Source of the DNA: a virus
Taxonomy: Duplodnaviria; Caudoviricetes
Length of the DNA stretch: 64,000 nucleotides
Reading direction: 5' to 3' (one strand)
IMG/VR virus record: IMGVR_UViG_3300048609_000068
Coordinates: 11,412-75,411 of that record
The notes beneath the pieces were generated by a model. It did no database searches and had not been told where the DNA came from. It saw nothing but the letters and a program-made list of their open reading frames with translations. Positions 1-64,000 of the stretch are shown here, piece by piece; the first letter of the stretch is position 1; the number at the start of each line of letters is the position of its first letter. The translations under genes were made by a program, and so were the position numbers.

Positions 1-134
1 TCCCCGAGGTTGTAAGCTACGATCCCGTGGAGGAACATCTGAAGAAGATTGCGGAAAGCTCCGCAAAAGAGGACGATGAAGAGGAAGACGAAGACGAGAA
101 AGCCGACAACGACGAAGATGATGAGGACTACTAA
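1..134 (+). CDS. 3' end of a gene with a highly acidic C-terminus (partial)
   Basis: Frame 3 reads PEVVSYDPVEEHLKKIAESSAKEDDEEEDEDEKADNDEDDEDY*, with TAA at 132-134. Confidence 0.7.
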   Translation, partial: PEVVSYDPVEEHLKKIAESSAKEDDEEEDEDEKADNDEDDEDY

Positions 135-150
135 CAATTGCAGGTGACCC

Positions 151-1182
151 ATGGACGCGATGGCCAAGGTGATTCAAGATCATTTTCGTTCGCTTGCAAG
201 GGATCATGGGGCTATTACAGAAACTGACTACTTTCAAGCGTGTGTGGGATTGCCACTGGAGGTAGCAGTTTCGTTAGGAGAATGGCTCGCGACAAGCGGC
301 TTGAAATTGAAACGTGGGATTGGCCCACAGTACGAGCAGGAGATCAAAGAAAAGATCGAGAATCCAAACATCAATAATGTCAAGGACACCAAGTATCACA
401 CGAATCCGAATAGGAATAAGAAACAAAAATCGAAAATAAAGTACCCTGCACGTCCGAATGCGCAGACATGGGGACATTATTTTCAGGATATGCAGAGAAG
501 TCTCGTTCAAGAAATTGAACGGTATCATACGGACTCTCCGTATTTTCAGCAATACCTGCAAGCGGCGGGAAGTGCTGAGACCGTATCGATGCTGCAAGAA
601 GTGTGGGATGCGATGGCAAAAGGAGAACCTCCTGCTGGCGCATCGGGTGCTCCCGCAGTGACCCGTCCTCCGGAAAAATTCCGTGAATTTGTGGAAATGC
701 CGGAAGACGACGAGGGCGCGCTAGAGCTTGCCCATTTGAAAGACCCGGTATCCGCGCATGTTCGTCATGCAGCAGAAAATGTCTATCAGGCTAAACTAAA
801 GCAATGCGTGACCTTTGATAATGGAGCGCGATTTACCGTGGATGTTGCGGATACCCTGGATCAGAAAGCAGCGGGTCTTGAAGTTTTCGATTCGTTGGCG
901 CAGGGATATGGTTTGCTTTTTCCCTTTGACCCTCCGGAGTCTGTCACGTTTCATATGGGAAAAGTAAAGTTCCCGATCGATATTGTCTTCCTGTTGGAAG
1001 ATCCCTTTGGGAAGAACCTGATTGCATCGAAGATTATTCGTGCGGTAGTGCCTGGATCGCTGGATCACTGGGGGCATGATAAGGTTCGGTACGTTCTTGA
1101 GCTTCCAGGGGGAACGTGCAAGCGCACTGGGATTGATATTAACTCGGTTTGCCATATTGGCAAAACATTCGAGGTTGCATGA
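151..1182 (+). CDS. Protein with C-terminal DUF192-like domain
   Basis: C-terminal ~130 aa carries the DUF192 pattern FTVDVADT..QKAAGL...GLLFPF.....FHM..VKFPIDIVFL...YVLELPGG. N-terminal ~210 aa not recognised. Confidence 0.7.
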   Translation: MDAMAKVIQDHFRSLARDHGAITETDYFQACVGLPLEVAVSLGEWLATSGLKLKRGIGPQYEQEIKEKIENPNINNVKDTKYHTNPNRNKKQKSKIKYPARPNAQTWGHYFQDMQRSLVQEIERYHTDSPYFQQYLQAAGSAETVSMLQEVWDAMAKGEPPAGASGAPAVTRPPEKFREFVEMPEDDEGALELAHLKDPVSAHVRHAAENVYQAKLKQCVTFDNGARFTVDVADTLDQKAAGLEVFDSLAQGYGLLFPFDPPESVTFHMGKVKFPIDIVFLLEDPFGKNLIASKIIRAVVPGSLDHWGHDKVRYVLELPGGTCKRTGIDINSVCHIGKTFEVA

Positions 1183-2282
1183 TGGGCATCCGATTGGATA
1201 TATGTGCAGAGAGCTATGTGAGCAACCTTGCCGCCGAAGCGAAGGAAAATCAGGAGCAGTCCTTGGGGCTGGAGGGCGACATCGAATCTCCTTTGGATAA
1301 TCTGGAACAAGAAGTCTTGGGGCACTGGCTCGGTGGATGGGACTGGGCCACGATTGGATCTCTGATGGAGGACAAGGGATACAAGGGCGAGGATATCGAA
1401 AAGGCGATGCAGGCGGCCTTGCACCATGTAGAGAGTATTGAGAAGGCGGGGCCATTTGGAACTCTCCGTACCGGGCAGCTTGTGCGGTTGAAAAATGGCA
1501 TTTTGGGACAGATCCTTGCGAAGTCGGAAAATACCGTGGACATCCATGCTTTCTCCTCGGAGAGCACTGAAGTAATGGAGGTTCCCTTCTCGCAGATCGA
1601 TGAAGCTGGAATACCGCATTTGGTTGGGGCGTTCTGTTTACGAAAAGCAGCCGTGTCGGTTCTTCAAGAAGCGAAAGGGCCAGAAGCAACGTTTATTAAA
1701 TGCGCTTGTACACTGGCACCTCCGGATGACTCCGTGACACGAAAAGTGTACAATGCCTACAATGCACTCGTCCAGGAAATGCTTGATTTTAATGTAAGTA
1801 AGGGACTCTTGAAAAGTAAACTTTCGGAAATAGCTTCCGAAGAATCTGTGGGGCACTGTGTTCGTGCTCTCCTGGATAACGAAACGTTAGGGATGTATTC
1901 TATATTTGAATCTTTATCGGATTCAAATAAAGTTCTTGTGCAAGCGCGGGACATCGCGGTCATGACCGAGCAAGACGAGATTGTGCGTCCTGCCCCGTTG
2001 ATGGATTTATTTCAATTTGTGAGCAGCAACATCGCTGAAACCATGAAAATTAATACAGCCCTTGGCGTCTTGTTGGATCAGTATAAACAAGGCAAGAAGA
2101 CTGGACGAGAGGTGATGCAGTATGTCGGGCACGCCCGGGATACTTTTGAAAAGTTGATGACAGCATGGGGACAGGACCACGCAGGCGTACTGGATAAGGT
2201 TCTTGGAGAAATATCCAAACGGGCCGCTGCAGTCAAAGAAAATTTATTGAAAAAAGAGCTCGAAAAAGCGCTTGAAAAATAG
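1179..2282 (+). CDS. Hypothetical helical protein (possible internal head protein)
   Basis: Long ORF; ATG at 1179 overlaps the upstream stop (ATGA coupling). Confidence 0.6.
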   Translation: MMGIRLDICAESYVSNLAAEAKENQEQSLGLEGDIESPLDNLEQEVLGHWLGGWDWATIGSLMEDKGYKGEDIEKAMQAALHHVESIEKAGPFGTLRTGQLVRLKNGILGQILAKSENTVDIHAFSSESTEVMEVPFSQIDEAGIPHLVGAFCLRKAAVSVLQEAKGPEATFIKCACTLAPPDDSVTRKVYNAYNALVQEMLDFNVSKGLLKSKLSEIASEESVGHCVRALLDNETLGMYSIFESLSDSNKVLVQARDIAVMTEQDEIVRPAPLMDLFQFVSSNIAETMKINTALGVLLDQYKQGKKTGREVMQYVGHARDTFEKLMTAWGQDHAGVLDKVLGEISKRAAAVKENLLKKELEKALEK

Positions 2283-2307
2283 TGAAAAAAGTATAATGAG
2301 GATTGGC

Positions 2308-2544
2308 ATGGAACTTGTTTACGACGGAATTGCGAAGACGTTTACTTTGATAACCGAAGAAGCTATTGAATTTCTAGGTCCGTTGACCTATGCTTTTCAT
2401 GAGTTGCAGCATCGTGGCTTTACAGCTTCGCAAGCCCGAGAGGCGGTGCTGGCTGCTATCTTTGGTAATGGTCTAGAGGTTGACCTTGAAAGAATTAAAA
2501 AAGTCGCAGCAAAGGAGAGCGCCTTCTACCAGGCGTGCGCTTAA
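2308..2544 (+). CDS. Hypothetical protein
   Basis: GAGG Shine-Dalgarno before ATG 2308; tiles between neighbours. Confidence 0.5.
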   Translation: MELVYDGIAKTFTLITEEAIEFLGPLTYAFHELQHRGFTASQAREAVLAAIFGNGLEVDLERIKKVAAKESAFYQACA

Positions 2545-2737
2545 ACAAAAGCCTGTCAAGCGAGGGCGCGTGGAGCTCTTTACCCGCCCTCCTTGTGGTT
2601 TTGCTCCGATTGTGTTCTTTGAAGATGGAAAATGCCCGTTCACGCGACATGACTCGTGTGGGAATTGCATCAAAAATGAGTGTGATTACTACGACCTGAT
2701 GTTTCTGGCTGAAGCAACAAAGTTGGGATATGCTTGA
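2480..2737 (+). CDS. Small Cys-rich hypothetical protein (start uncertain)
   Basis: C..C..C.C cluster (KCPFTRHDSCGNCIKNEC); stop overlaps portal start. Confidence 0.35.
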   Translation: MTLKELKKSQQRRAPSTRRALKQKPVKRGRVELFTRPPCGFAPIVFFEDGKCPFTRHDSCGNCIKNECDYYDLMFLAEATKLGYA

Positions 2738-4584
2738 TGATCAAAAAGACCGCGAGATTAATTGTCCCGGGAACTGTGCGGGATAACCCTCGGGAAGCAG
2801 CTTCTTTGCATCCTTACGATCCAGATGCTGTTGAATCTACTCATTATCCAAGACCTTTGATTCGTGGCAGGAACATTGTCGCAACGTCGAAAGGGACCTT
2901 TCGAAAGACGGCTGTGACAATGACCGGTGGAAGCGCCGCGACAGGCGCTTCCGGTACTGGCAGTACTTCCATTGCGCAATCTCCTCTTTTTTACGATTAT
3001 CGTTGGTCAAGCCCCGATAAATTTTATTTTCCAAGAAACCGTGTCGTTGCAAATTCTATCTGGCGAGAAATATACAAACGTGACCCGACGGTTGCGATCG
3101 GTACGGATATGTACTGTGAGCTCCCCTGGTCGGAGTTTGATCTGGTGGGTATTGAAGATGTGGTCGTTCGTCATATCTACGAGGACATGTTCTCGCGGTT
3201 GAATTTGACTCCAAAGCTTCCTGCGTATACCCGGGACTACTTGATCACAGGTGAGTTTATTCCGCATGCTATTTTCAATTCGATAAAAGGAATATGGCAA
3301 AGGATTATTGCGCATAATCCGGATTATATTACAGTTGAAAATGTTGGATTGGTGATGGACCAGCCGCTGTTAAAGCTTCGTCCAACGCCAGAAATAAAGA
3401 AACTCCTCAACACGACGGATCCCAGACTCAAGAAGTTACAGAAACTTCTTCCAAAAGAAATCATTCATTCGTTCCGTGCAAATAAAGAAGTGCCGTTGGA
3501 TCCGATCAATACGAGCTATATTGCACGGATGAACCTTTCGAATGATATTCGTGGGACTTCTCTGTATACAAGGTTGTACCGGATTGTGATGTATGAGGAC
3601 TTTATTGTCAATGCGAGTCTTGCGGTTGCACAACGGAATGCAGCGCCTCTTCGGATTTTCAAGCTCGGCGATCCCAATACAGGCTGGATCCCGGATGAAA
3701 ATGAAGAGGCTGCTTTCGCGGACATGCTGTCGCTTGCAGAAGCAGACCCGCTTGCCGCAATCATTATGCACCACAACGTGACAGCGGAGCTTGTAGGCGT
3801 GTCTGACCGGATGATCCTGATTTCGAGAGAATGGGATTTTATTGAGCGTGTGAAACTCCTTGCCATGGGCGTTGCCCGTGCGTTCCTCGTAGGAGAGACG
3901 TCTTTTGCAGCTTCTGTTGCTGGATTGCAGTCTCTGATCCAGCGCCTCGCTTCCATGCGGGATAAGTTCACGAATGAATGGATCAGTCATAAGCTTTGCA
4001 CGCCCATTGCCAAGATCCACGAATTTTATCGACGGCCGGAAGCGGAACTGACGCATCGGATCCGCGTCAAGAATGTGGAAGACCTTCCCCTGGAGGTCCC
4101 GAAGATTCGTTGGAAAAAGGTGCTAGAGCCGAACCAGGATGTTGCGATCTTGAACATCTGGCGGGATCTCAAGGATCGGGGTCTGGTATCGGATAGAACG
4201 TATTCTGCAGGGTCTGGTGTGGATCTGGACGTCGAACGAAAGAACTTGCTCGAAGAGAAGAAATATAAAGATGCACATCCGGAGCTGTACGCGCTCATGC
4301 AACAGGCTCCGGGGGGACCTCCATCGGCCATCCGTCCGGGGATGAAGCCGCCTTTACCCGCAGCGGGCGCTCCGGCCCCCAGAGCGGGAAGTCTGGATAA
4401 TGATTTTTTGCAGCAAGATCTAGAGGACCATCTGACGTCCTACGCCGATGATAAAAATAAGATCAATGTCAGGGACGCTGCAGAACTGGTGGTGGACCAT
4501 ATGCTGACCAAATCCTCTCAGGAACAAAAGTTGGATTTGATTTCTAAACTTCTTCCCCCGGCTGGCGATGACGTTTTGATCTGA
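2734..4584 (+). CDS. Portal protein
   Basis: 616 aa upstream of protease, scaffold and MCP. Portal-like segments IWREIYKRDPTVAIGTDMYCELP, RGTSLYTRLY and PLRIFKLGD; Pro-rich low-complexity C-terminal region. Confidence 0.75.
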   Translation: MMIKKTARLIVPGTVRDNPREAASLHPYDPDAVESTHYPRPLIRGRNIVATSKGTFRKTAVTMTGGSAATGASGTGSTSIAQSPLFYDYRWSSPDKFYFPRNRVVANSIWREIYKRDPTVAIGTDMYCELPWSEFDLVGIEDVVVRHIYEDMFSRLNLTPKLPAYTRDYLITGEFIPHAIFNSIKGIWQRIIAHNPDYITVENVGLVMDQPLLKLRPTPEIKKLLNTTDPRLKKLQKLLPKEIIHSFRANKEVPLDPINTSYIARMNLSNDIRGTSLYTRLYRIVMYEDFIVNASLAVAQRNAAPLRIFKLGDPNTGWIPDENEEAAFADMLSLAEADPLAAIIMHHNVTAELVGVSDRMILISREWDFIERVKLLAMGVARAFLVGETSFAASVAGLQSLIQRLASMRDKFTNEWISHKLCTPIAKIHEFYRRPEAELTHRIRVKNVEDLPLEVPKIRWKKVLEPNQDVAILNIWRDLKDRGLVSDRTYSAGSGVDLDVERKNLLEEKKYKDAHPELYALMQQAPGGPPSAIRPGMKPPLPAAGAPAPRAGSLDNDFLQQDLEDHLTSYADDKNKINVRDAAELVVDHMLTKSSQEQKLDLISKLLPPAGDDVLI

Positions 4585-5063
4585 TGCGTCCCATCAACGA
4601 AATCTATATTCATTGTTCTGCTTCGGAGTGGGGATGTGCGGTTGTTGTGGACTTGTGGCATCGGCAACTGGGTTGGAAGCAGATTGGCTATCATTATGTT
4701 ATCTTGAATGGTTTTCCGCATTCCAAGTTGAACTTTATTAAAATATTGGACGGTGTTATCGAACCAGGGACAGATAGCGCCCTCCCAGGGGTGCATGTCG
4801 CGGGACATAATCAAGATTCGATTGGGATTTGCTTGATCGGGGACAAGGCATTCACGGATCTGCAGCTTATTTCTGCCAAGGGGCTGGTGAGTGACCTTCG
4901 TAAAACATGGGGTGTGGACATCGCTAATGTCAAGGGGCATTACGAAGTACCCAATGTAAAGAAGACCTGCCCCAACATCCCGATGGATTTTTTCAGGAAA
5001 TTCTTGGACGACAAGATTTCTGTCCAGGACCTCCAGAAACAGATTGCAATCTTCAAACCGTAG
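4584..5063 (+). CDS. N-acetylmuramoyl-L-alanine amidase (T7 lysozyme/Amidase_2-type endolysin)
   Basis: IYIHCSAS (Zn His), IGYHYVI (catalytic Tyr), HVAGHNQDSIGICLIG, KGHYE and KTCP (Zn His/Cys); no cell-wall-binding domain. Confidence 0.92.
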   Translation: MRPINEIYIHCSASEWGCAVVVDLWHRQLGWKQIGYHYVILNGFPHSKLNFIKILDGVIEPGTDSALPGVHVAGHNQDSIGICLIGDKAFTDLQLISAKGLVSDLRKTWGVDIANVKGHYEVPNVKKTCPNIPMDFFRKFLDDKISVQDLQKQIAIFKP

Positions 5064-5095
5064 TGGTACTTTCTACAGTTTAGGGAGGTTACTCC

Positions 5096-5758
5096 ATGAT
5101 CAGCGCACGCGACAAATTTTATTTATTTTTTGAAGAAATCATTATGAAGGATTTTCCGAAGGCAGGGTTGCTTGCGAAAGACAAGAGCAGGTTCATGAAA
5201 ATCTTGGGGTCTGTTATCGCTGTGTTCAACAAGGAGTTCATGAAACAGTACGTGACGGTATTGAGAAATACGATTTATTTTCCGAGCAAGCAATGGCTGG
5301 AAGCGGACTACGACCGTGCGTTTGGTATCTTGGCGCATGAATACGTCCATATGGTGGATAGAAAACAGAAGCCACCTTTCATTTTTGAGCTTCAATATAT
5401 ATTCCCGCAGGTTCTTGGCGTCTTTGGTTTGCTTTCTTTTCTGTTTATTGTTCATCCCCTGTTTGGTTTGTTTAGCTTGTTTTTTCTTGCCCTATTTCCG
5501 CTTCCGTCTCCGTGGCGTTTAAAGTACGAAATAAACGGATACGCCATGAATGCATGGATTAATAGCCGGATCGGTGGGTTTAATTTGGAAAAATTTTCGA
5601 TGCACGTTGCAGAATTGCTTTCTGGAAGCGAGTACTATTACACGGCGTATAGTGTGTTTCTTGTGCAAGAACAGTTTGTGAGGGAATACGCGCATTTATC
5701 CATAGAACATCCCGCATTTCAAAAGGTGAAGCAATGGCTGGATCAGCTGGAAAAGTAA
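5096..5758 (+). CDS. Putative membrane-associated zinc metalloprotease (gluzincin-like)
   Basis: ILAHEYVH (HExxH), downstream Glu in LKYEINGY, hydrophobic hairpin QVLGVFGLLSFLFIVHPLFGLFSLFFLALFP. Confidence 0.65.
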   Translation: MISARDKFYLFFEEIIMKDFPKAGLLAKDKSRFMKILGSVIAVFNKEFMKQYVTVLRNTIYFPSKQWLEADYDRAFGILAHEYVHMVDRKQKPPFIFELQYIFPQVLGVFGLLSFLFIVHPLFGLFSLFFLALFPLPSPWRLKYEINGYAMNAWINSRIGGFNLEKFSMHVAELLSGSEYYYTAYSVFLVQEQFVREYAHLSIEHPAFQKVKQWLDQLEK

Positions 5759-6585
5759 TGTTATCTCCAACAAAGGTCGATACCTTTAATGGGTGTCAAC
5801 GTCTATTTTACTACCGGTATGTCTCTCCTCCTTTTGTCCCTCCTGAAGCAAAACCGCTGTATCTTGGAAATGTAGTTCATTCGATTCTTCAGACGTTCCA
5901 TGAGCGGGTTCTCAAAGGGCGATTGGATCTTCTTTACCATCGTGTGCAAGTGAACGTGATGAGCACTGCTTTCCGAGAAGCTTACGAAAAATACAAGATG
6001 GAAGAGCGATTGCATAAGGGATTTATTACAAGGCAGGATCTCCTTGAAATAAAAATGATGCTAAAGAACTATCTCCGTTGTTACTTGCCTTCGTTGCCTT
6101 CTTTTCCGTGTGTGCATCAGCTTGAAAAGCTTGCGACCTTTAAAATTGGACCTGTTCCCGTGCGATTGAAAGCAGACCGAATCGACAAAATAGGGAATCA
6201 TTCGTACCGTGTGGTGGATTACAAAACGTCAAAGACTGTCCCGTCGGATAAGGCGCATATGGACTCTGTTCAGATTCAGTCCTATGGGATTATGATACGA
6301 TCGTTGATTGACCCAGAAGCCAGCGTGATGGGAACCTATATCTATCTCAAGCATCTGGGTGGAAAGACAGGTTTGAAAAGCTACAGGATAAGCGATGAAA
6401 TGATGGCTGACACGGTGAAAAAATATGAGAAAATTTATGATATAATAAACAATGGCTGCAAGTATTTCCCTAACCGGAAGTACAAGTATTGTGGACCATT
6501 CTGTGATTTCCGGTTGGTTTGTATTCGGGACGCTGAGAAGCTTATTAATAAGGAGGAATCCCATGGGTTTTTACAAAACAGGTGA
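5758..6585 (+). CDS. PD-(D/E)XK nuclease, RecB/AddB/Cas4-like
   Basis: LSPTKVDTFNGCQR (Cys1), LGNVVHSILQ, ADRID, VVDYKTS, QIQSYG and C-terminal CGPFCDFRLVC (three Cys) fit an Fe-S staple nuclease; start TAATG-coupled to upstream gene. Confidence 0.85.
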   Translation: MLSPTKVDTFNGCQRLFYYRYVSPPFVPPEAKPLYLGNVVHSILQTFHERVLKGRLDLLYHRVQVNVMSTAFREAYEKYKMEERLHKGFITRQDLLEIKMMLKNYLRCYLPSLPSFPCVHQLEKLATFKIGPVPVRLKADRIDKIGNHSYRVVDYKTSKTVPSDKAHMDSVQIQSYGIMIRSLIDPEASVMGTYIYLKHLGGKTGLKSYRISDEMMADTVKKYEKIYDIINNGCKYFPNRKYKYCGPFCDFRLVCIRDAEKLINKEESHGFLQNR

Positions 6586-6709
6586 AGCTCCCATTGTGGA
6601 GATCTATTGTTCCTGTGGCAAGAAAATTCAGGGAAATGAAAAAAAGTGCGAAGAATGCAAGTCCAAGAAAACTAACAAAGAAAAACCCGAGCGTTCTACA
6701 CAAGTTTAA
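6563..6709 (+). CDS. Small zinc-ribbon protein (48 aa)
   Basis: AAGGAGG SD then ATG 6563; YCSCGK...KCEECK. Confidence 0.55.
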   Translation: MGFYKTGEAPIVEIYCSCGKKIQGNEKKCEECKSKKTNKEKPERSTQV

Positions 6710-6725
6710 GTACATTATGCAAACT

Positions 6726-6775
6726 GGGATAACATTTTTCCTGTGGAGATTCACTAACACAGGAGAAATTATCCC
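6726..6775 (+). promoter_or_regulatory. Stem-loop sequestering the RBS of the prohead protease
   Basis: GGGATAACATTTTTCCTGTG (6726-6745) pairs with CACAGGAGAAATTATCCC (6758-6775): 18 bp with one G-U and a 2-nt bulge, covering the AGGAG SD and ending at the base before ATG 6776. Confidence 0.7.
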
Positions 6776-7663
6776 ATGCCTTTCTTCAAAACTGCAAGCT
6801 CTCCCATCCTGGGTGTTTATCAAAGTTCTGGCCGATTCGTAAAATGTGCTGCTCAACTGGCAAAGTTTGCACAAGAAGAAGATGCCCGTGTGCGACAGGC
6901 CATCAATCTTTTTGCCAAAGGACATCTGGGTGCAATCTCCAAGATCTACAGTCTCTCGGAAAATCCGGATGACTATATCTTTCTTGTCGCCCGTGCGCTG
7001 ACTGCCGATGTTCCAAACAACAATGGGGATAACTTCCAACATGAGGAGCTGACCCGTTTTTCTCCAGACCATCGTTGTCTTGTTTATGAAACCTTCCGAA
7101 ATGATCCGCTCTTTATTGAGCACGCCGCCGACGACCCGAAGACTGCACGGGGCTACCTCCCGGATGCCCATTACGTGACAGGAAACACAAAGGACAGACA
7201 TGTTCTCACTGTTGTTGCCGTGGACACGACAAAGGACGAACCCTATTCCAAGTCTTTATTGAACGGGGAAGCCGATGCATTCTCGATGGGATGCATCTGT
7301 GAAGCGGTGGAGTGTTCCTATCCTCCGTGCAAGAAGATTGCTTACTCGGATAAGGAACTCTGTGATCATCAAAGACATTACAAGATGACTAGAATTGCGG
7401 GTCATCTTATCTATCAGAACTGCCTGGGTGTGGAATACAAGGAGCTCTCCGGTGTTGGAAGCCCAGCGGATCCAACGGCTGTAGCGCAACTCTTCCTTCG
7501 CTATGCTGCAATGAAATCAAAGAAGGCTGCTACGGAGAGCGAATTCAATCTGATCTCCAGGATTCTTTCGGAGACCGATGCCTTTGAAGTCAGTCGTTTC
7601 TTTCATGCCAATGCCAATAAACTCCCCGATGCGATGCTGAGACTTGCCGATAAACTGTTCTAA
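6776..7663 (+). CDS. Prohead (maturation) protease with Cys/His zinc-finger insertion
   Basis: VPNNNGD, LFIEH (His), AFSMG (Ser) and ELSGVGSPADPTA match HK97/assemblin-fold head proteases; insert C..VECSY..C...ELCDH; lies between portal and scaffold. Confidence 0.75.
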   Translation: MPFFKTASSPILGVYQSSGRFVKCAAQLAKFAQEEDARVRQAINLFAKGHLGAISKIYSLSENPDDYIFLVARALTADVPNNNGDNFQHEELTRFSPDHRCLVYETFRNDPLFIEHAADDPKTARGYLPDAHYVTGNTKDRHVLTVVAVDTTKDEPYSKSLLNGEADAFSMGCICEAVECSYPPCKKIAYSDKELCDHQRHYKMTRIAGHLIYQNCLGVEYKELSGVGSPADPTAVAQLFLRYAAMKSKKAATESEFNLISRILSETDAFEVSRFFHANANKLPDAMLRLADKLF

Positions 7664-7719
7664 CGTTTGTTAACTTACGTATATCTTCAACTTTAGAATC
7701 TAAAAAAGGAGTTGTACAC

Positions 7720-9201
7720 ATGGATGGACTTCGATCAGATATTGTCGCCAAAACGTCGAAATTTATAAAGCGTGCTCAGCAGGTGCCTCCTCCGGCACCT
7801 GGCGCTCCTGCTCCTACACCCCCGCCAGGAGGTGCTCCTCCTGGCGGGGCAGTCCCCCCTCCGATGCCAAAACCTCCGATGCCGACTCCGGGTTTGGCTC
7901 CTGGAGCGCCCCTTCCGAAAAGCCGTGAGGAAATGGAAGGGGACGTCCAGAAGAAAATTGAACGGGAGAAGCGCGATGAAGCCAAGCTGGATACGCTCGG
8001 GGATGACGTGAGCGAAGTCAAGGACCAGCTGAAGACGATGACGGAAGCGCTCATTCAAATGAAACGGGTCATCGAGAAGAATCTGACGGGGGAGAGCGAT
8101 CTCGAAGAGAAGTTCAAGGTGATGAAGGAAAAGGAATCAGAGGGCGGGATGACAAAAATGAGCCCTGAAGACTTTGGTTTAGATAAAAAAAATCTCATTG
8201 TGAGTACGGAGGATCGCATGATTAACGAGGCTGACAAGTTGAGACTTGCTCGGAAAGAGCGCATCTCGAATCTGGAAGAGAGCATGAATCTTCCCAAGGA
8301 GAAGGACTACAAGCAGAATGTCGTTCCTCCTTCGGTGGATAAGAAACCAAAGGAAGATACCATTCCTGACATGTTCAAGCTCCTGGCGCTTGAGCTGAGC
8401 GACGATGGAAATCAGTGGTCTCTCTTCAACAAGAAGACCAACGAGGTCTATTACACCATCGATGCGAGCACAAGCGAGGACAAGGAAACATTCAAGACGA
8501 AGAAGTTCGCAGAGGGTATTGTCCACGACATCAAAGATCTGGGTCTGGACAAGGCAATGGATAAGTACAAGGGCAAACCCATGGGGAAGCCCGATGAGAA
8601 ACACGAAGAGAAGCATGAAGAGAAACCAGGGGACCATGGGGATAAGAAAGTCCTCTTGAAGATGCCGAAGAAAGAAGATGTCAAGGACAAGATCGAAGAT
8701 AAGATCGAGGACAAGAAAGATCTTTTCGATCACAAAGGCGCGTTGAGTGATGTCAAGCGGCGTTTCATTCGTGCGTTCAGGCTGGCGCTCACGGCGCAAA
8801 AAAAGAATCTGATTGACAATCCGCTCAAGGCTGCATGGTTCGATTCTTTGAAGAGTCTCGACATTGGGGACCCAACCCATCTCATCGAAGCCGTGTTCAG
8901 CAAGGCATCCGACGATCAGTTCGAGGTGGCGCTTCAGAAGACCGAGGAGCTCCTTGGGATGACGGATGAAGCCTTTGTGGAAGCAGAATCGATGATTGGG
9001 CAGCTCGATACTTCCTTCCCGAAGGAAGCTCCTGTGACAGCATCCACAAAGACGCAAGCCGAAGAGCTTCGCCGCCGTGCGACAGCGGGATCGCTCCCGG
9101 TGAACACGCAGACCACGGAGAACGAGAACAAGTTCTCGTACCTCTCGGACATCCTCCCGCGTCCGAGGATGCCGAACCTCCCGGCGCTCTTCAAATCCTG
9201 A
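7720..9201 (+). CDS. Capsid scaffolding/core protein
   Basis: Highly charged (K/E/D) coiled-coil protein with a Pro-rich N-terminus, located between protease and capsid genes. Confidence 0.6.
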   Translation: MDGLRSDIVAKTSKFIKRAQQVPPPAPGAPAPTPPPGGAPPGGAVPPPMPKPPMPTPGLAPGAPLPKSREEMEGDVQKKIEREKRDEAKLDTLGDDVSEVKDQLKTMTEALIQMKRVIEKNLTGESDLEEKFKVMKEKESEGGMTKMSPEDFGLDKKNLIVSTEDRMINEADKLRLARKERISNLEESMNLPKEKDYKQNVVPPSVDKKPKEDTIPDMFKLLALELSDDGNQWSLFNKKTNEVYYTIDASTSEDKETFKTKKFAEGIVHDIKDLGLDKAMDKYKGKPMGKPDEKHEEKHEEKPGDHGDKKVLLKMPKKEDVKDKIEDKIEDKKDLFDHKGALSDVKRRFIRAFRLALTAQKKNLIDNPLKAAWFDSLKSLDIGDPTHLIEAVFSKASDDQFEVALQKTEELLGMTDEAFVEAESMIGQLDTSFPKEAPVTASTKTQAEELRRRATAGSLPVNTQTTENENKFSYLSDILPRPRMPNLPALFKS

Positions 9202-9206
9202 AAAAC

Positions 9207-9241
9207 GAAAAGGTTTGTTTTGAACATAAACTAAACTTTTC
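9207..9241 (+). terminator. Imperfect hairpin after scaffold gene (weak terminator or processing site)
   Basis: GAAAAGGTTTGTTT-tgaacat-AAACTAAACTTTTC, about 12 bp with a bulge, followed by CTTTGT. Confidence 0.3.
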
Positions 9242-9259
9242 TTTGTAAGGAGATGCCCA

Positions 9260-9976
9260 ATGTTAGACAAAAAAAGAGGCTATGCGTATCACCGTCCGTT
9301 CTACACCGTTGACCCCAACGCGACGATCTATGCTGGAATGGTGGCGTTCCTTGTTCATTCCGGTGGCGTGGACATTGCAACCGTGGCAGCGAGCGGCACG
9401 GTGCCTATCGGAACGTTCTGGAAGGACAAGTCCAACGGTTACGTGAAGAGCACGATCGAGACCAGGACCTTTGACGCGACAACGAATCTTTTGACGTTGA
9501 CCAAAGGTAACGTCCTCTCGACGGCGAATGTCAAGGTGACGGACAGCACAGGCGCTACGACCTATACCCAGGGCCTTGACTACACGGTCAACACTGCAAA
9601 CGGTATCCTGACAAACCTCCTGATTGGGATCGCCGCTGGCGCCACGGTCATCGTGTGGTACAAGTACTCGCTCCTTGCTTCCCAGCTCTATCAGGACAAT
9701 GCCTCAACGAAGTGGTCGTCAGGTGCGAACTACAACAACGGAACCGATGACACCCAGGGATCGAGCAAGATCACGATCGCTGAAGGTGACGCAAAGATCT
9801 ATACCGATCAGTACGACGTGACGCAGGTGTACAACCTGAATGACGCGCTCCGTTCGGATGCGAATAGCCTCTGGACGACCGCTGCTTCCGCTTACTCGAC
9901 ATGCGGGCGTGTTCTTCGCGTCCCGACGGCGAGTGACCCGTTCTTGGGTGTCCAGCAAGTGACCGTGACTGCTTAG
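9260..9976 (+). CDS. Head decoration/cement protein
   Basis: Beta-rich, Thr/Ala/Gly-rich 238 aa immediately upstream of MCP; internal Ig-like segment (YTQGLDYTVNTANGILT); C-terminal GRVLRVPTASDPFLGV as in decoration proteins. Confidence 0.55.
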   Translation: MLDKKRGYAYHRPFYTVDPNATIYAGMVAFLVHSGGVDIATVAASGTVPIGTFWKDKSNGYVKSTIETRTFDATTNLLTLTKGNVLSTANVKVTDSTGATTYTQGLDYTVNTANGILTNLLIGIAAGATVIVWYKYSLLASQLYQDNASTKWSSGANYNNGTDDTQGSSKITIAEGDAKIYTDQYDVTQVYNLNDALRSDANSLWTTAASAYSTCGRVLRVPTASDPFLGVQQVTVTA

Positions 9977-10012
9977 TCCTCGAATAAATAAACCCTATCA
10001 AGGAGGAATCTG

Positions 10013-11143
10013 ATGAATTTGAACCCCTATCTCAAAAGTGCCAACAAGAAGTATGTTGACCGGAAAACGGGGGAGCCCTTTAACCCGTTCGCTACCGGGC
10101 GGAAGTTGAAGAGTGGCGGGATCGAGACGTCTGCAAGCCAGCGCATGTTCAATAGCGATGGCGTCCTGAACGCGGATAGCAAAGAGGACGCGCTCGGGAA
10201 GATCCAGACGATCCTCGATGGGATGGCTACCGGGTCCTACGACATCGAGCGTGTGGCCTCCTACGAGAACTCGTACAGCCCGGATGAGAAGGAAGCCCTC
10301 CTCCGCGAAGCGTTTGCCGACCCGGGTTCGGAGGGCTTCCGCCAGGTCGGACAGAACCTCCTGAACCCCGTCAAGGAAGTCCTCGACTACGAGGGGCTCT
10401 CACGGAAGTTCTTGATGCAGCGCACCATCAAACAGGGCGAGACCTTCCGCGTTGACAAGGATGTCTACGTGGTGGGCTGGACCATCGCCGAGGATGGACA
10501 GACACCGCAGAGCGTGGTGCCGGGCGCCTACTTCTTCCCTCCCGAGTTCGAGGTTACTGCTTACCCGAGTATAGAGCTGAAGGACAAGTACCGGGCGCAG
10601 TATGACATCTTGGGCCGCGCTCAGGACCGCGCCCGGATGGCTATCGAGTACCAAGAGGACCTCGCGTTTGTGAACCTTGCCCAGGTCTCCTCGGGGCAGG
10701 TGAACACGGCGACCGCGTTTGCGACCTTGAACCTGGCAGCGCTGGAGTCGATGCGCTACCAGATCGAGCGGCACCGTCTCCTCTGTCAGCTCTTCCTGAT
10801 CCACAGGCAGGAAGTGTCGGACCTCGTGAACACCGTCTCGACGCAGGTGGATCCCGTGACCCAGCGTGAAGCTATCATGGCTGGGTTCATCGCGAGCATC
10901 CTCAATGCGTACATCGTGACCACGGCGGGCACGAACACGTTCGAGATCCTGCAGCCGGGTGAAGCGTATGCGCTGACGGACCCCGAGCATCTCGGCGTGA
11001 TGGGGACCCGTGTGGAGCTCTTCAGCGAGCCGGTCAATGAGTACATGTTAGGGAACCCTCGGCAGGGCTGGTTCTGGTATGAGTTGATCAGCCAGAGCAT
11101 TCACAACCCGGCTGGCGTTGCCTACGGCCAGAAAACCTCCTAA
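10013..11143 (+). CDS. Major capsid protein (HK97 fold)
   Basis: 376 aa, strong AAGGAGG SD and GC-rich codons. Motifs LLNPVKEVLDYEGLSRKFL, FFPPEFEVTAYPSIELKD, RAQDRARMAIEYQED and GWFWYELISQSIHNPAGVA fit the MCP type of large myoviruses. Confidence 0.85.
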   Translation: MNLNPYLKSANKKYVDRKTGEPFNPFATGRKLKSGGIETSASQRMFNSDGVLNADSKEDALGKIQTILDGMATGSYDIERVASYENSYSPDEKEALLREAFADPGSEGFRQVGQNLLNPVKEVLDYEGLSRKFLMQRTIKQGETFRVDKDVYVVGWTIAEDGQTPQSVVPGAYFFPPEFEVTAYPSIELKDKYRAQYDILGRAQDRARMAIEYQEDLAFVNLAQVSSGQVNTATAFATLNLAALESMRYQIERHRLLCQLFLIHRQEVSDLVNTVSTQVDPVTQREAIMAGFIASILNAYIVTTAGTNTFEILQPGEAYALTDPEHLGVMGTRVELFSEPVNEYMLGNPRQGWFWYELISQSIHNPAGVAYGQKTS

Positions 11144-11170
11144 CAATTTCTAGCAAAAAAGGAGGTCGTT

Positions 11171-11593
11171 ATGAGCGTGGATAAAAAGGCAGTTCAAAAA
11201 GAGCTGGATCTTGCCGCTGACGAAATGGAGCGGCTTGGATACATGGATCTGGCAGGCCATGTGGATAAGTACAATAACCGCATGGTGGAAGCGAAATCGG
11301 GAGAGGTTGCTACCATCTACAGAGCGCTTCAAAATATTTGTGTTGAAGCGGAACGTCGTGTCAAGAACACAAATTTTGAGAAGCCTCTGATCGATTCCGA
11401 TGCTGTTCGTGCCAGAATCGCCATGATCCGAAGGAAGGCGTTTGCGAAGAAACTTGCTGAGAAAAAGACAGCACAGGAAACTCCTCCGCCGGAGAAGCAG
11501 GAAACGGAAGAAAAAAAGGAAGAGCTTCCTCCTGATGCCGCTGCAATCAAAGCAAGACTCGATCGGATCCGCCGTCTGAAGACTTCCAAGTAG
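11171..11593 (+). CDS. Hypothetical charged protein
   Basis: GGAGG SD; 140 aa helical ORF. Confidence 0.6.
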   Translation: MSVDKKAVQKELDLAADEMERLGYMDLAGHVDKYNNRMVEAKSGEVATIYRALQNICVEAERRVKNTNFEKPLIDSDAVRARIAMIRRKAFAKKLAEKKTAQETPPPEKQETEEKKEELPPDAAAIKARLDRIRRLKTSK

Positions 11594-11632
11594 CTCTCCT
11601 AAACTTCGCATAAAAACAATAATTAATTCCAA

Positions 11633-11661
11633 TTGCTATTCGATTGCTATAATCCTATACT
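11633..11661 (+). promoter_or_regulatory. Sigma70-type promoter
   Basis: TTGCTA (11633-38)-N17-TATACT (11656-61); an overlapping TGcTATAAT extended -10 lies at 11645-11653. Confidence 0.55.
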
Positions 11662-11696
11662 GGCAGTTGAACGACAACGAAAACGAGGAGAAAGAA

Positions 11697-12365
11697 ATGA
11701 AAACAGTCATCAAAAAAAAGAAACATCATGAATTTGACACCTCCGATCTTTTGTCTTCCCGCTTGACCCTCAAACGTTTATTCGATAAAAATGAGGAGAT
11801 CTGGGTCAAGAACATGTCGCATAAACTTATGCATGGAGGCAAGTCTGCCAATGTGACCTTGCAGGTTGGGACACCACCCCTGATCGAGCCGGTTGTGATT
11901 CCTCCGGGAGAGGACCCTGTGTGTTTGACGGATCAGGCGGATATGCCGTCTCTCAAGACGTGCCGCGATCTGATCAAGCACGTCAGGAGTGGATGCTTGG
12001 AGCTCCTGGATCCCAAGAATGCACATGTTTACTATCAGCAAAATAAGGACAGAAAGAAGGTCGTTCAGCGTAAGATCGAAGATTTTCTTCTGAGGCGTGC
12101 TCCTCTTGACACAAAACCGGGTGTGCCAAGAAAAGTGGAAGGTGGGCCAATCCAGGTGAATGCCAGAATCGGGGACATCTGTCAGAAGTCCCGGCATGGT
12201 ATCATCGGAGAACGGGACGCGATCCAGACGTTAATGGAGACAGAGGCGACAATCACCGTGGACGATTGCAACTACCTTCTCAAGAACGGTGTGTTCAAAG
12301 AAGTAAAGCGTTGGGCGTCGAGACGACTCGACCAACTCTTGGATCAGGCGACACCGAGAGCATAA
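11697..12365 (+). CDS. Hypothetical protein
   Basis: GAGGAG SD before ATG 11697; ~222 aa. Confidence 0.6.
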   Translation: MKTVIKKKKHHEFDTSDLLSSRLTLKRLFDKNEEIWVKNMSHKLMHGGKSANVTLQVGTPPLIEPVVIPPGEDPVCLTDQADMPSLKTCRDLIKHVRSGCLELLDPKNAHVYYQQNKDRKKVVQRKIEDFLLRRAPLDTKPGVPRKVEGGPIQVNARIGDICQKSRHGIIGERDAIQTLMETEATITVDDCNYLLKNGVFKEVKRWASRRLDQLLDQATPRA

Positions 12366-12374
12366 AAGATCAAT

Positions 12375-12396
12375 GGGGGGTGGCTATCCACCCCCC
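12375..12396 (+). terminator. GC-rich hairpin (terminator or 5' RNA stabiliser)
   Basis: GGGGGGTGG-CTAT-CCACCCCCC, perfect 9-bp stem, followed by TTAA and then the AAGGAG SD of the next gene. Confidence 0.5.
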
Positions 12397-12409
12397 TTAA
12401 GGAGCAATC

Positions 12410-12850
12410 ATGGCGGGTCCAACTTTAGGGATTCAGGCAGTATGCACATTGACGGTCGGAGCGAGTGGTGGCTCGGACTCCCAGAGTGTTCTTCCCGTCC
12501 GTTCGAACGCTCCTTTCAAGAACCTTTCTCTTTCGATTGTTCCTTGTGGGGACCCCTCTCCTTATCAAGTCTCTGTCTATCATGACGGAGAGATCGTGGA
12601 GCAGCATAGTTTTCCGGACGCGAACGGACGTGTCGTGTGCCACATGTCTTTTCCCAATGTGATTTTCCCTGCGAATACAGGAACGGACACCATCCCAGCT
12701 TACTACAACACGAGCAGACATTATTTTCCTGGGATTCCTGTCCGGGTGACGATCGATAACTATGATTCCAGACCGAAGTCTTTTTATGTATATGCTTGCT
12801 TCGAGGCGTTTGAACCTTGCGCATTCCAAAAGCTTTCTCCAGAGGTGTGA
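12410..12850 (+). CDS. Hypothetical beta-sandwich protein (possible minor head protein)
   Basis: AAGGAG SD; beta-rich 146 aa. Confidence 0.55.
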   Translation: MAGPTLGIQAVCTLTVGASGGSDSQSVLPVRSNAPFKNLSLSIVPCGDPSPYQVSVYHDGEIVEQHSFPDANGRVVCHMSFPNVIFPANTGTDTIPAYYNTSRHYFPGIPVRVTIDNYDSRPKSFYVYACFEAFEPCAFQKLSPEV

Positions 12851-12852
12851 CC

Positions 12853-13587
12853 ATGCCTGTATTCCTGACCGCGCAAAAATATAAAAGCTTGGTGAACGAG
12901 CTTTACGGAAACTATATTTTCCCGGAGGAGCACAGGAAGGGTTGGATGGCTTTCTGGGAAGCGAACAATGGGGACATCGAGAAGATCCTCAAGTTTGCAA
13001 AGTCTGCGGATATTGTGCATCCAGAAGAATGGGCGGATAGTCTCTATGTCTTTCTTTTTGGAACCTTCTGGGGAAATCCCAAGCTTCTGATTCAGGCATC
13101 CTCTAAAGGGTTTGATTCCTTTCTTGTGCAGGTTGCGAAGAACCATGAGAACACACCAAAGACCAAAGCTTGGTATCATCAGCATGGCGTGACCCAGGCT
13201 CAGTTCATTACCGCAATCCAGGCTGCTTCGGAAATTGCTGATCTCAATCAGTCGATTTCTTATGTGAACGCAAGGATCCCGAGCCTTGGATTTTATCTTT
13301 ATTCAGAGTTTCTTCTTGCAAAAACAAAACAAAAGGACGAGATCAAGAGCGTTGCTTCCAATATGAACGAGGAAGCGTTCCAGATGGAATGCGACGCGAT
13401 TGAAGAATATCCAGAAGCGCTCTTTACGAAAGGGGCAAAAGTAACGCACGCTTTCTATCCGGACACGTTTACAGTGGAGAAGTTTGACCCGACATCCCAG
13501 GTCGTGGAAGCGAAAAGAGAAGACGGATCCACGGTCTATTTTACCGATGGCTGGAATCTGTCTCGGTCATGCATGTTCCTGTTTTAG
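12853..13587 (+). CDS. Hypothetical protein
   Basis: GAGGTG SD before ATG 12853; 244 aa. Confidence 0.6.
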   Translation: MPVFLTAQKYKSLVNELYGNYIFPEEHRKGWMAFWEANNGDIEKILKFAKSADIVHPEEWADSLYVFLFGTFWGNPKLLIQASSKGFDSFLVQVAKNHENTPKTKAWYHQHGVTQAQFITAIQAASEIADLNQSISYVNARIPSLGFYLYSEFLLAKTKQKDEIKSVASNMNEEAFQMECDAIEEYPEALFTKGAKVTHAFYPDTFTVEKFDPTSQVVEAKREDGSTVYFTDGWNLSRSCMFLF

Positions 13588-13820
13588 TACAGCAGCAGTT
13601 CGATTGTAATGACCTAAGCTTTACGGCTTATCTCATGACAATGGGCGCAACCCTCCTTCAGGCAAAAAAGCTTGGAGGACTTTATGTTTTTTCCCTTGAA
13701 TTGAATGGACTCAATGTTACCACACTCAAGGTGCAGTTTGCAAATTCGGAAATAGCGAAATTTGATCAGGCGGTCAAGAATTTGAAGAAGATTATTTATT
13801 CGGGTAGAACGCGACACTAG
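13569..13820 (+). CDS. Small DUF5659-like protein
   Basis: CNDLSFTAYLMTMGATL...GLYVFSL pattern resembles DUF5659 (recalled from memory, not searched). Confidence 0.45.
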   Translation: MHVPVLVQQQFDCNDLSFTAYLMTMGATLLQAKKLGGLYVFSLELNGLNVTTLKVQFANSEIAKFDQAVKNLKKIIYSGRTRH

Positions 13821-13830
13821 AGGTTCTCCG

Positions 13831-14199
13831 ATGTACGATCCAAAAACAGTGGACATTGCCTCCGATGAGTTCTTGAAAGCGGATTATATTGTCCTTGCGA
13901 ATATTACCCATCCGAAGTTTACAACGACCCTTGAAGTCTATATGTGGAATCAGGCAAAAAATCACGCAACGGAAGGGATAGTGGACGAGATCTTTGGCTG
14001 TGTTTATCTGATGTTGTTTGACAGGGACATCAAATTATTGGACAGGCAGGAGGACCTTCTCAACATTATCAAGGCTGCAGTCGTTACGGAATCACCCGAT
14101 AAGGACGTTCACATCGAGACATTCGATAATCAGCAGGATGCGAAAGATCTTTATGAGAAGTTAGACGATAAGTATTTGAAGTATCTTCAGGAGGAATAA
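13831..14199 (+). CDS. Hypothetical acidic protein
   Basis: GAGG SD; tiles with neighbours. Confidence 0.55.
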   Translation: MYDPKTVDIASDEFLKADYIVLANITHPKFTTTLEVYMWNQAKNHATEGIVDEIFGCVYLMLFDRDIKLLDRQEDLLNIIKAAVVTESPDKDVHIETFDNQQDAKDLYEKLDDKYLKYLQEE

Positions 14200-14502
14200 A
14201 TGGCTTGTATGCGGGTGGATGCAGAAGAGGTATTGCTAAGGGCAGGACGGCCTTTGCGCTACTGGTATATGAATATCGCACAGGTTATTGAAAAGATGCA
14301 AGATAGAGATCTTGGGATGTCCCCAGAAAGTAGCCATTTACAGATTATACAGCATTATGCAGAACAGCTAGATAAAGCTATTGATGCTTTTAATGAATTG
14401 ATTTCTCCTTATAATCTCGATGGTACAATTGCTCCTGCTGCAGATGAGGAGGAGTGTAAATTAGCCTTTGATATGGTTGTCTATCAAATAAAGCGTTGGT
14501 GA
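14200..14502 (+). CDS. Hypothetical protein
   Basis: GGAGG SD; starts immediately after the upstream stop. Confidence 0.55.
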   Translation: MACMRVDAEEVLLRAGRPLRYWYMNIAQVIEKMQDRDLGMSPESSHLQIIQHYAEQLDKAIDAFNELISPYNLDGTIAPAADEEECKLAFDMVVYQIKRW

Positions 14503-14505
14503 AAC

Positions 14506-14724
14506 ATGGTCTTTCGTAGCGCTTCTTTGATTCCGGGACGTGGATGGGTAGCTAATGTTGCCCTTGATGAAACGGAAAACTATAATATTGGAGACGAAAT
14601 TAGTATCGGTAAAATCCGCTGGAAAATACTGGGTGTGGAAGTGAATTGCCCGTTTGGTAAAGTAGACAGACAACATGTCGGTTTGGTTCTGAATCCGATA
14701 GAACTAGAGATACCCTCCAAGTAA
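14506..14724 (+). CDS. Hypothetical small beta-barrel-like protein
   Basis: 72-aa ORF tiling the operon. Confidence 0.45.
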   Translation: MVFRSASLIPGRGWVANVALDETENYNIGDEISIGKIRWKILGVEVNCPFGKVDRQHVGLVLNPIELEIPSK

Positions 14725-14782
14725 CCTTTTCTCAACATTACTAAAAAATTTGGATGTAAAATAAGAGGGTGGAGGTGCTACC

Positions 14783-15652
14783 ATGCCTAGCAAGAGTTTT
14801 ACCGACTTCGAGATGTTGCGTAAAGGCCAGACGGAATACATCACGATTTTTTGTAGAGATCCTGCGACGGAGGATTTGACCGACGTTGTGGGTACATCTA
14901 CTTTCTCCTTAGTAAATTTGAGCGATGATTCTACTATTTTGAGCGAAAGTTTTACTGCAGGAGGAAGTACCCACGTTGAGCATCCTGCAGTTGGAACTTA
15001 TCAATACGTGATGAATACGACTACCTACCCTGATGAGTATGTGGCTTTCTTCCGGTGTGTTCTTTCTGGAGAGGTTGTGAATAATAATATCTATACAAAA
15101 GCGGTTTCTGCTAAATACTTTGCGTATGCAGCACAACTACGATCCATTGTGGATAAAGCGAGAAAGAACATCACCGATCAAATTGAGAATATGGACAGGT
15201 TGTCGTCCGAGCCTAAAATTGATTTTTATTATGGCGTGTCCGATCCGCATTTGATGTCGTACCTGGAAAGGGGGATCTCGATGCTAAACATTATCCCTCC
15301 TTACACAAATTTGACGGTGGATACTTTTCCGTTTACTTCTTATAGCTCAGTACTCCTGGACGCTGCGACTTTGGCGTATGCGGTGAGCCAAGGGATTTTT
15401 GCAATCGATACTGATTTCAATTATTCGCTGGGTGGGAATAGCTTTGTGATCGATCACTTTACAAAGTTGAATGCGTTTTGGTCTGCCTTCATTGCTAATT
15501 TTACAAAGAGTGCTACCTCGTTCAAAGCTCAATATAGAAGCAAGGGCACAGTTCTTTATTGCTGGATGCCCGGCGGAGTCCGGAGCGCGCGCCTATTGAC
15601 GGCCCTTCCATCAACTTTTTTTTCCCGTCTCTACTCTGCTGCAATGGTTTGA
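14783..15652 (+). CDS. Head-tail adaptor/neck protein with N-terminal Ig-like domain
   Basis: N-terminal beta-sandwich (HVEHPAVGTYQYVMNT). C-terminal helical adaptor-like region (YLERGISMLNIIPP..TFP..LLDAAT...DFNYSLGGNSF). Position downstream of MCP. Confidence 0.6.
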   Translation: MPSKSFTDFEMLRKGQTEYITIFCRDPATEDLTDVVGTSTFSLVNLSDDSTILSESFTAGGSTHVEHPAVGTYQYVMNTTTYPDEYVAFFRCVLSGEVVNNNIYTKAVSAKYFAYAAQLRSIVDKARKNITDQIENMDRLSSEPKIDFYYGVSDPHLMSYLERGISMLNIIPPYTNLTVDTFPFTSYSSVLLDAATLAYAVSQGIFAIDTDFNYSLGGNSFVIDHFTKLNAFWSAFIANFTKSATSFKAQYRSKGTVLYCWMPGGVRSARLLTALPSTFFSRLYSAAMV

Positions 15653-15708
15653 TTTTCAAAGACAATTTGACTTCCAAGTTTATCCTCAACATTAGCGCAA
15701 GATTATTC

Positions 15709-15737
15709 TTGACACCAAAAACTGTTCCTGCTACAGT
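15709..15737 (+). promoter_or_regulatory. Sigma70-type promoter of the homing endonuclease
   Basis: TTGACA (15709-14)-N17-TACAGT (15732-37) with a TG extension. Confidence 0.6.
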
Positions 15738-15790
15738 GATATTACAAGGAGGAAGATTTCCTCTATGTAACTGTTTTGAAAGGAGATACG

Positions 15791-17182
15791 ATGCTTTGTG
15801 AAACTTGTGGCAGGGAACTGACGGATCAACAAATCAGGTGGGCAATCCGAAATAAGAGTAAGCACTTTTATTGTTCAACGACTTGTTGGGGAAAACGCCA
15901 AAGAAAGCATAACTACGATGACAAATTTTTGGACACTGATTCTGACTTATCGGCTTATTTTACAGGATGGTTCGTTGCTGACGGACATTTTTCTAGGTCC
16001 GACAAATGCATCCATATGACTTGTGTAGACAAGCAGCTTGTTGACGATTTTTGTAAAATGATTGATTACGAGAATGTTATTCATGAACGTTACAAACCTA
16101 TTACTGAAAAAACAAAAAAATTATCTGTTGAGTACAGCTTTCTATTGGGTGGAAATGTACGAAAACGAATTGAAGAAATGGGGTACTCTCCTGGAGTAAA
16201 GACCGGGAAAGAGTTTTTTCCATCCAGATTTTATAATAAAGAATGGTTCTTTCCATTTTTGCGAGGTTTTATTGATGGTGACGGTACAATCCGTGTGGGT
16301 CAAAGAGGGGATTTGTTGCTGTCAGTTGTTAATGCGTCATTTGAGTTATTAGCAGATATACATTTATATCTACTGGATAACGAAGTTGTCAAAGGAGGAA
16401 GTTTAAGTAAAGTAAAAATTACTAAAAAGAATAAGAGAAAGACTACTATTTATAGCCTAGGTTTTGGGCATAAGGATTCTATTAGTATTTGCGACCGTAT
16501 GTATGAAGACCCTACGATTATGCTGGAGAGAAAGTGCGGTATGTATTTAGCTGGAAAAGAGTTTATCCTTTCTGTTGTTCCTTATGAAGAGTATACTCCT
16601 TGTCAAGCGTTCGGATGCGAAAAAGAAGCTAAGATTCGTGGCTATTGTAAACAGCATTATGATGAAAAATACCGTCGGTGGTATAACGCTAGTCATAGGA
16701 ACGAACTAAATGAAAAAAATAAGAAATGGCAATTAATTAATCGTGACTTCTATTTAGCTCGTAGACGCCGTTGGTATCTAAAAAATGCTGAAAAAGAAAG
16801 ACAACGTTCAAAAGCATGGAAAGATGCCAATCCTGAAAAAGTGAAGTTAATGAAAGATAATTATCGGGAGAATAACCGTGACAAAGTAAACGAATACAAG
16901 CGTTCGTATAGAGAGGAGCATAGCGAAAAAATTAGAGAGCAGGAAAAGGCTTCTTATCTGCGAAATAAACAACAAAAGAACCGGCACAGTCGAGAATACT
17001 ACCAAAAAAACCGTGAGAAGGTGTTGGCTCAAGCCAAGGAGTACCGAGACCGCCCAGAAGTAAAAGAACGCAAAGTGCAATACTGTAAGGACTACGAAAA
17101 TAAGAACAAGGAAAAGCAGCAGGAATACCGCCGCCAATATTACTACCGCAAAAAAGCCGAACGCGAATCTCTCCAAGACTAA
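15791..17182 (+). CDS. Free-standing LAGLIDADG homing endonuclease with zinc fingers and a basic repeat tail
   Basis: Two motifs SAYFTGWFVADGHF and PFLRGFIDGDGTI; N-terminal CETC...YCSTTC; C-x4-C-x9-C-x2-H finger; then ~15-aa Y(R/K)ExNxEK repeats; AT-rich. Confidence 0.85.
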   Translation: MLCETCGRELTDQQIRWAIRNKSKHFYCSTTCWGKRQRKHNYDDKFLDTDSDLSAYFTGWFVADGHFSRSDKCIHMTCVDKQLVDDFCKMIDYENVIHERYKPITEKTKKLSVEYSFLLGGNVRKRIEEMGYSPGVKTGKEFFPSRFYNKEWFFPFLRGFIDGDGTIRVGQRGDLLLSVVNASFELLADIHLYLLDNEVVKGGSLSKVKITKKNKRKTTIYSLGFGHKDSISICDRMYEDPTIMLERKCGMYLAGKEFILSVVPYEEYTPCQAFGCEKEAKIRGYCKQHYDEKYRRWYNASHRNELNEKNKKWQLINRDFYLARRRRWYLKNAEKERQRSKAWKDANPEKVKLMKDNYRENNRDKVNEYKRSYREEHSEKIREQEKASYLRNKQQKNRHSREYYQKNREKVLAQAKEYRDRPEVKERKVQYCKDYENKNKEKQQEYRRQYYYRKKAERESLQD

Positions 17183-17269
17183 ATTCTGATAAAAACGTAA
17201 CTTAATCAATCCCACCCTCTTTCTCTTACAATCAGATCTTGATGTAATCCTTCCAAAAAGGATACTAAA

Positions 17270-17659
17270 ATGGAGCAAGATGGGTTTGTCGCGCTTGTCG
17301 ATGGGATCCGTCAAATTTTTTCAGACTACAGGAGCGCCTGGTATCTGGGGTGTACGACCCTGTGTTATTTATTTATTCAGGTCCTCCGTGGCAAAGCTGG
17401 ATTCAGTATCCCCTGGCTCACCAAAAAAATAGAGTCGATGCCGAAAGAATTCAAGACCTATGCAATCGTTGGCATCTTCGGTCTGACCGGTTTTCTCGGG
17501 ACCTTTGCCGGTTCCCCCGTCAGTGTGGGAGCGCTGCTGGATGGATTTTTGAAGGGACTCGCGGTTGGGATAGGGACAATTGGCACGCGGAATGTGTTGA
17601 AACAAGGGATTGAGGGAGTGAAGTCTTTGAAAGAACCTAAAGTGGAGGAACCTAAATAA
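17270..17659 (+). CDS. Membrane protein, holin-like
   Basis: Two to three hydrophobic segments and a short charged C-tail (KSLKEPKVEEPK). Confidence 0.5.
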   Translation: MEQDGFVALVDGIRQIFSDYRSAWYLGCTTLCYLFIQVLRGKAGFSIPWLTKKIESMPKEFKTYAIVGIFGLTGFLGTFAGSPVSVGALLDGFLKGLAVGIGTIGTRNVLKQGIEGVKSLKEPKVEEPK

Positions 17660-18006
17660 TGTCTACGATGTACTTCGAGTGGGGTAACTTGATGGGGGGC
17701 ATGACCCCCAGTGGCGCTCCGGTGATTCCTGCGGCTGCTCCTTATGGACCACCTGAAGAATTCTCAGGGACGCTGGGTGCGGGTGTGACGACGATCACAT
17801 TCACGCAGAGAACCAAGCGTGTCACCATCCGAAATACCCATGACACACAGATTCTGAACTACTCTCTTGACGGAGGCGCGACATGGTTCGTCTCTGGTCC
17901 GTATCAAGTGGTTCAGGAATGGGTCAATATCACTAATCTTCAACTGCGACCTGCTGTTGCAGGTGAGACCCCAACGTATGAAATAACGGCAGTTCTTGTT
18001 GCGTAA
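17659..18006 (+). CDS. Small beta-sandwich virion protein
   Basis: TKRVTIRNTHDTQILNYSLDGG pattern typical of small jelly-roll decoration proteins. Confidence 0.5.
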   Translation: MSTMYFEWGNLMGGMTPSGAPVIPAAAPYGPPEEFSGTLGAGVTTITFTQRTKRVTIRNTHDTQILNYSLDGGATWFVSGPYQVVQEWVNITNLQLRPAVAGETPTYEITAVLVA

Positions 18007-18019
18007 AAAGGGACCAGAC

Positions 18020-19594
18020 ATGAGAAAGCTATTTTGGACACTTGTAGCCCTTTGCGTTTGTAGCGTTGCTTACGGGCAAGCCACGCAGCAAGTTTATTCG
18101 CGAATCCGGGATGCAACCAACACGGTTGCAGTGTCTGCTGTTGGACAGCTCACGCTCACGATGCCAGTCACGACGTATGCACTGGCTGTAGCTTCTGGAG
18201 TTTATTATTATGACGGAGTCAATCTCAGGCGTTGGTCTGGATCGACCCTGGGATCGGATAATGTTGTCGCTACCACGTATGCACCTTACTCCATGGCGTT
18301 TGGTTATTCTTATGATGGGGCTGCGTGGGATCGGATCACGTCAACAACGGCAGCGGATAATTTATCGTCTACGCAGCAGGGGCTGAACACCCTGAGTTAT
18401 AATTTATTTTACAATGGAACGAATTACCAGCGTTGGACAGGTGTTGCAACACATGCCGATGCTGTTCCAAAGACGACGCCTTCTCCGTGGGTAGGGAACT
18501 TCAACTACGTCCTTCATGGCGTAACGTGGGATATGCAGACGGCTTCGACATCGGCGGACAACCTGTCTGCAACGCCACAGGGGATTGACAGTATTAGTTA
18601 TACGCATTTCTTCTCATCGGATGGAGTTCCAGCGTTCAGAAGATGGACGGGATTGGTGACGCAGGTTGATGCCCTCACGAATGCGACGGCTGCACCTTTC
18701 GTTGCGAACTTGTCTTACGTCTTGCATGGAAGCACATGGGACAGGATGACCGCCATTACGTCTGCGGATAACATCTCCGCGACGCCACAGGGACTTGAAG
18801 TGATTGATTACATGCATTACTTCAACGGGACGAATCATCAAAGATGGACTGGAGAGACATGGGATTCTGGTTTGGCGATTACGAATGCGCCACCTGTGAT
18901 TGCTCTTTCTTCATTTTATAATGGATCCAACGGGCAGTATCTTCAAGGATCGAAACTCGATGGTGAAACTGTAGCCAACTCCACTTACGCTCCGCATGGA
19001 AAGAACTTCTTATATGGATATGACGCTACGGCAGCTACTTGGCGCTGGATAAACGCGGCAGATTCTCAGGCTGATGGTAAGGCTACAACATTAAATGCAC
19101 TGGATACTACCTCGTTTCTCTATGCATATAATGCTGGCTCTGCTGCATTTAATATGCTTAGGTTGGGTGCATACAATGAATTGTACGTTACAGATGTTGC
19201 TGTGAGGCCAGGGGAGGATCCGGCCAATGATTTTGTCAAGGTAAAAATCGATGCGGTTGGGACTACTGCGCCCGACGCTACTGTAGGGACTGCCGTTACT
19301 GGTGGCGCCGGTCTTACGATTGTTCTTGCCAGCCGTGATGTTTCTCAAGATATCAATTGGTGCATTTACCTTAAGAACACAGACGGGGTTGATCCGTTTA
19401 CTAATGCGGAAGTAGAAACTTCACCGGATAATGCGGTTTTTTCGAGCTTGGGTTGGTTTAGCTGTGATACATTGGCTGCTGGCGCTGTGTGCAATTTTTG
19501 CACTTCAGGATCGGCCTATAAATATGTTCGTGCAAGAGTTGCCAGTGCAAACGATGTTACGGTAACCTCTTATTTCTTTGGTAATCGTAATTAG
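18020..19594 (+). CDS. Fibre-like repeat protein with predicted signal peptide
   Basis: N-terminus MRKLFWTLVALCVCSVAYG-Q; three or more ~65-aa repeats (WDRxTSxxxADNLSxTxQGL..SY.....RWTG); C-terminal domain paralogous to 20143..20733. Confidence 0.65.
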   Translation: MRKLFWTLVALCVCSVAYGQATQQVYSRIRDATNTVAVSAVGQLTLTMPVTTYALAVASGVYYYDGVNLRRWSGSTLGSDNVVATTYAPYSMAFGYSYDGAAWDRITSTTAADNLSSTQQGLNTLSYNLFYNGTNYQRWTGVATHADAVPKTTPSPWVGNFNYVLHGVTWDMQTASTSADNLSATPQGIDSISYTHFFSSDGVPAFRRWTGLVTQVDALTNATAAPFVANLSYVLHGSTWDRMTAITSADNISATPQGLEVIDYMHYFNGTNHQRWTGETWDSGLAITNAPPVIALSSFYNGSNGQYLQGSKLDGETVANSTYAPHGKNFLYGYDATAATWRWINAADSQADGKATTLNALDTTSFLYAYNAGSAAFNMLRLGAYNELYVTDVAVRPGEDPANDFVKVKIDAVGTTAPDATVGTAVTGGAGLTIVLASRDVSQDINWCIYLKNTDGVDPFTNAEVETSPDNAVFSSLGWFSCDTLAAGAVCNFCTSGSAYKYVRARVASANDVTVTSYFFGNRN

Positions 19595-19714
19595 CTAAAT
19601 ATTTTCAAGTTACGATGTATCATCGAAAGCAATACAAAAAATTTGAAACTGATTCACAAAAATAATTGTATATAGGATTAGACCAGTAGATGATCAAAAA
19701 TAGAGAGGTGACAA

Positions 19715-20131
19715 ATGCCTTTTCCTGTGGATAACTTTTCTTATATTAACTCCATCTGGCTCCCGCGTGTCCGTTACCTCCAAAGTGTTCGGACAGACTT
19801 TTCAGACGCCGGTGCTGTGACGCTTGCGACTGTGACGGGATCGGTTGAAATCGAACGCATTATTATCAAGTCAACCGCAGTGACGACGGTCAATCTGACG
19901 AGTGTTGCTTGCACGGGTGGATCGGCAGATGTGGTGACATTCATCGATGCGATTAGCGGTGCCAGAGCAAATATAGCAGCAGCAGATCAACAGGTGGTGT
20001 GGCAAGGAAGCGTTGAGCTTGGAAATGCTGCATTGATCCGTTTGACATTTGTCGGTGGTGGGCACACGGCGGTTGCATTGTTGGCAACGATCCGCTACCG
20101 CGCAATTACTTCTGGCGCTGGTTTGGCGTAA
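19715..20131 (+). CDS. Virion beta-sandwich protein, paralog of 23478..23900
   Basis: Aligns end to end with 23478 ORF (LATV...V.IE..I.K.T.VTT..L.SVA...FID...GA..N...AD.QV.W.GS.ELG.A...TI.YR......GLA). Confidence 0.65.
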   Translation: MPFPVDNFSYINSIWLPRVRYLQSVRTDFSDAGAVTLATVTGSVEIERIIIKSTAVTTVNLTSVACTGGSADVVTFIDAISGARANIAAADQQVVWQGSVELGNAALIRLTFVGGGHTAVALLATIRYRAITSGAGLA

Positions 20132-20142
20132 GGAGATAAATT

Positions 20143-20733
20143 ATGGGTTCACAGCAAGATGGACGGACGCTAGTCAATATTTCCATTGACGACTTGGTGT
20201 CTCTTGCGCTGGTCGCTATCAAAGGAGTTGATGGCGTAGCGTCAGGGACTGGGTTGGCCCGTATCGGTGGCACGGACGGCACCTTAGATCAAATTCTGAG
20301 CATGGATTCTTCTGGTCATCCTGTCACGAACAGAAACTGGACGATTGCAGGGGAGGATATCGTCAACAGTTGGACCACCACGCGGATTGGCGCCCATGTG
20401 GTGTTGACTGGAACTGCTGCGGTGGCGGTCAACGGGGCAGCGGTAGAAGTGATGCCGTCCGTGGACGTGAGTTATTACGAAGAAGTCAGCATCAATATTT
20501 ACAATATTGGGAATCCTTTAACAAACTGCATCGTATCTGGATCGAACGACAACACCCGTTGGGTGTCTTTGATTCCGATCTATGGAGTGCTGGAGACCGC
20601 GTGCATTACATTAGCAAGTGGTCTTGCTGGGTGTGCGTGGTTGAGCACTGGATTTCCGTTCAAATATGTCAAGCTTCAATGTTCTTCTGGTGCTGCAACG
20701 TCGGTGACTTATTATTTTTACGCCAGGACGTGA
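20143..20733 (+). CDS. Virion protein sharing its C-terminal domain with 18020..19594
   Basis: Both end DVS......IY....P.TN..V..S.DN....SL...C.TLA.G.......YKYV....S.....VT.YF. Confidence 0.6.
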   Translation: MGSQQDGRTLVNISIDDLVSLALVAIKGVDGVASGTGLARIGGTDGTLDQILSMDSSGHPVTNRNWTIAGEDIVNSWTTTRIGAHVVLTGTAAVAVNGAAVEVMPSVDVSYYEEVSINIYNIGNPLTNCIVSGSNDNTRWVSLIPIYGVLETACITLASGLAGCAWLSTGFPFKYVKLQCSSGAATSVTYYFYART

Positions 20734-20742
20734 GAGGAAGCC

Positions 20743-23397
20743 ATGGCATTAGAAAATGTGCTTCATGCGCCTTTGATTGGAGTGCGGACTTCTTTTGTAG
20801 GTCTATGGACCGTCTGTGAATATTCCAATATTACAAATGCTGCGGGCGACCTTATTGACACAAGTGGTTCTTTCACTTGGCCCAATGGAACAGTGAAGGC
20901 TCAGCATAATCTAACGGCAGCAGGAGCACCAGGGCAGGTAAACACTTCCATTATGAAGAACGACGGGAACCTGGCACAAGCAAGGTCGTTTAACGGGTCT
21001 ACACAAATATATGATAAGGCGTATCATTCTAACTTTGCTATACTAGCTGGCAATGTTACAGCAACAGTGGTTTTTTCTCACGCACATTCCGATGCTACTA
21101 TTAGGCCAGTTTGGGGTAATAACTCTGGAAACACCGGTTTATACGGAAGAGTAAATACTGGAGGATATTCTGTAGTTGTTGGTGTTGGAACTGGTCAGGT
21201 AGCAGTAGGTTGGACATCTGGAACTACAGGTGATTCAAAATATCACGTAGGTCAGTTTGTCAAGATTGGTAATGTAGGATATGTTATAGTTGATGGTGTA
21301 AAATCTGTTGGAGTAAACCTTACAGGAGCTACAAGTAGCGCAGTTGGTTTTGCTCTTGGTGCACTTAGACAAGGTTCTTCTAATACCTTTGCTGGCAATG
21401 TTCCTTACTTCCGTCTCGACGCAGAAGCACTCTCTGATGAGGTGTTAGAATTCCAATGGATGTGCCTTTTAGGTGCTGCTACCTATAGTCCTTCTTATGC
21501 ACCAGTTTTATATACTCGCGCGGCTAATTCAAATGCATTATCATCTTACAAACAAATCTTAGGTAAGTTATATCAAGTCGCGGCAAATAATCCAAGAGTA
21601 GGTACTGATAGTCTGTTGATAGAAGAGACAAGAACTAACTATTGGACGTATTCGCAGGCATATACAGGTTGGGGTTTGGCAAATCTAACGATGCCGAGTG
21701 TGAATAATCCAAGCCCAGACCCAAATTCAAATACTGCTGCAATATTACACGAATCTGGTGCTGGAGACGTAGCTCACCAATTCGCCCCAGGTAGTTCACT
21801 ACCATGGATTGCTAATGAAAAGAATACAGGTTCATTATATATAAAATCTATCAACCGTAGTTGGGTATATATCAGAATCTATTCCGCAACCCTGGGTTTC
21901 AGTTATACTTGGTTCAACATAACAATCGGAAAAGTTGGAACAAAAGCGGCAAGTCATGCTGCAAGAATAACACCATTGGCAGATGGTTGGTTCCGAATTG
22001 AGGTAACTCTATCTACTGGTGTAAATGAAAATGTTGGGTTTTCTTTCTTTGTAGCCTCGGCGGATAATACACTAACATTTGATGCAGGAGCAGGGCAAGA
22101 TTCTATCTATGTTTGGCAACCACAACACGAAGTAGGAGCACACGCAACAAGTCCAATCCTTACAACAACAGCCGTCGCAAGTCGTTCTGCCGATGACTAC
22201 ACACTTAGGCCCTGGGAACTAAACACTGCTCTTCTGTTAGGTTCTGAAACTTGGTATACAACTTTTGAACAAGACGTGGCAAGTTTAGGTACTGTATCAT
22301 TAGGTGGCAAAACTTTTACTCAAGCGGGCGACGTAAAACACGTTAGAATGCCTGACTTGAAACACTATTACGACTTTGACGGAACAGGGGATTATCTAAG
22401 TATAGCAGACAATTCTTTCAACCCTGCGGGAAGTTTTAGTGTAGTTATGGCTATTACTCCTTCTGTTTTGACTGCAGCAACTACTTACTATACTGCTTCC
22501 AAACTCGGTGCTGTTGGTAACCGAGGATGGTCGTTATGGGCATATGGGACATCTGTTTATATTGATATTTCAAAGGATGGAACTACTCAGAATAACATAT
22601 CCAAAGCATCTGCATTGACTGTTGGTAAAACAAGTCTTATAACTGCTACCTATACATATAGTGGACATCCTGATTTGACAGATAGCAGGTTGGATATTTA
22701 TGTTGATGATTTAGTGGTTGCTTCTAAGACAGATTGTGTTGGCCCAGTATTTTCGTCAACTGCATCTTTTCAGATAGCAACTGTCGGTGGCTCAAATTCC
22801 CTAAACGGCAAACTCCACTTCCTCTCCTTCCACAACGGAACTGTGTTGACCCAAGCACAGCACAACGAACTCTATGCCAGGATGAAGACTGGAGGTATAT
22901 TACCACTCACAATATCTTCCGCGAGTTATTATAAAAAACTGTTGATAGAATTTGAGGCTAAGGCGTTATATTCAAGTTCTGCTGATATAGGAATGACAAG
23001 ATCTCTTTTGTCTATTGCAGGAATGACAGGTATTGTTGATGGTGAACACTCTGCGGAAATAGATAGAAATGTTATCCATGTCCTAATAAATAGTCAGGGA
23101 AAGACATATGTATTCACTTATGATAAGGATACAACAAGTAGATATCTTGCCTCTGCCGCAAATTATGTATCTTGGTCTTCTTGGCATAAGTATCAGGTAT
23201 ATCTTGATACTGCTAATTTGGCCAACTCGTATCTGAAAATAGATGGTGTCAATATTACAACTGAAACGTCGGCAAACTGGACGGGTGCTACAACATTCTA
23301 TTTAGAGAATACTAAAATTCGGCTTGGACAGAATTACGCAGGAGTAGTAAGTAGTAATGCTAATCTTAGAAACATAAGGATCGCCTGTGATACATAA
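20743..23397 (+). CDS. LamG/concanavalin-A lectin fibre protein A (no signal peptide)
   Basis: Two LamG-like domains (RSFNG, KYHVG, FDGTGDYL, F.G.L) flanking a head-fibre-type domain (LIEETRTNY..YSQ..W); paralog of B and C. Confidence 0.7.
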   Translation: MALENVLHAPLIGVRTSFVGLWTVCEYSNITNAAGDLIDTSGSFTWPNGTVKAQHNLTAAGAPGQVNTSIMKNDGNLAQARSFNGSTQIYDKAYHSNFAILAGNVTATVVFSHAHSDATIRPVWGNNSGNTGLYGRVNTGGYSVVVGVGTGQVAVGWTSGTTGDSKYHVGQFVKIGNVGYVIVDGVKSVGVNLTGATSSAVGFALGALRQGSSNTFAGNVPYFRLDAEALSDEVLEFQWMCLLGAATYSPSYAPVLYTRAANSNALSSYKQILGKLYQVAANNPRVGTDSLLIEETRTNYWTYSQAYTGWGLANLTMPSVNNPSPDPNSNTAAILHESGAGDVAHQFAPGSSLPWIANEKNTGSLYIKSINRSWVYIRIYSATLGFSYTWFNITIGKVGTKAASHAARITPLADGWFRIEVTLSTGVNENVGFSFFVASADNTLTFDAGAGQDSIYVWQPQHEVGAHATSPILTTTAVASRSADDYTLRPWELNTALLLGSETWYTTFEQDVASLGTVSLGGKTFTQAGDVKHVRMPDLKHYYDFDGTGDYLSIADNSFNPAGSFSVVMAITPSVLTAATTYYTASKLGAVGNRGWSLWAYGTSVYIDISKDGTTQNNISKASALTVGKTSLITATYTYSGHPDLTDSRLDIYVDDLVVASKTDCVGPVFSSTASFQIATVGGSNSLNGKLHFLSFHNGTVLTQAQHNELYARMKTGGILPLTISSASYYKKLLIEFEAKALYSSSADIGMTRSLLSIAGMTGIVDGEHSAEIDRNVIHVLINSQGKTYVFTYDKDTTSRYLASAANYVSWSSWHKYQVYLDTANLANSYLKIDGVNITTETSANWTGATTFYLENTKIRLGQNYAGVVSSNANLRNIRIACDT

Positions 23398-23477
23398 AGG
23401 TTTGCTCAGAACGCAGCAGGAACCGTTACCTTAGACGGGAACTTAGCGAACGAATTTGTCACGAATAGGAGAATGTC

Positions 23478-23900
23478 ATGTCGATTCAAATAAACGGAAT
23501 TGAAAAATCTGAGTCGAACCAGCTCACCCGCGCTCGTTTTCTTCAGGTTCCAGTCACCGCCGCTGCCAATGCTGCCAATGTTCTGCTGGCAACTGTCGGT
23601 GCAGGAACGGTTGTCCGCATTGAAGGTGTGATTGTTAAAACCACCGGCGTTACGACGATGGACCTTTCGAGTGTGGCTATCCGTGCAGGCGCGGCAAAGG
23701 TTTTTGTGTTTATTGACAATACCGTGGGTGCAAAAGTCAACCTTGACGTTGCAGACGAGCAAGTAGCATGGATTGGATCTGCAGAACTTGGCGCTGCATC
23801 CACAATTTATATGGACTTGACTGGAGGTGACGCCACACCTGTAGCAATGCTCGTAACGATATTTTATAGAGTGGTATCAGGCGTGAACGGTTTGGCGTAA
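23478..23900 (+). CDS. Virion beta-sandwich protein, paralog of 19715..20131
   Basis: See 19715; AGGAG SD. Confidence 0.65.
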   Translation: MSIQINGIEKSESNQLTRARFLQVPVTAAANAANVLLATVGAGTVVRIEGVIVKTTGVTTMDLSSVAIRAGAAKVFVFIDNTVGAKVNLDVADEQVAWIGSAELGAASTIYMDLTGGDATPVAMLVTIFYRVVSGVNGLA

Positions 23901-23919
23901 TCCCTGGAGGAGAGCTACC

Positions 23920-24339
23920 ATGGACTATTTATGTGGCCGGAACGTTGTCGAGAAGAACCTCAGTTCTGCTACCTACGTTGCCCCTGACTTGTTAGACGGT
24001 ATTGCGATTGCCGCTGTGGATGATGTGAGCGCATGGAGTCTGGGGGCTCCTGCTACCATTACAGGAGTTCCAGCGGCTGGTTCCGGTGCGTATAACATTT
24101 GCGGAATTTTCATCTACGCTATCAATATGATTGGTGATTACCAAATAAAGATCTATGATGATGCCGTATTCGTTGCGTCCAAGGTATTCTACAAGAAATC
24201 TGTGACATCGGACGACTACACGGAGTTGATTGTAACAACACCAATCATTGCATCGGGTAGCGTGATCACGGCATGTTTGGCTGCGTCGGATAACAATGGA
24301 TGCACTGCCAAGATCAAAGTTTATTATCGATATCTATAA
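23920..24339 (+). CDS. Hypothetical beta-rich virion protein
   Basis: GGAGG SD; 139 aa. Confidence 0.55.
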   Translation: MDYLCGRNVVEKNLSSATYVAPDLLDGIAIAAVDDVSAWSLGAPATITGVPAAGSGAYNICGIFIYAINMIGDYQIKIYDDAVFVASKVFYKKSVTSDDYTELIVTTPIIASGSVITACLAASDNNGCTAKIKVYYRYL

Positions 24340-24410
24340 GGGATCCGCATGGCAAAATACTATATTTTGTGTTGCGCTTTGCCGATGCCTATCGTACACG
24401 AGGGTATGGT

Positions 24411-27400
24411 ATGTCGAAAATATTTTTCCTTCTGACATTGCTGTTTAGTTTATTTTTGAACGCTGCAGAAAATAGCGTCATCAAAGCTCCGTTCTCGGGG
24501 TCTGATTATAAACATCTGACTAAAAATTCTAGTATCTTGGAGATCTGGGGAGACGTTGACGCTTCGGGGAGTTTGATCGATCATTCTGGAGAGAACCTGT
24601 TTGCCTATTCAGAAGACTTTACGCAGGCAGGAACGTGGGCCACATCGAATGCAACGTTGACTGGGAATGCTTACCAGAATCCCTTCAATGGATTGTTGAC
24701 GGCTGATGCACTGAATGAAGGGGCTGCTGCAGCAACGACACACTATATTTCCCAAAGTGTGTCCGTGACGAGCGGTAGGATCTACACGCTGAGTTTATAT
24801 GTAACGTCCATCCAGCAGACGGATCCAGCGAAGACGCGAGGGTGGATTGCACTGGGTCCAAACGCTGGGGCGTCCATGGCTTATTTCAACCTGGACACAT
24901 GCACGGTTGGAACGACGTCTACCGTGATCAGCACTTCCGCGAAAGCTGTTTATCCTGATTGGTGTAAGGTCGCAGTCCGGTTTGCAGCTACGTCCACAGC
25001 ATCCGTAGCGCAGCGGATCTACGTTGCGGAGACTGATAATGACGTTACGTTCGATGGCGGAACACAAGTTGCTTATGGGATCTTCGGCGCTCAATTTGTG
25101 GACAACACGGACAATGTGATTGCGGACATGGGGAGATACGTTGCTACGGGTGCCGCGTCAAAACCTCGGTTGGACCTTTCGCCGACGAACGCTCCTACGT
25201 TGCATACGTCCAGGTTGCAAACATCGGATAATCGGTTTTGGCAAGGACGGACGTTCAATGGAACGACGCAATACTATTCAAAACTACATCACGATGCGAT
25301 GAATATATTCGATGGAGATTTTACTATAACGGTAGTGCTCAAACAGCCAACAACGGCAGCAGCTACAGATCATGTTTTTTCACATGGTTCTGCAGGTGTA
25401 AATGGATGCACTCTTTACAATGCAGTAACATATTCTGCTTTGCAACTTGATAATAGTGGCTTATCTCCGGCGTCAAGAACTGCAGCAGTATCAGCAACTT
25501 GGAACGATGACAAATACCACGTTCTTCAGGGGGTAAGAAGAGGTAATATTTCTTTTGTTTCTGCAGATGGAAATAGAAGTTCTGGTAAGGATGTTACAAA
25601 TTATGGAGTAGATGGATCAAACATAGTCTACCTAAGCGGCTCGTCTCCTCTTGAAGGTTCCATTCTTTATTTTCGGTTAGATGCTTCTGCGCTTACGGAT
25701 ACAGAATTAGAAACAGACCGACAGCTTTTGATGGGCTATGGGATGGGGCAGCCCAAACAGACAAATGTAGGGTTCTCCAGAGCATCAGCTGGCTATGTGA
25801 CGCTGTTCGACAACACGCTGGCACAGCGCATGGCGGGTCTTCCTCGGGTTGGTCGGGATGGACTGCTCATTGAAGGGACGGCGACTAACTTACAAAGATA
25901 TAGCCAAGCGTTCAATAGTTGGGCAGTTCTTTCTGATCTGACTGTTCCTACTACAAATGCAGCAAGTCCTGATCCTAACTCAAATACTGCTTGTGTTCTA
26001 CACGAAAGCGGTGTTGGTAGCATCGCACATTTTATTCAAGATACTAATAGTAGTGGACTAACTGCTGGTGCAGTACATACATACTCAGTTAGACTCAAAC
26101 CAATAAATAGAAATTGGGTACTGTTGCGTGCGAAAGACCCAGCTTCTCCTACTCGCACTTGCTATTTTAATATTTCAACTGGAAAAGTTGGAACTGCATT
26201 AAATTGTACTGGACGTATAGAACCGAAAGCAGATGGGTACTATAAGTGTTCAATTACGTTTACTCAAACAGTAGGGCAAACCACTTCTGAACAGTTTATT
26301 TATATTGCAGAAGCAGACGGTGATATTACATTTGATGCTGGTGCTGGCCAAGACAGTCTCTATGTCTGGGGATCTCAATTAGAGTTAGGTTCCCATCCAA
26401 CGACTTATATTCCCACGACCACTGGAAGCGCCACTCGCTTGGCGGATAATCTTACGATGCGTCCTTGGAAGTTGACTCCGAATGTAAGAACCGGAACAGA
26501 GACGTGGTGGACGACCTTTGATCAAGACGTGGCGTCCACAGGAACCGTGGTGCTTGGAGGAAAGACCTTTACACAAGCGGGGGATACGAAACACGTTCAG
26601 ACTTCGGACTTGTCGAATTATTACGACTTTGATGGGACAGGGGATTACCTTAGTATAGCAGATAATACCTTTGATCAGACAGGATCTTTTAGTTTAGTAT
26701 TTGCAGTTACACCTAGTAACCTTACTGGGAATCATTATATATGTTCCAAAGGAACTACGCCAGGAGAAAAAAGATGGTATATATATTTATCTTCAGACTC
26801 TGTAATTTTATCGCTTTCATCCGATGGAACAACAGTCGTTTCTTTGACTAAAGCAACGGCTTGTTCCATTGGTAAAACTTCAATAGTTACTACAGCCTAT
26901 GATAATATTACTCATACAGGTAGTATCTGGGTTGATGACTTGGCTGTTGCAAGCCGAAGTGATTTTACGGGAGTAATAGCAGATCCTGCTAAAAATTTCT
27001 CCATAGGTTCAGGGGATGGTGGCGGAAGTCCATTTGCAGGTAAGTTTCATTTCTTGGGAATCCATACAGGTACTGCCCTAACTCAAACTCAACACGATAC
27101 TGCCTTCAACAACATGAAAGAATCCGCGATTACCCCTCTCGTCCTTTCTAATATAGCTCCAGCGACCTATACGTCCATCGAATTCGACGCCAAGTGTGAG
27201 TGGAACTCCAGCACCGACATTGGCGTTGCGAGAACCTTCTTGGAGCTCTCTGGAAACACCGGTCTTGCTGGTTCAGCTAAACTTGCAGCGACCAACAGGA
27301 ACAGACTCATCTTATCTACAAACGCCAGCGCCACGCTCACGACATCTTTAGCTGACAGCACGGCGACTGCACATTCGATTGGATCAGCGATTTCCAATTC

Positions 27401-27638
27401 GACAACTTATGGTTCTTGGCATCATTATAAGATCTACTGGTCATGCGCGGATCTCTCTGGAACGTATCTTGAAGTGGACGGTCTCACGACGGGTTACACG
27501 ACAGCAACGGCCATGACTGGAACCTGCACGCTAAACAACCACAACACGACGCTCCGTCTTGGATCGATCTTTGATGACACCTTATTAAATTCTCCTGACT
27601 GCTCTTTCAAAAATTTCAGAATAAGGTATGGGCAATAA
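24411..27638 (+). CDS. LamG lectin fibre protein B with predicted signal peptide
   Basis: Start at ATG 24411 (GAGGGT SD); MSKIFFLLTLLFSLFLNA-AE; two fibre-type domains (ENLFAYSEDF; IEGTATNLQRYSQAF) and two LamG domains. Confidence 0.7.
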   Translation: MSKIFFLLTLLFSLFLNAAENSVIKAPFSGSDYKHLTKNSSILEIWGDVDASGSLIDHSGENLFAYSEDFTQAGTWATSNATLTGNAYQNPFNGLLTADALNEGAAAATTHYISQSVSVTSGRIYTLSLYVTSIQQTDPAKTRGWIALGPNAGASMAYFNLDTCTVGTTSTVISTSAKAVYPDWCKVAVRFAATSTASVAQRIYVAETDNDVTFDGGTQVAYGIFGAQFVDNTDNVIADMGRYVATGAASKPRLDLSPTNAPTLHTSRLQTSDNRFWQGRTFNGTTQYYSKLHHDAMNIFDGDFTITVVLKQPTTAAATDHVFSHGSAGVNGCTLYNAVTYSALQLDNSGLSPASRTAAVSATWNDDKYHVLQGVRRGNISFVSADGNRSSGKDVTNYGVDGSNIVYLSGSSPLEGSILYFRLDASALTDTELETDRQLLMGYGMGQPKQTNVGFSRASAGYVTLFDNTLAQRMAGLPRVGRDGLLIEGTATNLQRYSQAFNSWAVLSDLTVPTTNAASPDPNSNTACVLHESGVGSIAHFIQDTNSSGLTAGAVHTYSVRLKPINRNWVLLRAKDPASPTRTCYFNISTGKVGTALNCTGRIEPKADGYYKCSITFTQTVGQTTSEQFIYIAEADGDITFDAGAGQDSLYVWGSQLELGSHPTTYIPTTTGSATRLADNLTMRPWKLTPNVRTGTETWWTTFDQDVASTGTVVLGGKTFTQAGDTKHVQTSDLSNYYDFDGTGDYLSIADNTFDQTGSFSLVFAVTPSNLTGNHYICSKGTTPGEKRWYIYLSSDSVILSLSSDGTTVVSLTKATACSIGKTSIVTTAYDNITHTGSIWVDDLAVASRSDFTGVIADPAKNFSIGSGDGGGSPFAGKFHFLGIHTGTALTQTQHDTAFNNMKESAITPLVLSNIAPATYTSIEFDAKCEWNSSTDIGVARTFLELSGNTGLAGSAKLAATNRNRLILSTNASATLTTSLADSTATAHSIGSAISNSTTYGSWHHYKIYWSCADLSGTYLEVDGLTTGYTTATAMTGTCTLNNHNTTLRLGSIFDDTLLNSPDCSFKNFRIRYGQ

Positions 27639-28355
27639 ATGGATAGAACTAAACTGATCCTGATTGGAGCCCTCGTCCTCGGCGGGGGCGTTGGAGTTTA
27701 TGAGCTATTGGGTGGAGAAGAGAAGATCCCGATCTATGAGTATCAAGTTGTCCCGAAAGCATACCTCCACGCTACCAAGGGAAAGTATGTCCGCATTGTT
27801 TCAAATACGCAAGACATAAGCAAGGCGCCGATGAACACGGATGTTGGCAGGGTCACGCTCTTGACTGGAAGTGTCCCTGCTGACGCGCTCTGCGAGGTTG
27901 TCTTCGCGGCTCCTTCCATCAAAGACAAGAACACGAACATGGATATGACGGACGTGCCTGAGCTTGCTCCTTATTGGCAGAAGGCTGGGATGTCCAATCC
28001 GCAAATGGTGGCTCCTGGCAAAGTGGATTTGAATCCGATCTGGTGGACGGTCCTGCAAGGGGAGGGTTGTATTCGTGCGGTTGACTACATTGGTTATTTT
28101 GGTTCTTCCATCAAGGAGTTCTTATCCCTTGGTGAAGAGACTAAAGGGAGATTCCTGAAGACGTACAATGCGAATAAGGAGATTGTTCCCTATGGGGATA
28201 AAGATGCGGATCCGACTGCCGAAGTATTTGCTCCATTCGGTGTGTTTGGAAGAGAGAGGGATCTTGATTTTGAGACGGTGAAGGAAGGGAACGTGATTCC
28301 TAAGTATCAGATTCCTGAAGGTGGGTTTGCAGAATTGGAAGAGGTGGAGCCGTGA
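27639..28355 (+). CDS. Hypothetical protein with N-terminal signal anchor
   Basis: MDRTKLILIGALVLGGGVGVYELL hydrophobic N-terminus. Confidence 0.6.
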   Translation: MDRTKLILIGALVLGGGVGVYELLGGEEKIPIYEYQVVPKAYLHATKGKYVRIVSNTQDISKAPMNTDVGRVTLLTGSVPADALCEVVFAAPSIKDKNTNMDMTDVPELAPYWQKAGMSNPQMVAPGKVDLNPIWWTVLQGEGCIRAVDYIGYFGSSIKEFLSLGEETKGRFLKTYNANKEIVPYGDKDADPTAEVFAPFGVFGRERDLDFETVKEGNVIPKYQIPEGGFAELEEVEP

Positions 28356-31036
28356 ATAAACTTTTGTTTATCTTTAGTTTTCTGTTTTCTTTGTTTGTTC
28401 AGGCTGCTGGACATAAGGTTTACGATGCGACTTTTGGTGGATCTCGAATTAGTGGGTATATACATAACTGGACAATAGCTGAGTATTCAGGAGAAATAGA
28501 CCCGAGTACGGGATACTTGATCGACAAGAGTGGTGTTCGCACGCTTCCAAATGGTCAACCGAAACCACAGCATGATCTTGCCCCAACAGGTGCGCCAACT
28601 ACGGCGATTTCTACATTGAGAAAACAGGATGGGAATTATTGGAGAGGAAGAAGTTTTGACGGCGCTACGCAGTATTACTCAAGGACACATCATGTAAATT
28701 TTAATATTTTTGATGGGGATTTTACTATAACTGTTGTATTTTTATCGCCTACTACCGCTGCTGGTACTGATTCAATTATTCAACATTCATCTGTTCTTCA
28801 TGATGGAGCAACATTATACGTCGGACAGTCAGGTGACTTCGCATTAGAAATTGATAATGATAGTTTAGTCCCAGTATATAAAACTATTTCCACTCCTGCT
28901 ATATATCACGATGGAAAATATCACGTCGGACAAGTAGTGAGGAAAAGTAATAAATGTTTTGTTAGCGTAGATGGAACCAGAACTGCTTCTGTTGATGTTA
29001 CTGGATATGGTAAAGACGGAACGAGAGTTGTATACTTAGGCGGTCTTGGAACCTATACTGGCAACATTGCCTACTTCCGCCTCGACGCCGAAGCCCTTCC
29101 TGATGAAGTCTTAGAATTTGAGCGTCAAGCCCTGATGGGGTATGCATCTTCCACGTCGATGAAAGTTCCTCCTGCATTCGTTCGAGCTTCTGCTGGTTAC
29201 ACGAATGTTCAAGGGAATCTCCATTCCAGAATGAACAACGCTCCCAGGATTCAAACAGATGGTTCTATCCTGATCGAAGAAGGAAGAACCAACTATATGA
29301 CGTATTCAAATGCGCTCAACCAGTGGACAAAACTAAACGCTGGTGATTCTTTCTCGACCACGAACACGACTCCGGAAACAACCGCAGACGGTTATGGCAT
29401 CATTGGTGCTGCTGCAAATGTGGACCATGGAATCACCCGAGCAACGGCTGCGCTCACTGCTGTTAACCATACGCTTTCTTTTTATGCAAAACAAGGAACG
29501 CATCCTTGGGTTTATTTTGCGGATACAACAGTTGCAACTGCGACTGGATATTTCGATCTGAGCCGTGGAAAATTTGGTACATTAGGCGCGGGATGGGTTA
29601 TCACCCCGACTTTTGACACCAATGCAAATGGATGGTACAGGATCAAGGCCCCATTCCTTGGAACGGTAGCAACGCACACGATCCAGTTGAGTCCAGCAGA
29701 TGCAGATCTGGACAAGACAACCACGGGTGACGGCGCGAGCACCATGACTGCAATGTGGAACGTCCAGGTTGAAGCTGGATCGCATGCGACATCTCCGATC
29801 ACAACGGCCGCTGTGACAGCAGCGAGAGCTGCTGATGACTATACAGCAATTCCTTGGGAGCTGAACGTCAATGCAATTCGGACAGGGACGGAGACTTGGT
29901 GGACAGATTTCTCATCGGACGTTGCAACTACAGGTACGGTTTCTTTAGGCGGAAAGACATTTACACAAGTTGGAGACACGAAGCATGTCTATGGTCCAGA
30001 TTTGGGGCATAGGTATGACTTTGATGGAACTGGGGATTATCTAACAATAGCAGACAATTCTTTCAATCCTGCGGGAAGTTTTAGTGTGGCGTTGGTGCTT
30101 ACTCCTTCTGTTTTGACTGCTGTAACTACTTATATGATGGCAGTCAAAGCAGGAAATGTTGGAGATGTCGGATGGTATATATATGCGTATGGAGATGGTA
30201 TCTATTTTGAATTTTCAAAGACAGGAACTGGAACGAACTACACTTCAAAAGCCACGTCTCTTACGGTTGGAAAAACAAGTCTTATAACTTTTACATATAC
30301 CTACAGCGGTCATCCTGACTTATCAGATAGTAGATTGGATATCTACGTTGACGGTTTAGTAGTTGCTTCAAAAACGGATTGTTATGGTCCAGTATATGCT
30401 TCAAGTGCTGCATTTTCTATTGGGGCGAAAGCAACAGGACTAAATGCTTATAACGGCAAACTCCACTTCTTATCTTTCCACAATGGAACAGTGTTGACCC
30501 AAGCACAGCACAATACCGCCTACGCGAATTTCAAAAAAGGTGGGATTCTTCCGTTGACTATTAGCAGCACGAGCGCAAGGAAAAAGCTGTATGTGGAATT
30601 TGAGGCTAGGGCGGAATGGAGTGGCTCTACTAATATAGGTGTAACGAGAAGTCTGTTAGAAATAGGTGGCCTTACTGGAGTATCCGCTGCGACACGAAAT
30701 AGATTATTGTTATATTTTAGTACTGCTACAAGTAAGTTTTATGCAACAGTTTATTCCAATGGAACAATTGAACATTCACTTGTGAGTAATGCTGCAGACC
30801 CAATAGATTTTTCCAAGTGGCATAGGTATCAATACTATTTTGATGCTACGAATTTGGCCAACTCGTATCTGAAAGTAGATGGTTCAACAACTGGATTTAC
30901 TGCTACCGTCGGTACTATGACTGGCGCAACGACATTATACTTACAAGATACTAAAATTCGTCTTGGCCAAGGTTACGCCAGTAACATTAATGGCAATTCT
31001 GAAATCAAAAACGTAAGAATCCTCACATACGAATAA
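28352..31036 (+). CDS. LamG lectin fibre protein C with predicted signal peptide
   Basis: GTG start overlaps upstream TGA; MNKLLFIFSFLFSLFVQA-AG; same LamG-fibre-LamG layout as A. Confidence 0.7.
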   Translation: MNKLLFIFSFLFSLFVQAAGHKVYDATFGGSRISGYIHNWTIAEYSGEIDPSTGYLIDKSGVRTLPNGQPKPQHDLAPTGAPTTAISTLRKQDGNYWRGRSFDGATQYYSRTHHVNFNIFDGDFTITVVFLSPTTAAGTDSIIQHSSVLHDGATLYVGQSGDFALEIDNDSLVPVYKTISTPAIYHDGKYHVGQVVRKSNKCFVSVDGTRTASVDVTGYGKDGTRVVYLGGLGTYTGNIAYFRLDAEALPDEVLEFERQALMGYASSTSMKVPPAFVRASAGYTNVQGNLHSRMNNAPRIQTDGSILIEEGRTNYMTYSNALNQWTKLNAGDSFSTTNTTPETTADGYGIIGAAANVDHGITRATAALTAVNHTLSFYAKQGTHPWVYFADTTVATATGYFDLSRGKFGTLGAGWVITPTFDTNANGWYRIKAPFLGTVATHTIQLSPADADLDKTTTGDGASTMTAMWNVQVEAGSHATSPITTAAVTAARAADDYTAIPWELNVNAIRTGTETWWTDFSSDVATTGTVSLGGKTFTQVGDTKHVYGPDLGHRYDFDGTGDYLTIADNSFNPAGSFSVALVLTPSVLTAVTTYMMAVKAGNVGDVGWYIYAYGDGIYFEFSKTGTGTNYTSKATSLTVGKTSLITFTYTYSGHPDLSDSRLDIYVDGLVVASKTDCYGPVYASSAAFSIGAKATGLNAYNGKLHFLSFHNGTVLTQAQHNTAYANFKKGGILPLTISSTSARKKLYVEFEARAEWSGSTNIGVTRSLLEIGGLTGVSAATRNRLLLYFSTATSKFYATVYSNGTIEHSLVSNAADPIDFSKWHRYQYYFDATNLANSYLKVDGSTTGFTATVGTMTGATTLYLQDTKIRLGQGYASNINGNSEIKNVRILTYE

Positions 31037-31045
31037 GGAATCCCA

Positions 31046-31273
31046 ATGCTTACATTCAAACTAAAATGGACCGACGAAACCAAAACCATTGAAGACGAGT
31101 TCACCTACGATAATGCATTGGACCTTTTCTATAACTCATATGGTTTCCTCGTTGCAAGGGAAGATCTGAAGAAGGTACTCAATACAAAGATGACTCCAGC
31201 AGAAAAGGCTGCTGTAACGAATCCCGTGATGGTAGCAATTACAGGAGAAGCCGTGCAAATGACAGAGGAGTAG
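31046..31273 (+). CDS. Small hypothetical protein (possible fibre chaperone)
   Basis: AAGGA SD; 75 aa directly after a fibre gene. Confidence 0.5.
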   Translation: MLTFKLKWTDETKTIEDEFTYDNALDLFYNSYGFLVAREDLKKVLNTKMTPAEKAAVTNPVMVAITGEAVQMTEE

Positions 31274-31276
31274 CAG

Positions 31277-32182
31277 ATGCCATTCTGGAAAGAACCATAC
31301 AGGGTACGACGTTCTACAAGGGTACTCTCTTATGCTGTGAATCAAATCCATCAAATGCTCAGCTATGGTGGAGAGACCACTTACCTGCTCAAGCGGCTTG
31401 CACGTTCCAATTCTCCTTTCCAGATGGCAGACCGTAGGGTCTCCACGATCACTCAAGTAGCAAGTTCTTACTCAACGGATCCAGATACAGGATCCATTCG
31501 ATTCAAAATCTGGGGAGCAAACACAGACGATCCAACAGTGTTTCCAGACCTCGGCACGCTGACCGCGACAGTCCAGGCTTCCGGTGGAGCAACGATCTGG
31601 GAGAACGCCTACGATAAATATTCTTTCATCACAGACCGCACAGAATATGCTTTCGATCTTTATCAAGACAGACTGGATTCTACAGGGACGGATATTGAAG
31701 ATTCGGTTTACATCGTGTTCAACACCCCTCCATTTAGTTTTTCAAGTTTAGCTGTTCTTAGTTATGGGACGATCAACCCTCTGACCAATTTCCAAGGGAT
31801 GCAACCGTATCGGGACAATCAACCTTCTTACCAATATTCTTTATTTGGATTTGAACAGTGGTTGGATCCAACAGTTCATATCCGAAGGAGGGTAACTCCG
31901 CACGCAATGCTTCTAGCTTTTCCCGGTGTCTTGGCAGATTTCAAGGTCACCGAAAGTGGTCTGTTAAGAGAGCAGCGTGGGGCCTTTTTCACAAGTCCTC
32001 CTCCTTATTCGCCTTCGGTCCAGGAATTCGACGTGATTGTACGAAAATCGACAAGTGAACGTTACCAAGTGATCGATCGCACACAAATATTCTTGGAGGA
32101 CATTCTCGTTCAGCAGCAATTTAATATGCACGCACTGGATCCAAGGTCGAGTATTTACAGTATTCCGATCGTGACAAGTTAG
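31277..32182 (+). CDS. Head-closure/neck protein
   Basis: C-terminal PSVQEFDVIVRKSTSERYQV...QQQFNM..LD...IY.IP pattern of head-closure proteins; two genes before the sheath. Confidence 0.55.
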   Translation: MPFWKEPYRVRRSTRVLSYAVNQIHQMLSYGGETTYLLKRLARSNSPFQMADRRVSTITQVASSYSTDPDTGSIRFKIWGANTDDPTVFPDLGTLTATVQASGGATIWENAYDKYSFITDRTEYAFDLYQDRLDSTGTDIEDSVYIVFNTPPFSFSSLAVLSYGTINPLTNFQGMQPYRDNQPSYQYSLFGFEQWLDPTVHIRRRVTPHAMLLAFPGVLADFKVTESGLLREQRGAFFTSPPPYSPSVQEFDVIVRKSTSERYQVIDRTQIFLEDILVQQQFNMHALDPRSSIYSIPIVTS

Positions 32183-32191
32183 GGAGATTCC

Positions 32192-32803
32192 ATGCCCATC
32201 GAAACTTACTATCGTGGAGTAAACTTCATCAAGCAATATATGGTTCATTACCTGAATTCTATATTTCTTGCATCCGCAAAAGGACAAATATTATTTACGA
32301 ATGGGTTCAAGAAGATAAAGTTCTCCGCAACGCCACAAGTGATTCGGCGGGCAAGTTGGGATTTTAGAAATCTTCCTTCTGTTTTAATTGGTTCGGTTCG
32401 CGGGTCTTACAAGTACATGAGCACATCTAAAGATTATTTGAGTGAGAATACCGCTGATGATGCATCGCAGTATCGATTTTTTGGTGGTGACTTACGATCG
32501 ACGCTTGACATGGAAGTTCGAGCAACCACGTTAGATGAAAAAGAAAATTTGACGGATATTGTCTGTGTTTATTTAGCCCATCCTGATGCCAAAGACTTTT
32601 TTGACAGGCACGCAATCGTCATAGAACATCCTCCAGTCATTGGAGCAGAACGGGACATCCATGAACCGAATATCGATCATCCAATTTATGGGACAGCTAT
32701 CTCCATTGATTTGATCTCTCCTTGGCAGATTAAAGAGCCTTTGGAACCAAGATTGATCGATATTGTTTCCGAGCTTACTTTGGAAGTTTCACTGGATCTC
32801 TAA
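32192..32803 (+). CDS. Tail terminator/completion protein
   Basis: Directly upstream of sheath; LPSVLIG...DMEVRATTLDEKENLTD pattern. Confidence 0.55.
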   Translation: MPIETYYRGVNFIKQYMVHYLNSIFLASAKGQILFTNGFKKIKFSATPQVIRRASWDFRNLPSVLIGSVRGSYKYMSTSKDYLSENTADDASQYRFFGGDLRSTLDMEVRATTLDEKENLTDIVCVYLAHPDAKDFFDRHAIVIEHPPVIGAERDIHEPNIDHPIYGTAISIDLISPWQIKEPLEPRLIDIVSELTLEVSLDL

Positions 32804-32888
32804 GATTCTTTCGTTTGTTAAACTATTTCCTCGTTAAAATAATAACATTATCCATAGTCTTGATGCAGATTTTGAGGAGAACTTCCAT

Positions 32889-34262
32889 ATGGCCATTCGC
32901 ATTCCTGGCGTCATAGTCCGGATTGTCAACGATACTGGAATTGTTGCCCCTCCTCTTTATCAGCGTTACCCTGTCATTATTGGTTTAGGTGACGCCTACC
33001 GGCAGGTGTCCGACCAGGAAGTGGTCCGAAGTTTAGGAAGTGTTGATACGATTCCGGCCAGTAGCCCGATCAATAGCATTGTGTCCGTTGGCGACCTTCC
33101 TGGGATTGCAAGTTATACCTCCGGAACGGATTATTCCCTCTACGGAACAAGCTATATTTCTTGGACGCCAGGTGGATCGGCCCCAACGACGGGTGATTCT
33201 TTCTTCGTTACTTATACTGAAAACCGTCCAGCGTCTGCTTATACCCCCACTCTTTACTTAGACGAGAATTTGATCTACGCGGATCATGGGAATGCGTCCA
33301 TGACCAATGGCGTGATCAATGACGTCTCCGTGGGTGGATCGCTTGCTCTGAACGCTGGAGCTTTCGGTGTGATCATTGCTCAACTGGACCTCAGGGCAGC
33401 CGTGGACCCGGATGCGCCGACTCTTTCCGAGCTGGAGACCGCGTTCATTGCGATGAGGACGGAGCTCGAAAAGATCACTGACTACAAGCTGCTCCTTGTT
33501 CCGATGTCTTCAGGGACCTTGAACACGACAACGGCAGCGGACATCTTCTTCAATCAAGCCGTCATCCTGTCTCAGCCCGAGTACAAGCAAGAGAGGACGG
33601 TCATAGCGGCTCTTGGGAAGGGCACGGGTTACCAGGCAGCTGCGACCTATGCCCAGAACTACGCGCACGAGCGTATGGTGGTTCCTGTCGTTCCAGACGC
33701 CACTGTGACGGTGACTGGTCAGGGAACGACGACCTACGATATGCGTTTCTACAACGCTGCGCTGGCTGGGAAGCTTTGTTCTGTTCCGATTGGAAGGACC
33801 ATTTCCGACGAAATTATCCCGAACATTTCTTTCGAGGACAATTTCACTCGAAAGCAAGGTGATTATCTTGTTCAGCGGGGTGTGTCTCCTGGAAAGATTT
33901 CTGGGAGCGTCGTCCGGAATATTTTGGCAATCACGACGGACACGACTTCTGCACTGACAGAGGATTTGGGAGTGCAGGACACCGCGGATTACATTAAAAA
34001 ATCATGGAGAGAAGGTCTCTGGAGAGTTTATAAAAACTCCCCAGTCAATACTGAATTATTACGTTCTGTTCTCCAAACGTCAAAAAAGTTGCTTAGCTAC
34101 CATATTACCGAGGAAGGGATCATTTCTGACTTTCGTCGGGTGGCAATTCGTCAGGATACGGTAGAATCCCGCAGACTTTATGCGTCTGCTCAAGTAATGC
34201 CTGCATTTTGTATGCAGTGGATGGATATCACGTTTACGTTTGTTCTTAGTTTTTCTTCGTAG
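32889..34262 (+). CDS. Contractile tail sheath protein
   Basis: MAIRIPGVIVRI N-terminus; sheath C-terminal motifs (LVQRGVSP...ITTD...GVQDTADYIKKSWR...IRQD.....QVMPAFCMQWMDITF). Confidence 0.88.
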   Translation: MAIRIPGVIVRIVNDTGIVAPPLYQRYPVIIGLGDAYRQVSDQEVVRSLGSVDTIPASSPINSIVSVGDLPGIASYTSGTDYSLYGTSYISWTPGGSAPTTGDSFFVTYTENRPASAYTPTLYLDENLIYADHGNASMTNGVINDVSVGGSLALNAGAFGVIIAQLDLRAAVDPDAPTLSELETAFIAMRTELEKITDYKLLLVPMSSGTLNTTTAADIFFNQAVILSQPEYKQERTVIAALGKGTGYQAAATYAQNYAHERMVVPVVPDATVTVTGQGTTTYDMRFYNAALAGKLCSVPIGRTISDEIIPNISFEDNFTRKQGDYLVQRGVSPGKISGSVVRNILAITTDTTSALTEDLGVQDTADYIKKSWREGLWRVYKNSPVNTELLRSVLQTSKKLLSYHITEEGIISDFRRVAIRQDTVESRRLYASAQVMPAFCMQWMDITFTFVLSFSS

Positions 34263-34295
34263 CGTACAGACAGCTATTTGGTGGAGGATTGAATT

Positions 34296-34775
34296 ATGTC
34301 ATTAGATGCCCCTCCCGTTGCGCTTCCGGCTACGAAACACTCTGTATTTTATTCTTACGCTTTCTTAGTCGGTGGAAAGCCGATTGGGTCTGCAGAATCA
34401 ATAAATATCCGAGGAAGTCGTTTGGCGATTGAGCGCATTCGTGAAGTTTACTATTCGCATGGCCCGATTACGAGAGAGATTGTTTGGGGAGGAGTTGACA
34501 TCTCGATCGATGTTCGCCGCGTGGAGTTGTACGCTACGTCTTTGTATGCAGCGCTGGGTTTTGATGTTACCTCTCTTGAACAGATCAATGGAGCAATCGA
34601 TCTTCTTGAAGTGCGTTACCAAAGAACTGCTGATGGAACGGAAACAACTCGTGAAGTGTCGTATTATGACTGTGTTCCGTCAACATGGGGTCGTGACCTT
34701 GATATTGGAACTGCTCGGGTTATTGAAACAGTGACTTTGGAATGCACAACGATGATGGTGCATGGAAGTAGCTAA
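34296..34775 (+). CDS. Tail tube protein
   Basis: 159 aa after sheath; IERIREV..GPI..EIVWG..DISIDVRRVELY and YYDCVPSTWG...IETVTLEC. Confidence 0.8.
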   Translation: MSLDAPPVALPATKHSVFYSYAFLVGGKPIGSAESINIRGSRLAIERIREVYYSHGPITREIVWGGVDISIDVRRVELYATSLYAALGFDVTSLEQINGAIDLLEVRYQRTADGTETTREVSYYDCVPSTWGRDLDIGTARVIETVTLECTTMMVHGSS

Positions 34776-35314
34776 TGACTGCAGATCCTGAAATCAATCC
34801 AGCGGTATTTACGGTAGCTACCCAAAAAGAGGATGGAACAGTATCCGCGATTTTGGAGGATATGTTTTCTCTTGGGTACGCAAAGTCTGGCGAAGTTGTT
34901 GTGTACGAGGGTGAACAGGCTGGAAAAACGCTAAAGATTACCGCAGAATTCCGTACAGTGCTGCCAGCTGAAATTCGTGACATATTTGAGGAAGTTCAAA
35001 AGTATCCGAGCTTTCTTGGTGGTTTTGTGACGGAGCAAATCGAGACTTTGGCAAGAGCGCTGATAAAAATAAATGGAATGCGTTTAGCCTTAGATCAGAA
35101 TGACCGCACTGATATGTTAAAAGAACTTGATACTACAAGTATTACACCATTGAATGAAGCCAGATATATTCTGATCAAGAAGATAAAGTCTGTGCATATG
35201 CTGGATGCTTTGTACGAGTCGTATAAGAAGTTTATTGATACCGTGCGTCAGAAATTTGAGGAGAGTAAAAAAAAATTAAATTCTCCCCCCTCTTCCAACT
35301 TGACCTCCGAGTAA
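34775..35314 (+). CDS. Tail assembly chaperone (G-like)
   Basis: Between tube and tape measure; ends ESKKKLNSPP across an A9 run. Confidence 0.7.
   Translation: MTADPEINPAVFTVATQKEDGTVSAILEDMFSLGYAKSGEVVVYEGEQAGKTLKITAEFRTVLPAEIRDIFEEVQKYPSFLGGFVTEQIETLARALIKINGMRLALDQNDRTDMLKELDTTSITPLNEARYILIKKIKSVHMLDALYESYKKFIDTVRQKFEESKKKLNSPPSSNLTSE
35267..35275 (+). promoter_or_regulatory. Predicted -1 programmed ribosomal frameshift site (A AAA AAA)
   Basis: A9 run in frame as AAA AAA AAA; the -1 frame is open from 35275 (IKFSPLFQLDLRV) straight into the ATG 35314 ORF. Confidence 0.75.
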
Positions 35315-35694
35315 TGCGCTATTTCAAGGTCCTTCCGACAGAGAATCGTTTTAAAAATCTTACCATCTATCAAAAATTGATTCTGTCTTCTTCAATAAAA
35401 GAAGAACAAGAAGATTACGCTGGTCTTATTGACCGTTCTCTTGACGTTTTGACACTGTACATTAATCCGAAATTATTTTCAGATACGCATAAGGATAAAG
35501 ACGATTATTCTAGAAAGAACTCGCAATTTGATATTCAGAGCAGAGTTGGGAAAGAGACAGGTAAGATGTATGTTCCGCAATCCTTAGCAGCCGCGATTAG
35601 GAAATCCGCTGAAGCAAAGAAGAAAATTCTTGAATCTGGATCGTTTAGACCTACTCCTCGGGGTAGCAAAGGTGGAACTCCAATACTGGGGTAA
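35314..35694 (+). CDS. Tail assembly chaperone C-terminal part (T-like; probably made as a G-T fusion)
   Basis: RYFKVLPTENRFKNLT..QK pattern; lacks its own clear SD; in the -1 frame of the upstream gene. Confidence 0.65.
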   Translation: MRYFKVLPTENRFKNLTIYQKLILSSSIKEEQEDYAGLIDRSLDVLTLYINPKLFSDTHKDKDDYSRKNSQFDIQSRVGKETGKMYVPQSLAAAIRKSAEAKKKILESGSFRPTPRGSKGGTPILG

Positions 35695-35697
35695 GCA

Positions 35698-37920
35698 ATG
35701 GCTGATGACTTTAAATTGACTCCAGATATTGAAGGTTTTTCTTCGGCTTTGTCACAGATGGACAAGAGCACACTGGAGGCCAATAGAAATTTTATTCAGT
35801 TTAATGCAAGTATGCAAGACTTTTCTGGAACACTTGGTGCGGTCAAACTTGCTCTTGCGGATTACGCTGATATAACTGCAAAAATGGGTAACGCTGAAAT
35901 CGTTTCAAATCAAGATTTAGCGAATATGTCTCAACTGAAGGATTTGTTAATGTCGGTTGGAGTTTCCCATAAAACTATAAATAAGGCAGTAGAACAAGCC
36001 GTCAAACTCCATGATAAAGAAATTGTTCAATACGAGAAACTAACATACAGGCAACGACAATTCGTTGAAGCAAAGAAAAAAGAACTTGAAGCTGCCAAAA
36101 AAGTGATGGAAATAAATGGAAAATTCTATGAGATGAACATCAAAGGAAACGCTTTTCAACAAAGTGCGACCTATGCAGTTGGTAAACGTGCATGGGGTGG
36201 AGCAAAAAGTGTTGCCTCCGCTGCTGGAATTCCGACAAGTATTCTTGGAATGCTTTCTTTTCTTGCTGATAAGGCTTTTTTTAGTCGTATGCGTGGTGCA
36301 ATGGGAATGCAACTTTCCCAACAATGGCTTCCTGGTACTAAATCAGGTGTTGGTGCTTCTAATGTCTACTATAGTCAGTACGCATTCAAGAAAGGGATCC
36401 AAGGAGCTGGTCAATATCAGATGCAGCTTGACAAAGCTGGGTTAGGTAAGATTGTTGGGGAACAAGGAAAAAATAGATTAGGCGCTGCCCAAGGAATGCG
36501 ACGAGGAATTGAGGCGCAAGATATCCTTTATGGATATGGTGGTGCATCGCATGTTTCTGACATGCTTGGTCTCATTAATGAAAGTACAGATCTTTTGATT
36601 CAGAAGGAAGAAAAAAAAGGAGACTTGGCAAATCAATATTTAAAGGATATGACAGACCTATCAAAATTGATACCGAATATGACTATGGATGAAGTTCGGG
36701 ATCAATTTGTTGAGCTTGGGACATCTGTCAAATCTTTTAATACGTCCTTGATGCACACAAAAATGTTGATGTTGGTTATGGATCGACAGGACTTGGCAAA
36801 GGATATTTTTGGAGTAGAAGCTCCTCTTTCCGTGAGAAAGGGACTGGCGTCGGAGATAGCACGGCAACCAGAAAGTATGCAGGTTGCTGTCCAAGCAGAA
36901 ATAGCAAAGAAAATTATTGCAACAAGAATGAAAGGAAGGCCGCCTGGGGAAATAAGCGCAGCTTTGAATAAGATGAATATTTCAGATCTTGCGTATTTTT
37001 TTAGAGGAGAAACGGAATTTCAGGGTAAAAAGGCAAATCCTTTTGAACGATTTCAAGGGGGATTGCAGTTTGCAGCTGAGAGATTTGGAGATGACCGTCT
37101 TAGACTTTCTATGGGTTTGCAGCAAGTTTTAGGTTATTCCCAACCAACTTCTGAATATTTAGCAAAGTCATTAAGTGATCCAGCTACCCGTAAAAAGGCG
37201 CTTAGTGGCAATCTTCCGGCAAGTGTTGCAGGAGGTATGGAACAGTTAGAAGCAGAAGCCAAGAAGAAACAAATATCAATAGATCGTGCGGAGGAACTAA
37301 GAAAAGCAAAGATGATCGCAGATCAGCTACAGCCTTTTGAAACATGGCTAAAGAACAGAATAGAAAAGTTTTTTGATGATCTTATGGCTACTGTTACGCA
37401 AAAATGGCAAGAATTTATGGATATGCTTCCTACTTTTGGTGCTTCTGATTCTAGAAAGGATATAAAGAAATCCTTGGTTCTTAGTGGGATGCCACCAGCA
37501 GCCGCAGAAAATGCGTCTAGAGTTCTTAATGCAACTTCTGAAATCGGAGACCCAGCGTATGCTGCATTTAAAAAGCAGCTTGAGAGAGAAGGTTTCGCTT
37601 ATGGGCTAGGTTCCATGGTTACTCCCCCTGGTCCTCCTGGACTCATGGGAAAATTGCTTCCGTCTCCTTCCCCTTATTTTCAACCTGCCCCTCGCTTTAG
37701 GGAAGCAATGGGAACTTTGTCGGAAGCAGAATTTAGTGACATACAGGGAAAAATGCTAAGTCCTGATGCACAAGTAAGAAGAGAAGTTTTTGAGGTACTT
37801 AAGTCCGTTCTAGGTAAAACAAACCGTAAATATAGGATAAAGCAGGCTGTTGATCATCAAACGGAAGAATCTACTGCATATGAAATAACACCTCGTTCAT
37901 TAGTACCGGGGAAGAACTAG
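35698..37920 (+). CDS. Tape measure protein
   Basis: 740 aa, helical Ala/Gly/Gln/Met-rich, after the chaperone pair. The ~0.15 nm/aa rule of thumb gives a tail of ~110 nm. Confidence 0.8.
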   Translation: MADDFKLTPDIEGFSSALSQMDKSTLEANRNFIQFNASMQDFSGTLGAVKLALADYADITAKMGNAEIVSNQDLANMSQLKDLLMSVGVSHKTINKAVEQAVKLHDKEIVQYEKLTYRQRQFVEAKKKELEAAKKVMEINGKFYEMNIKGNAFQQSATYAVGKRAWGGAKSVASAAGIPTSILGMLSFLADKAFFSRMRGAMGMQLSQQWLPGTKSGVGASNVYYSQYAFKKGIQGAGQYQMQLDKAGLGKIVGEQGKNRLGAAQGMRRGIEAQDILYGYGGASHVSDMLGLINESTDLLIQKEEKKGDLANQYLKDMTDLSKLIPNMTMDEVRDQFVELGTSVKSFNTSLMHTKMLMLVMDRQDLAKDIFGVEAPLSVRKGLASEIARQPESMQVAVQAEIAKKIIATRMKGRPPGEISAALNKMNISDLAYFFRGETEFQGKKANPFERFQGGLQFAAERFGDDRLRLSMGLQQVLGYSQPTSEYLAKSLSDPATRKKALSGNLPASVAGGMEQLEAEAKKKQISIDRAEELRKAKMIADQLQPFETWLKNRIEKFFDDLMATVTQKWQEFMDMLPTFGASDSRKDIKKSLVLSGMPPAAAENASRVLNATSEIGDPAYAAFKKQLEREGFAYGLGSMVTPPGPPGLMGKLLPSPSPYFQPAPRFREAMGTLSEAEFSDIQGKMLSPDAQVRREVFEVLKSVLGKTNRKYRIKQAVDHQTEESTAYEITPRSLVPGKN

Positions 37921-38637
37921 ATGTCTAAAACTCCAAAGTTTGTAACGAACTCACTGAAGGCTCTTTTTGTTCCAACTTCTAATGTGGATCGGCTTACCTT
38001 TACAACCTACGTTGGGAGCGACATTGCTGCTTCTTCTGGATCTCAGGATGTTCGACCGAAGAATAAAGTTGTCCTACAGATTAATCCGCAAGAGCTTCAG
38101 TATGAAAAAAATAAAATTGCGCAGAAAATTCAAACGAGCACTCCTGGAAGGTTCGTTGTCTACGATTGGGGAACAGACATATTGATGCTTTCTATTCGTG
38201 GAAGCACAGGAAATCTTATTCCAGAATCCATCCGTCGGGGTGAGGCAGCTTTGACGGATTTTACTGACTCCATTGGTAAGGAAATTGGTGGAGAGCTTGG
38301 TGGTGCTTTGAAAAAAGCGGATAATTTTGTTAGAGATAACATTATTGGATCTACGTCTTACTCTGATCTTATTGCGATGTCTCCAAGATTTCATGCGTTT
38401 ATGGAGCTGCATACTCTTTATGAAAATTTTGACGCTGATCAAGACATTCTAATTTTGGAACTTTCTGACCATGCCTACCGTGGTTTTTTCCAGAATTTTA
38501 GTTTTACGCATTCTGCGGAGAGCCCATGGAATTGGAAATATGAAATCGTTTTTGCAAGTTTGTATGACTTTGGAAATTATAAGTCTCGTGGTGATCCGCA
38601 GATTCCAAACAAGCCGAACGTTGATAAGACGCAGTAG
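37921..38637 (+). CDS. Baseplate tail-tube initiator
   Basis: LQINPQEL.Y...; YDWG......I.G.TG; YRGFFQNFSFTHSAESPWNWKYEIVF; follows TMP. Confidence 0.7.
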   Translation: MSKTPKFVTNSLKALFVPTSNVDRLTFTTYVGSDIAASSGSQDVRPKNKVVLQINPQELQYEKNKIAQKIQTSTPGRFVVYDWGTDILMLSIRGSTGNLIPESIRRGEAALTDFTDSIGKEIGGELGGALKKADNFVRDNIIGSTSYSDLIAMSPRFHAFMELHTLYENFDADQDILILELSDHAYRGFFQNFSFTHSAESPWNWKYEIVFASLYDFGNYKSRGDPQIPNKPNVDKTQ

Positions 38638-38645
38638 GGACTATC

Positions 38646-40847
38646 ATGGATGTTCTTGTACAGAAGCTTCGGCAAAAATACTATGATCAATATATTGCTT
38701 GTGGTCAGAGCAAGCAATATAAAGGTTATTTTAATTCGGTAAAGGCAATCCCAGTAAATAATGCCAAGATTTATTACGCTGTACCCGATGCTTGTTTTCG
38801 TCCAGAAATATACGTAACAATCGACTTTACGTATAAGTTCGTTTTGGATATGACGACTTCAACTTCTTCGGCGGCATCTGCTTATACACCTCTTGTTGAT
38901 CCAGTGATTCTTAATTACTTCTATGTTCAAATTCGTGATTTTGCTTCTTACTATTTTAAGTACTATGCGGCGATAAGATCGCAGGAAGAAAATAAACAGA
39001 TTCCAGCGTATGATATTAGGAAAGCTGAAGTTGAAACCACTGCTGATAAAAGTTTGTTTATCAATAGTTTTCTGAACTACTTTTTTACCGATGTGTCCGT
39101 TACTCGAAGCAGAAAAAATATTGGAGAGGCTACTATTACTATTCGGGATACTACTTTGAAGTATCCTTCTCTTCAATACAGGCGGTTTACATTATTTACA
39201 AGCACGTTGCAATCTACATTTAACCAACTATTCATGCCGATGCTTCCAGTCATGATTTGGGCACGCGGAAGGTACTATAAGGACTTCTATTTTCCTATTT
39301 TTACTGGTTATATTGTTAGGACTGTAGCGCAAAATACAGAAGGATTCTTTTCTGTTGTTATAAGCTGTAATGATATCCTTGAACTTGCTAGTGGAACATA
39401 CACAATTGTCAATCCTTCGATCGATCAAGAACAGTATTTTGAAAAAACAAATAATTTGAATGTATATTCTCAACCATTTTATGGGATGGAACATCTGGAT
39501 ATGTTTGATCGTTTGATTCATGGGGGGCACCTGCGTTACAATCCTGATGGTAGCATAGCGACCGTAGAAGATCCTGGCGTTGTTGACGGATCGAGCGAGG
39601 ATAGCAAATCGAGTCAGCCATTTTATAATGCTCTTGTTGACTTTTCTCGTTCTCGGGAGGGTTCGTTTTATTCTCCTAATACGATTTATGAGGAACGAGG
39701 TATACATAAAGATTCCTTCAATTTGGCTGCCGCTCTAAATTGGACATCTTCTGCTCGTAGACGCTTTACCGTTGCTTGGGGTTATCGTATGAACCCCTAT
39801 CGTGTTTTTGGTTCTAAGACTCCTAATCAGTTTACGGCAGATATAAATTCTCGCTATGAAATTCTTAGGAATACCGCAGACATTGTTTTTTTTGAGCTTT
39901 ATGTTGATGCATGGGGAAATATACAATACCATCCCATGCGTCTTTCAAATAAATTTCTGGAATTTGACATGGTATCTGATGTATCCAAGCCGGAAAGTTT
40001 TCATCAGCATACGTTTCCTTGGGTACAAGTAATCGGTCCAGAAGAATTGATTAGTAGCTCTAAAACTTTTGATATTCAATCGGTAGCAACGATCATGACA
40101 TTTAATGGATCGTTAGGGTATGACGGCGCCCCAAGTGAAATTGACCCTGGAAAATATCAAGATCCTGTACTGAGAAGGAAATTTGGGAATCGGTATGTAG
40201 CTTATAAAAATCCTTTATTCGCGCAGAATCCAAATATTGGGGAACGTAAATTATTTGATGCTGTGGCAGAAGCTTATTTACGTTTTTACAATGCTAAATT
40301 GTATACAGCCGAATTTAGCATTATCTTCCGGCCAGAGATAGAAATGGCACTTCCAGTATATTTATATCCAGATGGAGAAATATTCTACGTTGATGCAATC
40401 ACGCATAGTATTTCTATTGGGTCAAATGCGACGACGCTTATTTCTGGAAGTTTCGGGCGTCAAGATAATGAGCCTGTTCCGGAATTTCTTAGCTATCTTA
40501 TCGATTCTGGAAAGGCAACCCAAGTAAGTGGGTATTCCTACGAGCAAGTTGGAACAGAAGAAGCACCTGGAACTGTTGGACCCGCTATTCGAAGAGATGA
40601 CTTGACTCAATCTTTAGATGAAGTTCTTGGCATAGAGGTTAGCAAGGAAATCGATGCTGCTAGAGAGAAAGTAATACTAAGAGACAAAGAAATAAGTCAA
40701 GCTATCATAGATGGTCACGCCGCTACGGATAACAGAGCTTTTTCTAGATTGAACGTGGGTCCAGGAAACACCGTAAACCGAGAAGAGGCTGCAAAAGCGG
40801 AAGCAATATACCGGTTGTCATTAAAAGCTATTCCACCAGAGGATTAA
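38646..40847 (+). CDS. Baseplate hub protein (gp27/gpD-like)
   Basis: IFTGYIVRTV...VVISCND; FELYVDAWGNIQYHP; RPEIEMALPVY...FYVDAITHSISIG...TTLI. Confidence 0.75.
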   Translation: MDVLVQKLRQKYYDQYIACGQSKQYKGYFNSVKAIPVNNAKIYYAVPDACFRPEIYVTIDFTYKFVLDMTTSTSSAASAYTPLVDPVILNYFYVQIRDFASYYFKYYAAIRSQEENKQIPAYDIRKAEVETTADKSLFINSFLNYFFTDVSVTRSRKNIGEATITIRDTTLKYPSLQYRRFTLFTSTLQSTFNQLFMPMLPVMIWARGRYYKDFYFPIFTGYIVRTVAQNTEGFFSVVISCNDILELASGTYTIVNPSIDQEQYFEKTNNLNVYSQPFYGMEHLDMFDRLIHGGHLRYNPDGSIATVEDPGVVDGSSEDSKSSQPFYNALVDFSRSREGSFYSPNTIYEERGIHKDSFNLAAALNWTSSARRRFTVAWGYRMNPYRVFGSKTPNQFTADINSRYEILRNTADIVFFELYVDAWGNIQYHPMRLSNKFLEFDMVSDVSKPESFHQHTFPWVQVIGPEELISSSKTFDIQSVATIMTFNGSLGYDGAPSEIDPGKYQDPVLRRKFGNRYVAYKNPLFAQNPNIGERKLFDAVAEAYLRFYNAKLYTAEFSIIFRPEIEMALPVYLYPDGEIFYVDAITHSISIGSNATTLISGSFGRQDNEPVPEFLSYLIDSGKATQVSGYSYEQVGTEEAPGTVGPAIRRDDLTQSLDEVLGIEVSKEIDAAREKVILRDKEISQAIIDGHAATDNRAFSRLNVGPGNTVNREEAAKAEAIYRLSLKAIPPED

Positions 40848-40854
40848 TATTTTA

Positions 40855-41844
40855 ATGCTTTCTACTGCAAAAAATAAAGAAATATCGATTGGCCCCGCTA
40901 AGGTGATGGCAGCATATCCGGATGAGAGAATTGTATCTATTAAATGGCTAAATAGACCTACGGATAGACACAACGTGATGGTAGTTACTGACCCTAATAG
41001 CTATTCATTTCCTCAAGTTGGCGATTGTGGCCTTGTAATTAGTGTAGATAATTATGACTATTTTATTGGTAAATTGGAATATCGGTATGCAGATAAGATA
41101 AATGGTACTAGCGAAGGTCGTACTAAAGATGCTTCTGGACAAGATATTTATGCTAAAAAAGTGCAACCTGGTGATGTTTTCTTAGCTCCACTTCTTCGGG
41201 CGACAAGTTTATTTTTATCAAAGACTGGGGGGATGAGTCTTTCGGCGAAGAGTGGTGATGGCCTAGTTTATTACGCTTACAATCGTCTTGCAAAATTAAA
41301 GGCAAAAGCAACGATTATTCTTGGTCAGGGCGTCACGGCGGCATTTGGGAAAGTGATGCGGGATCTTGGAGCAGGATTGCAAGTAATTCCTAATGTTGAT
41401 TTACCTACGACTCCATCCGTGGAAAGCTTGATTGATGTAACTATTAATACTTTTCGTATGGCACGTTTACATTTAGGGCATGTTTTGAATTCCGTTGGAG
41501 TTCCCGAACTTGGATCTATTATTCCAACAGCGAGACTTCGTGCTATCTTGGAGGTATGTACAGCCAGTGTACCGATCGCTGTTTTGAAGATGGATGAACT
41601 GGGACATATTGAGCTATCTTCCACGATTGGTAAGATTATGATTGATTCGACCGCGCCTGTACCGTTGGATAGTATTCTTCTTGGTGGGTCTCTATTAACA
41701 TTGACACAGCATGCTGTATGGGGAGAATTACTTATAGATTGGTTGAATAATCATACGCACCCTACAAGTATGGGTCCGACATCCACGCCAACTATCCCCG
41801 CTCTTCCAGCTACTTTATTGAGTAAGAAAGTTCTTGTCGGTTGA
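40855..41844 (+). CDS. Baseplate central spike (gpV/gp5-like)
   Basis: N-terminal OB-fold (YSFPQVGDCGLV); C-terminal metal-binding HxH motif (WLNNHTHPTSMGPTSTP). Confidence 0.75.
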   Translation: MLSTAKNKEISIGPAKVMAAYPDERIVSIKWLNRPTDRHNVMVVTDPNSYSFPQVGDCGLVISVDNYDYFIGKLEYRYADKINGTSEGRTKDASGQDIYAKKVQPGDVFLAPLLRATSLFLSKTGGMSLSAKSGDGLVYYAYNRLAKLKAKATIILGQGVTAAFGKVMRDLGAGLQVIPNVDLPTTPSVESLIDVTINTFRMARLHLGHVLNSVGVPELGSIIPTARLRAILEVCTASVPIAVLKMDELGHIELSSTIGKIMIDSTAPVPLDSILLGGSLLTLTQHAVWGELLIDWLNNHTHPTSMGPTSTPTIPALPATLLSKKVLVG

Positions 41845-41845
41845 C

Positions 41846-42418
41846 ATGGCACTCTCCCAAGCAATTTTGAAAGCGGAATTTCTGAAGTTGTTTGACCCAG
41901 CGGTTGCTGTTTACCCAGCAACGGTTGTAGACGCGATAACGAACTGGTCGAACGCATATAATACCTATGCGTTGAATGCAGTTGACGTTAGCGGTGATCC
42001 GGTTGTCACTGTAAACTTGGCTGGTTTTACAGCGGCATTGACTGCAAGTATTCTACCTTGCCCTCCTGGAACGGATATAACAACATGCGCAAATGCATTT
42101 GATTCCGCTTTTGTTGCGTACTGGACGTTAGCGGCATTTTCTATCGGAAGTCTCCCACCTGGAATATACCCATGTCTTAATGTTGGGGGAACATTAACAT
42201 TTGGTATCGAGACCACAAGTATTGTTTCTGTAGTTACTCCCGGTGTTTTGTCGGCATTGCTATTGACGGAATTTGCTAATTTGAGTTCAGACTACGACGC
42301 AAAAGCAGACGATTTAGCTCAAGCGTTCCACGACGCTACCACTTCTGCTGTTCTTGTGACAATTGTTGGTGAAGATACAATTGGAGGTCCAATTACGAAT
42401 ACTTGCACGATTTTCTAA
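41846..42418 (+). CDS. Hypothetical baseplate-associated protein
   Basis: ATG 41846 right after the spike stop; Ala/Thr-rich. Confidence 0.55.
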   Translation: MALSQAILKAEFLKLFDPAVAVYPATVVDAITNWSNAYNTYALNAVDVSGDPVVTVNLAGFTAALTASILPCPPGTDITTCANAFDSAFVAYWTLAAFSIGSLPPGIYPCLNVGGTLTFGIETTSIVSVVTPGVLSALLLTEFANLSSDYDAKADDLAQAFHDATTSAVLVTIVGEDTIGGPITNTCTIF

Positions 42419-43335
42419 TAATTTATTTTATTTAGAATCATAATGATTTTACTTTGTGTTTGTTCTTTGATAGGAATTTGAAATCCAGCGGCATCTTTTT
42501 TCCAACCTCCTCCACCATTGACAGCTTGAGCAATTGTTCTGACGTCCGTTCCATTCTTTCGTGATCGGAGAGAACATCGATTGTGCTGTGGATTGACAAC
42601 AACAATATAATCAATGTCACCATATTCTGGATCGTCTAATATTTTTTTTGCTACTTCCGATGCATACTCCTTTACGAATACGACTCTGAACTTATTATTT
42701 AGTCCATCGACATAGACGTCGCATTCTTGTTTATGTTCTTTGAACACTTCGTCTACGTAAATATTTTTTCTTTGCTCGATGTACTTTATAAGAGTGGCGA
42801 ATGGTTCTACCGAATCCGCATCTTGTTTTTCTGAAAAGGTTGCAATGAATTCTTCTCTTCCAATAAAGCTTAACAAAGAATTGATTCTTTCGGCACGTTT
42901 TCTATGCACGGATTCTGTGATCCATAGATCCCAGCTATTGATGGTCTGAGCGAACTGTTCCGTGCTGCTCGTAAAGTGCTTGCAGTCTTTTAGAGTTTCA
43001 TAAAGAAGCATTGTAGCGCATTTATCATTCTCGTTTTTGGTCCATGGGTATTTTGTTGCGTAGTTCCTATTTTGATGATGATCCAAAAGAAGGATTTCAA
43101 TGTCCTTATTGTACGAATTGATTTCTGCACAGGCAGTATCGGAAGGAGTAATGTCTGTTATGAGTAGTAAATCCTGTTGAGAATATTCTTTTTCTTTGAT
43201 GAAACGGAGGACGGCATCATCGATGGTAGCGTATTCATGGTATTCTACTTTATTCAAAAGCAGCTTTGCAGCTTTGGCGAGTACCACGGTTCCAATCGAA
43301 TCGAGACCATGATGCGTAAACAGATAGACGGACAT
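42415..43335 (-). CDS. DHH/DHHA1-family phosphoesterase (NrnA/NrnB-like) with atypical motifs
   Basis: GGAGG SD then ATG 43335; LFTHHGLDSIG, LLITDI, LLDHH, and SLRSRK..DVRTIA...GGGGWKKDAAG. Confidence 0.8.
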   Translation of the reverse strand: MSVYLFTHHGLDSIGTVVLAKAAKLLLNKVEYHEYATIDDAVLRFIKEKEYSQQDLLLITDITPSDTACAEINSYNKDIEILLLDHHQNRNYATKYPWTKNENDKCATMLLYETLKDCKHFTSSTEQFAQTINSWDLWITESVHRKRAERINSLLSFIGREEFIATFSEKQDADSVEPFATLIKYIEQRKNIYVDEVFKEHKQECDVYVDGLNNKFRVVFVKEYASEVAKKILDDPEYGDIDYIVVVNPQHNRCSLRSRKNGTDVRTIAQAVNGGGGWKKDAAGFQIPIKEQTQSKIIMILNKINY

Positions 43336-43426
43336 AGACCCTCCGAGTTTAGGTGTACTTGGTGTATTATACTGTCTTGGCATCACCACTTAATTTTATT
43401 TTTTCTTCGTGTGTAGAATATTACAT

Positions 43427-43915
43427 ATGGGAAGTAAGATAGTAAGTAAAGAATGTTTATGCGCTATCTTGACGATTGCACAAGGTGTTTCTGGAACAAA
43501 ATTCAAAGATCTGTTTATGCCTTTTCTGGATGGGATTATCGGGATATTGCAGATCATTCGATCTACGTATATATTAGAGTACCCAGAAATTATTGCTGAT
43601 AGGATTGAGGTTATGGTTCTTCAGGCTTCACTGGATTATATGAAGAGTATTACAGACCCGGTAAAATCTTATCTTTCTAACTTGGAACGATTTTTTGCGT
43701 CGAATTCGGATTGTCCACCAATGGCAACAGTTTCAGTTGGAACAAAATGGGTGACGGATCATTCTTTAGGTTTTACAGATCAACTTGAAGACGAGATTCA
43801 ACAGGCAATATTATTTATGGATGAAGCAGATGTGAATACAGCGTATATCGATCGAATGATCTCTGTCTTTGAGGAAGTAAAGAAAACAGTACAGGAAGTC
43901 TGCGGAGGGATTTAA
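43427..43915 (+). CDS. Hypothetical helical protein
   Basis: TAGAAT at 43414-19 lies 7 nt before ATG 43427 with no SD (possibly leaderless); TAATG-coupled to the next gene. Confidence 0.55.
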   Translation: MGSKIVSKECLCAILTIAQGVSGTKFKDLFMPFLDGIIGILQIIRSTYILEYPEIIADRIEVMVLQASLDYMKSITDPVKSYLSNLERFFASNSDCPPMATVSVGTKWVTDHSLGFTDQLEDEIQQAILFMDEADVNTAYIDRMISVFEEVKKTVQEVCGGI

Positions 43916-44634
43916 TGGCAGTTGTTTACAATAATGATTTTAAGATCAAAGTAATTCAGAATGGGAGTACAAAGGCTACACTTGCGCTCAATGTCAATGG
44001 TGATTTGCAGCTTGTTACTGGCCAGGATAAACTTCATGGGGAGATCATTAGAAGTGTAATAAATGACAATGCGAAATTTATGAATGTGAGTACCACATCA
44101 GATAGAGAAGTACGCGCTCTTTTATTTACGATTCTTAAACGTTTTAAGAATTCTCAAATAGATGAAATAAACAGCGTAAACGAAACTATTATTGGATATC
44201 ATATTTATAGAAAACTGTCGGGTACTACTGACAACTATGTTAAAATTACGACAGTTCCTATCATCTGGTCCTATACAGACTCTTCTGTTACTAACGGGAT
44301 AAGTTATGAATACCAGACAAAGCAAGTATCTTCTGGAAATTTGGAATACGATTTTTCAGAGCATTTCATTGTGACTCCGACTTCAAATATAGAAAATAAG
44401 AAATATGCTATTGGAACGAACGCTGTTGTATATAATGGCTCTAACAGCGTTAACTTCTATTTTGAATCAGTAAAAAATTTTAAAGGCTCTGAATTAATAG
44501 ACAATATCACTGATATTTTTGCTTCTCCAAATGAAACAGATCCTAGAAGGTACGTTGTTCAAATAATTCTTGTTGATGGCGTTGGTAATGAAGTTAGTGT
44601 GGCAACCCAGGGGTTTGGCTTGAACATTGGTTAG
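43915..44634 (+). CDS. Baseplate wedge protein gp25/gpW-like with an inserted Fn3-type domain
   Basis: NGDLQLVTGQDKL..EII and ELIDNITDI...DPRRYVVQI flank GYHIYRK...YTDSSVTNGISYEYQ; directly upstream of gpJ. Confidence 0.6.
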   Translation: MAVVYNNDFKIKVIQNGSTKATLALNVNGDLQLVTGQDKLHGEIIRSVINDNAKFMNVSTTSDREVRALLFTILKRFKNSQIDEINSVNETIIGYHIYRKLSGTTDNYVKITTVPIIWSYTDSSVTNGISYEYQTKQVSSGNLEYDFSEHFIVTPTSNIENKKYAIGTNAVVYNGSNSVNFYFESVKNFKGSELIDNITDIFASPNETDPRRYVVQIILVDGVGNEVSVATQGFGLNIG

Positions 44635-44645
44635 GAGTTTTTACG

Positions 44646-46061
44646 ATGGTAAGCACTAAAGGTTTAGAAACTATTCTTATTGAACTTAGGACATTCTTGA
44701 GAGCTTATAACAGGAGTCTTTCTACAGGAGATAACAGTTTCATAAAAGATCTTCTTCTTACTCCGTATTCTGTTGGAGCTCAAGCTATTCTCGATCAAGT
44801 GTCTATCGCAAAAGATCTCCATTTGCTTTCTCAAGTGGTTGGTTCTGACCTAGATAATGAAGGAACAAACTACAAGAAAGAAAGATTGGCTGGGAAGTAT
44901 GCGTATACTACATTATATTTTTATACAAGTGTCGCGCCTGTGGCTGACGTTGTAATTCCTATTAGCACACAGGCAAAAACATCAGAGACCCCAATGATCT
45001 CTCCTGTCAGTTTCTCAACGATTGCAAACGCGACGTTTGCTTTTTCAAGCGCGGCAAGCTACTTTTCTTATGATCGGAATCGGTATGAATTTCCTGTTTT
45101 AGCCATATGCGACTTGATTGGTACGCAAGGAAACATTGGAAACGGATATATTAATAAGATTGTTAGTTCTGTTCCTGGGGTCCAAGGCGTCACTAACTTG
45201 TATGCAGCAACTGGGGGTCAAGATGAAGAAAGCGATGATGACTTCCGTGAACGAATCCGTCTTGCGACAACTGGCAGAGATCTCAACGTCATTAACGGTC
45301 TTCGTGGCTACATTCGCGGTTACAACTTTACAGATGCCTACCCTGTCCGTGTAGAAGATTCAGACGCTGAACGCTATGATGGGATTGACGTGTTTGTTAT
45401 CTCTCCTCAGTATACGTCTGTCACGGAGACATTTACTTATTATGCGGCAACGCCACATTACAATCTTGCAAACCGTCCGGTGAATGCCGTGACTTCTGTG
45501 GTTGGAAGCACCATGGGAGTTACTTCCGAATACGATGCTTATATTGATAACACGAATCAGTACCGAAGAAGCATCTATGCAGATGATTACCTTGAAATCC
45601 GTGCAGCAGCTCTCTGGCCTGAAGGAGAGACTTTTACGGTTACGTATAGTTATTCTGAAAGCATCGTCAACATGCAATCTGAAATCGATCAGGATGACAA
45701 CAAAATCCTGACCGCGAATGTTGTTGTCAAACGTGCTTATCCGTTGAGTCTCATGATGACGGCAACGCTTACATTGATGGCAAACGCAGACGGTCCTGCA
45801 ACAAGAAGTAAAGTAAGGAATGCGCTTGCACAATTCCTTTCTGAATACAGAATGGGACTAAACATTCAAAAGAGCGATCTCATTGTGGTGATGCAAACTG
45901 GCTATGGAGATTATCCAGTAAACACTGTAGATGCTGTCATTCTAAATAGTGCGGACTATTGGCTTGTTGACGAATTTGGAACAACGTATCTACCTGTCAG
46001 TGAGACCATCGAAGTATCCAACAAGCAGTATGTTGTGTACGGAACCATCAACATTCTCTAG
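44646..46061 (+). CDS. Baseplate J-like wedge protein
   Basis: GNIGNGYINKIVSSVPGVQGVTN..AATGGQDEESDDDFRERI signature. Confidence 0.9.
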   Translation: MVSTKGLETILIELRTFLRAYNRSLSTGDNSFIKDLLLTPYSVGAQAILDQVSIAKDLHLLSQVVGSDLDNEGTNYKKERLAGKYAYTTLYFYTSVAPVADVVIPISTQAKTSETPMISPVSFSTIANATFAFSSAASYFSYDRNRYEFPVLAICDLIGTQGNIGNGYINKIVSSVPGVQGVTNLYAATGGQDEESDDDFRERIRLATTGRDLNVINGLRGYIRGYNFTDAYPVRVEDSDAERYDGIDVFVISPQYTSVTETFTYYAATPHYNLANRPVNAVTSVVGSTMGVTSEYDAYIDNTNQYRRSIYADDYLEIRAAALWPEGETFTVTYSYSESIVNMQSEIDQDDNKILTANVVVKRAYPLSLMMTATLTLMANADGPATRSKVRNALAQFLSEYRMGLNIQKSDLIVVMQTGYGDYPVNTVDAVILNSADYWLVDEFGTTYLPVSETIEVSNKQYVVYGTINIL

Positions 46062-46072
46062 GAGACCCTCCT

Positions 46073-49000
46073 GTGCGTGTTCTTTGGGTATCTCCTGTTG
46101 GAAATGACTCCACGGCTACTGGGTCTAGAGAGCTTCCATTCCTGACAATTGAAGCTGCAATGGCTGTCTTTGTGTCTGGAGACCAGATCCGACTGGAAAC
46201 AGGGACATACACTCCTGCTGATTCTCTGATATTTTCTTCTTTAGATGGATCGATTGTATCGGACACCCCTGGAAGCGCTACGATTCAACCCGTGCAGACT
46301 ACGAATGCAGCTACCATTCTTATTTCTGATTGCGAGAGATTTACTGTCAGAGGCTTGTGCATTGTTCAGGCATCGACGCCATCGAATAACTCTATGGGGA
46401 TCCAAGCTATCTCCGTGGATCACTTTATTTGTGACTCCTGCATCATCCGAGATTTCTTGGTTACGAACACCGATTCCTATGGAATATACGTGTCGGACAG
46501 TTATGGAATAGTGATTAGATGCCACGTAGAAAACATTACGAACACCTACGGAAATATTTATGGTGTAGTAGCGTATACGCTAGACATTGTTGATTGCCAT
46601 ACCTATGATCTTAACGGAACTCTTGCCGTGGTTGGGATCTATGCTGGGAAATTGTGGTATCTGCAAGATCTAATCGCATACTACAAATTTGAATTGAATG
46701 CGAATGATTCTTCAGATAATGATTACCATGGCACACTAGAGAGCTCCAACATTCCTTGGGATTATAATGATGATACACACTCAACGGGGTATGCTGTATG
46801 GGACAGTAACAGAAATGTTGTTTTGATGCTCAATGTTAATGAAACGCTGGAATGGGACGGTGTAAACTGGAAGGATCGATCGCATCCGTCACAATCGATT
46901 CTTCCTTTAGGTGTATCCTGGTCCCGATGGACTGGTTTTGGACTGGCATTTGATCGTTCGAGAAACGTTGCAGTGACCTTTGGTGGCATTATAAGCGATC
47001 CTGGATTTGCGTATTTAGATTCTACGTTTGAGTGGAGTAGCGCTAACAGAGCGTGGGTAGAGGTATTTCCCGCGCATAAACCTTCCGCGAGAAGATCGCA
47101 TGCCCTTGGTTACGATGAGACGCGCCATGAGATTGTCCTGTTTGGCGGATATACAGGGGCTCCTAACGATGAAACCTGGGTATGGGATGGCGTTGATTGG
47201 ACTCAAAGATTCCCTGCAAGCAAGCCAAGTGCTCGGGGAAAGGCTTCGTTTGCATGGGATAGCGATCGTGAAAAGTTGTTTCTCTTTGGGGGTTGGAACG
47301 AAGTAACCAGATACCAAGACTGCTGGGAGTGGGATGGAACGAACTGGACTGACGTTACGCCAGGTGGATTAAAACCAGAAATAAGACATTCTGGAGAGAT
47401 GGTGTATGACCGAGTAAATAATTGTATGATCTTGTTTGGTGGGTATGCTATAGTTGGTGTTTCACTTATACATATGTGCGATACTTGGAAGTGGGAATGG
47501 ACCGGCGGTGTTCCTTCTTGGACTGAGCTTACCCCTACTTCCACTCCTGGAAATGATGTTGGTGGAATAGCCTATGATGAAGTACGGCACCAGATAGTTC
47601 TTTGCAGAACTTGGCTCTGGAATGGAACAAACTGGAAAGGTGACTGCCCACTAAATATAACCTATCCTGCAGCTGCTTATGATTCACGAAGGAAAATAGT
47701 TGTTCAATTTGGAGGAGGGATTTTATTCGGAGTTGTCAAGGTTACCAGTCAAAACACATTTGAATGGGACGGATGCAAGTGGTCAGATAAAACTTTGGAT
47801 TCTGGGAATCCTCCGGCAAGGTATTATTCCAAGATGTGCTATGACGTTCTTAGGAATAGAACAGTTTTGTTTGGTGGCTTTGACGGAGATGTTACTAATT
47901 TTCAAGATACATGGGAATGGAATGGAATTACCTGGACGGAACGGTTTCCTATGGATAAACCGTCTGTCCGTAGAGATTTTGCAATGGCTTATGACAGTGT
48001 GAGGAACCGTACCGTCTTATTCGGTGGGTGGAACGGCGTACTAAATTATCAGGACACGTGGGAATGGGATGGAACTAACTGGACGGAAATATTGCCTGTT
48101 GCTAAACCTTCTGCACGGTACGGGTGTACCGCAACGTTTGATAGCGTCCGGAATCGTGTTGTTCTCTTTGGAGGATACGACGTTGATTATTTACAGGACA
48201 CTTGGGAATGGAATGGAGTTAACTGGGTGGATGTAACGCCTGGTGGATTGAAACCAGATGCACGGTTCGGTGCTAATTTCGCCTATGATTCGTATAGAAA
48301 TAAAATTATTATGTCTTATGGAGAAAATGCTGTTTGGGGATCATTTGCCGATACTTGGGAATGGGACGGTGGTACAGCGACTTGGACTCAAAGAATTCCA
48401 ATGGGTATCAGCGAGCCAAGTTCCTCTAAAACGGTTGGACATATGGTTTATGATTCCGAGCATCGTTGCATGGTTGTTTACTCGTGGCCTGACGTTGCTC
48501 CAACAGCATCTTTTGGTCTATACTCTAGCGGCAAAATTGGAAGAGGGCTTGTATGTGACGGCTACTATGATAATGTTCCGAATGCCATTGGGTATCGTCA
48601 AGCAGTTATTTTACCGGATGATATTAATAATGATATTTTAGCTTACAAGGCGTTATCCATTTCCTGTTTTGTAAAAATTCGTTTATATGATTCTCCACCT
48701 ACAGAAAAACAAATGTTTGTTTCGCGATTACTCGACATCGGTGGAGTTTATACGGGATCTTTTGGGTTTGGAACGTTTACTGACCATGAGAAATTGGAAG
48801 CCAAGGTTATTTTTAGCGGTGGGATAGCAACGGCGAAATCGTCGTTTCGATTGGTGTCTGACACATGGTATCATGTTGGAATGACTGTTTCTGAAAGCGA
48901 CAGCATCATAAGGTTATATATCAATGGAAAACTCGACACAGTTGGTGTTGCATCGAGTGGGACTTTTATTGATACTGAAGCAGGAGCAAAAATGTTGATT

Positions 49001-49141
49001 GGTGCAAATCAGTGTACTTTGCTTTCCCAGCGGGGGGATTGGCTGGACGGAGTGATCGACAATGTTATTATGTATGGGCGTGTTCTTACTGCTGCGGAGA
49101 TGGCGTTACTTTGTAAAGACGGTTTAGGATTTTCTTGGTAG
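46073..49141 (+). CDS. Receptor-binding candidate: DUF1565-like beta-helix, Kelch propellers and LamG
   Basis: WVSPVGND...GSRELPFLTI; about 11 TWEWDG..W Kelch blades with VLFGG; C-terminal LamG (WYHVGMTV...LYINGKL...GVIDNVIMYGRVLT). Confidence 0.75.
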   Translation: MRVLWVSPVGNDSTATGSRELPFLTIEAAMAVFVSGDQIRLETGTYTPADSLIFSSLDGSIVSDTPGSATIQPVQTTNAATILISDCERFTVRGLCIVQASTPSNNSMGIQAISVDHFICDSCIIRDFLVTNTDSYGIYVSDSYGIVIRCHVENITNTYGNIYGVVAYTLDIVDCHTYDLNGTLAVVGIYAGKLWYLQDLIAYYKFELNANDSSDNDYHGTLESSNIPWDYNDDTHSTGYAVWDSNRNVVLMLNVNETLEWDGVNWKDRSHPSQSILPLGVSWSRWTGFGLAFDRSRNVAVTFGGIISDPGFAYLDSTFEWSSANRAWVEVFPAHKPSARRSHALGYDETRHEIVLFGGYTGAPNDETWVWDGVDWTQRFPASKPSARGKASFAWDSDREKLFLFGGWNEVTRYQDCWEWDGTNWTDVTPGGLKPEIRHSGEMVYDRVNNCMILFGGYAIVGVSLIHMCDTWKWEWTGGVPSWTELTPTSTPGNDVGGIAYDEVRHQIVLCRTWLWNGTNWKGDCPLNITYPAAAYDSRRKIVVQFGGGILFGVVKVTSQNTFEWDGCKWSDKTLDSGNPPARYYSKMCYDVLRNRTVLFGGFDGDVTNFQDTWEWNGITWTERFPMDKPSVRRDFAMAYDSVRNRTVLFGGWNGVLNYQDTWEWDGTNWTEILPVAKPSARYGCTATFDSVRNRVVLFGGYDVDYLQDTWEWNGVNWVDVTPGGLKPDARFGANFAYDSYRNKIIMSYGENAVWGSFADTWEWDGGTATWTQRIPMGISEPSSSKTVGHMVYDSEHRCMVVYSWPDVAPTASFGLYSSGKIGRGLVCDGYYDNVPNAIGYRQAVILPDDINNDILAYKALSISCFVKIRLYDSPPTEKQMFVSRLLDIGGVYTGSFGFGTFTDHEKLEAKVIFSGGIATAKSSFRLVSDTWYHVGMTVSESDSIIRLYINGKLDTVGVASSGTFIDTEAGAKMLIGANQCTLLSQRGDWLDGVIDNVIMYGRVLTAAEMALLCKDGLGFSW

Positions 49142-49151
49142 GAGTTGCAAA

Positions 49152-51722
49152 GTGAACATCATTTGGGTTTCTCCTTTTGGAAGTGACACGACCGGTGACG
49201 GATCGGAACAATCTCCTTATCTTACGATAGAAAAAGCACTTACTATTTTTGTTCCTGAAGATCAGATCAGGTTGAAGGACGGGACATATACCCCTGTAGA
49301 TAGCCTTGTATTTTCTGGTTCTGGGTCTCTTGTAGCGGACAATCCATGGGAAGTTACAATCCAGCCATCCGCTGTATCTGCAACAAGCGCTGTAATTTCG
49401 ATTGCTAATGCGTATAGGTTTACGATACGTGGAATCATTATAAAACAGGCCGTAGATCCAACGGGAAATTTTGTTGGGATTGCAGCAGACACCGTTACTT
49501 ATTTTGTATGTGAATCGTGTTCCGTAGAAGACTTTACTGCGAATTCGGCATCTTTACGTGGGATTTCAGTAAATGATTGTGGTGGGGTAATAAAAGATTG
49601 CTCCGTCGATAATTTTTACAATGCCGGAGCAAATATTTATGGTGTTTATGCACAAGATCTGGAAGTGGTTAATTGCGTGATAGGGTCACTCATAGGTGCT
49701 GCTGGAACTACGGTTGTTGGGGTAGATACCGATGGGGGAATTTTTTGGCCAAGAGTTGTTAGCGCCGCATTTGTAGATCTTTTTACCGTCGATGTTGTAT
49801 TTGATAAGGTAATGAACGCAGATTTTGAATTAACAAATCCTGCTAACTATACATTTACGGGAGGTGTAGTAACTGCTTTAGGTGTTACTATTCTAAGTAC
49901 CACTTCGGTTAGAATCTCAACAAATGAAATGCCACCTGCAACTTATACGATTGTTGTCGCACGTGATGTTACAGATTCTGGTGGTCATCCTATTGACCCC
50001 GCGCATAATTCTGCATTATTTACTGCGCTCGCGGTTGCTCCGCGAGTTCAATCTGCGTCCGGTTCGTGGAGATTTGTTACGGTTACATTTGATATGGATA
50101 TGTTAAACGATGCAGCATTAAATACTCCAGGTAATTATGTACTTGATTCTGGTGCTGTTGTTACTTCGGTGACTGTGGATTCTACTACGCAGGTTACGCT
50201 GCATACGGACATTCGCCAAACTGCTGGAACGTACTCAGTTACTGTATCAAATGTAAGAAGTTTGTCCTATGGAGTTCTGATCGATCCCGCGCATAATTCT
50301 GGTCCTTATACAATATCTTTACTTGCAAATAGATTGCTCATAGGGTTTGGCCCTGCTTATGTAGTTCCTGGTTATGGAACTTATTATCCGCCATGCGCGC
50401 GAGTATATGACCCTAATTCACAGACGGTTACCCCCAATGATACGATTTCACCACTAATAAGATGGCATCATGGTTGTGCCAGAGGTTCCCCTGCTGGAGC
50501 ACTTGTAGGGTACGGAAGTGTTAGTAACAATATAAAAAATGCATGGGCAAATTACACAGTTGGTGTCGGATGGACTTTAGCTGGTTACAATATTGCCAAC
50601 TATGCACCCGGTGAGCCACTTACTAATGACATAACAATGGATGCCAGTTCTCTTGTTGTACTCGGGTGGTTTGGCCTGAATCCTAACACGCGCTCTACTA
50701 CTGGAACTAAACTGTTATTACCTGTACCTGGCCCATTCACTTGGTTTCCGCCTGCGACGGTTACAACTTTTGGATATAGTGGTGCTAAGTTTAGAACACC
50801 TACTTCTACGCAATGGATCGGTTCTGCGAAGATTGCAGGGGTATTTCAGGCGTGCATAGCAACAAATCAGGCTACGGTTCCGCCTATCATTGAATACGTA
50901 TCGAATTGGCCAGTGTCTAAAACATTAGGGCATTGCTTTCTTGATGCACATCAAGGTCCTGGTGGTGAGTTCATCGTAGGAAATTGTGATGGGCGATATC
51001 TTCATGATATGGTGGAATGTCAAATGCCTGTATGGGGTCAAGTTGTAACTGCTTCCTCCGTTCATAAATCTAGTTTTATATGGCCTATCACATGGAACAA
51101 TTTGGTGTATAATGACTACATAACGTTTAATTTTAATCCTGCTACGAACATGTTGAAAGTGTACATTGGCGCTACTGGAACTCCTGTTACATATGGTGCA
51201 GAAGTTGACATTTCTGTAGATGGTCTTCATACCATTTATAATAGTGGCGCGACGAAATCAGTGGTTGTTCGAACGCAAATTGCTAACAAACCGGGGGTAA
51301 CTACAACTTACGATCAGGGACGTGCTAGATATCTTATGTGTGAATCTGTGTATAATTTGGACAGTACAAATACTTTTTTCATGTGTATAAATCCTACTGT
51401 ATATAACTCTATCCATATTATTCATTATGATGGGATTACTTATAAAGATATTACTCCTTATGTAGCCCATTTTCAGTTTTTTGGAAAAATAAGTGGCTGG
51501 GGTTCTTGGACTCCTCAGTATCTGGACGTTGGGCGTCGTTTATGTGTGATTGCTGCAGACATTAACAATGTTTATGCAGTATTTTGTCAAATGAATGTAA
51601 ATATGTATAATGGTAATTCGTGGGGGGCCGGGGTTCATATAGACGCAGAGGATCCAGTATTTGGCACAGTTTTCATTTCGCATTCTCCTGGTAGTACAAG
51701 TAACATGAACTTTATTTTTTAG
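49152..51722 (+). CDS. Receptor-binding candidate: DUF1565-like beta-helix, two Ig-like repeats and a C-terminal beta domain
   Basis: WVSPFGSD..GDGSEQSPYLTIEKAL; two repeats PRV.SA....V.V.FD..M......P.NY...IDPAHNS (DNA cccgcgcataattctg repeated near 49997 and 50286). Confidence 0.7.
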   Translation: MNIIWVSPFGSDTTGDGSEQSPYLTIEKALTIFVPEDQIRLKDGTYTPVDSLVFSGSGSLVADNPWEVTIQPSAVSATSAVISIANAYRFTIRGIIIKQAVDPTGNFVGIAADTVTYFVCESCSVEDFTANSASLRGISVNDCGGVIKDCSVDNFYNAGANIYGVYAQDLEVVNCVIGSLIGAAGTTVVGVDTDGGIFWPRVVSAAFVDLFTVDVVFDKVMNADFELTNPANYTFTGGVVTALGVTILSTTSVRISTNEMPPATYTIVVARDVTDSGGHPIDPAHNSALFTALAVAPRVQSASGSWRFVTVTFDMDMLNDAALNTPGNYVLDSGAVVTSVTVDSTTQVTLHTDIRQTAGTYSVTVSNVRSLSYGVLIDPAHNSGPYTISLLANRLLIGFGPAYVVPGYGTYYPPCARVYDPNSQTVTPNDTISPLIRWHHGCARGSPAGALVGYGSVSNNIKNAWANYTVGVGWTLAGYNIANYAPGEPLTNDITMDASSLVVLGWFGLNPNTRSTTGTKLLLPVPGPFTWFPPATVTTFGYSGAKFRTPTSTQWIGSAKIAGVFQACIATNQATVPPIIEYVSNWPVSKTLGHCFLDAHQGPGGEFIVGNCDGRYLHDMVECQMPVWGQVVTASSVHKSSFIWPITWNNLVYNDYITFNFNPATNMLKVYIGATGTPVTYGAEVDISVDGLHTIYNSGATKSVVVRTQIANKPGVTTTYDQGRARYLMCESVYNLDSTNTFFMCINPTVYNSIHIIHYDGITYKDITPYVAHFQFFGKISGWGSWTPQYLDVGRRLCVIAADINNVYAVFCQMNVNMYNGNSWGAGVHIDAEDPVFGTVFISHSPGSTSNMNFIF

Positions 51723-51771
51723 CAGAATACAGAAATTAATTTAAGTTTATGGTTAGGGCTAAAATAAAAAA

Positions 51772-53433
51772 ATGACCGTTCCAGGCTACATCGACAATTC
51801 AACGATCAGCAGAAGCAACACGATCCAGATCCGTGGAAACACGGTCTCTGATCTCCAAGGTGGAACTGTCGTTGCGTTCAATATTGCCCACGTAGATAAT
51901 GTTCTTGTCAAAAATAATAAAGCTCTCAGAATCAGGTCAACGACAGGATCTGCTGTTGGATTCAAAGTTGACTACGCGCTCCATGCAATTTTTCTTTATA
52001 ATGTAGCGAGCAGAACAAACTATGGTTTTTATCTGACGAACGTTGCAACGCTTGATGTTTACAATGCAACTGCCCATAATTGCACCCGTGGGTTTTATGT
52101 CGATGGCGCTGACGGGACCTTCAAAAATATTTCGATTTCTGCCTATCCAGATTCTTCTTTATACCGCGTAGCGGTTGGTATTTACTCCGGTGCTGGATTT
52201 ACCCAGGATGTTGATTACACATACCATGCAGGATTAGCTGCCCTTGTTGAATCGGGCACGGTCACACAAGGGACGATAGTAGAAGAAAAGCGGATTCTTT
52301 ATCTTGATGAACCAAACGATGATCTGACACCGGACTACATCTCAGAGCTCGTGAACACAGGGACATCCAATCCCATCTATGACGCTCCAGACATTGGTGG
52401 AGTCGAGACAACCATCACAGACGAGGTAACCACAAAACTAAATTATTTCTATGATCTGATCGACAATACTTTCTGGGATATCGACAACGAAAAAGCCGCT
52501 GAAGTGAGCCTGATCAAAGCTTTCCAGAGCCGTGTCCTTGCTGCTTCTGAAGTGGATGAACGGAACATGGAGAGAGATCTTTATTTGAATCAGATGATCT
52601 CCTCCCAACGGTTCTCTTCCCTTTTTCCTATGTATGCCCGCTATGTGAGTTCCAGCATTTTTGCGAAGTCTGTTCGGAACATGTTCTATGCAACGCAGAA
52701 TCCTGCAACGTTGGAATCCTACAATTCTGCGATTGGTGGCTATAATGTATTTCCTTCTTTCTTCCAGCGAATGGAAGATAATGTTGAATCTTGGATCATT
52801 GACGAATCTTATGTGGACGATGACAACTGGCTCAGTTCTTACTGGGGACTCCAGTATGGCATTTTTATTGATGTGCTCGGGACTGCTACGATGTCAACAG
52901 CGGCTTCAGGAGAATGCTATAATAACGTACAGAATTGTGTCTCGGATATTGCGCCTGTTGGATGGTTCCTCCATTCTGAACAACAACCGACAGATTATTT
53001 TCTTTTCACAGAAGGGTGGAACGGTTTTGAAGATTGTGCCTTGACGAACATGCATTATAATGATGATTATGGGATCGAAGTGACAGACATAACGGCTAAC
53101 GGGACGGTTGTTACTCCGGTTATTTCGACGTTTGGTCCTGCCGCTTCAGGTGTGAGCACGATCACGGTAGGTCCGAGCGGTGGTGTTGAAATTTCCCTCC
53201 TTGACAGAGTTTATAGCGAGAACATTACAAGGAAGTTTTACTATCGGACAGGAAACGATCCATCGATAATGGGGACTTGGACGGAGTTGACTCATAGAAT
53301 TAGTGGTTATTTTTACACGCTGGATCTTTATATCCAATTCAAGATCACGGTAGAGGATGTTCTGCGTGTTCCAGACTATGAATTTGTGGCTTTGTGTACT
53401 AGACCTTATAACCCAGCAAGGTACTGGTCGTAG
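51772..53433 (+). CDS. Beta-helix plus baseplate wedge (gpI-like) protein
   Basis: N-terminal parallel beta-helix rungs with a DIGG cap; C-terminal half helical with an A.QNPATLESY..AI...VAP-type wedge pattern; precedes the tail fibre. Confidence 0.5.
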   Translation: MTVPGYIDNSTISRSNTIQIRGNTVSDLQGGTVVAFNIAHVDNVLVKNNKALRIRSTTGSAVGFKVDYALHAIFLYNVASRTNYGFYLTNVATLDVYNATAHNCTRGFYVDGADGTFKNISISAYPDSSLYRVAVGIYSGAGFTQDVDYTYHAGLAALVESGTVTQGTIVEEKRILYLDEPNDDLTPDYISELVNTGTSNPIYDAPDIGGVETTITDEVTTKLNYFYDLIDNTFWDIDNEKAAEVSLIKAFQSRVLAASEVDERNMERDLYLNQMISSQRFSSLFPMYARYVSSSIFAKSVRNMFYATQNPATLESYNSAIGGYNVFPSFFQRMEDNVESWIIDESYVDDDNWLSSYWGLQYGIFIDVLGTATMSTAASGECYNNVQNCVSDIAPVGWFLHSEQQPTDYFLFTEGWNGFEDCALTNMHYNDDYGIEVTDITANGTVVTPVISTFGPAASGVSTITVGPSGGVEISLLDRVYSENITRKFYYRTGNDPSIMGTWTELTHRISGYFYTLDLYIQFKITVEDVLRVPDYEFVALCTRPYNPARYWS

Positions 53434-53440
53434 GTGACTT

Positions 53441-56245
53441 ATGCAAAGAACGAAATATTTTAATCACACGCGCCCTTCTGAAACTCAGCTCAACTGGACG
53501 GAGAATTCCCGTGTGTCCTCTATCTTGGAGCGTAGTAGGGAAAATTTCCAGTTTGGGATCGTCTCTGGTTTTACTATTACAATCAATGGTTCGGACCAAA
53601 CGAAAGTTGATATTTCAGAAGGGGAAGGTTATACAGGTGGGAAGTACCTTCTTAACTCCTATGTTGGAGCCAACTCAGGAGAACGGGTTAGCACGCGAAC
53701 AGCAACGGTGTCGGGTGGCGTAGCCACGAACATTTTTGGTGTGGCTCTTGCGGATTATGTGAATGGAACGAAGAACTACATCAGCTTGGTTTATGTTGAA
53801 GATGAAGCATATCCGTTGTCAGAAAGGACTTTTCCCTTTACAGCGCATGACACGGTTGTTACAGAAACTTATTCTGTATCCGTGATGACAGAGGCTAATT
53901 GGAATTTGCTTTCAGCTGCGGATCTCAATGAAAGAACCTTGTTGGGAATCGTGACAGCCCGTGGCGCGGGGGTGGCGATTACGGCAGCGGACATTGACCA
54001 GTTTGTTCAACCGAAGACGCATCCTACTCCGACACAGCCAATTACGATTACGGGCGTGACCATCGTTGGGGTTTCCGGAGAAACTCCGACTGGCTCGGGA
54101 ACGCTAAGGTACGATTCTACGACCCATACTTTCTTCTGGGCGGCGCCATTGGATACAGAAGGTTCGGGTCAGGCAGTTCTTAACTCCTGTCAGGTGACTG
54201 TTACCTCCGCGAATCTTGTTGACTACATAGTTATCAATGTTGATTATGGAAGTTTGCCTGTAGGAAATCTGTCGGATACCATTACGATCCGCGCTCTTTA
54301 TGGAAGAACCATCCCGATGGCTTGCGCGAAAGATACCGCGCATCGGGATATGGTTGGGAGCGGCGTTGTTTCTGTGACAAATCCGCATGGGATCGCTCTG
54401 GCAGATATTTCAGGAGGGAGCACCGAGAGCGATGATCTTCTTCATGTGAACGGGATTGTTTATGAGGCAGATGCTGATCAATTGTTGTGCGCTATTAATG
54501 TAGATCCAACGAAGATTGAAGTAAACAATTTTGGAGGTCCTTCCAATAGCTTTTTTGTAGATGGCTATTTGTTGGATGCGCTGCACGGGATTCCCGCACC
54601 GACCAAAGGTTCGATTGATTTTACCGGCGAGACGGTGGAAGGAGATTATTTATTTTACTTGGACTCTGCCGGGAATTTGGGGACTGTGTTGGTTTCTGCA
54701 TTTACGTCTACAGGTATCGCAGATGCTGATGTCCTTGATCCAAATATAAGAATTTATGATATGGCCAATAATGTAGCAGGAGATTTTGTTCTTGCGTGGG
54801 ATCCTGTAACGAGACTTATGACGTATAAAGCGCCAGGAGACGTTCCAGGAGCAGCTGTTTACATAGCATCTCAATGGGGAGCTGCTGCGGCTGTTGGATA
54901 TTACAAATTATTTTCGAGTAATACCGACAATTGGATCATTTTACGTTTTACCGATGATCCTGTGGGTGTTGGTTGGACTAGAGCTACATTAATGACAGCC
55001 GCCGCGCATAGCGAAGAAATGATTTTGAAGTTGGGAATTGGTTGTTGGAATGTATTTGCTCCAGCGACTCGTTTTGTAGCAGCAAGTGTAAGAGACATTC
55101 GTCAGTGGTATACATCTGACATTCGTCCTTCATTTTTGACAGAGCATGATAAGGACGGCTACCACACAAAACCATTGCGAAACCCTTTGTCTGTGGAAGT
55201 AACAGGATCCAATGCTATCTGTGGATTTGCTGGAGATAGCATGGGTGTTTACGGGTCTGCCAATTACATGGCTGTCTATGGATCAGCAGCGTCTGGGTTG
55301 GCCGGTGTGTTCGTAGCAAGTAGCACCGCAGTTTTGGGCTATGCGAGTGATGAGTATGGTGGGATGTTTACTGCAAGCAACACGGCTGTATATGCGTCTG
55401 CTACGGAAAATATCGGTGGTTATTTTAAAGCCAGTATAGATTATGGTGTTTTTGGGTCTGCTAAAAGATACTATGGTGGTTATTTTACAGCCAGTCTAGA
55501 TTTTGGTGTTTATGGATCTGCGGGAGGAGACTATGGTGTTTATGGATGGGCTGCCTCAAGCTACGGCGGTTGGTTTACGGCTTCAAACTATGGTATTGTT
55601 GGCTTAGCAAATGCTAGTGTTGCAGGAACAGCGTATGGTGCATCGGTTGAAGCAACAAATAGGAAAAGTGGAGAAAACGTAGTTGGAGTATATGGAAGTG
55701 CAGATGCAACAGCTGCAACTGTTTTTGGAGTGTATGGTTACCTTAGCTGTACAGACATATCTCCTATGTGCGCCGGATTTTTTTCTGCTTCTAATGATGG
55801 CACCGGTCCCGCATATGGAATTAGAGCCGCTGGAATTGGCAAAGGTGCTTATGTTTATGGAGCGTCAATTGGAGCTTTTGGGAGCTACAATGGAGATATC
55901 TATGGATTGTCAGCCATAGCACAGAATAGTAGTGTAGAAGCAAAAGAAATTGGTATTAAGGGGGCATGCGCGGGAACTGTGGGAACTGGCATCTATGGGA
56001 AGGGGGGAGCAAGTGCAGGTGGTATAGGAGTTTACGGAGTTGGCGCAACCGCTGTTTATGGGCTTGGTGGAGAAATTGGTGTTTGGGGATCGGCTGTAAC
56101 AGCTGTGTATGCAAAAGGATTGATTCGGTATGATGTCGATACTTGTGCGCATGCTGGACCAGCAGTTATTTACTTACCTGTTGTGGTTTCTAACGCCGAT
56201 GGCGGGCCGACAACTTGGGCGTTGGCGCTAACTCAAATAGCTTAG
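53441..56245 (+). CDS. Tail fibre protein
   Basis: N-terminal baseplate-anchor region, TNPHG knot, C-terminal GVYG/GGYF Gly-rich repeats. Confidence 0.75.
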   Translation: MQRTKYFNHTRPSETQLNWTENSRVSSILERSRENFQFGIVSGFTITINGSDQTKVDISEGEGYTGGKYLLNSYVGANSGERVSTRTATVSGGVATNIFGVALADYVNGTKNYISLVYVEDEAYPLSERTFPFTAHDTVVTETYSVSVMTEANWNLLSAADLNERTLLGIVTARGAGVAITAADIDQFVQPKTHPTPTQPITITGVTIVGVSGETPTGSGTLRYDSTTHTFFWAAPLDTEGSGQAVLNSCQVTVTSANLVDYIVINVDYGSLPVGNLSDTITIRALYGRTIPMACAKDTAHRDMVGSGVVSVTNPHGIALADISGGSTESDDLLHVNGIVYEADADQLLCAINVDPTKIEVNNFGGPSNSFFVDGYLLDALHGIPAPTKGSIDFTGETVEGDYLFYLDSAGNLGTVLVSAFTSTGIADADVLDPNIRIYDMANNVAGDFVLAWDPVTRLMTYKAPGDVPGAAVYIASQWGAAAAVGYYKLFSSNTDNWIILRFTDDPVGVGWTRATLMTAAAHSEEMILKLGIGCWNVFAPATRFVAASVRDIRQWYTSDIRPSFLTEHDKDGYHTKPLRNPLSVEVTGSNAICGFAGDSMGVYGSANYMAVYGSAASGLAGVFVASSTAVLGYASDEYGGMFTASNTAVYASATENIGGYFKASIDYGVFGSAKRYYGGYFTASLDFGVYGSAGGDYGVYGWAASSYGGWFTASNYGIVGLANASVAGTAYGASVEATNRKSGENVVGVYGSADATAATVFGVYGYLSCTDISPMCAGFFSASNDGTGPAYGIRAAGIGKGAYVYGASIGAFGSYNGDIYGLSAIAQNSSVEAKEIGIKGACAGTVGTGIYGKGGASAGGIGVYGVGATAVYGLGGEIGVWGSAVTAVYAKGLIRYDVDTCAHAGPAVIYLPVVVSNADGGPTTWALALTQIA

Positions 56246-56928
56246 TAACTGCAAGCGTTTGCCACTTCAAAACGAGTATCAGGAGTAAATTCATTAAGAT
56301 ATTGTTTGGCTTTTACAGAAAGTAATTCGTTGCATGTGGTGGTTCTACCAATGTCATTTTTGCATTCACTATATTTTCCTGAATTTTCATCATATGATGC
56401 AACTTGTCTATTAGCTGTAAAACAGATGCAAACTGGACACGTGGGGAAAGCCGCACAAGCGTCATCTGTGAGCTTATCTCTTATAAAAATGACAAATTCA
56501 CAAGCATTCACACACGTCCCTACCTTTTCTACCATATCTTCTGAGGAAGCACACCACGTATAAACTCCACACGTAGCGCATTCTCCTGTGCAGGGTTTCT
56601 CAAAGCAAGGGTCCTCCTGCATGAAATTAGTCCGTTGGCAACTGACCGCCCCACCATCGATCGTGCATTCCGTGGCAGGGTCAAAGCACTTGATTTTCTC
56701 TGTCGTCTTGTCCTTGACGCAGAGTTGCATCTCCCCCGTCTTCTCATTGATGGCTGTCAGGATCGACCCGTAGTCACTCCCTTCCGCGCAGAGCACTTCT
56801 CCTCCTGTCTGGATCTTGCATGCCGCATCCGACACGCAATACTTTGCGCCTCCACCGACAGGGAAACACATTTCTGAGGAACTTCCTCCACATCCAACCA
56901 ACGCGAGCACCAACAAAAGCTTTTTCAT
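56242..56928 (-). CDS. Cys-rich lipoprotein
   Basis: MKKLLLVLALVG-C canonical lipobox; more than 20 Cys in 228 aa; AAGGAGAGG SD. Confidence 0.8.
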   Translation of the reverse strand: MKKLLLVLALVGCGGSSSEMCFPVGGGAKYCVSDAACKIQTGGEVLCAEGSDYGSILTAINEKTGEMQLCVKDKTTEKIKCFDPATECTIDGGAVSCQRTNFMQEDPCFEKPCTGECATCGVYTWCASSEDMVEKVGTCVNACEFVIFIRDKLTDDACAAFPTCPVCICFTANRQVASYDENSGKYSECKNDIGRTTTCNELLSVKAKQYLNEFTPDTRFEVANACSY

Positions 56929-56940
56929 GACCTCTCCTTG

Positions 56941-56994
56941 TTTAGTAACCGTTCTCTAGTTTATCGTAGCAACTCGATCTTTTGTCCAACTAAA
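56941..56994 (-). repeat. 54-bp direct repeat copy 1 (promoter/leader of the lipoprotein gene)
   Basis: tttagtaaccgttctctagtttatcgtagcaac-tcgatc-ttttgtccaactaaa; 51/54 identical to 57776..57829. Confidence 0.95.
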
Positions 56995-57043
56995 CTCTTA
57001 ATCTATTTTTACCTTCCTTTTTGGACGACTATTCCAGATAGGG

Positions 57044-57754
57044 TTACCAGTCGTCCGATTCGTTGTCGTGCCATACGTGGCCAGCTGAGAATGTGGATGA
57101 CACACTTTGCCATGTGGCCCGTTTCTGCCAGAAGGCAACAGACCCGTTACCGTCGAAGTCTGTCCAGGCATTGCAGTTGAAGGCCGCGCCGCCTGCCTTG
57201 CTGCCGGTGGAAGCTTCGTATTGGTAGCACCCAAATACCGCGTCGGTGATAGCCCAGTTGATGGACCGGAACGCCGATCCTATCTTGAAAAAGCTTGATG
57301 GGATGAACCCGGAATCGCTGGGGGGGTAGTCTAGACCGTTTGGACATGCGCGCGGAGTGGATGGAGGCATTTTTCCGGGAGGTGTAGTTCCTAGCTCAAA
57401 GTAATCGACGACGCCCTTATAGCATATGTCCAAATTTTCATAGATCTCCTCAAGCTTGGCTTTTTTGTCAACTTGGTTGAAATAGTCTTGGATACTAAAT
57501 CCTTCTCTGTGTATTTCATTTGAGACAATCTTTACTGCAATCTGTGAGGTAGGATAATTGAGAATTATTTCTTTGATGTTAGCTTTTGCTTTTTCAAATT
57601 TCTCCTTTGCCTGTACAAATTCTCCCCTTGTTCTTGCTTCCTGGATTGCGTCAAGGCTTGCCATTGCTTCAACAAAGAGCGCATTGGCCTTTTCGTCGGC
57701 GCTGACGCAGGACAGATTGATCACAAAAAGTACGACATAGCGCAAATTGGACAT
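57044..57754 (-). CDS. Exported protein with a type IV pilin-like C-terminal domain
   Basis: Signal peptide MSNLRYVVLFVINLSCVSA; helical ANALFVEA...YPTSQIAVKI segment; then ENLDICYKGVVDYFE...FRSINWAITDAVFGCYQY...FNCNAWTDFDGNG, resembling myxobacterial pilin heads. Confidence 0.55.
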   Translation of the reverse strand: MSNLRYVVLFVINLSCVSADEKANALFVEAMASLDAIQEARTRGEFVQAKEKFEKAKANIKEIILNYPTSQIAVKIVSNEIHREGFSIQDYFNQVDKKAKLEEIYENLDICYKGVVDYFELGTTPPGKMPPSTPRACPNGLDYPPSDSGFIPSSFFKIGSAFRSINWAITDAVFGCYQYEASTGSKAGGAAFNCNAWTDFDGNGSVAFWQKRATWQSVSSTFSAGHVWHDNESDDW

Positions 57755-57775
57755 TAGCTCCTCCTGTTTTTCCTA

Positions 57776-57829
57776 TTTAGTAACCGTTCTCTAGTTTATC
57801 GTAGCAACCCGGACTTTTGTCCAACTAAA
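57776..57829 (-). repeat. 54-bp direct repeat copy 2 (promoter/leader of the pilin-like gene)
   Basis: tttagtaaccgttctctagtttatcgtagcaac-ccggac-ttttgtccaactaaa; overlaps the TAG stop of 57825..58745. Confidence 0.95.
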
Positions 57830-58745
57830 TTCTCAAATTTCGTGTGCTCCCGTAGTGAGTCCCGCAATAATCGCACACGTAGTTCCCGTTCACGATTCCT
57901 AAAGATCCTCCACATCCCTCACAGGTTTTCCGCTGTATGACCTTCTTTCCAAGTTCCATCATCTGTCCCTCTAGCTCCTTGTCGTGCTTGATCTTCGAGA
58001 CGGTTCTGTCTGCGACCATCTCTGCCAGATCTTCCATGTCTGGTAAATTTACGCTCTCCGTGTCGTTACCCATTGGTATGAATATATTCGGTCTTTGAAG
58101 CTTAGGAATCTCCTTAGTAACGGGTACGATAATGAGCATAATTAGATGTAATATAAGACTGATAAGACCCACTAACAACCATGGGGATAATTCGTACACA
58201 TAATTTTCCGTAACGTCATGTCGAAGTAGCGAAGTATGCATAAATGCAAAACCTGAATCGTAGTTTATTTTGATCCACTCTCCTATTTTTTCTACAAAAT
58301 TGATCTGTGTTCCTGGGTCAGCGGTGTCAAAGATCTTGCATGTCATACTGGGTGCTGCACGGACGTTAGCAGCGTTGGTGACGAACCATCCGTTGTCTAT
58401 CGGTTCATTATTATAGGTCTGCCAAGATTTGTAAGATCCTAGTCCTAAAAATAGATAGATAAGGATCAAGGAGGCTACCCCGGTAAGATGCCATCTCCAT
58501 GTGCTTCTTGAAAACGGAGCGTACATTGCTTTGGTGGACAGGCAGATGACATAAAGTACCGCAGGAAGAAGTATTCCGTAGAGGAAAATTCTATAGAGTA
58601 CCGGTCCTAATTTGCAGTAATCGATCAAAAACCAAAAGAAGCATACTGTTATAAAGATCCCTACGATGACAGTTTCTACTGGGCCTTCGTGGCTTTCATG
58701 TGGGCATCCTGGATTTTGGCAACTATTATGATCGTAGCTTCCCAT
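57825..58745 (-). CDS. Membrane protein with SH3b domain and C-terminal zinc ribbon
   Basis: Three N-terminal TM segments; TNAANVRAAPS...GEWIKI..GFAFMHTSLL (SH3_3); a further TM; CEGCG...VCDYCG; AAGGAG SD. Confidence 0.75.
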   Translation of the reverse strand: MGSYDHNSCQNPGCPHESHEGPVETVIVGIFITVCFFWFLIDYCKLGPVLYRIFLYGILLPAVLYVICLSTKAMYAPFSRSTWRWHLTGVASLILIYLFLGLGSYKSWQTYNNEPIDNGWFVTNAANVRAAPSMTCKIFDTADPGTQINFVEKIGEWIKINYDSGFAFMHTSLLRHDVTENYVYELSPWLLVGLISLILHLIMLIIVPVTKEIPKLQRPNIFIPMGNDTESVNLPDMEDLAEMVADRTVSKIKHDKELEGQMMELGKKVIQRKTCEGCGGSLGIVNGNYVCDYCGTHYGSTRNLRI

Positions 58746-58769
58746 TCTCTTCTCCTTGTGTCATACTAA

Positions 58770-58798
58770 TTATCGCACGCGGTGAACTTTTTGACCAA
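58770..58798 (-). promoter_or_regulatory. Third, degenerate copy of the cassette promoter motif TTGGWCAAAA-N13-CGATAA
   Basis: Minus strand TTGGTCAAAAAGTTCACCGCGTGCGATAA has the same 29-nt spacing as in the two repeats (56961-56989, 57796-57824). Confidence 0.6.
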
Positions 58799-58818
58799 GG
58801 TTATTTTTCGCGTATGAT
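58791..58818 (+). promoter_or_regulatory. Sigma70-type promoter for ligA, back-to-back with the cassette promoter
   Basis: TTGACC (58791-96)-N16-TATGAT (58813-18). Confidence 0.55.
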
Positions 58819-58837
58819 GTCCTACAAAGGAGCCAAC

Positions 58838-60718
58838 ATGGACAAAAACAAACTGGAAAAACTCATCGAAGAAGCGCAGGAAGCTTACTACAATGGGGAT
58901 CCGTTCCTCACTGACACGGAGTATGACCGTATTCTTGAAGAGCTCTCTGCGATTGACCCTATGCACCCCCTGATCACCAAGGTAGGTGCTCCTCCGCATC
59001 TCAAGAAGGTCCGACATCGGATTCCCATGGGGTCTCAAAGTAAAGTCCACACATCCGAGGAGTTCCTTCATTGGGCGAATAAAACTAAGGAATCGCGGTT
59101 TGTAGCGCAGGAAAAGATCGATGGAGCCTCCGTCGAGTTTATTTACAAATCAGGAAGACTTGTCCAAGCAATTTCAAGGGGTGATGGTTTTTTAGGCGAG
59201 GATGTTACGTCCACAGTGCTCCTTATTCCCAGGATTTCTCAGGCGGAGATGCCCTGGTCTGGAAGCCTTCGTGGCGAGGTCGTGATCTCCAAAAAGAAAT
59301 TCGAGCGCTATTTAAAGGATGACGGCTACGCGAACCCAAGGAACGCAGCGGCAGGGATTCTTCGGAGAAAAATTCCTAAACATGCCGAACAGCTCTCTGT
59401 TTATTTTTTTGACGCGCTACGGGATCCCCCTCTTGCTACGGAACTCCAGAAGATGCTCCTTATTAAAGACCTGGGATTTTTTCCTGCCCCCTTTATTTAC
59501 TCCTCACTGGAAGGAATCGAGCGGTGGTATCAGAGTTACCAGGACTGTCTTAGAGCAACGCTACCATACGACATCGATGGTCTGGTTGTCAAGGTGAATT
59601 CTACCCAGCGCCAGCAGGACCTCGGGGAGCAGGATAACCGACCAAAGGGTCAGATTGCTTGGAAGTTCGCAGCGTCCCTCCAGGAGAGCATCCTGGAGGG
59701 AATCGAATGGGACCTCGGGTTGACCGGCCGGATAACGCCTGTGGCCCTCCTGAAGCCCGTAGCCATAGGCGGGACGACGGTTACCCGAGCATCCCTGCAC
59801 AATGTATCCAACATCCAGAAGCTGGGAGCTTGGGTTGGCGCTACGGTCGTAGTGAGCAAGCGGGGGGACATCATCCCACAAGTAGATAAGGTCTTGAACC
59901 CAAAGAAGATTTCTGAAAAATTTGTCGTTCAGTGCCCGGTCTGCGCGACTCCTGCGAAGTCTGATGGAGAGTTCTTGGTGTGCCCGAACAGCGCCTGCCC
60001 GGCCAAAGTAAAGGGGGACCTCCTCAAGTGGATCCGAATCCTTGGGATCGACCTCGCGGGGGACCACTTTGTGGATGCCGTCGCAGACGCGGGCTTGGTT
60101 ACGGATCCATCCGGACTCTACCGTCTGACCCAAAAAGATCTTCTCCGGCTTGACCGTTTTGGATCCAAGAGCGCTGATAAGGTCCTAAAGAATATTCAGC
60201 AATCCAAATCCCTGGACCTCCCGCAATTTCTTGCTGGACTAAACATCCAGGGAATCAGCATTGCGACCTTTGAAGCGATTCAAAATGCTGGATACCACAC
60301 GATCGACCAGATATTGAATCTTACTTTGGATCAGCTTATTTTGATCTCTGGAATTGGGGAAATTACCGCAAAAATTATTCTAAACGGGTTGGCCAAGAAA
60401 AAACCGATTATCAAGCTTCTCCTGAAAGAAGGAATAAAAATCAAGGAAAAAGGTCAAGGGAAGCTCATAGGACAATCCTTCTGCTTTACAGGGCAGATTT
60501 CGATCACGCGGTCTGCCGCGCAACAGCTCGTCAAAAACTTGGATGGAGACATAAAGAGCAGCGTCTCGAAAGGGTTGACATACTTGGTCCAGGCGAACGC
60601 TACCTCGAAATCGACAAAGACAAAGAAGGCCCAAGCGTATGGAACGAAAGTGATCGGAGAGGAAGAATTTTTTCAGATTGTAGACTTTTCTTTTAATAAA
60701 TTGAAGAAGATGACGTAA
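58838..60718 (+). CDS. ligA: NAD-dependent DNA ligase
   Basis: AYYNGDP.LTDTEYD, HRIPMGSQSK, EKIDG (adenylated Lys), RGEV, NPRNAAAG, DGLVVK, GLTGRITPV, RASLHN, RGDIIPQV, C4 zinc finger, HhH and BRCT; start at ATG 58838 (AAGGAG SD). Confidence 0.97.
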   Translation: MDKNKLEKLIEEAQEAYYNGDPFLTDTEYDRILEELSAIDPMHPLITKVGAPPHLKKVRHRIPMGSQSKVHTSEEFLHWANKTKESRFVAQEKIDGASVEFIYKSGRLVQAISRGDGFLGEDVTSTVLLIPRISQAEMPWSGSLRGEVVISKKKFERYLKDDGYANPRNAAAGILRRKIPKHAEQLSVYFFDALRDPPLATELQKMLLIKDLGFFPAPFIYSSLEGIERWYQSYQDCLRATLPYDIDGLVVKVNSTQRQQDLGEQDNRPKGQIAWKFAASLQESILEGIEWDLGLTGRITPVALLKPVAIGGTTVTRASLHNVSNIQKLGAWVGATVVVSKRGDIIPQVDKVLNPKKISEKFVVQCPVCATPAKSDGEFLVCPNSACPAKVKGDLLKWIRILGIDLAGDHFVDAVADAGLVTDPSGLYRLTQKDLLRLDRFGSKSADKVLKNIQQSKSLDLPQFLAGLNIQGISIATFEAIQNAGYHTIDQILNLTLDQLILISGIGEITAKIILNGLAKKKPIIKLLLKEGIKIKEKGQGKLIGQSFCFTGQISITRSAAQQLVKNLDGDIKSSVSKGLTYLVQANATSKSTKTKKAQAYGTKVIGEEEFFQIVDFSFNKLKKMT

Positions 60719-60746
60719 TTATAGGATTGTTGAAGCCGTGGTTTTG

Positions 60747-60782
60747 GGAGCCCCCCAGCCCACACCGACCCTGGGGGGCTCC
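60747..60782 (+). terminator. Strong GC hairpin downstream of ligA
   Basis: GGAGCCCCCCAG-(12 nt)-CTGGGGGGCTCC perfect 12-bp stem; no U-tract on the + side, a short TTTT on the left. Confidence 0.5.
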
Positions 60783-60790
60783 TACGGTTA

Positions 60791-60961
60791 ATGACTAATA
60801 AAGAAAAATATATCGAAAAATTAGCAAAGCTGGCCAAGTTGAAAAAGACTAATTTTATATTTGACCAAGCGATTCTCGATCTGATGGACGAGCTTGGCGC
60901 CCTCTACCAGCTTCTTTCAGAAAAAGAAATCGAAGAAATCCTTTTGGAATCGAAAACATGA
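60791..60961 (+). CDS. Small helical protein (56 aa, below the ORF-track cutoff)
   Basis: MTNKEKYIEKLAKLAKLKKTNFIFDQAILDLMDELGALYQLLSEKEIEEILLESKT*, ATGA-coupled to the next gene. Confidence 0.55.
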   Translation: MTNKEKYIEKLAKLAKLKKTNFIFDQAILDLMDELGALYQLLSEKEIEEILLESKT

Positions 60962-61797
60962 CCGAGGCAAACATCATTGGATATCTCATCTGGTGGCGAT
61001 TTTGGCCCATGTACGTCAACTACGATGCTTTACAGAGACTCATCCATAAAGTGGAAATTGACTATACGCTTCCTCCTCTAAAATACCGTACTGCATTCCT
61101 CAAGGCGGTCCAGGAAATAAAAAGGACTTATAGAAACAAAGGGATATTGGTTCGGAGACTTTATAAAAGTAAGAATCTGATCAAAGTCAGTCTGATCGAG
61201 GAGCAAGTAGACAGAGAGTCTATTTGTCACACGTATCCAACGATTCTTTCCTTTGACCCAATTCAAGGAAAAATAACGTGTCCGCAACCCCACCGTGGAT
61301 TTGATCTGATTCAGTGCGCGTATCAGCAGTATCTGAATTCCTATAACGTTGACGATATTCGGATCTGTCTTGTAGAGATTCTTCAGCCTGCCCTTCCGAT
61401 TAATTTCAGGCAACACGGTGGATTTTACTTTGTGGGTGTTGAGCATTTTGAGCTTATTCGTAAACTGGAGCAGCTTGTTTACTGTCTTCCAGGAAAATGT
61501 ATTTTCTGTGCTATTCCCCAGATCGATTCAGACAGAACAAAAAGGGCAATGTCTGTTGCCCTGGACGATTCCTTGGAATACCAGATCAAGACGCTCGATC
61601 AAGATGTCCGTGGCTCTACAAAGCACCCGCAAGGATTGTTTATTCCTGCATCATTGCACAAGCGTCTGCGTGTGATCGAATCGATGCAGAAACAGATTGA
61701 CACGTACAAAGACATTCTGGTGTTTGATTCTGAAAAACATATTAATAATCTTGCAGCACTTCGGAAGCTCGTGCGTGAAAGACTTTATCTTGACTGA
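60958..61797 (+). CDS. DUF6744-like protein
   Basis: GYLIWW...LP...TAFLKAV...GGFYFV pattern (recalled from memory, not searched). Confidence 0.45.
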   Translation: MTEANIIGYLIWWRFWPMYVNYDALQRLIHKVEIDYTLPPLKYRTAFLKAVQEIKRTYRNKGILVRRLYKSKNLIKVSLIEEQVDRESICHTYPTILSFDPIQGKITCPQPHRGFDLIQCAYQQYLNSYNVDDIRICLVEILQPALPINFRQHGGFYFVGVEHFELIRKLEQLVYCLPGKCIFCAIPQIDSDRTKRAMSVALDDSLEYQIKTLDQDVRGSTKHPQGLFIPASLHKRLRVIESMQKQIDTYKDILVFDSEKHINNLAALRKLVRERLYLD

Positions 61798-61805
61798 GGT
61801 TCTTC

Positions 61806-62210
61806 ATGGTATCAACAAAACGACAAAAATATAAGTCTCCAAGGTTGAAGGAAATTACTCGTGCGCGTGAGAGAAGACTCATGACACTGCATGACATGGC
61901 AAAAAGGCTGATTATATCTCCTACAAGTGTTAAGTCTTATGAGCAGGGAGGTTATGCGCCCCCTCCAGAAACTTGGGCAAAGATGAAAGTTATTTTGGAT
62001 CTCCCGGGGGATATGTCAGATTATTGGCCAGACCGTCTGCCAAAAGGAAGACCTGTTGTTGTAGACCCCAATGCATTGTGTGAACGTCCGAATTGCTCCG
62101 AAAAGGCTTTTAGGAGTGGTCTTTGTTTGAGGCATTACAGACAAAAGCTTCGTAGAAGGAAAAAGGTAGAAGAAGAAAGAATTAAAAATTTAGTAATACA
62201 CGAAAGTTAA
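61806..62210 (+). CDS. XRE/Cro-type HTH regulator with C-terminal C3H zinc finger
   Basis: LKEITRARERRLMTLHDMAKRLIISPTSVKSYEQG...P; CERPNCSEKAFRSGLCLRHY. Confidence 0.75.
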   Translation: MVSTKRQKYKSPRLKEITRARERRLMTLHDMAKRLIISPTSVKSYEQGGYAPPPETWAKMKVILDLPGDMSDYWPDRLPKGRPVVVDPNALCERPNCSEKAFRSGLCLRHYRQKLRRRKKVEEERIKNLVIHES

Positions 62211-62243
62211 ACGCATTTATTTAACTTATGTTATCCTTTTGGC

Positions 62244-62639
62244 ATGGCCCGAATTCTGATCGTCGATGAGAACGAGAGTCATATCGATCTTGTCAAGGAA
62301 GCGCTCCTGCAGTACAAGAATGAATACGTGTCGGAGTGGCGATTGGCGATCGATACGGCAAGAACTTTATCCCATGGGATGGATTTGGTCAAACGTCACA
62401 ATTATGAAATGATTATTGCAGATATACTCCTCGCGAACACGAACAGCTGGGACTTCCTGAAAACTGTGCGGAATCGATTTCCGCAAATTTTGAAGACGCC
62501 TGTGGTGATACTCTCTGAAGTAAGCGCTATTGATCTGGAGTACCAAGCGATCCGGTATGGCGCAAGCGCGTGGTTTACTAAGTTTCCTCCCATACAGCAT
62601 TTTGCGCGAGAGATATTTAAACTTCTTCAGGGGGCTTAG
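62244..62639 (+). CDS. Single-domain response regulator (CheY-like receiver)
   Basis: RILIVDE acidic pocket, MIIADILL (phospho-Asp), PVVILS (Ser/Thr), GASAWFTK (Lys). Confidence 0.9.
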   Translation: MARILIVDENESHIDLVKEALLQYKNEYVSEWRLAIDTARTLSHGMDLVKRHNYEMIIADILLANTNSWDFLKTVRNRFPQILKTPVVILSEVSAIDLEYQAIRYGASAWFTKFPPIQHFAREIFKLLQGA

Positions 62640-62648
62640 CGAGACGAT

Positions 62649-63038
62649 ATGGATATAGTAACGAGCTATTCTGGTCTGGTTGCTTTTGCGCTGACAGTTG
62701 TGCTGATTCCGCTACTGAAGTTTTCTTTTAGTCGCTTGTTCCGGCAGACAGATGAAACGGTCGAAAAACTTCATATTGTTGTAGAAGAAATAGAAACGAA
62801 ACTTGCAGTATTAGATAAAGAGATTGTGCGCATGCAGGAGCAGCTGAAAGAAACGCCAGAGCTAAGAAATAAGATTACGCAGCTGGAAAAAATCCGTGTG
62901 GAGATGCTGGAACGGTATCTTCCCCGGGGTGACTTTATTCGTGAAATACAGATCATGTCGAACCAGATGGAAGCGAACTGGAAAAAAACGGATCAGCTGG
63001 ATGGAAAATTAGAAAAACTAAAGGATTCCAAACATTGA
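62649..63038 (+). CDS. Membrane-anchored coiled-coil protein (holin/lysis-associated type)
   Basis: One N-terminal TM (GLVAFALTVVLIPLL), heptad coiled coil, YLPRGDFIRE motif. Confidence 0.55.
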   Translation: MDIVTSYSGLVAFALTVVLIPLLKFSFSRLFRQTDETVEKLHIVVEEIETKLAVLDKEIVRMQEQLKETPELRNKITQLEKIRVEMLERYLPRGDFIREIQIMSNQMEANWKKTDQLDGKLEKLKDSKH

Positions 63039-63277
63039 TACAGCAGTACGCACAGTTGATTGATAAAATGAGCAAAGGAGATGCTTCTGCGGTGTTGCTG
63101 TATCAATGCGATGTCTGTTGTGGTAGGATCTCTTTGGAAGAAGCGGTCATGATCGATCTGCAAGTGAACATTAATAAAGTATCAGACCTTTTGGATCGGA
63201 TGCTCCGTGCAGTAGATACAATTGCGAGGACCCATGAACAAGGGAGAATTAGCAGCTGCAGTACAGACAGGGGATAA
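63035..63277 (+). CDS. Hypothetical protein (start uncertain)
   Basis: Overlaps upstream stop; CDVCC motif. Confidence 0.35.
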   Translation: MIQQYAQLIDKMSKGDASAVLLYQCDVCCGRISLEEAVMIDLQVNINKVSDLLDRMLRAVDTIARTHEQGRISSCSTDRG

Positions 63278-63440
63278 CCCCTGGGTACGTCTCCGGGACG
63301 GTCTGAGGATCAGTCTTGTAGAAGTATATGATCTGAAGGCGGGTATCTTTATAGGGAAGTTTATTCCATGTGCAAAAAATGCCAAAACCTATAAAGTAAT
63401 GTTCAATGAAGTGGCTGAATTTATCGGAAAGAAGGACTGA
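63234..63440 (+). CDS. Small hypothetical protein
   Basis: GAGGA SD before ATG 63234. Confidence 0.45.
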   Translation: MNKGELAAAVQTGDNPWVRLRDGLRISLVEVYDLKAGIFIGKFIPCAKNAKTYKVMFNEVAEFIGKKD

Positions 63441-63441
63441 C

Positions 63442-63630
63442 ATGCTCCAACTCAGAAAAGTCATTGCCCAATATGAACAGCAAGTCCCTCCACAGCAACC
63501 GCTCAAACGGAACAAAGTTCACTTCCGGTTGGACGACCAGCTCCATCAAGCGCTCCGGATGTACGTTGCGCAACATGGGTTGAACGTTCAGCAGCTCATG
63601 GAAGACCTCGTTCGAAGGACTGCGATCTAG
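63442..63630 (+). CDS. Ribbon-helix-helix DNA-binding protein
   Basis: KVHFRLDDQLHQALRMYVAQHGLNVQQLMEDLV matches the RHH (CopG/ParG/Arc-like) pattern. Confidence 0.7.
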   Translation: MLQLRKVIAQYEQQVPPQQPLKRNKVHFRLDDQLHQALRMYVAQHGLNVQQLMEDLVRRTAI

Positions 63631-63714
63631 AGGCGCGCCGTTAATTCTTTTATTAACAAGGATTTATTGGCTTTTGATGCTCAAAATGCGGTAGTTGAAG
63701 CGCGCCGAAGGATC

Positions 63715-63742
63715 TTGACTTTTTCCGGTTCTTTTCTAGAAT
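63715..63742 (+). promoter_or_regulatory. Sigma70-type promoter
   Basis: TTGACT (63715-20)-N16-TAGAAT (63737-42). Confidence 0.55.
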
Positions 63743-63758
63743 AGATCCACGAGGACAC

Positions 63759-64000
63759 ATGCTTATACCGTATTCTTCAGAGGACCAACTCTCTTACTTG
63801 GAGGAGAGCTCTGCTTGCTCCGTGATCTACCGGGATACCGTGCAGCGCCTGGTCTCTACAGTCCGTTGTGCATGGGCTGCGATGGAACGGATGGAGCAGG
63901 AAGTCGAAGAAAAAAAGAAGGCGTATGATGCGGGACTGCATGCAGGACTCCTGATGATCAAGGAACTTTCTGAAAGGATGTTCAATGTCAAGATCCCTGT
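63759..64000 (+). CDS. Hypothetical protein (5' part, runs off the window)
   Basis: GAGGA SD then ATG 63759; open to the end (MLIPYSSEDQLSYLEESS...). Confidence 0.55.
   Translation, partial: MLIPYSSEDQLSYLEESSACSVIYRDTVQRLVSTVRCAWAAMERMEQEVEEKKKAYDAGLHAGLLMIKELSERMFNVKIP

Follow-up and report, generated by a model that had tools for sequence, protein, structure and literature searches.

Several phages are described that encode components of type IV pili. P-FimU is found in F10-like Pseudomonas prophages and P-PilA in Xylella prophages, and virulent phages carry PilA-like genes, some of which encode a PilA truncated to the N-terminal 60 residues (Sztanko et al., Cell Rep 2026, PMC12952977). 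Protection against pilus-dependent phages has been shown for P-FimU and is thought to be given by the others; this role in anti-phage defence was first demonstrated in 2026 (PMC12952977). P-FimU and P-PilA have kept the prepilin leader and alpha1-N and work by incorporation in the pilus, and the truncated PilA is a stalk only. Pilins of the reverse kind, lacking residues 1-28, have been engineered for crystallography and are soluble, folded and non-polymerising, and the Neisseria S-pilin is comparable. Llp of phage T5 blocks FhuA, and Cor of T1, phi80 and N15 is likewise receptor-blocking; the genes for these lipoproteins adjoin those for receptor-binding proteins. Tip and Aqs1, which bind PilB, and PfsE, which binds PilC, are cytoplasmic or inner-membrane proteins and act on the motor or platform of the pilus from the cytoplasmic side. 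Phage inhibitors of type IV pili, these three included, are reviewed in PMC11436027 and PMC11656802.

The window analysed here, a stretch of 64,000 nucleotides, belongs to an IMG/VR virus contig and contains portal, major head and tail genes, which confirms that the DNA is of phage origin. The phage, a large and uncultured one from soil, has a GC content of 45%, and Virus Rctr197k is the closest phage known; no relation to the myxophage Mx1 was found. The gene of interest occupies positions 57044-57754 on the minus strand, exactly as first delimited, and is complete, encoding 236 amino acids with the stop codon at 57044-57046. An AGGAGG ribosome-binding site (57758-57765) precedes the ATG at 6 nt. 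The protein is made up of an export signal, an N-terminal module (N-module) and a type IV pilin head. The sequence strings on which the original prediction was based are all found in it: ENLDICYKGVVDYFE (residues 106-120), FRSINWAITDAVFGCYQY (162-179) and FNCNAWTDFDGNG (192-204) in the head, ANALFVEA (23-30) and YPTSQIAV (67-74) in the N-module. The reading as a phage-encoded, exported chimera with a true pilin alpha/beta head but no leader and no alpha1-N holds. A natural, tethered, head-only phage pilin is a design not yet in print; the phage pilus components described so far all keep the stalk.

The signal peptide comprises residues 1-16 (MSNLRYVVLFVINLSC; 57707..57754, minus strand), with a hydropathy peak over residues 1-19 and Cys16 as the putative lipidated cysteine. 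An alternative signal peptidase I site is present after A19 (VSA/DEK). Cys16 shares its column with the lipobox cysteine in 13 of 16 and in 12 of 12 N-module relatives in two alignments. The signal had been described as Sec-type; the export signal is there, but with lipoproteins as the sole relatives of the N-module, and with Cys16 in the alignment column of their lipobox cysteine, a lipoprotein signal is the likelier type. The lipobox of the chimera, I-N-L-S-C16, fits [LVI][ASTVI][GAS]C at positions -1 and -2 but not at -3, where it has N, and does not satisfy PROSITE-type rules. This atypical lipobox makes the lipidation, which we infer from the relatives, uncertain. From its sequence the chimera is probably an exported, lipid-anchored protein.

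The hallmarks of a prepilin are missing, as had been predicted. A motif scan found no GFTLIEL-type motif in the protein or anywhere on the whole 75-kb contig, and no Pfam or NCBIfam N_methyl match (PF07963, TIGR02532) to a class III signal peptide was obtained with the chimera; a GFTLIE-type motif is present in its pilin relatives. Hydrophobicity is confined to residues 1-19, and homology to pilins extends from mature pilin residue ~29 onward, which leaves no counterpart of the hydrophobic alpha1-N.

In place of the stalk is the N-module, residues 17-96 (57467..57706, minus strand; GC 40%), with helices at 19-42, 46-66 and 71-77 and the onset of a further helix at 88-122. It was correctly predicted to be helical; rather than a novel linker, homology shows it to be a domain borrowed from a separate lipoprotein family. 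About 30 phmmer matches over residues 10-102 (E 4e-8 to 1e-3) were obtained, and the module is found in 15 metagenome loci at 32-45% identity in a clean alignment, its relatives being lipoproteins in all cases. The motifs DEKANxLFVEA and YP(S/T)SxxAVKIV are conserved, and the family pattern can be written CxxP(D/N)EKANxLFVEA ... YP(S/T)SxxAVKIV. In five MAGs carrying the pilin family no N-module was found, and 301 sampled Myxococcota genomes gave only three borderline matches. An atlas search of the module gave generic helical bundles only. BamD/YfiO (TIGR03302, PF13525) was considered and rejected; the chimera has no match, and relatives score 15-20 bits, where the cut-off is 81.4, over the first 70 profile positions only. 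The type IV pilus pilotin (PilF/PilW/Tgl; TIGR02521) found no support either; two relatives (P0049 and P0044) reach 14-17 bits against a cut-off of 154, in a generic TPR region outside the shared module.

The pilin head, residues 97-236 (57047..57466, minus strand), consists of alpha1-C (97-122), the alpha-beta loop and a four-stranded sheet, and holds four conserved cysteines (111, 137, 176 and 194) and a TDFDGNG motif (198-204). An exhaustive phmmer search with the chimera gave 26 matches at E<=1e-10. With BLASTP, residues 97-236 are 42% identical to a prepilin (P0002; E 4e-37). Of 32 positions conserved in the family the head keeps 25, and the four cysteines are all retained, at ~40-50% identity to any pilin. 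The idea that the fold might not be that of a pilin head was examined with an AF2 model of the head (pLDDT 91.6), which has a helix at 2-26 and four strands. The 18 structures that VIA-align matched best to the model are without exception pilins or pseudopilins (Z 5.3-7.6). They include 4noa at Z 7.6, 1qve at Z 7.3 and M. xanthus PilA 8tj2, which superposes at Z 7.0 with an rmsd of 2.4 A over 98 aa; nearly all of these alignments start at chain residue 29. The fold is therefore that of a pilin head. In the full-length model the C-terminal head was again matched by pilins. Foldseek found nothing significant for the head model in PDB or BFVD, a result that is uninformative since VIA-align recovered pilins. 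Nothing meaningful was matched by the chimera in Pfam, PHROGs, NCBIfam or PADLOC.

The two parts are joined at residues 97-103 (KKAKLEE; 57446..57466, minus strand), as located by a two-block alignment (A8) and by the start of the BLASTP match; in combined MAFFT alignments (A5 and A6) the halves were not aligned correctly, and A8 was preferred to them. The pilin match opens at residue 97, corresponding to residue 42 of P0002 and to mature pilin residue ~29. Similar versions of the junction motif, KxKAxxE(E/V), occur in both parent families. GC rises at the junction from 40% in the N-module to 54% in the head. Both halves have confident predicted folds, and in the full-length model a single unbroken helix (88-122) joins the helical bundle to alpha1-C.

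The head had been assigned to myxobacteria, which is borne out by the genomic loci of its family; 20 of 20 are in Myxococcota MAGs, the only place where the family was found. Relatives at up to 51% identity are present in 17 of 301 Myxococcota genomes. Two loci (L003 and L004) have the gene order pilin, unknown gene, ABC ATPase and ABC-2 permease, which we take to match pilA-pilGHI of M. xanthus. The heads of Myxococcota major pilins (M. xanthus PilA 8tj2, NF041775 typeIV_PilA_Myxo and the family of uncultured Myxococcota) are homologous to residues 97-236 of the chimera, and the folds superpose with Z 7.0-7.6. Identity to the chimera head is 40-51% for the uncultured family but just ~15% for the head of M. 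xanthus PilA, whose alpha1-C aligns with that of the chimera. The major pilins have a class III signal, Phe1, Glu5 and a hydrophobic alpha1-N, whereas the chimera lacks all four and is encoded by a phage.

The gene is part of a promoter-bearing cassette of three genes for envelope proteins adjoining the tail-fibre genes. The neighbours, both on the minus strand, encode a 228-aa Cys-rich lipoprotein (MKKLLLVLALVGC/GG; 56242..56928), which is kept in related phages, and a 306-aa membrane protein (57825..58745), which combines an SH3_3 domain with a Zn-ribbon at its C-terminus and has a similar promoter of its own. The final gene of the tail/fibre block encodes a 934-aa fibre-like protein (53441..56245, plus strand) and converges on the cassette. 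A 61-nt repeat upstream of the chimera gene (57776..57836, minus strand) holds a sigma70-like promoter, predicted from a -35 box TGGACA (57818-57823) and a -10 box GATAAA (57795-57800) with a 17-nt spacer. A second copy (56941..57001, minus strand; 92% identical) lies downstream of the chimera gene and upstream of the next gene, so that direct repeats 835 bp apart bracket the gene. An RNA look-up gave no entry for the cassette, and no tRNA genes were found in the 64-kb window.

In a more distant relative (L041) the chimera gene is missing between the same neighbours. A diverged copy was found on a wetland metagenome contig from another study; it spans the junction with 86.6% nucleotide identity and continues in frame (...ATPIACPNG). 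In contigs of related phages the head part aligned less well than the N-module. The full-length chimera is a singleton among 15 billion proteins, and a search for shorter fragments of it found none. For positions 56974-57365, with the C-terminal part of the head, no contig from other samples was found at >=80% identity, which does not imply that the part is absent there. No match was obtained with tblastn against 50,697 phage records. Pattern scans of IMG/VR for the head and the N-module gave no confirmed relative; because the head pattern is incompatible with the TDFD motif of the window itself, that scan may miss close relatives. Judged by its own promoter, the repeats, the absence in L041, the wetland copy and the envelope cassette, the chimera gene is an accessory gene and probably a selected one.

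The chimera resembles P-FimU and P-PilA in that it is homologous to a pilus subunit of the host and is encoded by an accessory phage gene with its own promoter, and genes of the P-FimU and P-PilA type are likewise found in non-temperate phages. Its pilin family differs from the Pseudomonas and Xylella proteins, with no sequence relationship between them. Compared with the truncated, stalk-only PilA it is the reverse, a head only, with a signal of lipoprotein type and a soluble module of helices where the stalk would be. Being head only it cannot be incorporated in the pilus, so another mechanism is needed, such as mimicry, competition or blocking. Like the engineered pilins and the S-pilin it has a head starting at about residue 29, but those are laboratory or proteolytic products, while in the chimera the truncation is genetically fixed and the head is tethered by a lipoprotein module. 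In context it is similar to Llp and Cor: a small exported protein of lipoprotein type, encoded next to the genes for fibres or receptor-binding proteins, on the other strand and from its own promoter. The chimera, too, probably gives a superinfection block at the phage receptor. A PHROG search gave no sequence similarity to Llp or Cor, and where those proteins bind the receptor, the chimera resembles the subunit of the presumed one. The presumed outcome is the same as for Tip, Aqs1 and PfsE, pili being lost or altered and pilus-dependent phages excluded, but these are small, unrelated and act on the cytoplasmic side, whereas the chimera is pilin-derived and predicted to be periplasmic.

The chimera is proposed to be an exported, probably lipid-anchored mimic of a pilin head that is unable to polymerise and disturbs the type IV pilus of the host, to which we give an even chance of being correct as a whole. 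A three-helix module from a TPR-type lipoprotein family is joined to a Myxococcota-type major pilin head precisely at the boundary of alpha1-N and alpha1-C. With no class III leader, no Glu5 and no hydrophobic stalk, the product can be neither cut by prepilin peptidase nor polymerised. As an accessory gene next to the tail-fibre genes it would be driven by its own host-type promoter, and in the periplasm the protein would display a copy of the pilin head on a tether. As a mimic of the pilin subunit it may compete for whatever recognises pilin heads, be it the machinery that assembles the pilus, the fibre as it grows or the pool of pilin, and the pilus would be disabled or altered. Both the binding target and the effect on pili are what we infer. 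The gain to the phage may be that pilus-dependent superinfecting phages are excluded and progeny protected, that a pilus-dependent matrix which hinders the spread of phage is lost, or both. It is presumed that the host bears this pilin family and that pili are the receptor of the phage. The original suggestion of a pilus decoy or superinfection-exclusion factor is plausible from the gene context and the precedent of PMC12952977. Against mimicry, a phage protein would have to titrate an abundant major pilin stoichiometrically, which would be demanding. In addition, cells of the same lineage make leaderless pilin heads of lipoprotein type, whose function need not be inhibitory.

In a tree, 17 such leaderless proteins of Myxococcota cells form a coherent group, comprising long forms in which a lipoprotein signal is combined with a DUF3352-like domain, others whose N-terminus is transmembrane, and a short lipoprotein (P0018). 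P0010, too, is a short form of lipoprotein type. This cellular class suggests another explanation, that the chimera is a phage version of a normal arrangement of lipoprotein, spacer and pilin head, an auxiliary host-like gene that anchors, terminates or regulates pili, or has an unrelated role in the envelope, and is not an inhibitor. The phage head can be grouped with the leaderless clade without rejection by the AU test (p 0.55), but in the free tree search it is placed apart from that clade, with true prepilins as its nearest neighbours. From the sequences, either prepilins (free tree) or the leaderless clade (AU-compatible) may have been the donor. The phage spacer is a different and unrelated module, with no more than the three borderline matches in Myxococcota genomes, and the long cellular forms keep the hydrophobic half of alpha1-N, which the phage protein is without. 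Among the long forms one locus was examined (L021), and it lies outside any pilus cluster; the contigs of the short forms P0010 and P0018 and of the pilin P0006 are below 2 kb and their gene context is uninformative. The explanation is considered unlikely. The mimic proposal could also be widened to include the cellular forms: tethered stalk-less pilin heads might make up a distinct and recurrent anti-pilus class, found in phage and independently in Myxococcota cells, whose periplasmic, non-polymerisable heads cap, jam or down-regulate the pilus by subunit mimicry. If true, the class would constitute a mechanism of superinfection exclusion complementing the stalk-only and full-length phage pilins, and would imply that uncultured Myxococcota have type IV pili as receptors for phages. 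This extension is tentative and may well be wrong.

The pilin head may instead act as a binding module, a lectin or adhesin tethered to the envelope that binds exopolysaccharide (EPS) or another ligand and alters cohesion or matrix for the release or spread of phage. Truncated M. xanthus PilA binds EPS, and the head of the chimera is intact, with all conserved cysteines and the Asp-rich loop. Loss of pilA in M. xanthus raises the yield of Mx1 ~10-fold, hypothesised by the authors to follow from loss of the pilin-dependent EPS matrix (PMC8080016). The pilin family is, however, without a defined ligand site, and a periplasmic tether would be out of reach of extracellular polysaccharide unless the lipoprotein is exposed on the surface, and a binding role of this kind is distinctly improbable.

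Release at lysis, on membrane fragments or vesicles, might turn the protein into a receptor decoy that absorbs pilus-binding virions of competing phages. The chimera mimics the subunit of the probable phage receptor, its gene adjoins the fibre genes, and the poorer alignment of the head than of the N-module in related phages fits, if weakly, an arms race. A decoy resembling the phage's own receptor would, however, catch its own progeny too, the opposite of what phage lipoproteins such as T5 Llp do, and a position at the inner leaflet or in the periplasm conceals the protein until lysis, which makes such a decoy very improbable. Least probable is a functionless passenger or decaying product of recombination, for although the full-length protein is a singleton and the GC step at the junction is what a recent chimera would give, the frame is intact with a good ribosome-binding site and its own promoter, the conserved positions and all cysteines are retained at this level of pilin identity, both halves fold confidently, and the diverged orthologue from an independent sample preserves junction and frame.

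Of these readings, a pilin-head mimic disturbing the host pilus is preferred. A tethered pilin that is naturally head only would demand a mechanism other than that of the stalk-bearing phage pilins, and the chimera would offer a probe, already made, for finding out which components recognise pilin heads in pilus assembly, an open question of the field. It brings to light an uncharacterised family of major pilins in uncultured Myxococcota and likewise the leaderless pilin-head lipoproteins of their cells. For a ~180-kb lineage of soil phages it is a first hint on host and receptor.

The 236 amino acid product of the minus-strand ORF at 57044-57754 is almost certainly composed of an exported N-terminal module (N-module) and a pilin head without its stalk. 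The ATG has AGGAGG 6 nt upstream, and every string quoted in the original prediction was found in the translation. A word-indexed search with the product gave a single relative, P0002, a protein of 194 amino acids with PF07963 and a textbook prepilin leader. In BLASTP, residues 97-236 correspond to residues 42-194 of P0002 (42% identity, E 4e-37), with homology beginning at about residue 29 of the mature pilin. An exhaustive phmmer search of 1.84 billion representatives returned 69 hits, of which 26 had E<=1e-10. The profile of the head family matches M. xanthus PilA through alpha1 (E 3.9e-13). Of the 32 family positions conserved at 70% or more, the phage head retains 25, and it has all four family cysteines.

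AlphaFold2 modelled residues 97-236 from a 38-sequence alignment as a four-stranded sheet carrying a long helix (pLDDT 91.6, pTM 0.87). The structural comparison suggested for the head was negative with Foldseek, which returned no match, and positive with exhaustive VIA-align, where ranks 1-18 are all pilins or pseudopilins, for example 4noa (Z 7.6) and 1qve (Z 7.3). The alignment to M. xanthus PilA (8tj2) covers 98 residues with Z 7.0 and an rmsd of 2.4 A, and nearly all the pilin matches start at chain residue 29. The Z scores are modest, yet with so uniform a VIA-align list and the sequence homology the assignment is secure, and the pilin head of the original prediction is thereby borne out.

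A second group of phmmer hits matches only residues 10-102. These relatives of the N-module are lipoproteins of 120-860 amino acids, each with a canonical lipobox followed by the motif C-(S/A)-x-P-(D/N)-E-K-A-N-x-L-(F/Y)-V-E-A … Y-P-S-S-x-(I/L)-A-V-K-(I/L)-V and often, C-terminal to it, by TPR repeats. Another 15 N-module loci were found in marine-sediment-type metagenomes (GC 33-44%), while the 301 sampled Myxococcota genomes gave three borderline hits only and a pattern scan of IMG/VR none. Cys16 of the phage product (INLSC, then VSADEK) aligns with the lipobox cysteine of the relatives. A signal had been predicted as Sec-type; the signal itself stands, and because of this Cys16 it is most likely that of a lipoprotein. 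The residue at -3 is an atypical Asn, and the alternative cleavage between VSA and DEK suits signal peptidase I. Under either type the product is predicted to be exported, and residues 1-19 are its sole hydrophobic segment.

The full-length model (pLDDT 82), built from a two-block alignment of N-module and pilin-head relatives, has helices at 19-42 and 46-66, a short one at 71-77 and an uninterrupted one at 88-122. The last is predicted to close a generic three-helix bundle and to continue directly into the pilin alpha1-C, so that in this model a soluble, probably lipid-tethered bundle in effect substitutes for the hydrophobic stalk. The N-termini of the N-module relatives match the first 70 positions of BamD/YfiO weakly, below the cut-off. 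A role of the N-module as a pilus pilotin was tested and is unsupported.

The two homology blocks join at KKAKLEE (residues 97-103), a point at which each parent family has K-x-K-A-x-x-E. Across this junction GC rises from 40% to 54% and GC3 from 42% to 62%, a step consistent with two origins, although GC3 varies widely among the genes of this phage (29-81%). The three-gene cassette in which the chimera lies is almost complete in one soil run, the probable source, and pieces of it are present in wetland and freshwater runs of other studies. A 372-nt wetland contig aligns over 57366-57603 (238 nt, 32 differences, 86.6% identity); it covers residues ~51-129 and thus spans the junction. Its non-matching extension is in frame and reads I-A-T-P-I-A-C-P-N-G where the window has P-S-T-P-R-A-C-P-N-G. 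A second contig covers residues 1-50 and the promoter repeat. Contigs from other studies, one of them across the junction, show that the chimera is no assembly error and not the only copy. In the outside contigs the head aligns less well than the N-module and the neighbouring genes, at a coverage too thin for calling diversifying selection.

Several non-phage relatives of the head also lack GFTLIEL, and these take three forms: short lipoproteins (P0010, P0018), proteins with a transmembrane N-terminus (P0015, P0048) and long forms of ~460-575 amino acids (P0003, P0013, P0024-P0027, P0030, P0033, P0035 and the product of 2950-4698 in the Myxococcota locus L021). In the long forms a lipoprotein or Sec signal precedes a domain of ~330 amino acids with weak resemblance to DUF3352, which is followed by the second, hydrophobic half of alpha1-N and then by the head; judged from this layout they cannot be processed as prepilins. 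The one long-form locus examined, L021, lies outside any pilus cluster and adjoins DUF4139/DUF4140 genes. In the head-domain tree 17 leaderless cellular forms group together (SH-aLRT 91), and the phage head lies outside them, closest to true prepilins; uniting it with the leaderless group was not rejected by the AU test (p 0.55).

Scanning one genome per GTDB species for the pattern of the head family gave 20 loci, all in MAGs labelled Myxococcota or "Deltaproteobacteria" (GC 48%-74%); the phylum supplied with the tree was Myxococcota for every locus but L006, which had none. The family is carried by 17 of the 301 sampled Myxococcota genomes, in 1-5 copies each (best identity 51%). Several genomes have 2-5 copies, often adjacent, and in one MAG paralogous genes stand in tandem (L014, 5854-7020). 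The gene order pilin, unknown gene, ABC ATPase, ABC-2 permease, TMEM260-like glycosyltransferase recurs at L004 and L003, which come from different MAGs, and corresponds to pilA-pilG-pilH-pilI as arranged in M. xanthus. The major pilin of an uncultured Myxococcota sub-lineage thus belongs to this family, and that sub-lineage offers the best guess at the host; the phage GC of 45% and its unrelated structural genes keep this assignment loose. The major-pilin gene is flanked in these MAGs (L004 3296-5566 and 9133-10944; L003 9082-11106) by genes for STT3/AglB-like oligosaccharyltransferase, glycosyl- and methyltransferases and TMEM260-like O-mannosyltransferase, which suggests that the pilin of this lineage is glycosylated.

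Three minus-strand genes, of which the chimera gene is the middle one, separate a plus-strand fibre block from the gene of an NAD-dependent DNA ligase. The first (57825-58745, 306 amino acids) encodes a membrane protein with SH3_3 and a C-terminal Zn-ribbon, a Cys/His-rich N-terminus and several hydrophobic segments; its start overlaps the GTG from which the ligase ORF is annotated. The third (56242-56928, 228 amino acids) encodes a Cys-rich lipoprotein of no known family with an LVGC lipobox. It has ~93-96% nucleotide identity in related wetland and freshwater phages, the gene and its counterparts are always convergent with the fibre gene, and the product may be another envelope or exclusion factor. 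Each of the three genes has an RBS and a sigma70-like promoter (TGGACA or TGGTCA, 17 nt, GATAAA or GATAAT). Two 61-nt direct repeats, 92% identical, 835 bp apart and found nowhere else in the window, bear the promoter and enclose exactly the chimera gene. L041, a more distant relative of the phage, has a syntenic fibre C-terminus and a lipoprotein with 52% identity, and directly upstream of the lipoprotein gene is one that ends in a Zn-ribbon (LCHRCGTFYSG) like that of the SH3_3 protein here. No pilin head lies between these two genes in L041, and the chimera is thus an inserted accessory gene.

That the window is phage DNA follows from its portal (2734-4584), major head (10013-11143) and several tail and fibre genes and from its place in an IMG/VR virus record (75,411 bp, estimated completeness 41%). 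The closest known phage is Virus Rctr197k (197 kb, host not known), with 44% identity in the major head protein and 36% in the portal. GC3 of the major head gene is strikingly high, 0.81, the other 20 genes tabulated having 0.29-0.63. Three large fibre or 'tail protein'-like ORFs (17996-19594, 24300-27638 and 28352-31036) have N-termini resembling signal peptides (MRKLFWTLVALCVCSVAYG before Q, MSKIFFLLTLLFSLFLNA before A and VNKLLFIFSFLFSLFVQA before A), which is odd for virion proteins, as these assemble in the cytoplasm. Downstream of the ligase, a lone response-regulator receiver domain gene (62244-62639) adjoins an HTH gene.

In type IV pilins alpha1-N serves as the inner-membrane anchor, the prepilin peptidase cuts at Gly-1, and polymerisation proceeds through contacts of alpha1-N and Glu5; truncated to start at residue ~29, such pilins are soluble and folded. 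Having neither the anchoring alpha1-N, the Gly-1 site nor the Glu5 contacts, the phage product is no pilus subunit. The most economical reading is that, once exported, it would act as a tethered mimic of the pilin head and interfere with the host pilus. The known inhibitors of the pilus (Tip, Aqs1, PfsE) are unrelated proteins that work from the cytoplasmic face, while the receptor-binding lipoproteins Llp and Cor have a similar gene position and no sequence similarity. Interference, to which we give about an even chance, is suggested by the fibre-gene neighbourhood, the gene's own host-type promoter, the two fellow envelope proteins and published pilus-subunit genes of phages, virulent ones included (PMC12952977). 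One possible pay-off would be a higher phage yield through matrix loss, as deletion of pilA in M. xanthus raised the yield of Mx1 ~10-fold, which the authors proposed to reflect the lost pilin-dependent matrix (PMC8080016). The phage pilins in print either are full-length, as P-FimU and P-PilA, or keep only the stalk (PMC12952977); this one is head-only. A head-only, lipoprotein-tethered pilin chimera was not found described, and within the literature searched the head-only tethered pilin is a so far undescribed form of phage-encoded pilus component. The prophage protein P-FimU has been shown to defend against pilus-dependent phages (PMC12952977), and from this precedent and the gene context superinfection exclusion seems the likeliest pay-off for the phage.
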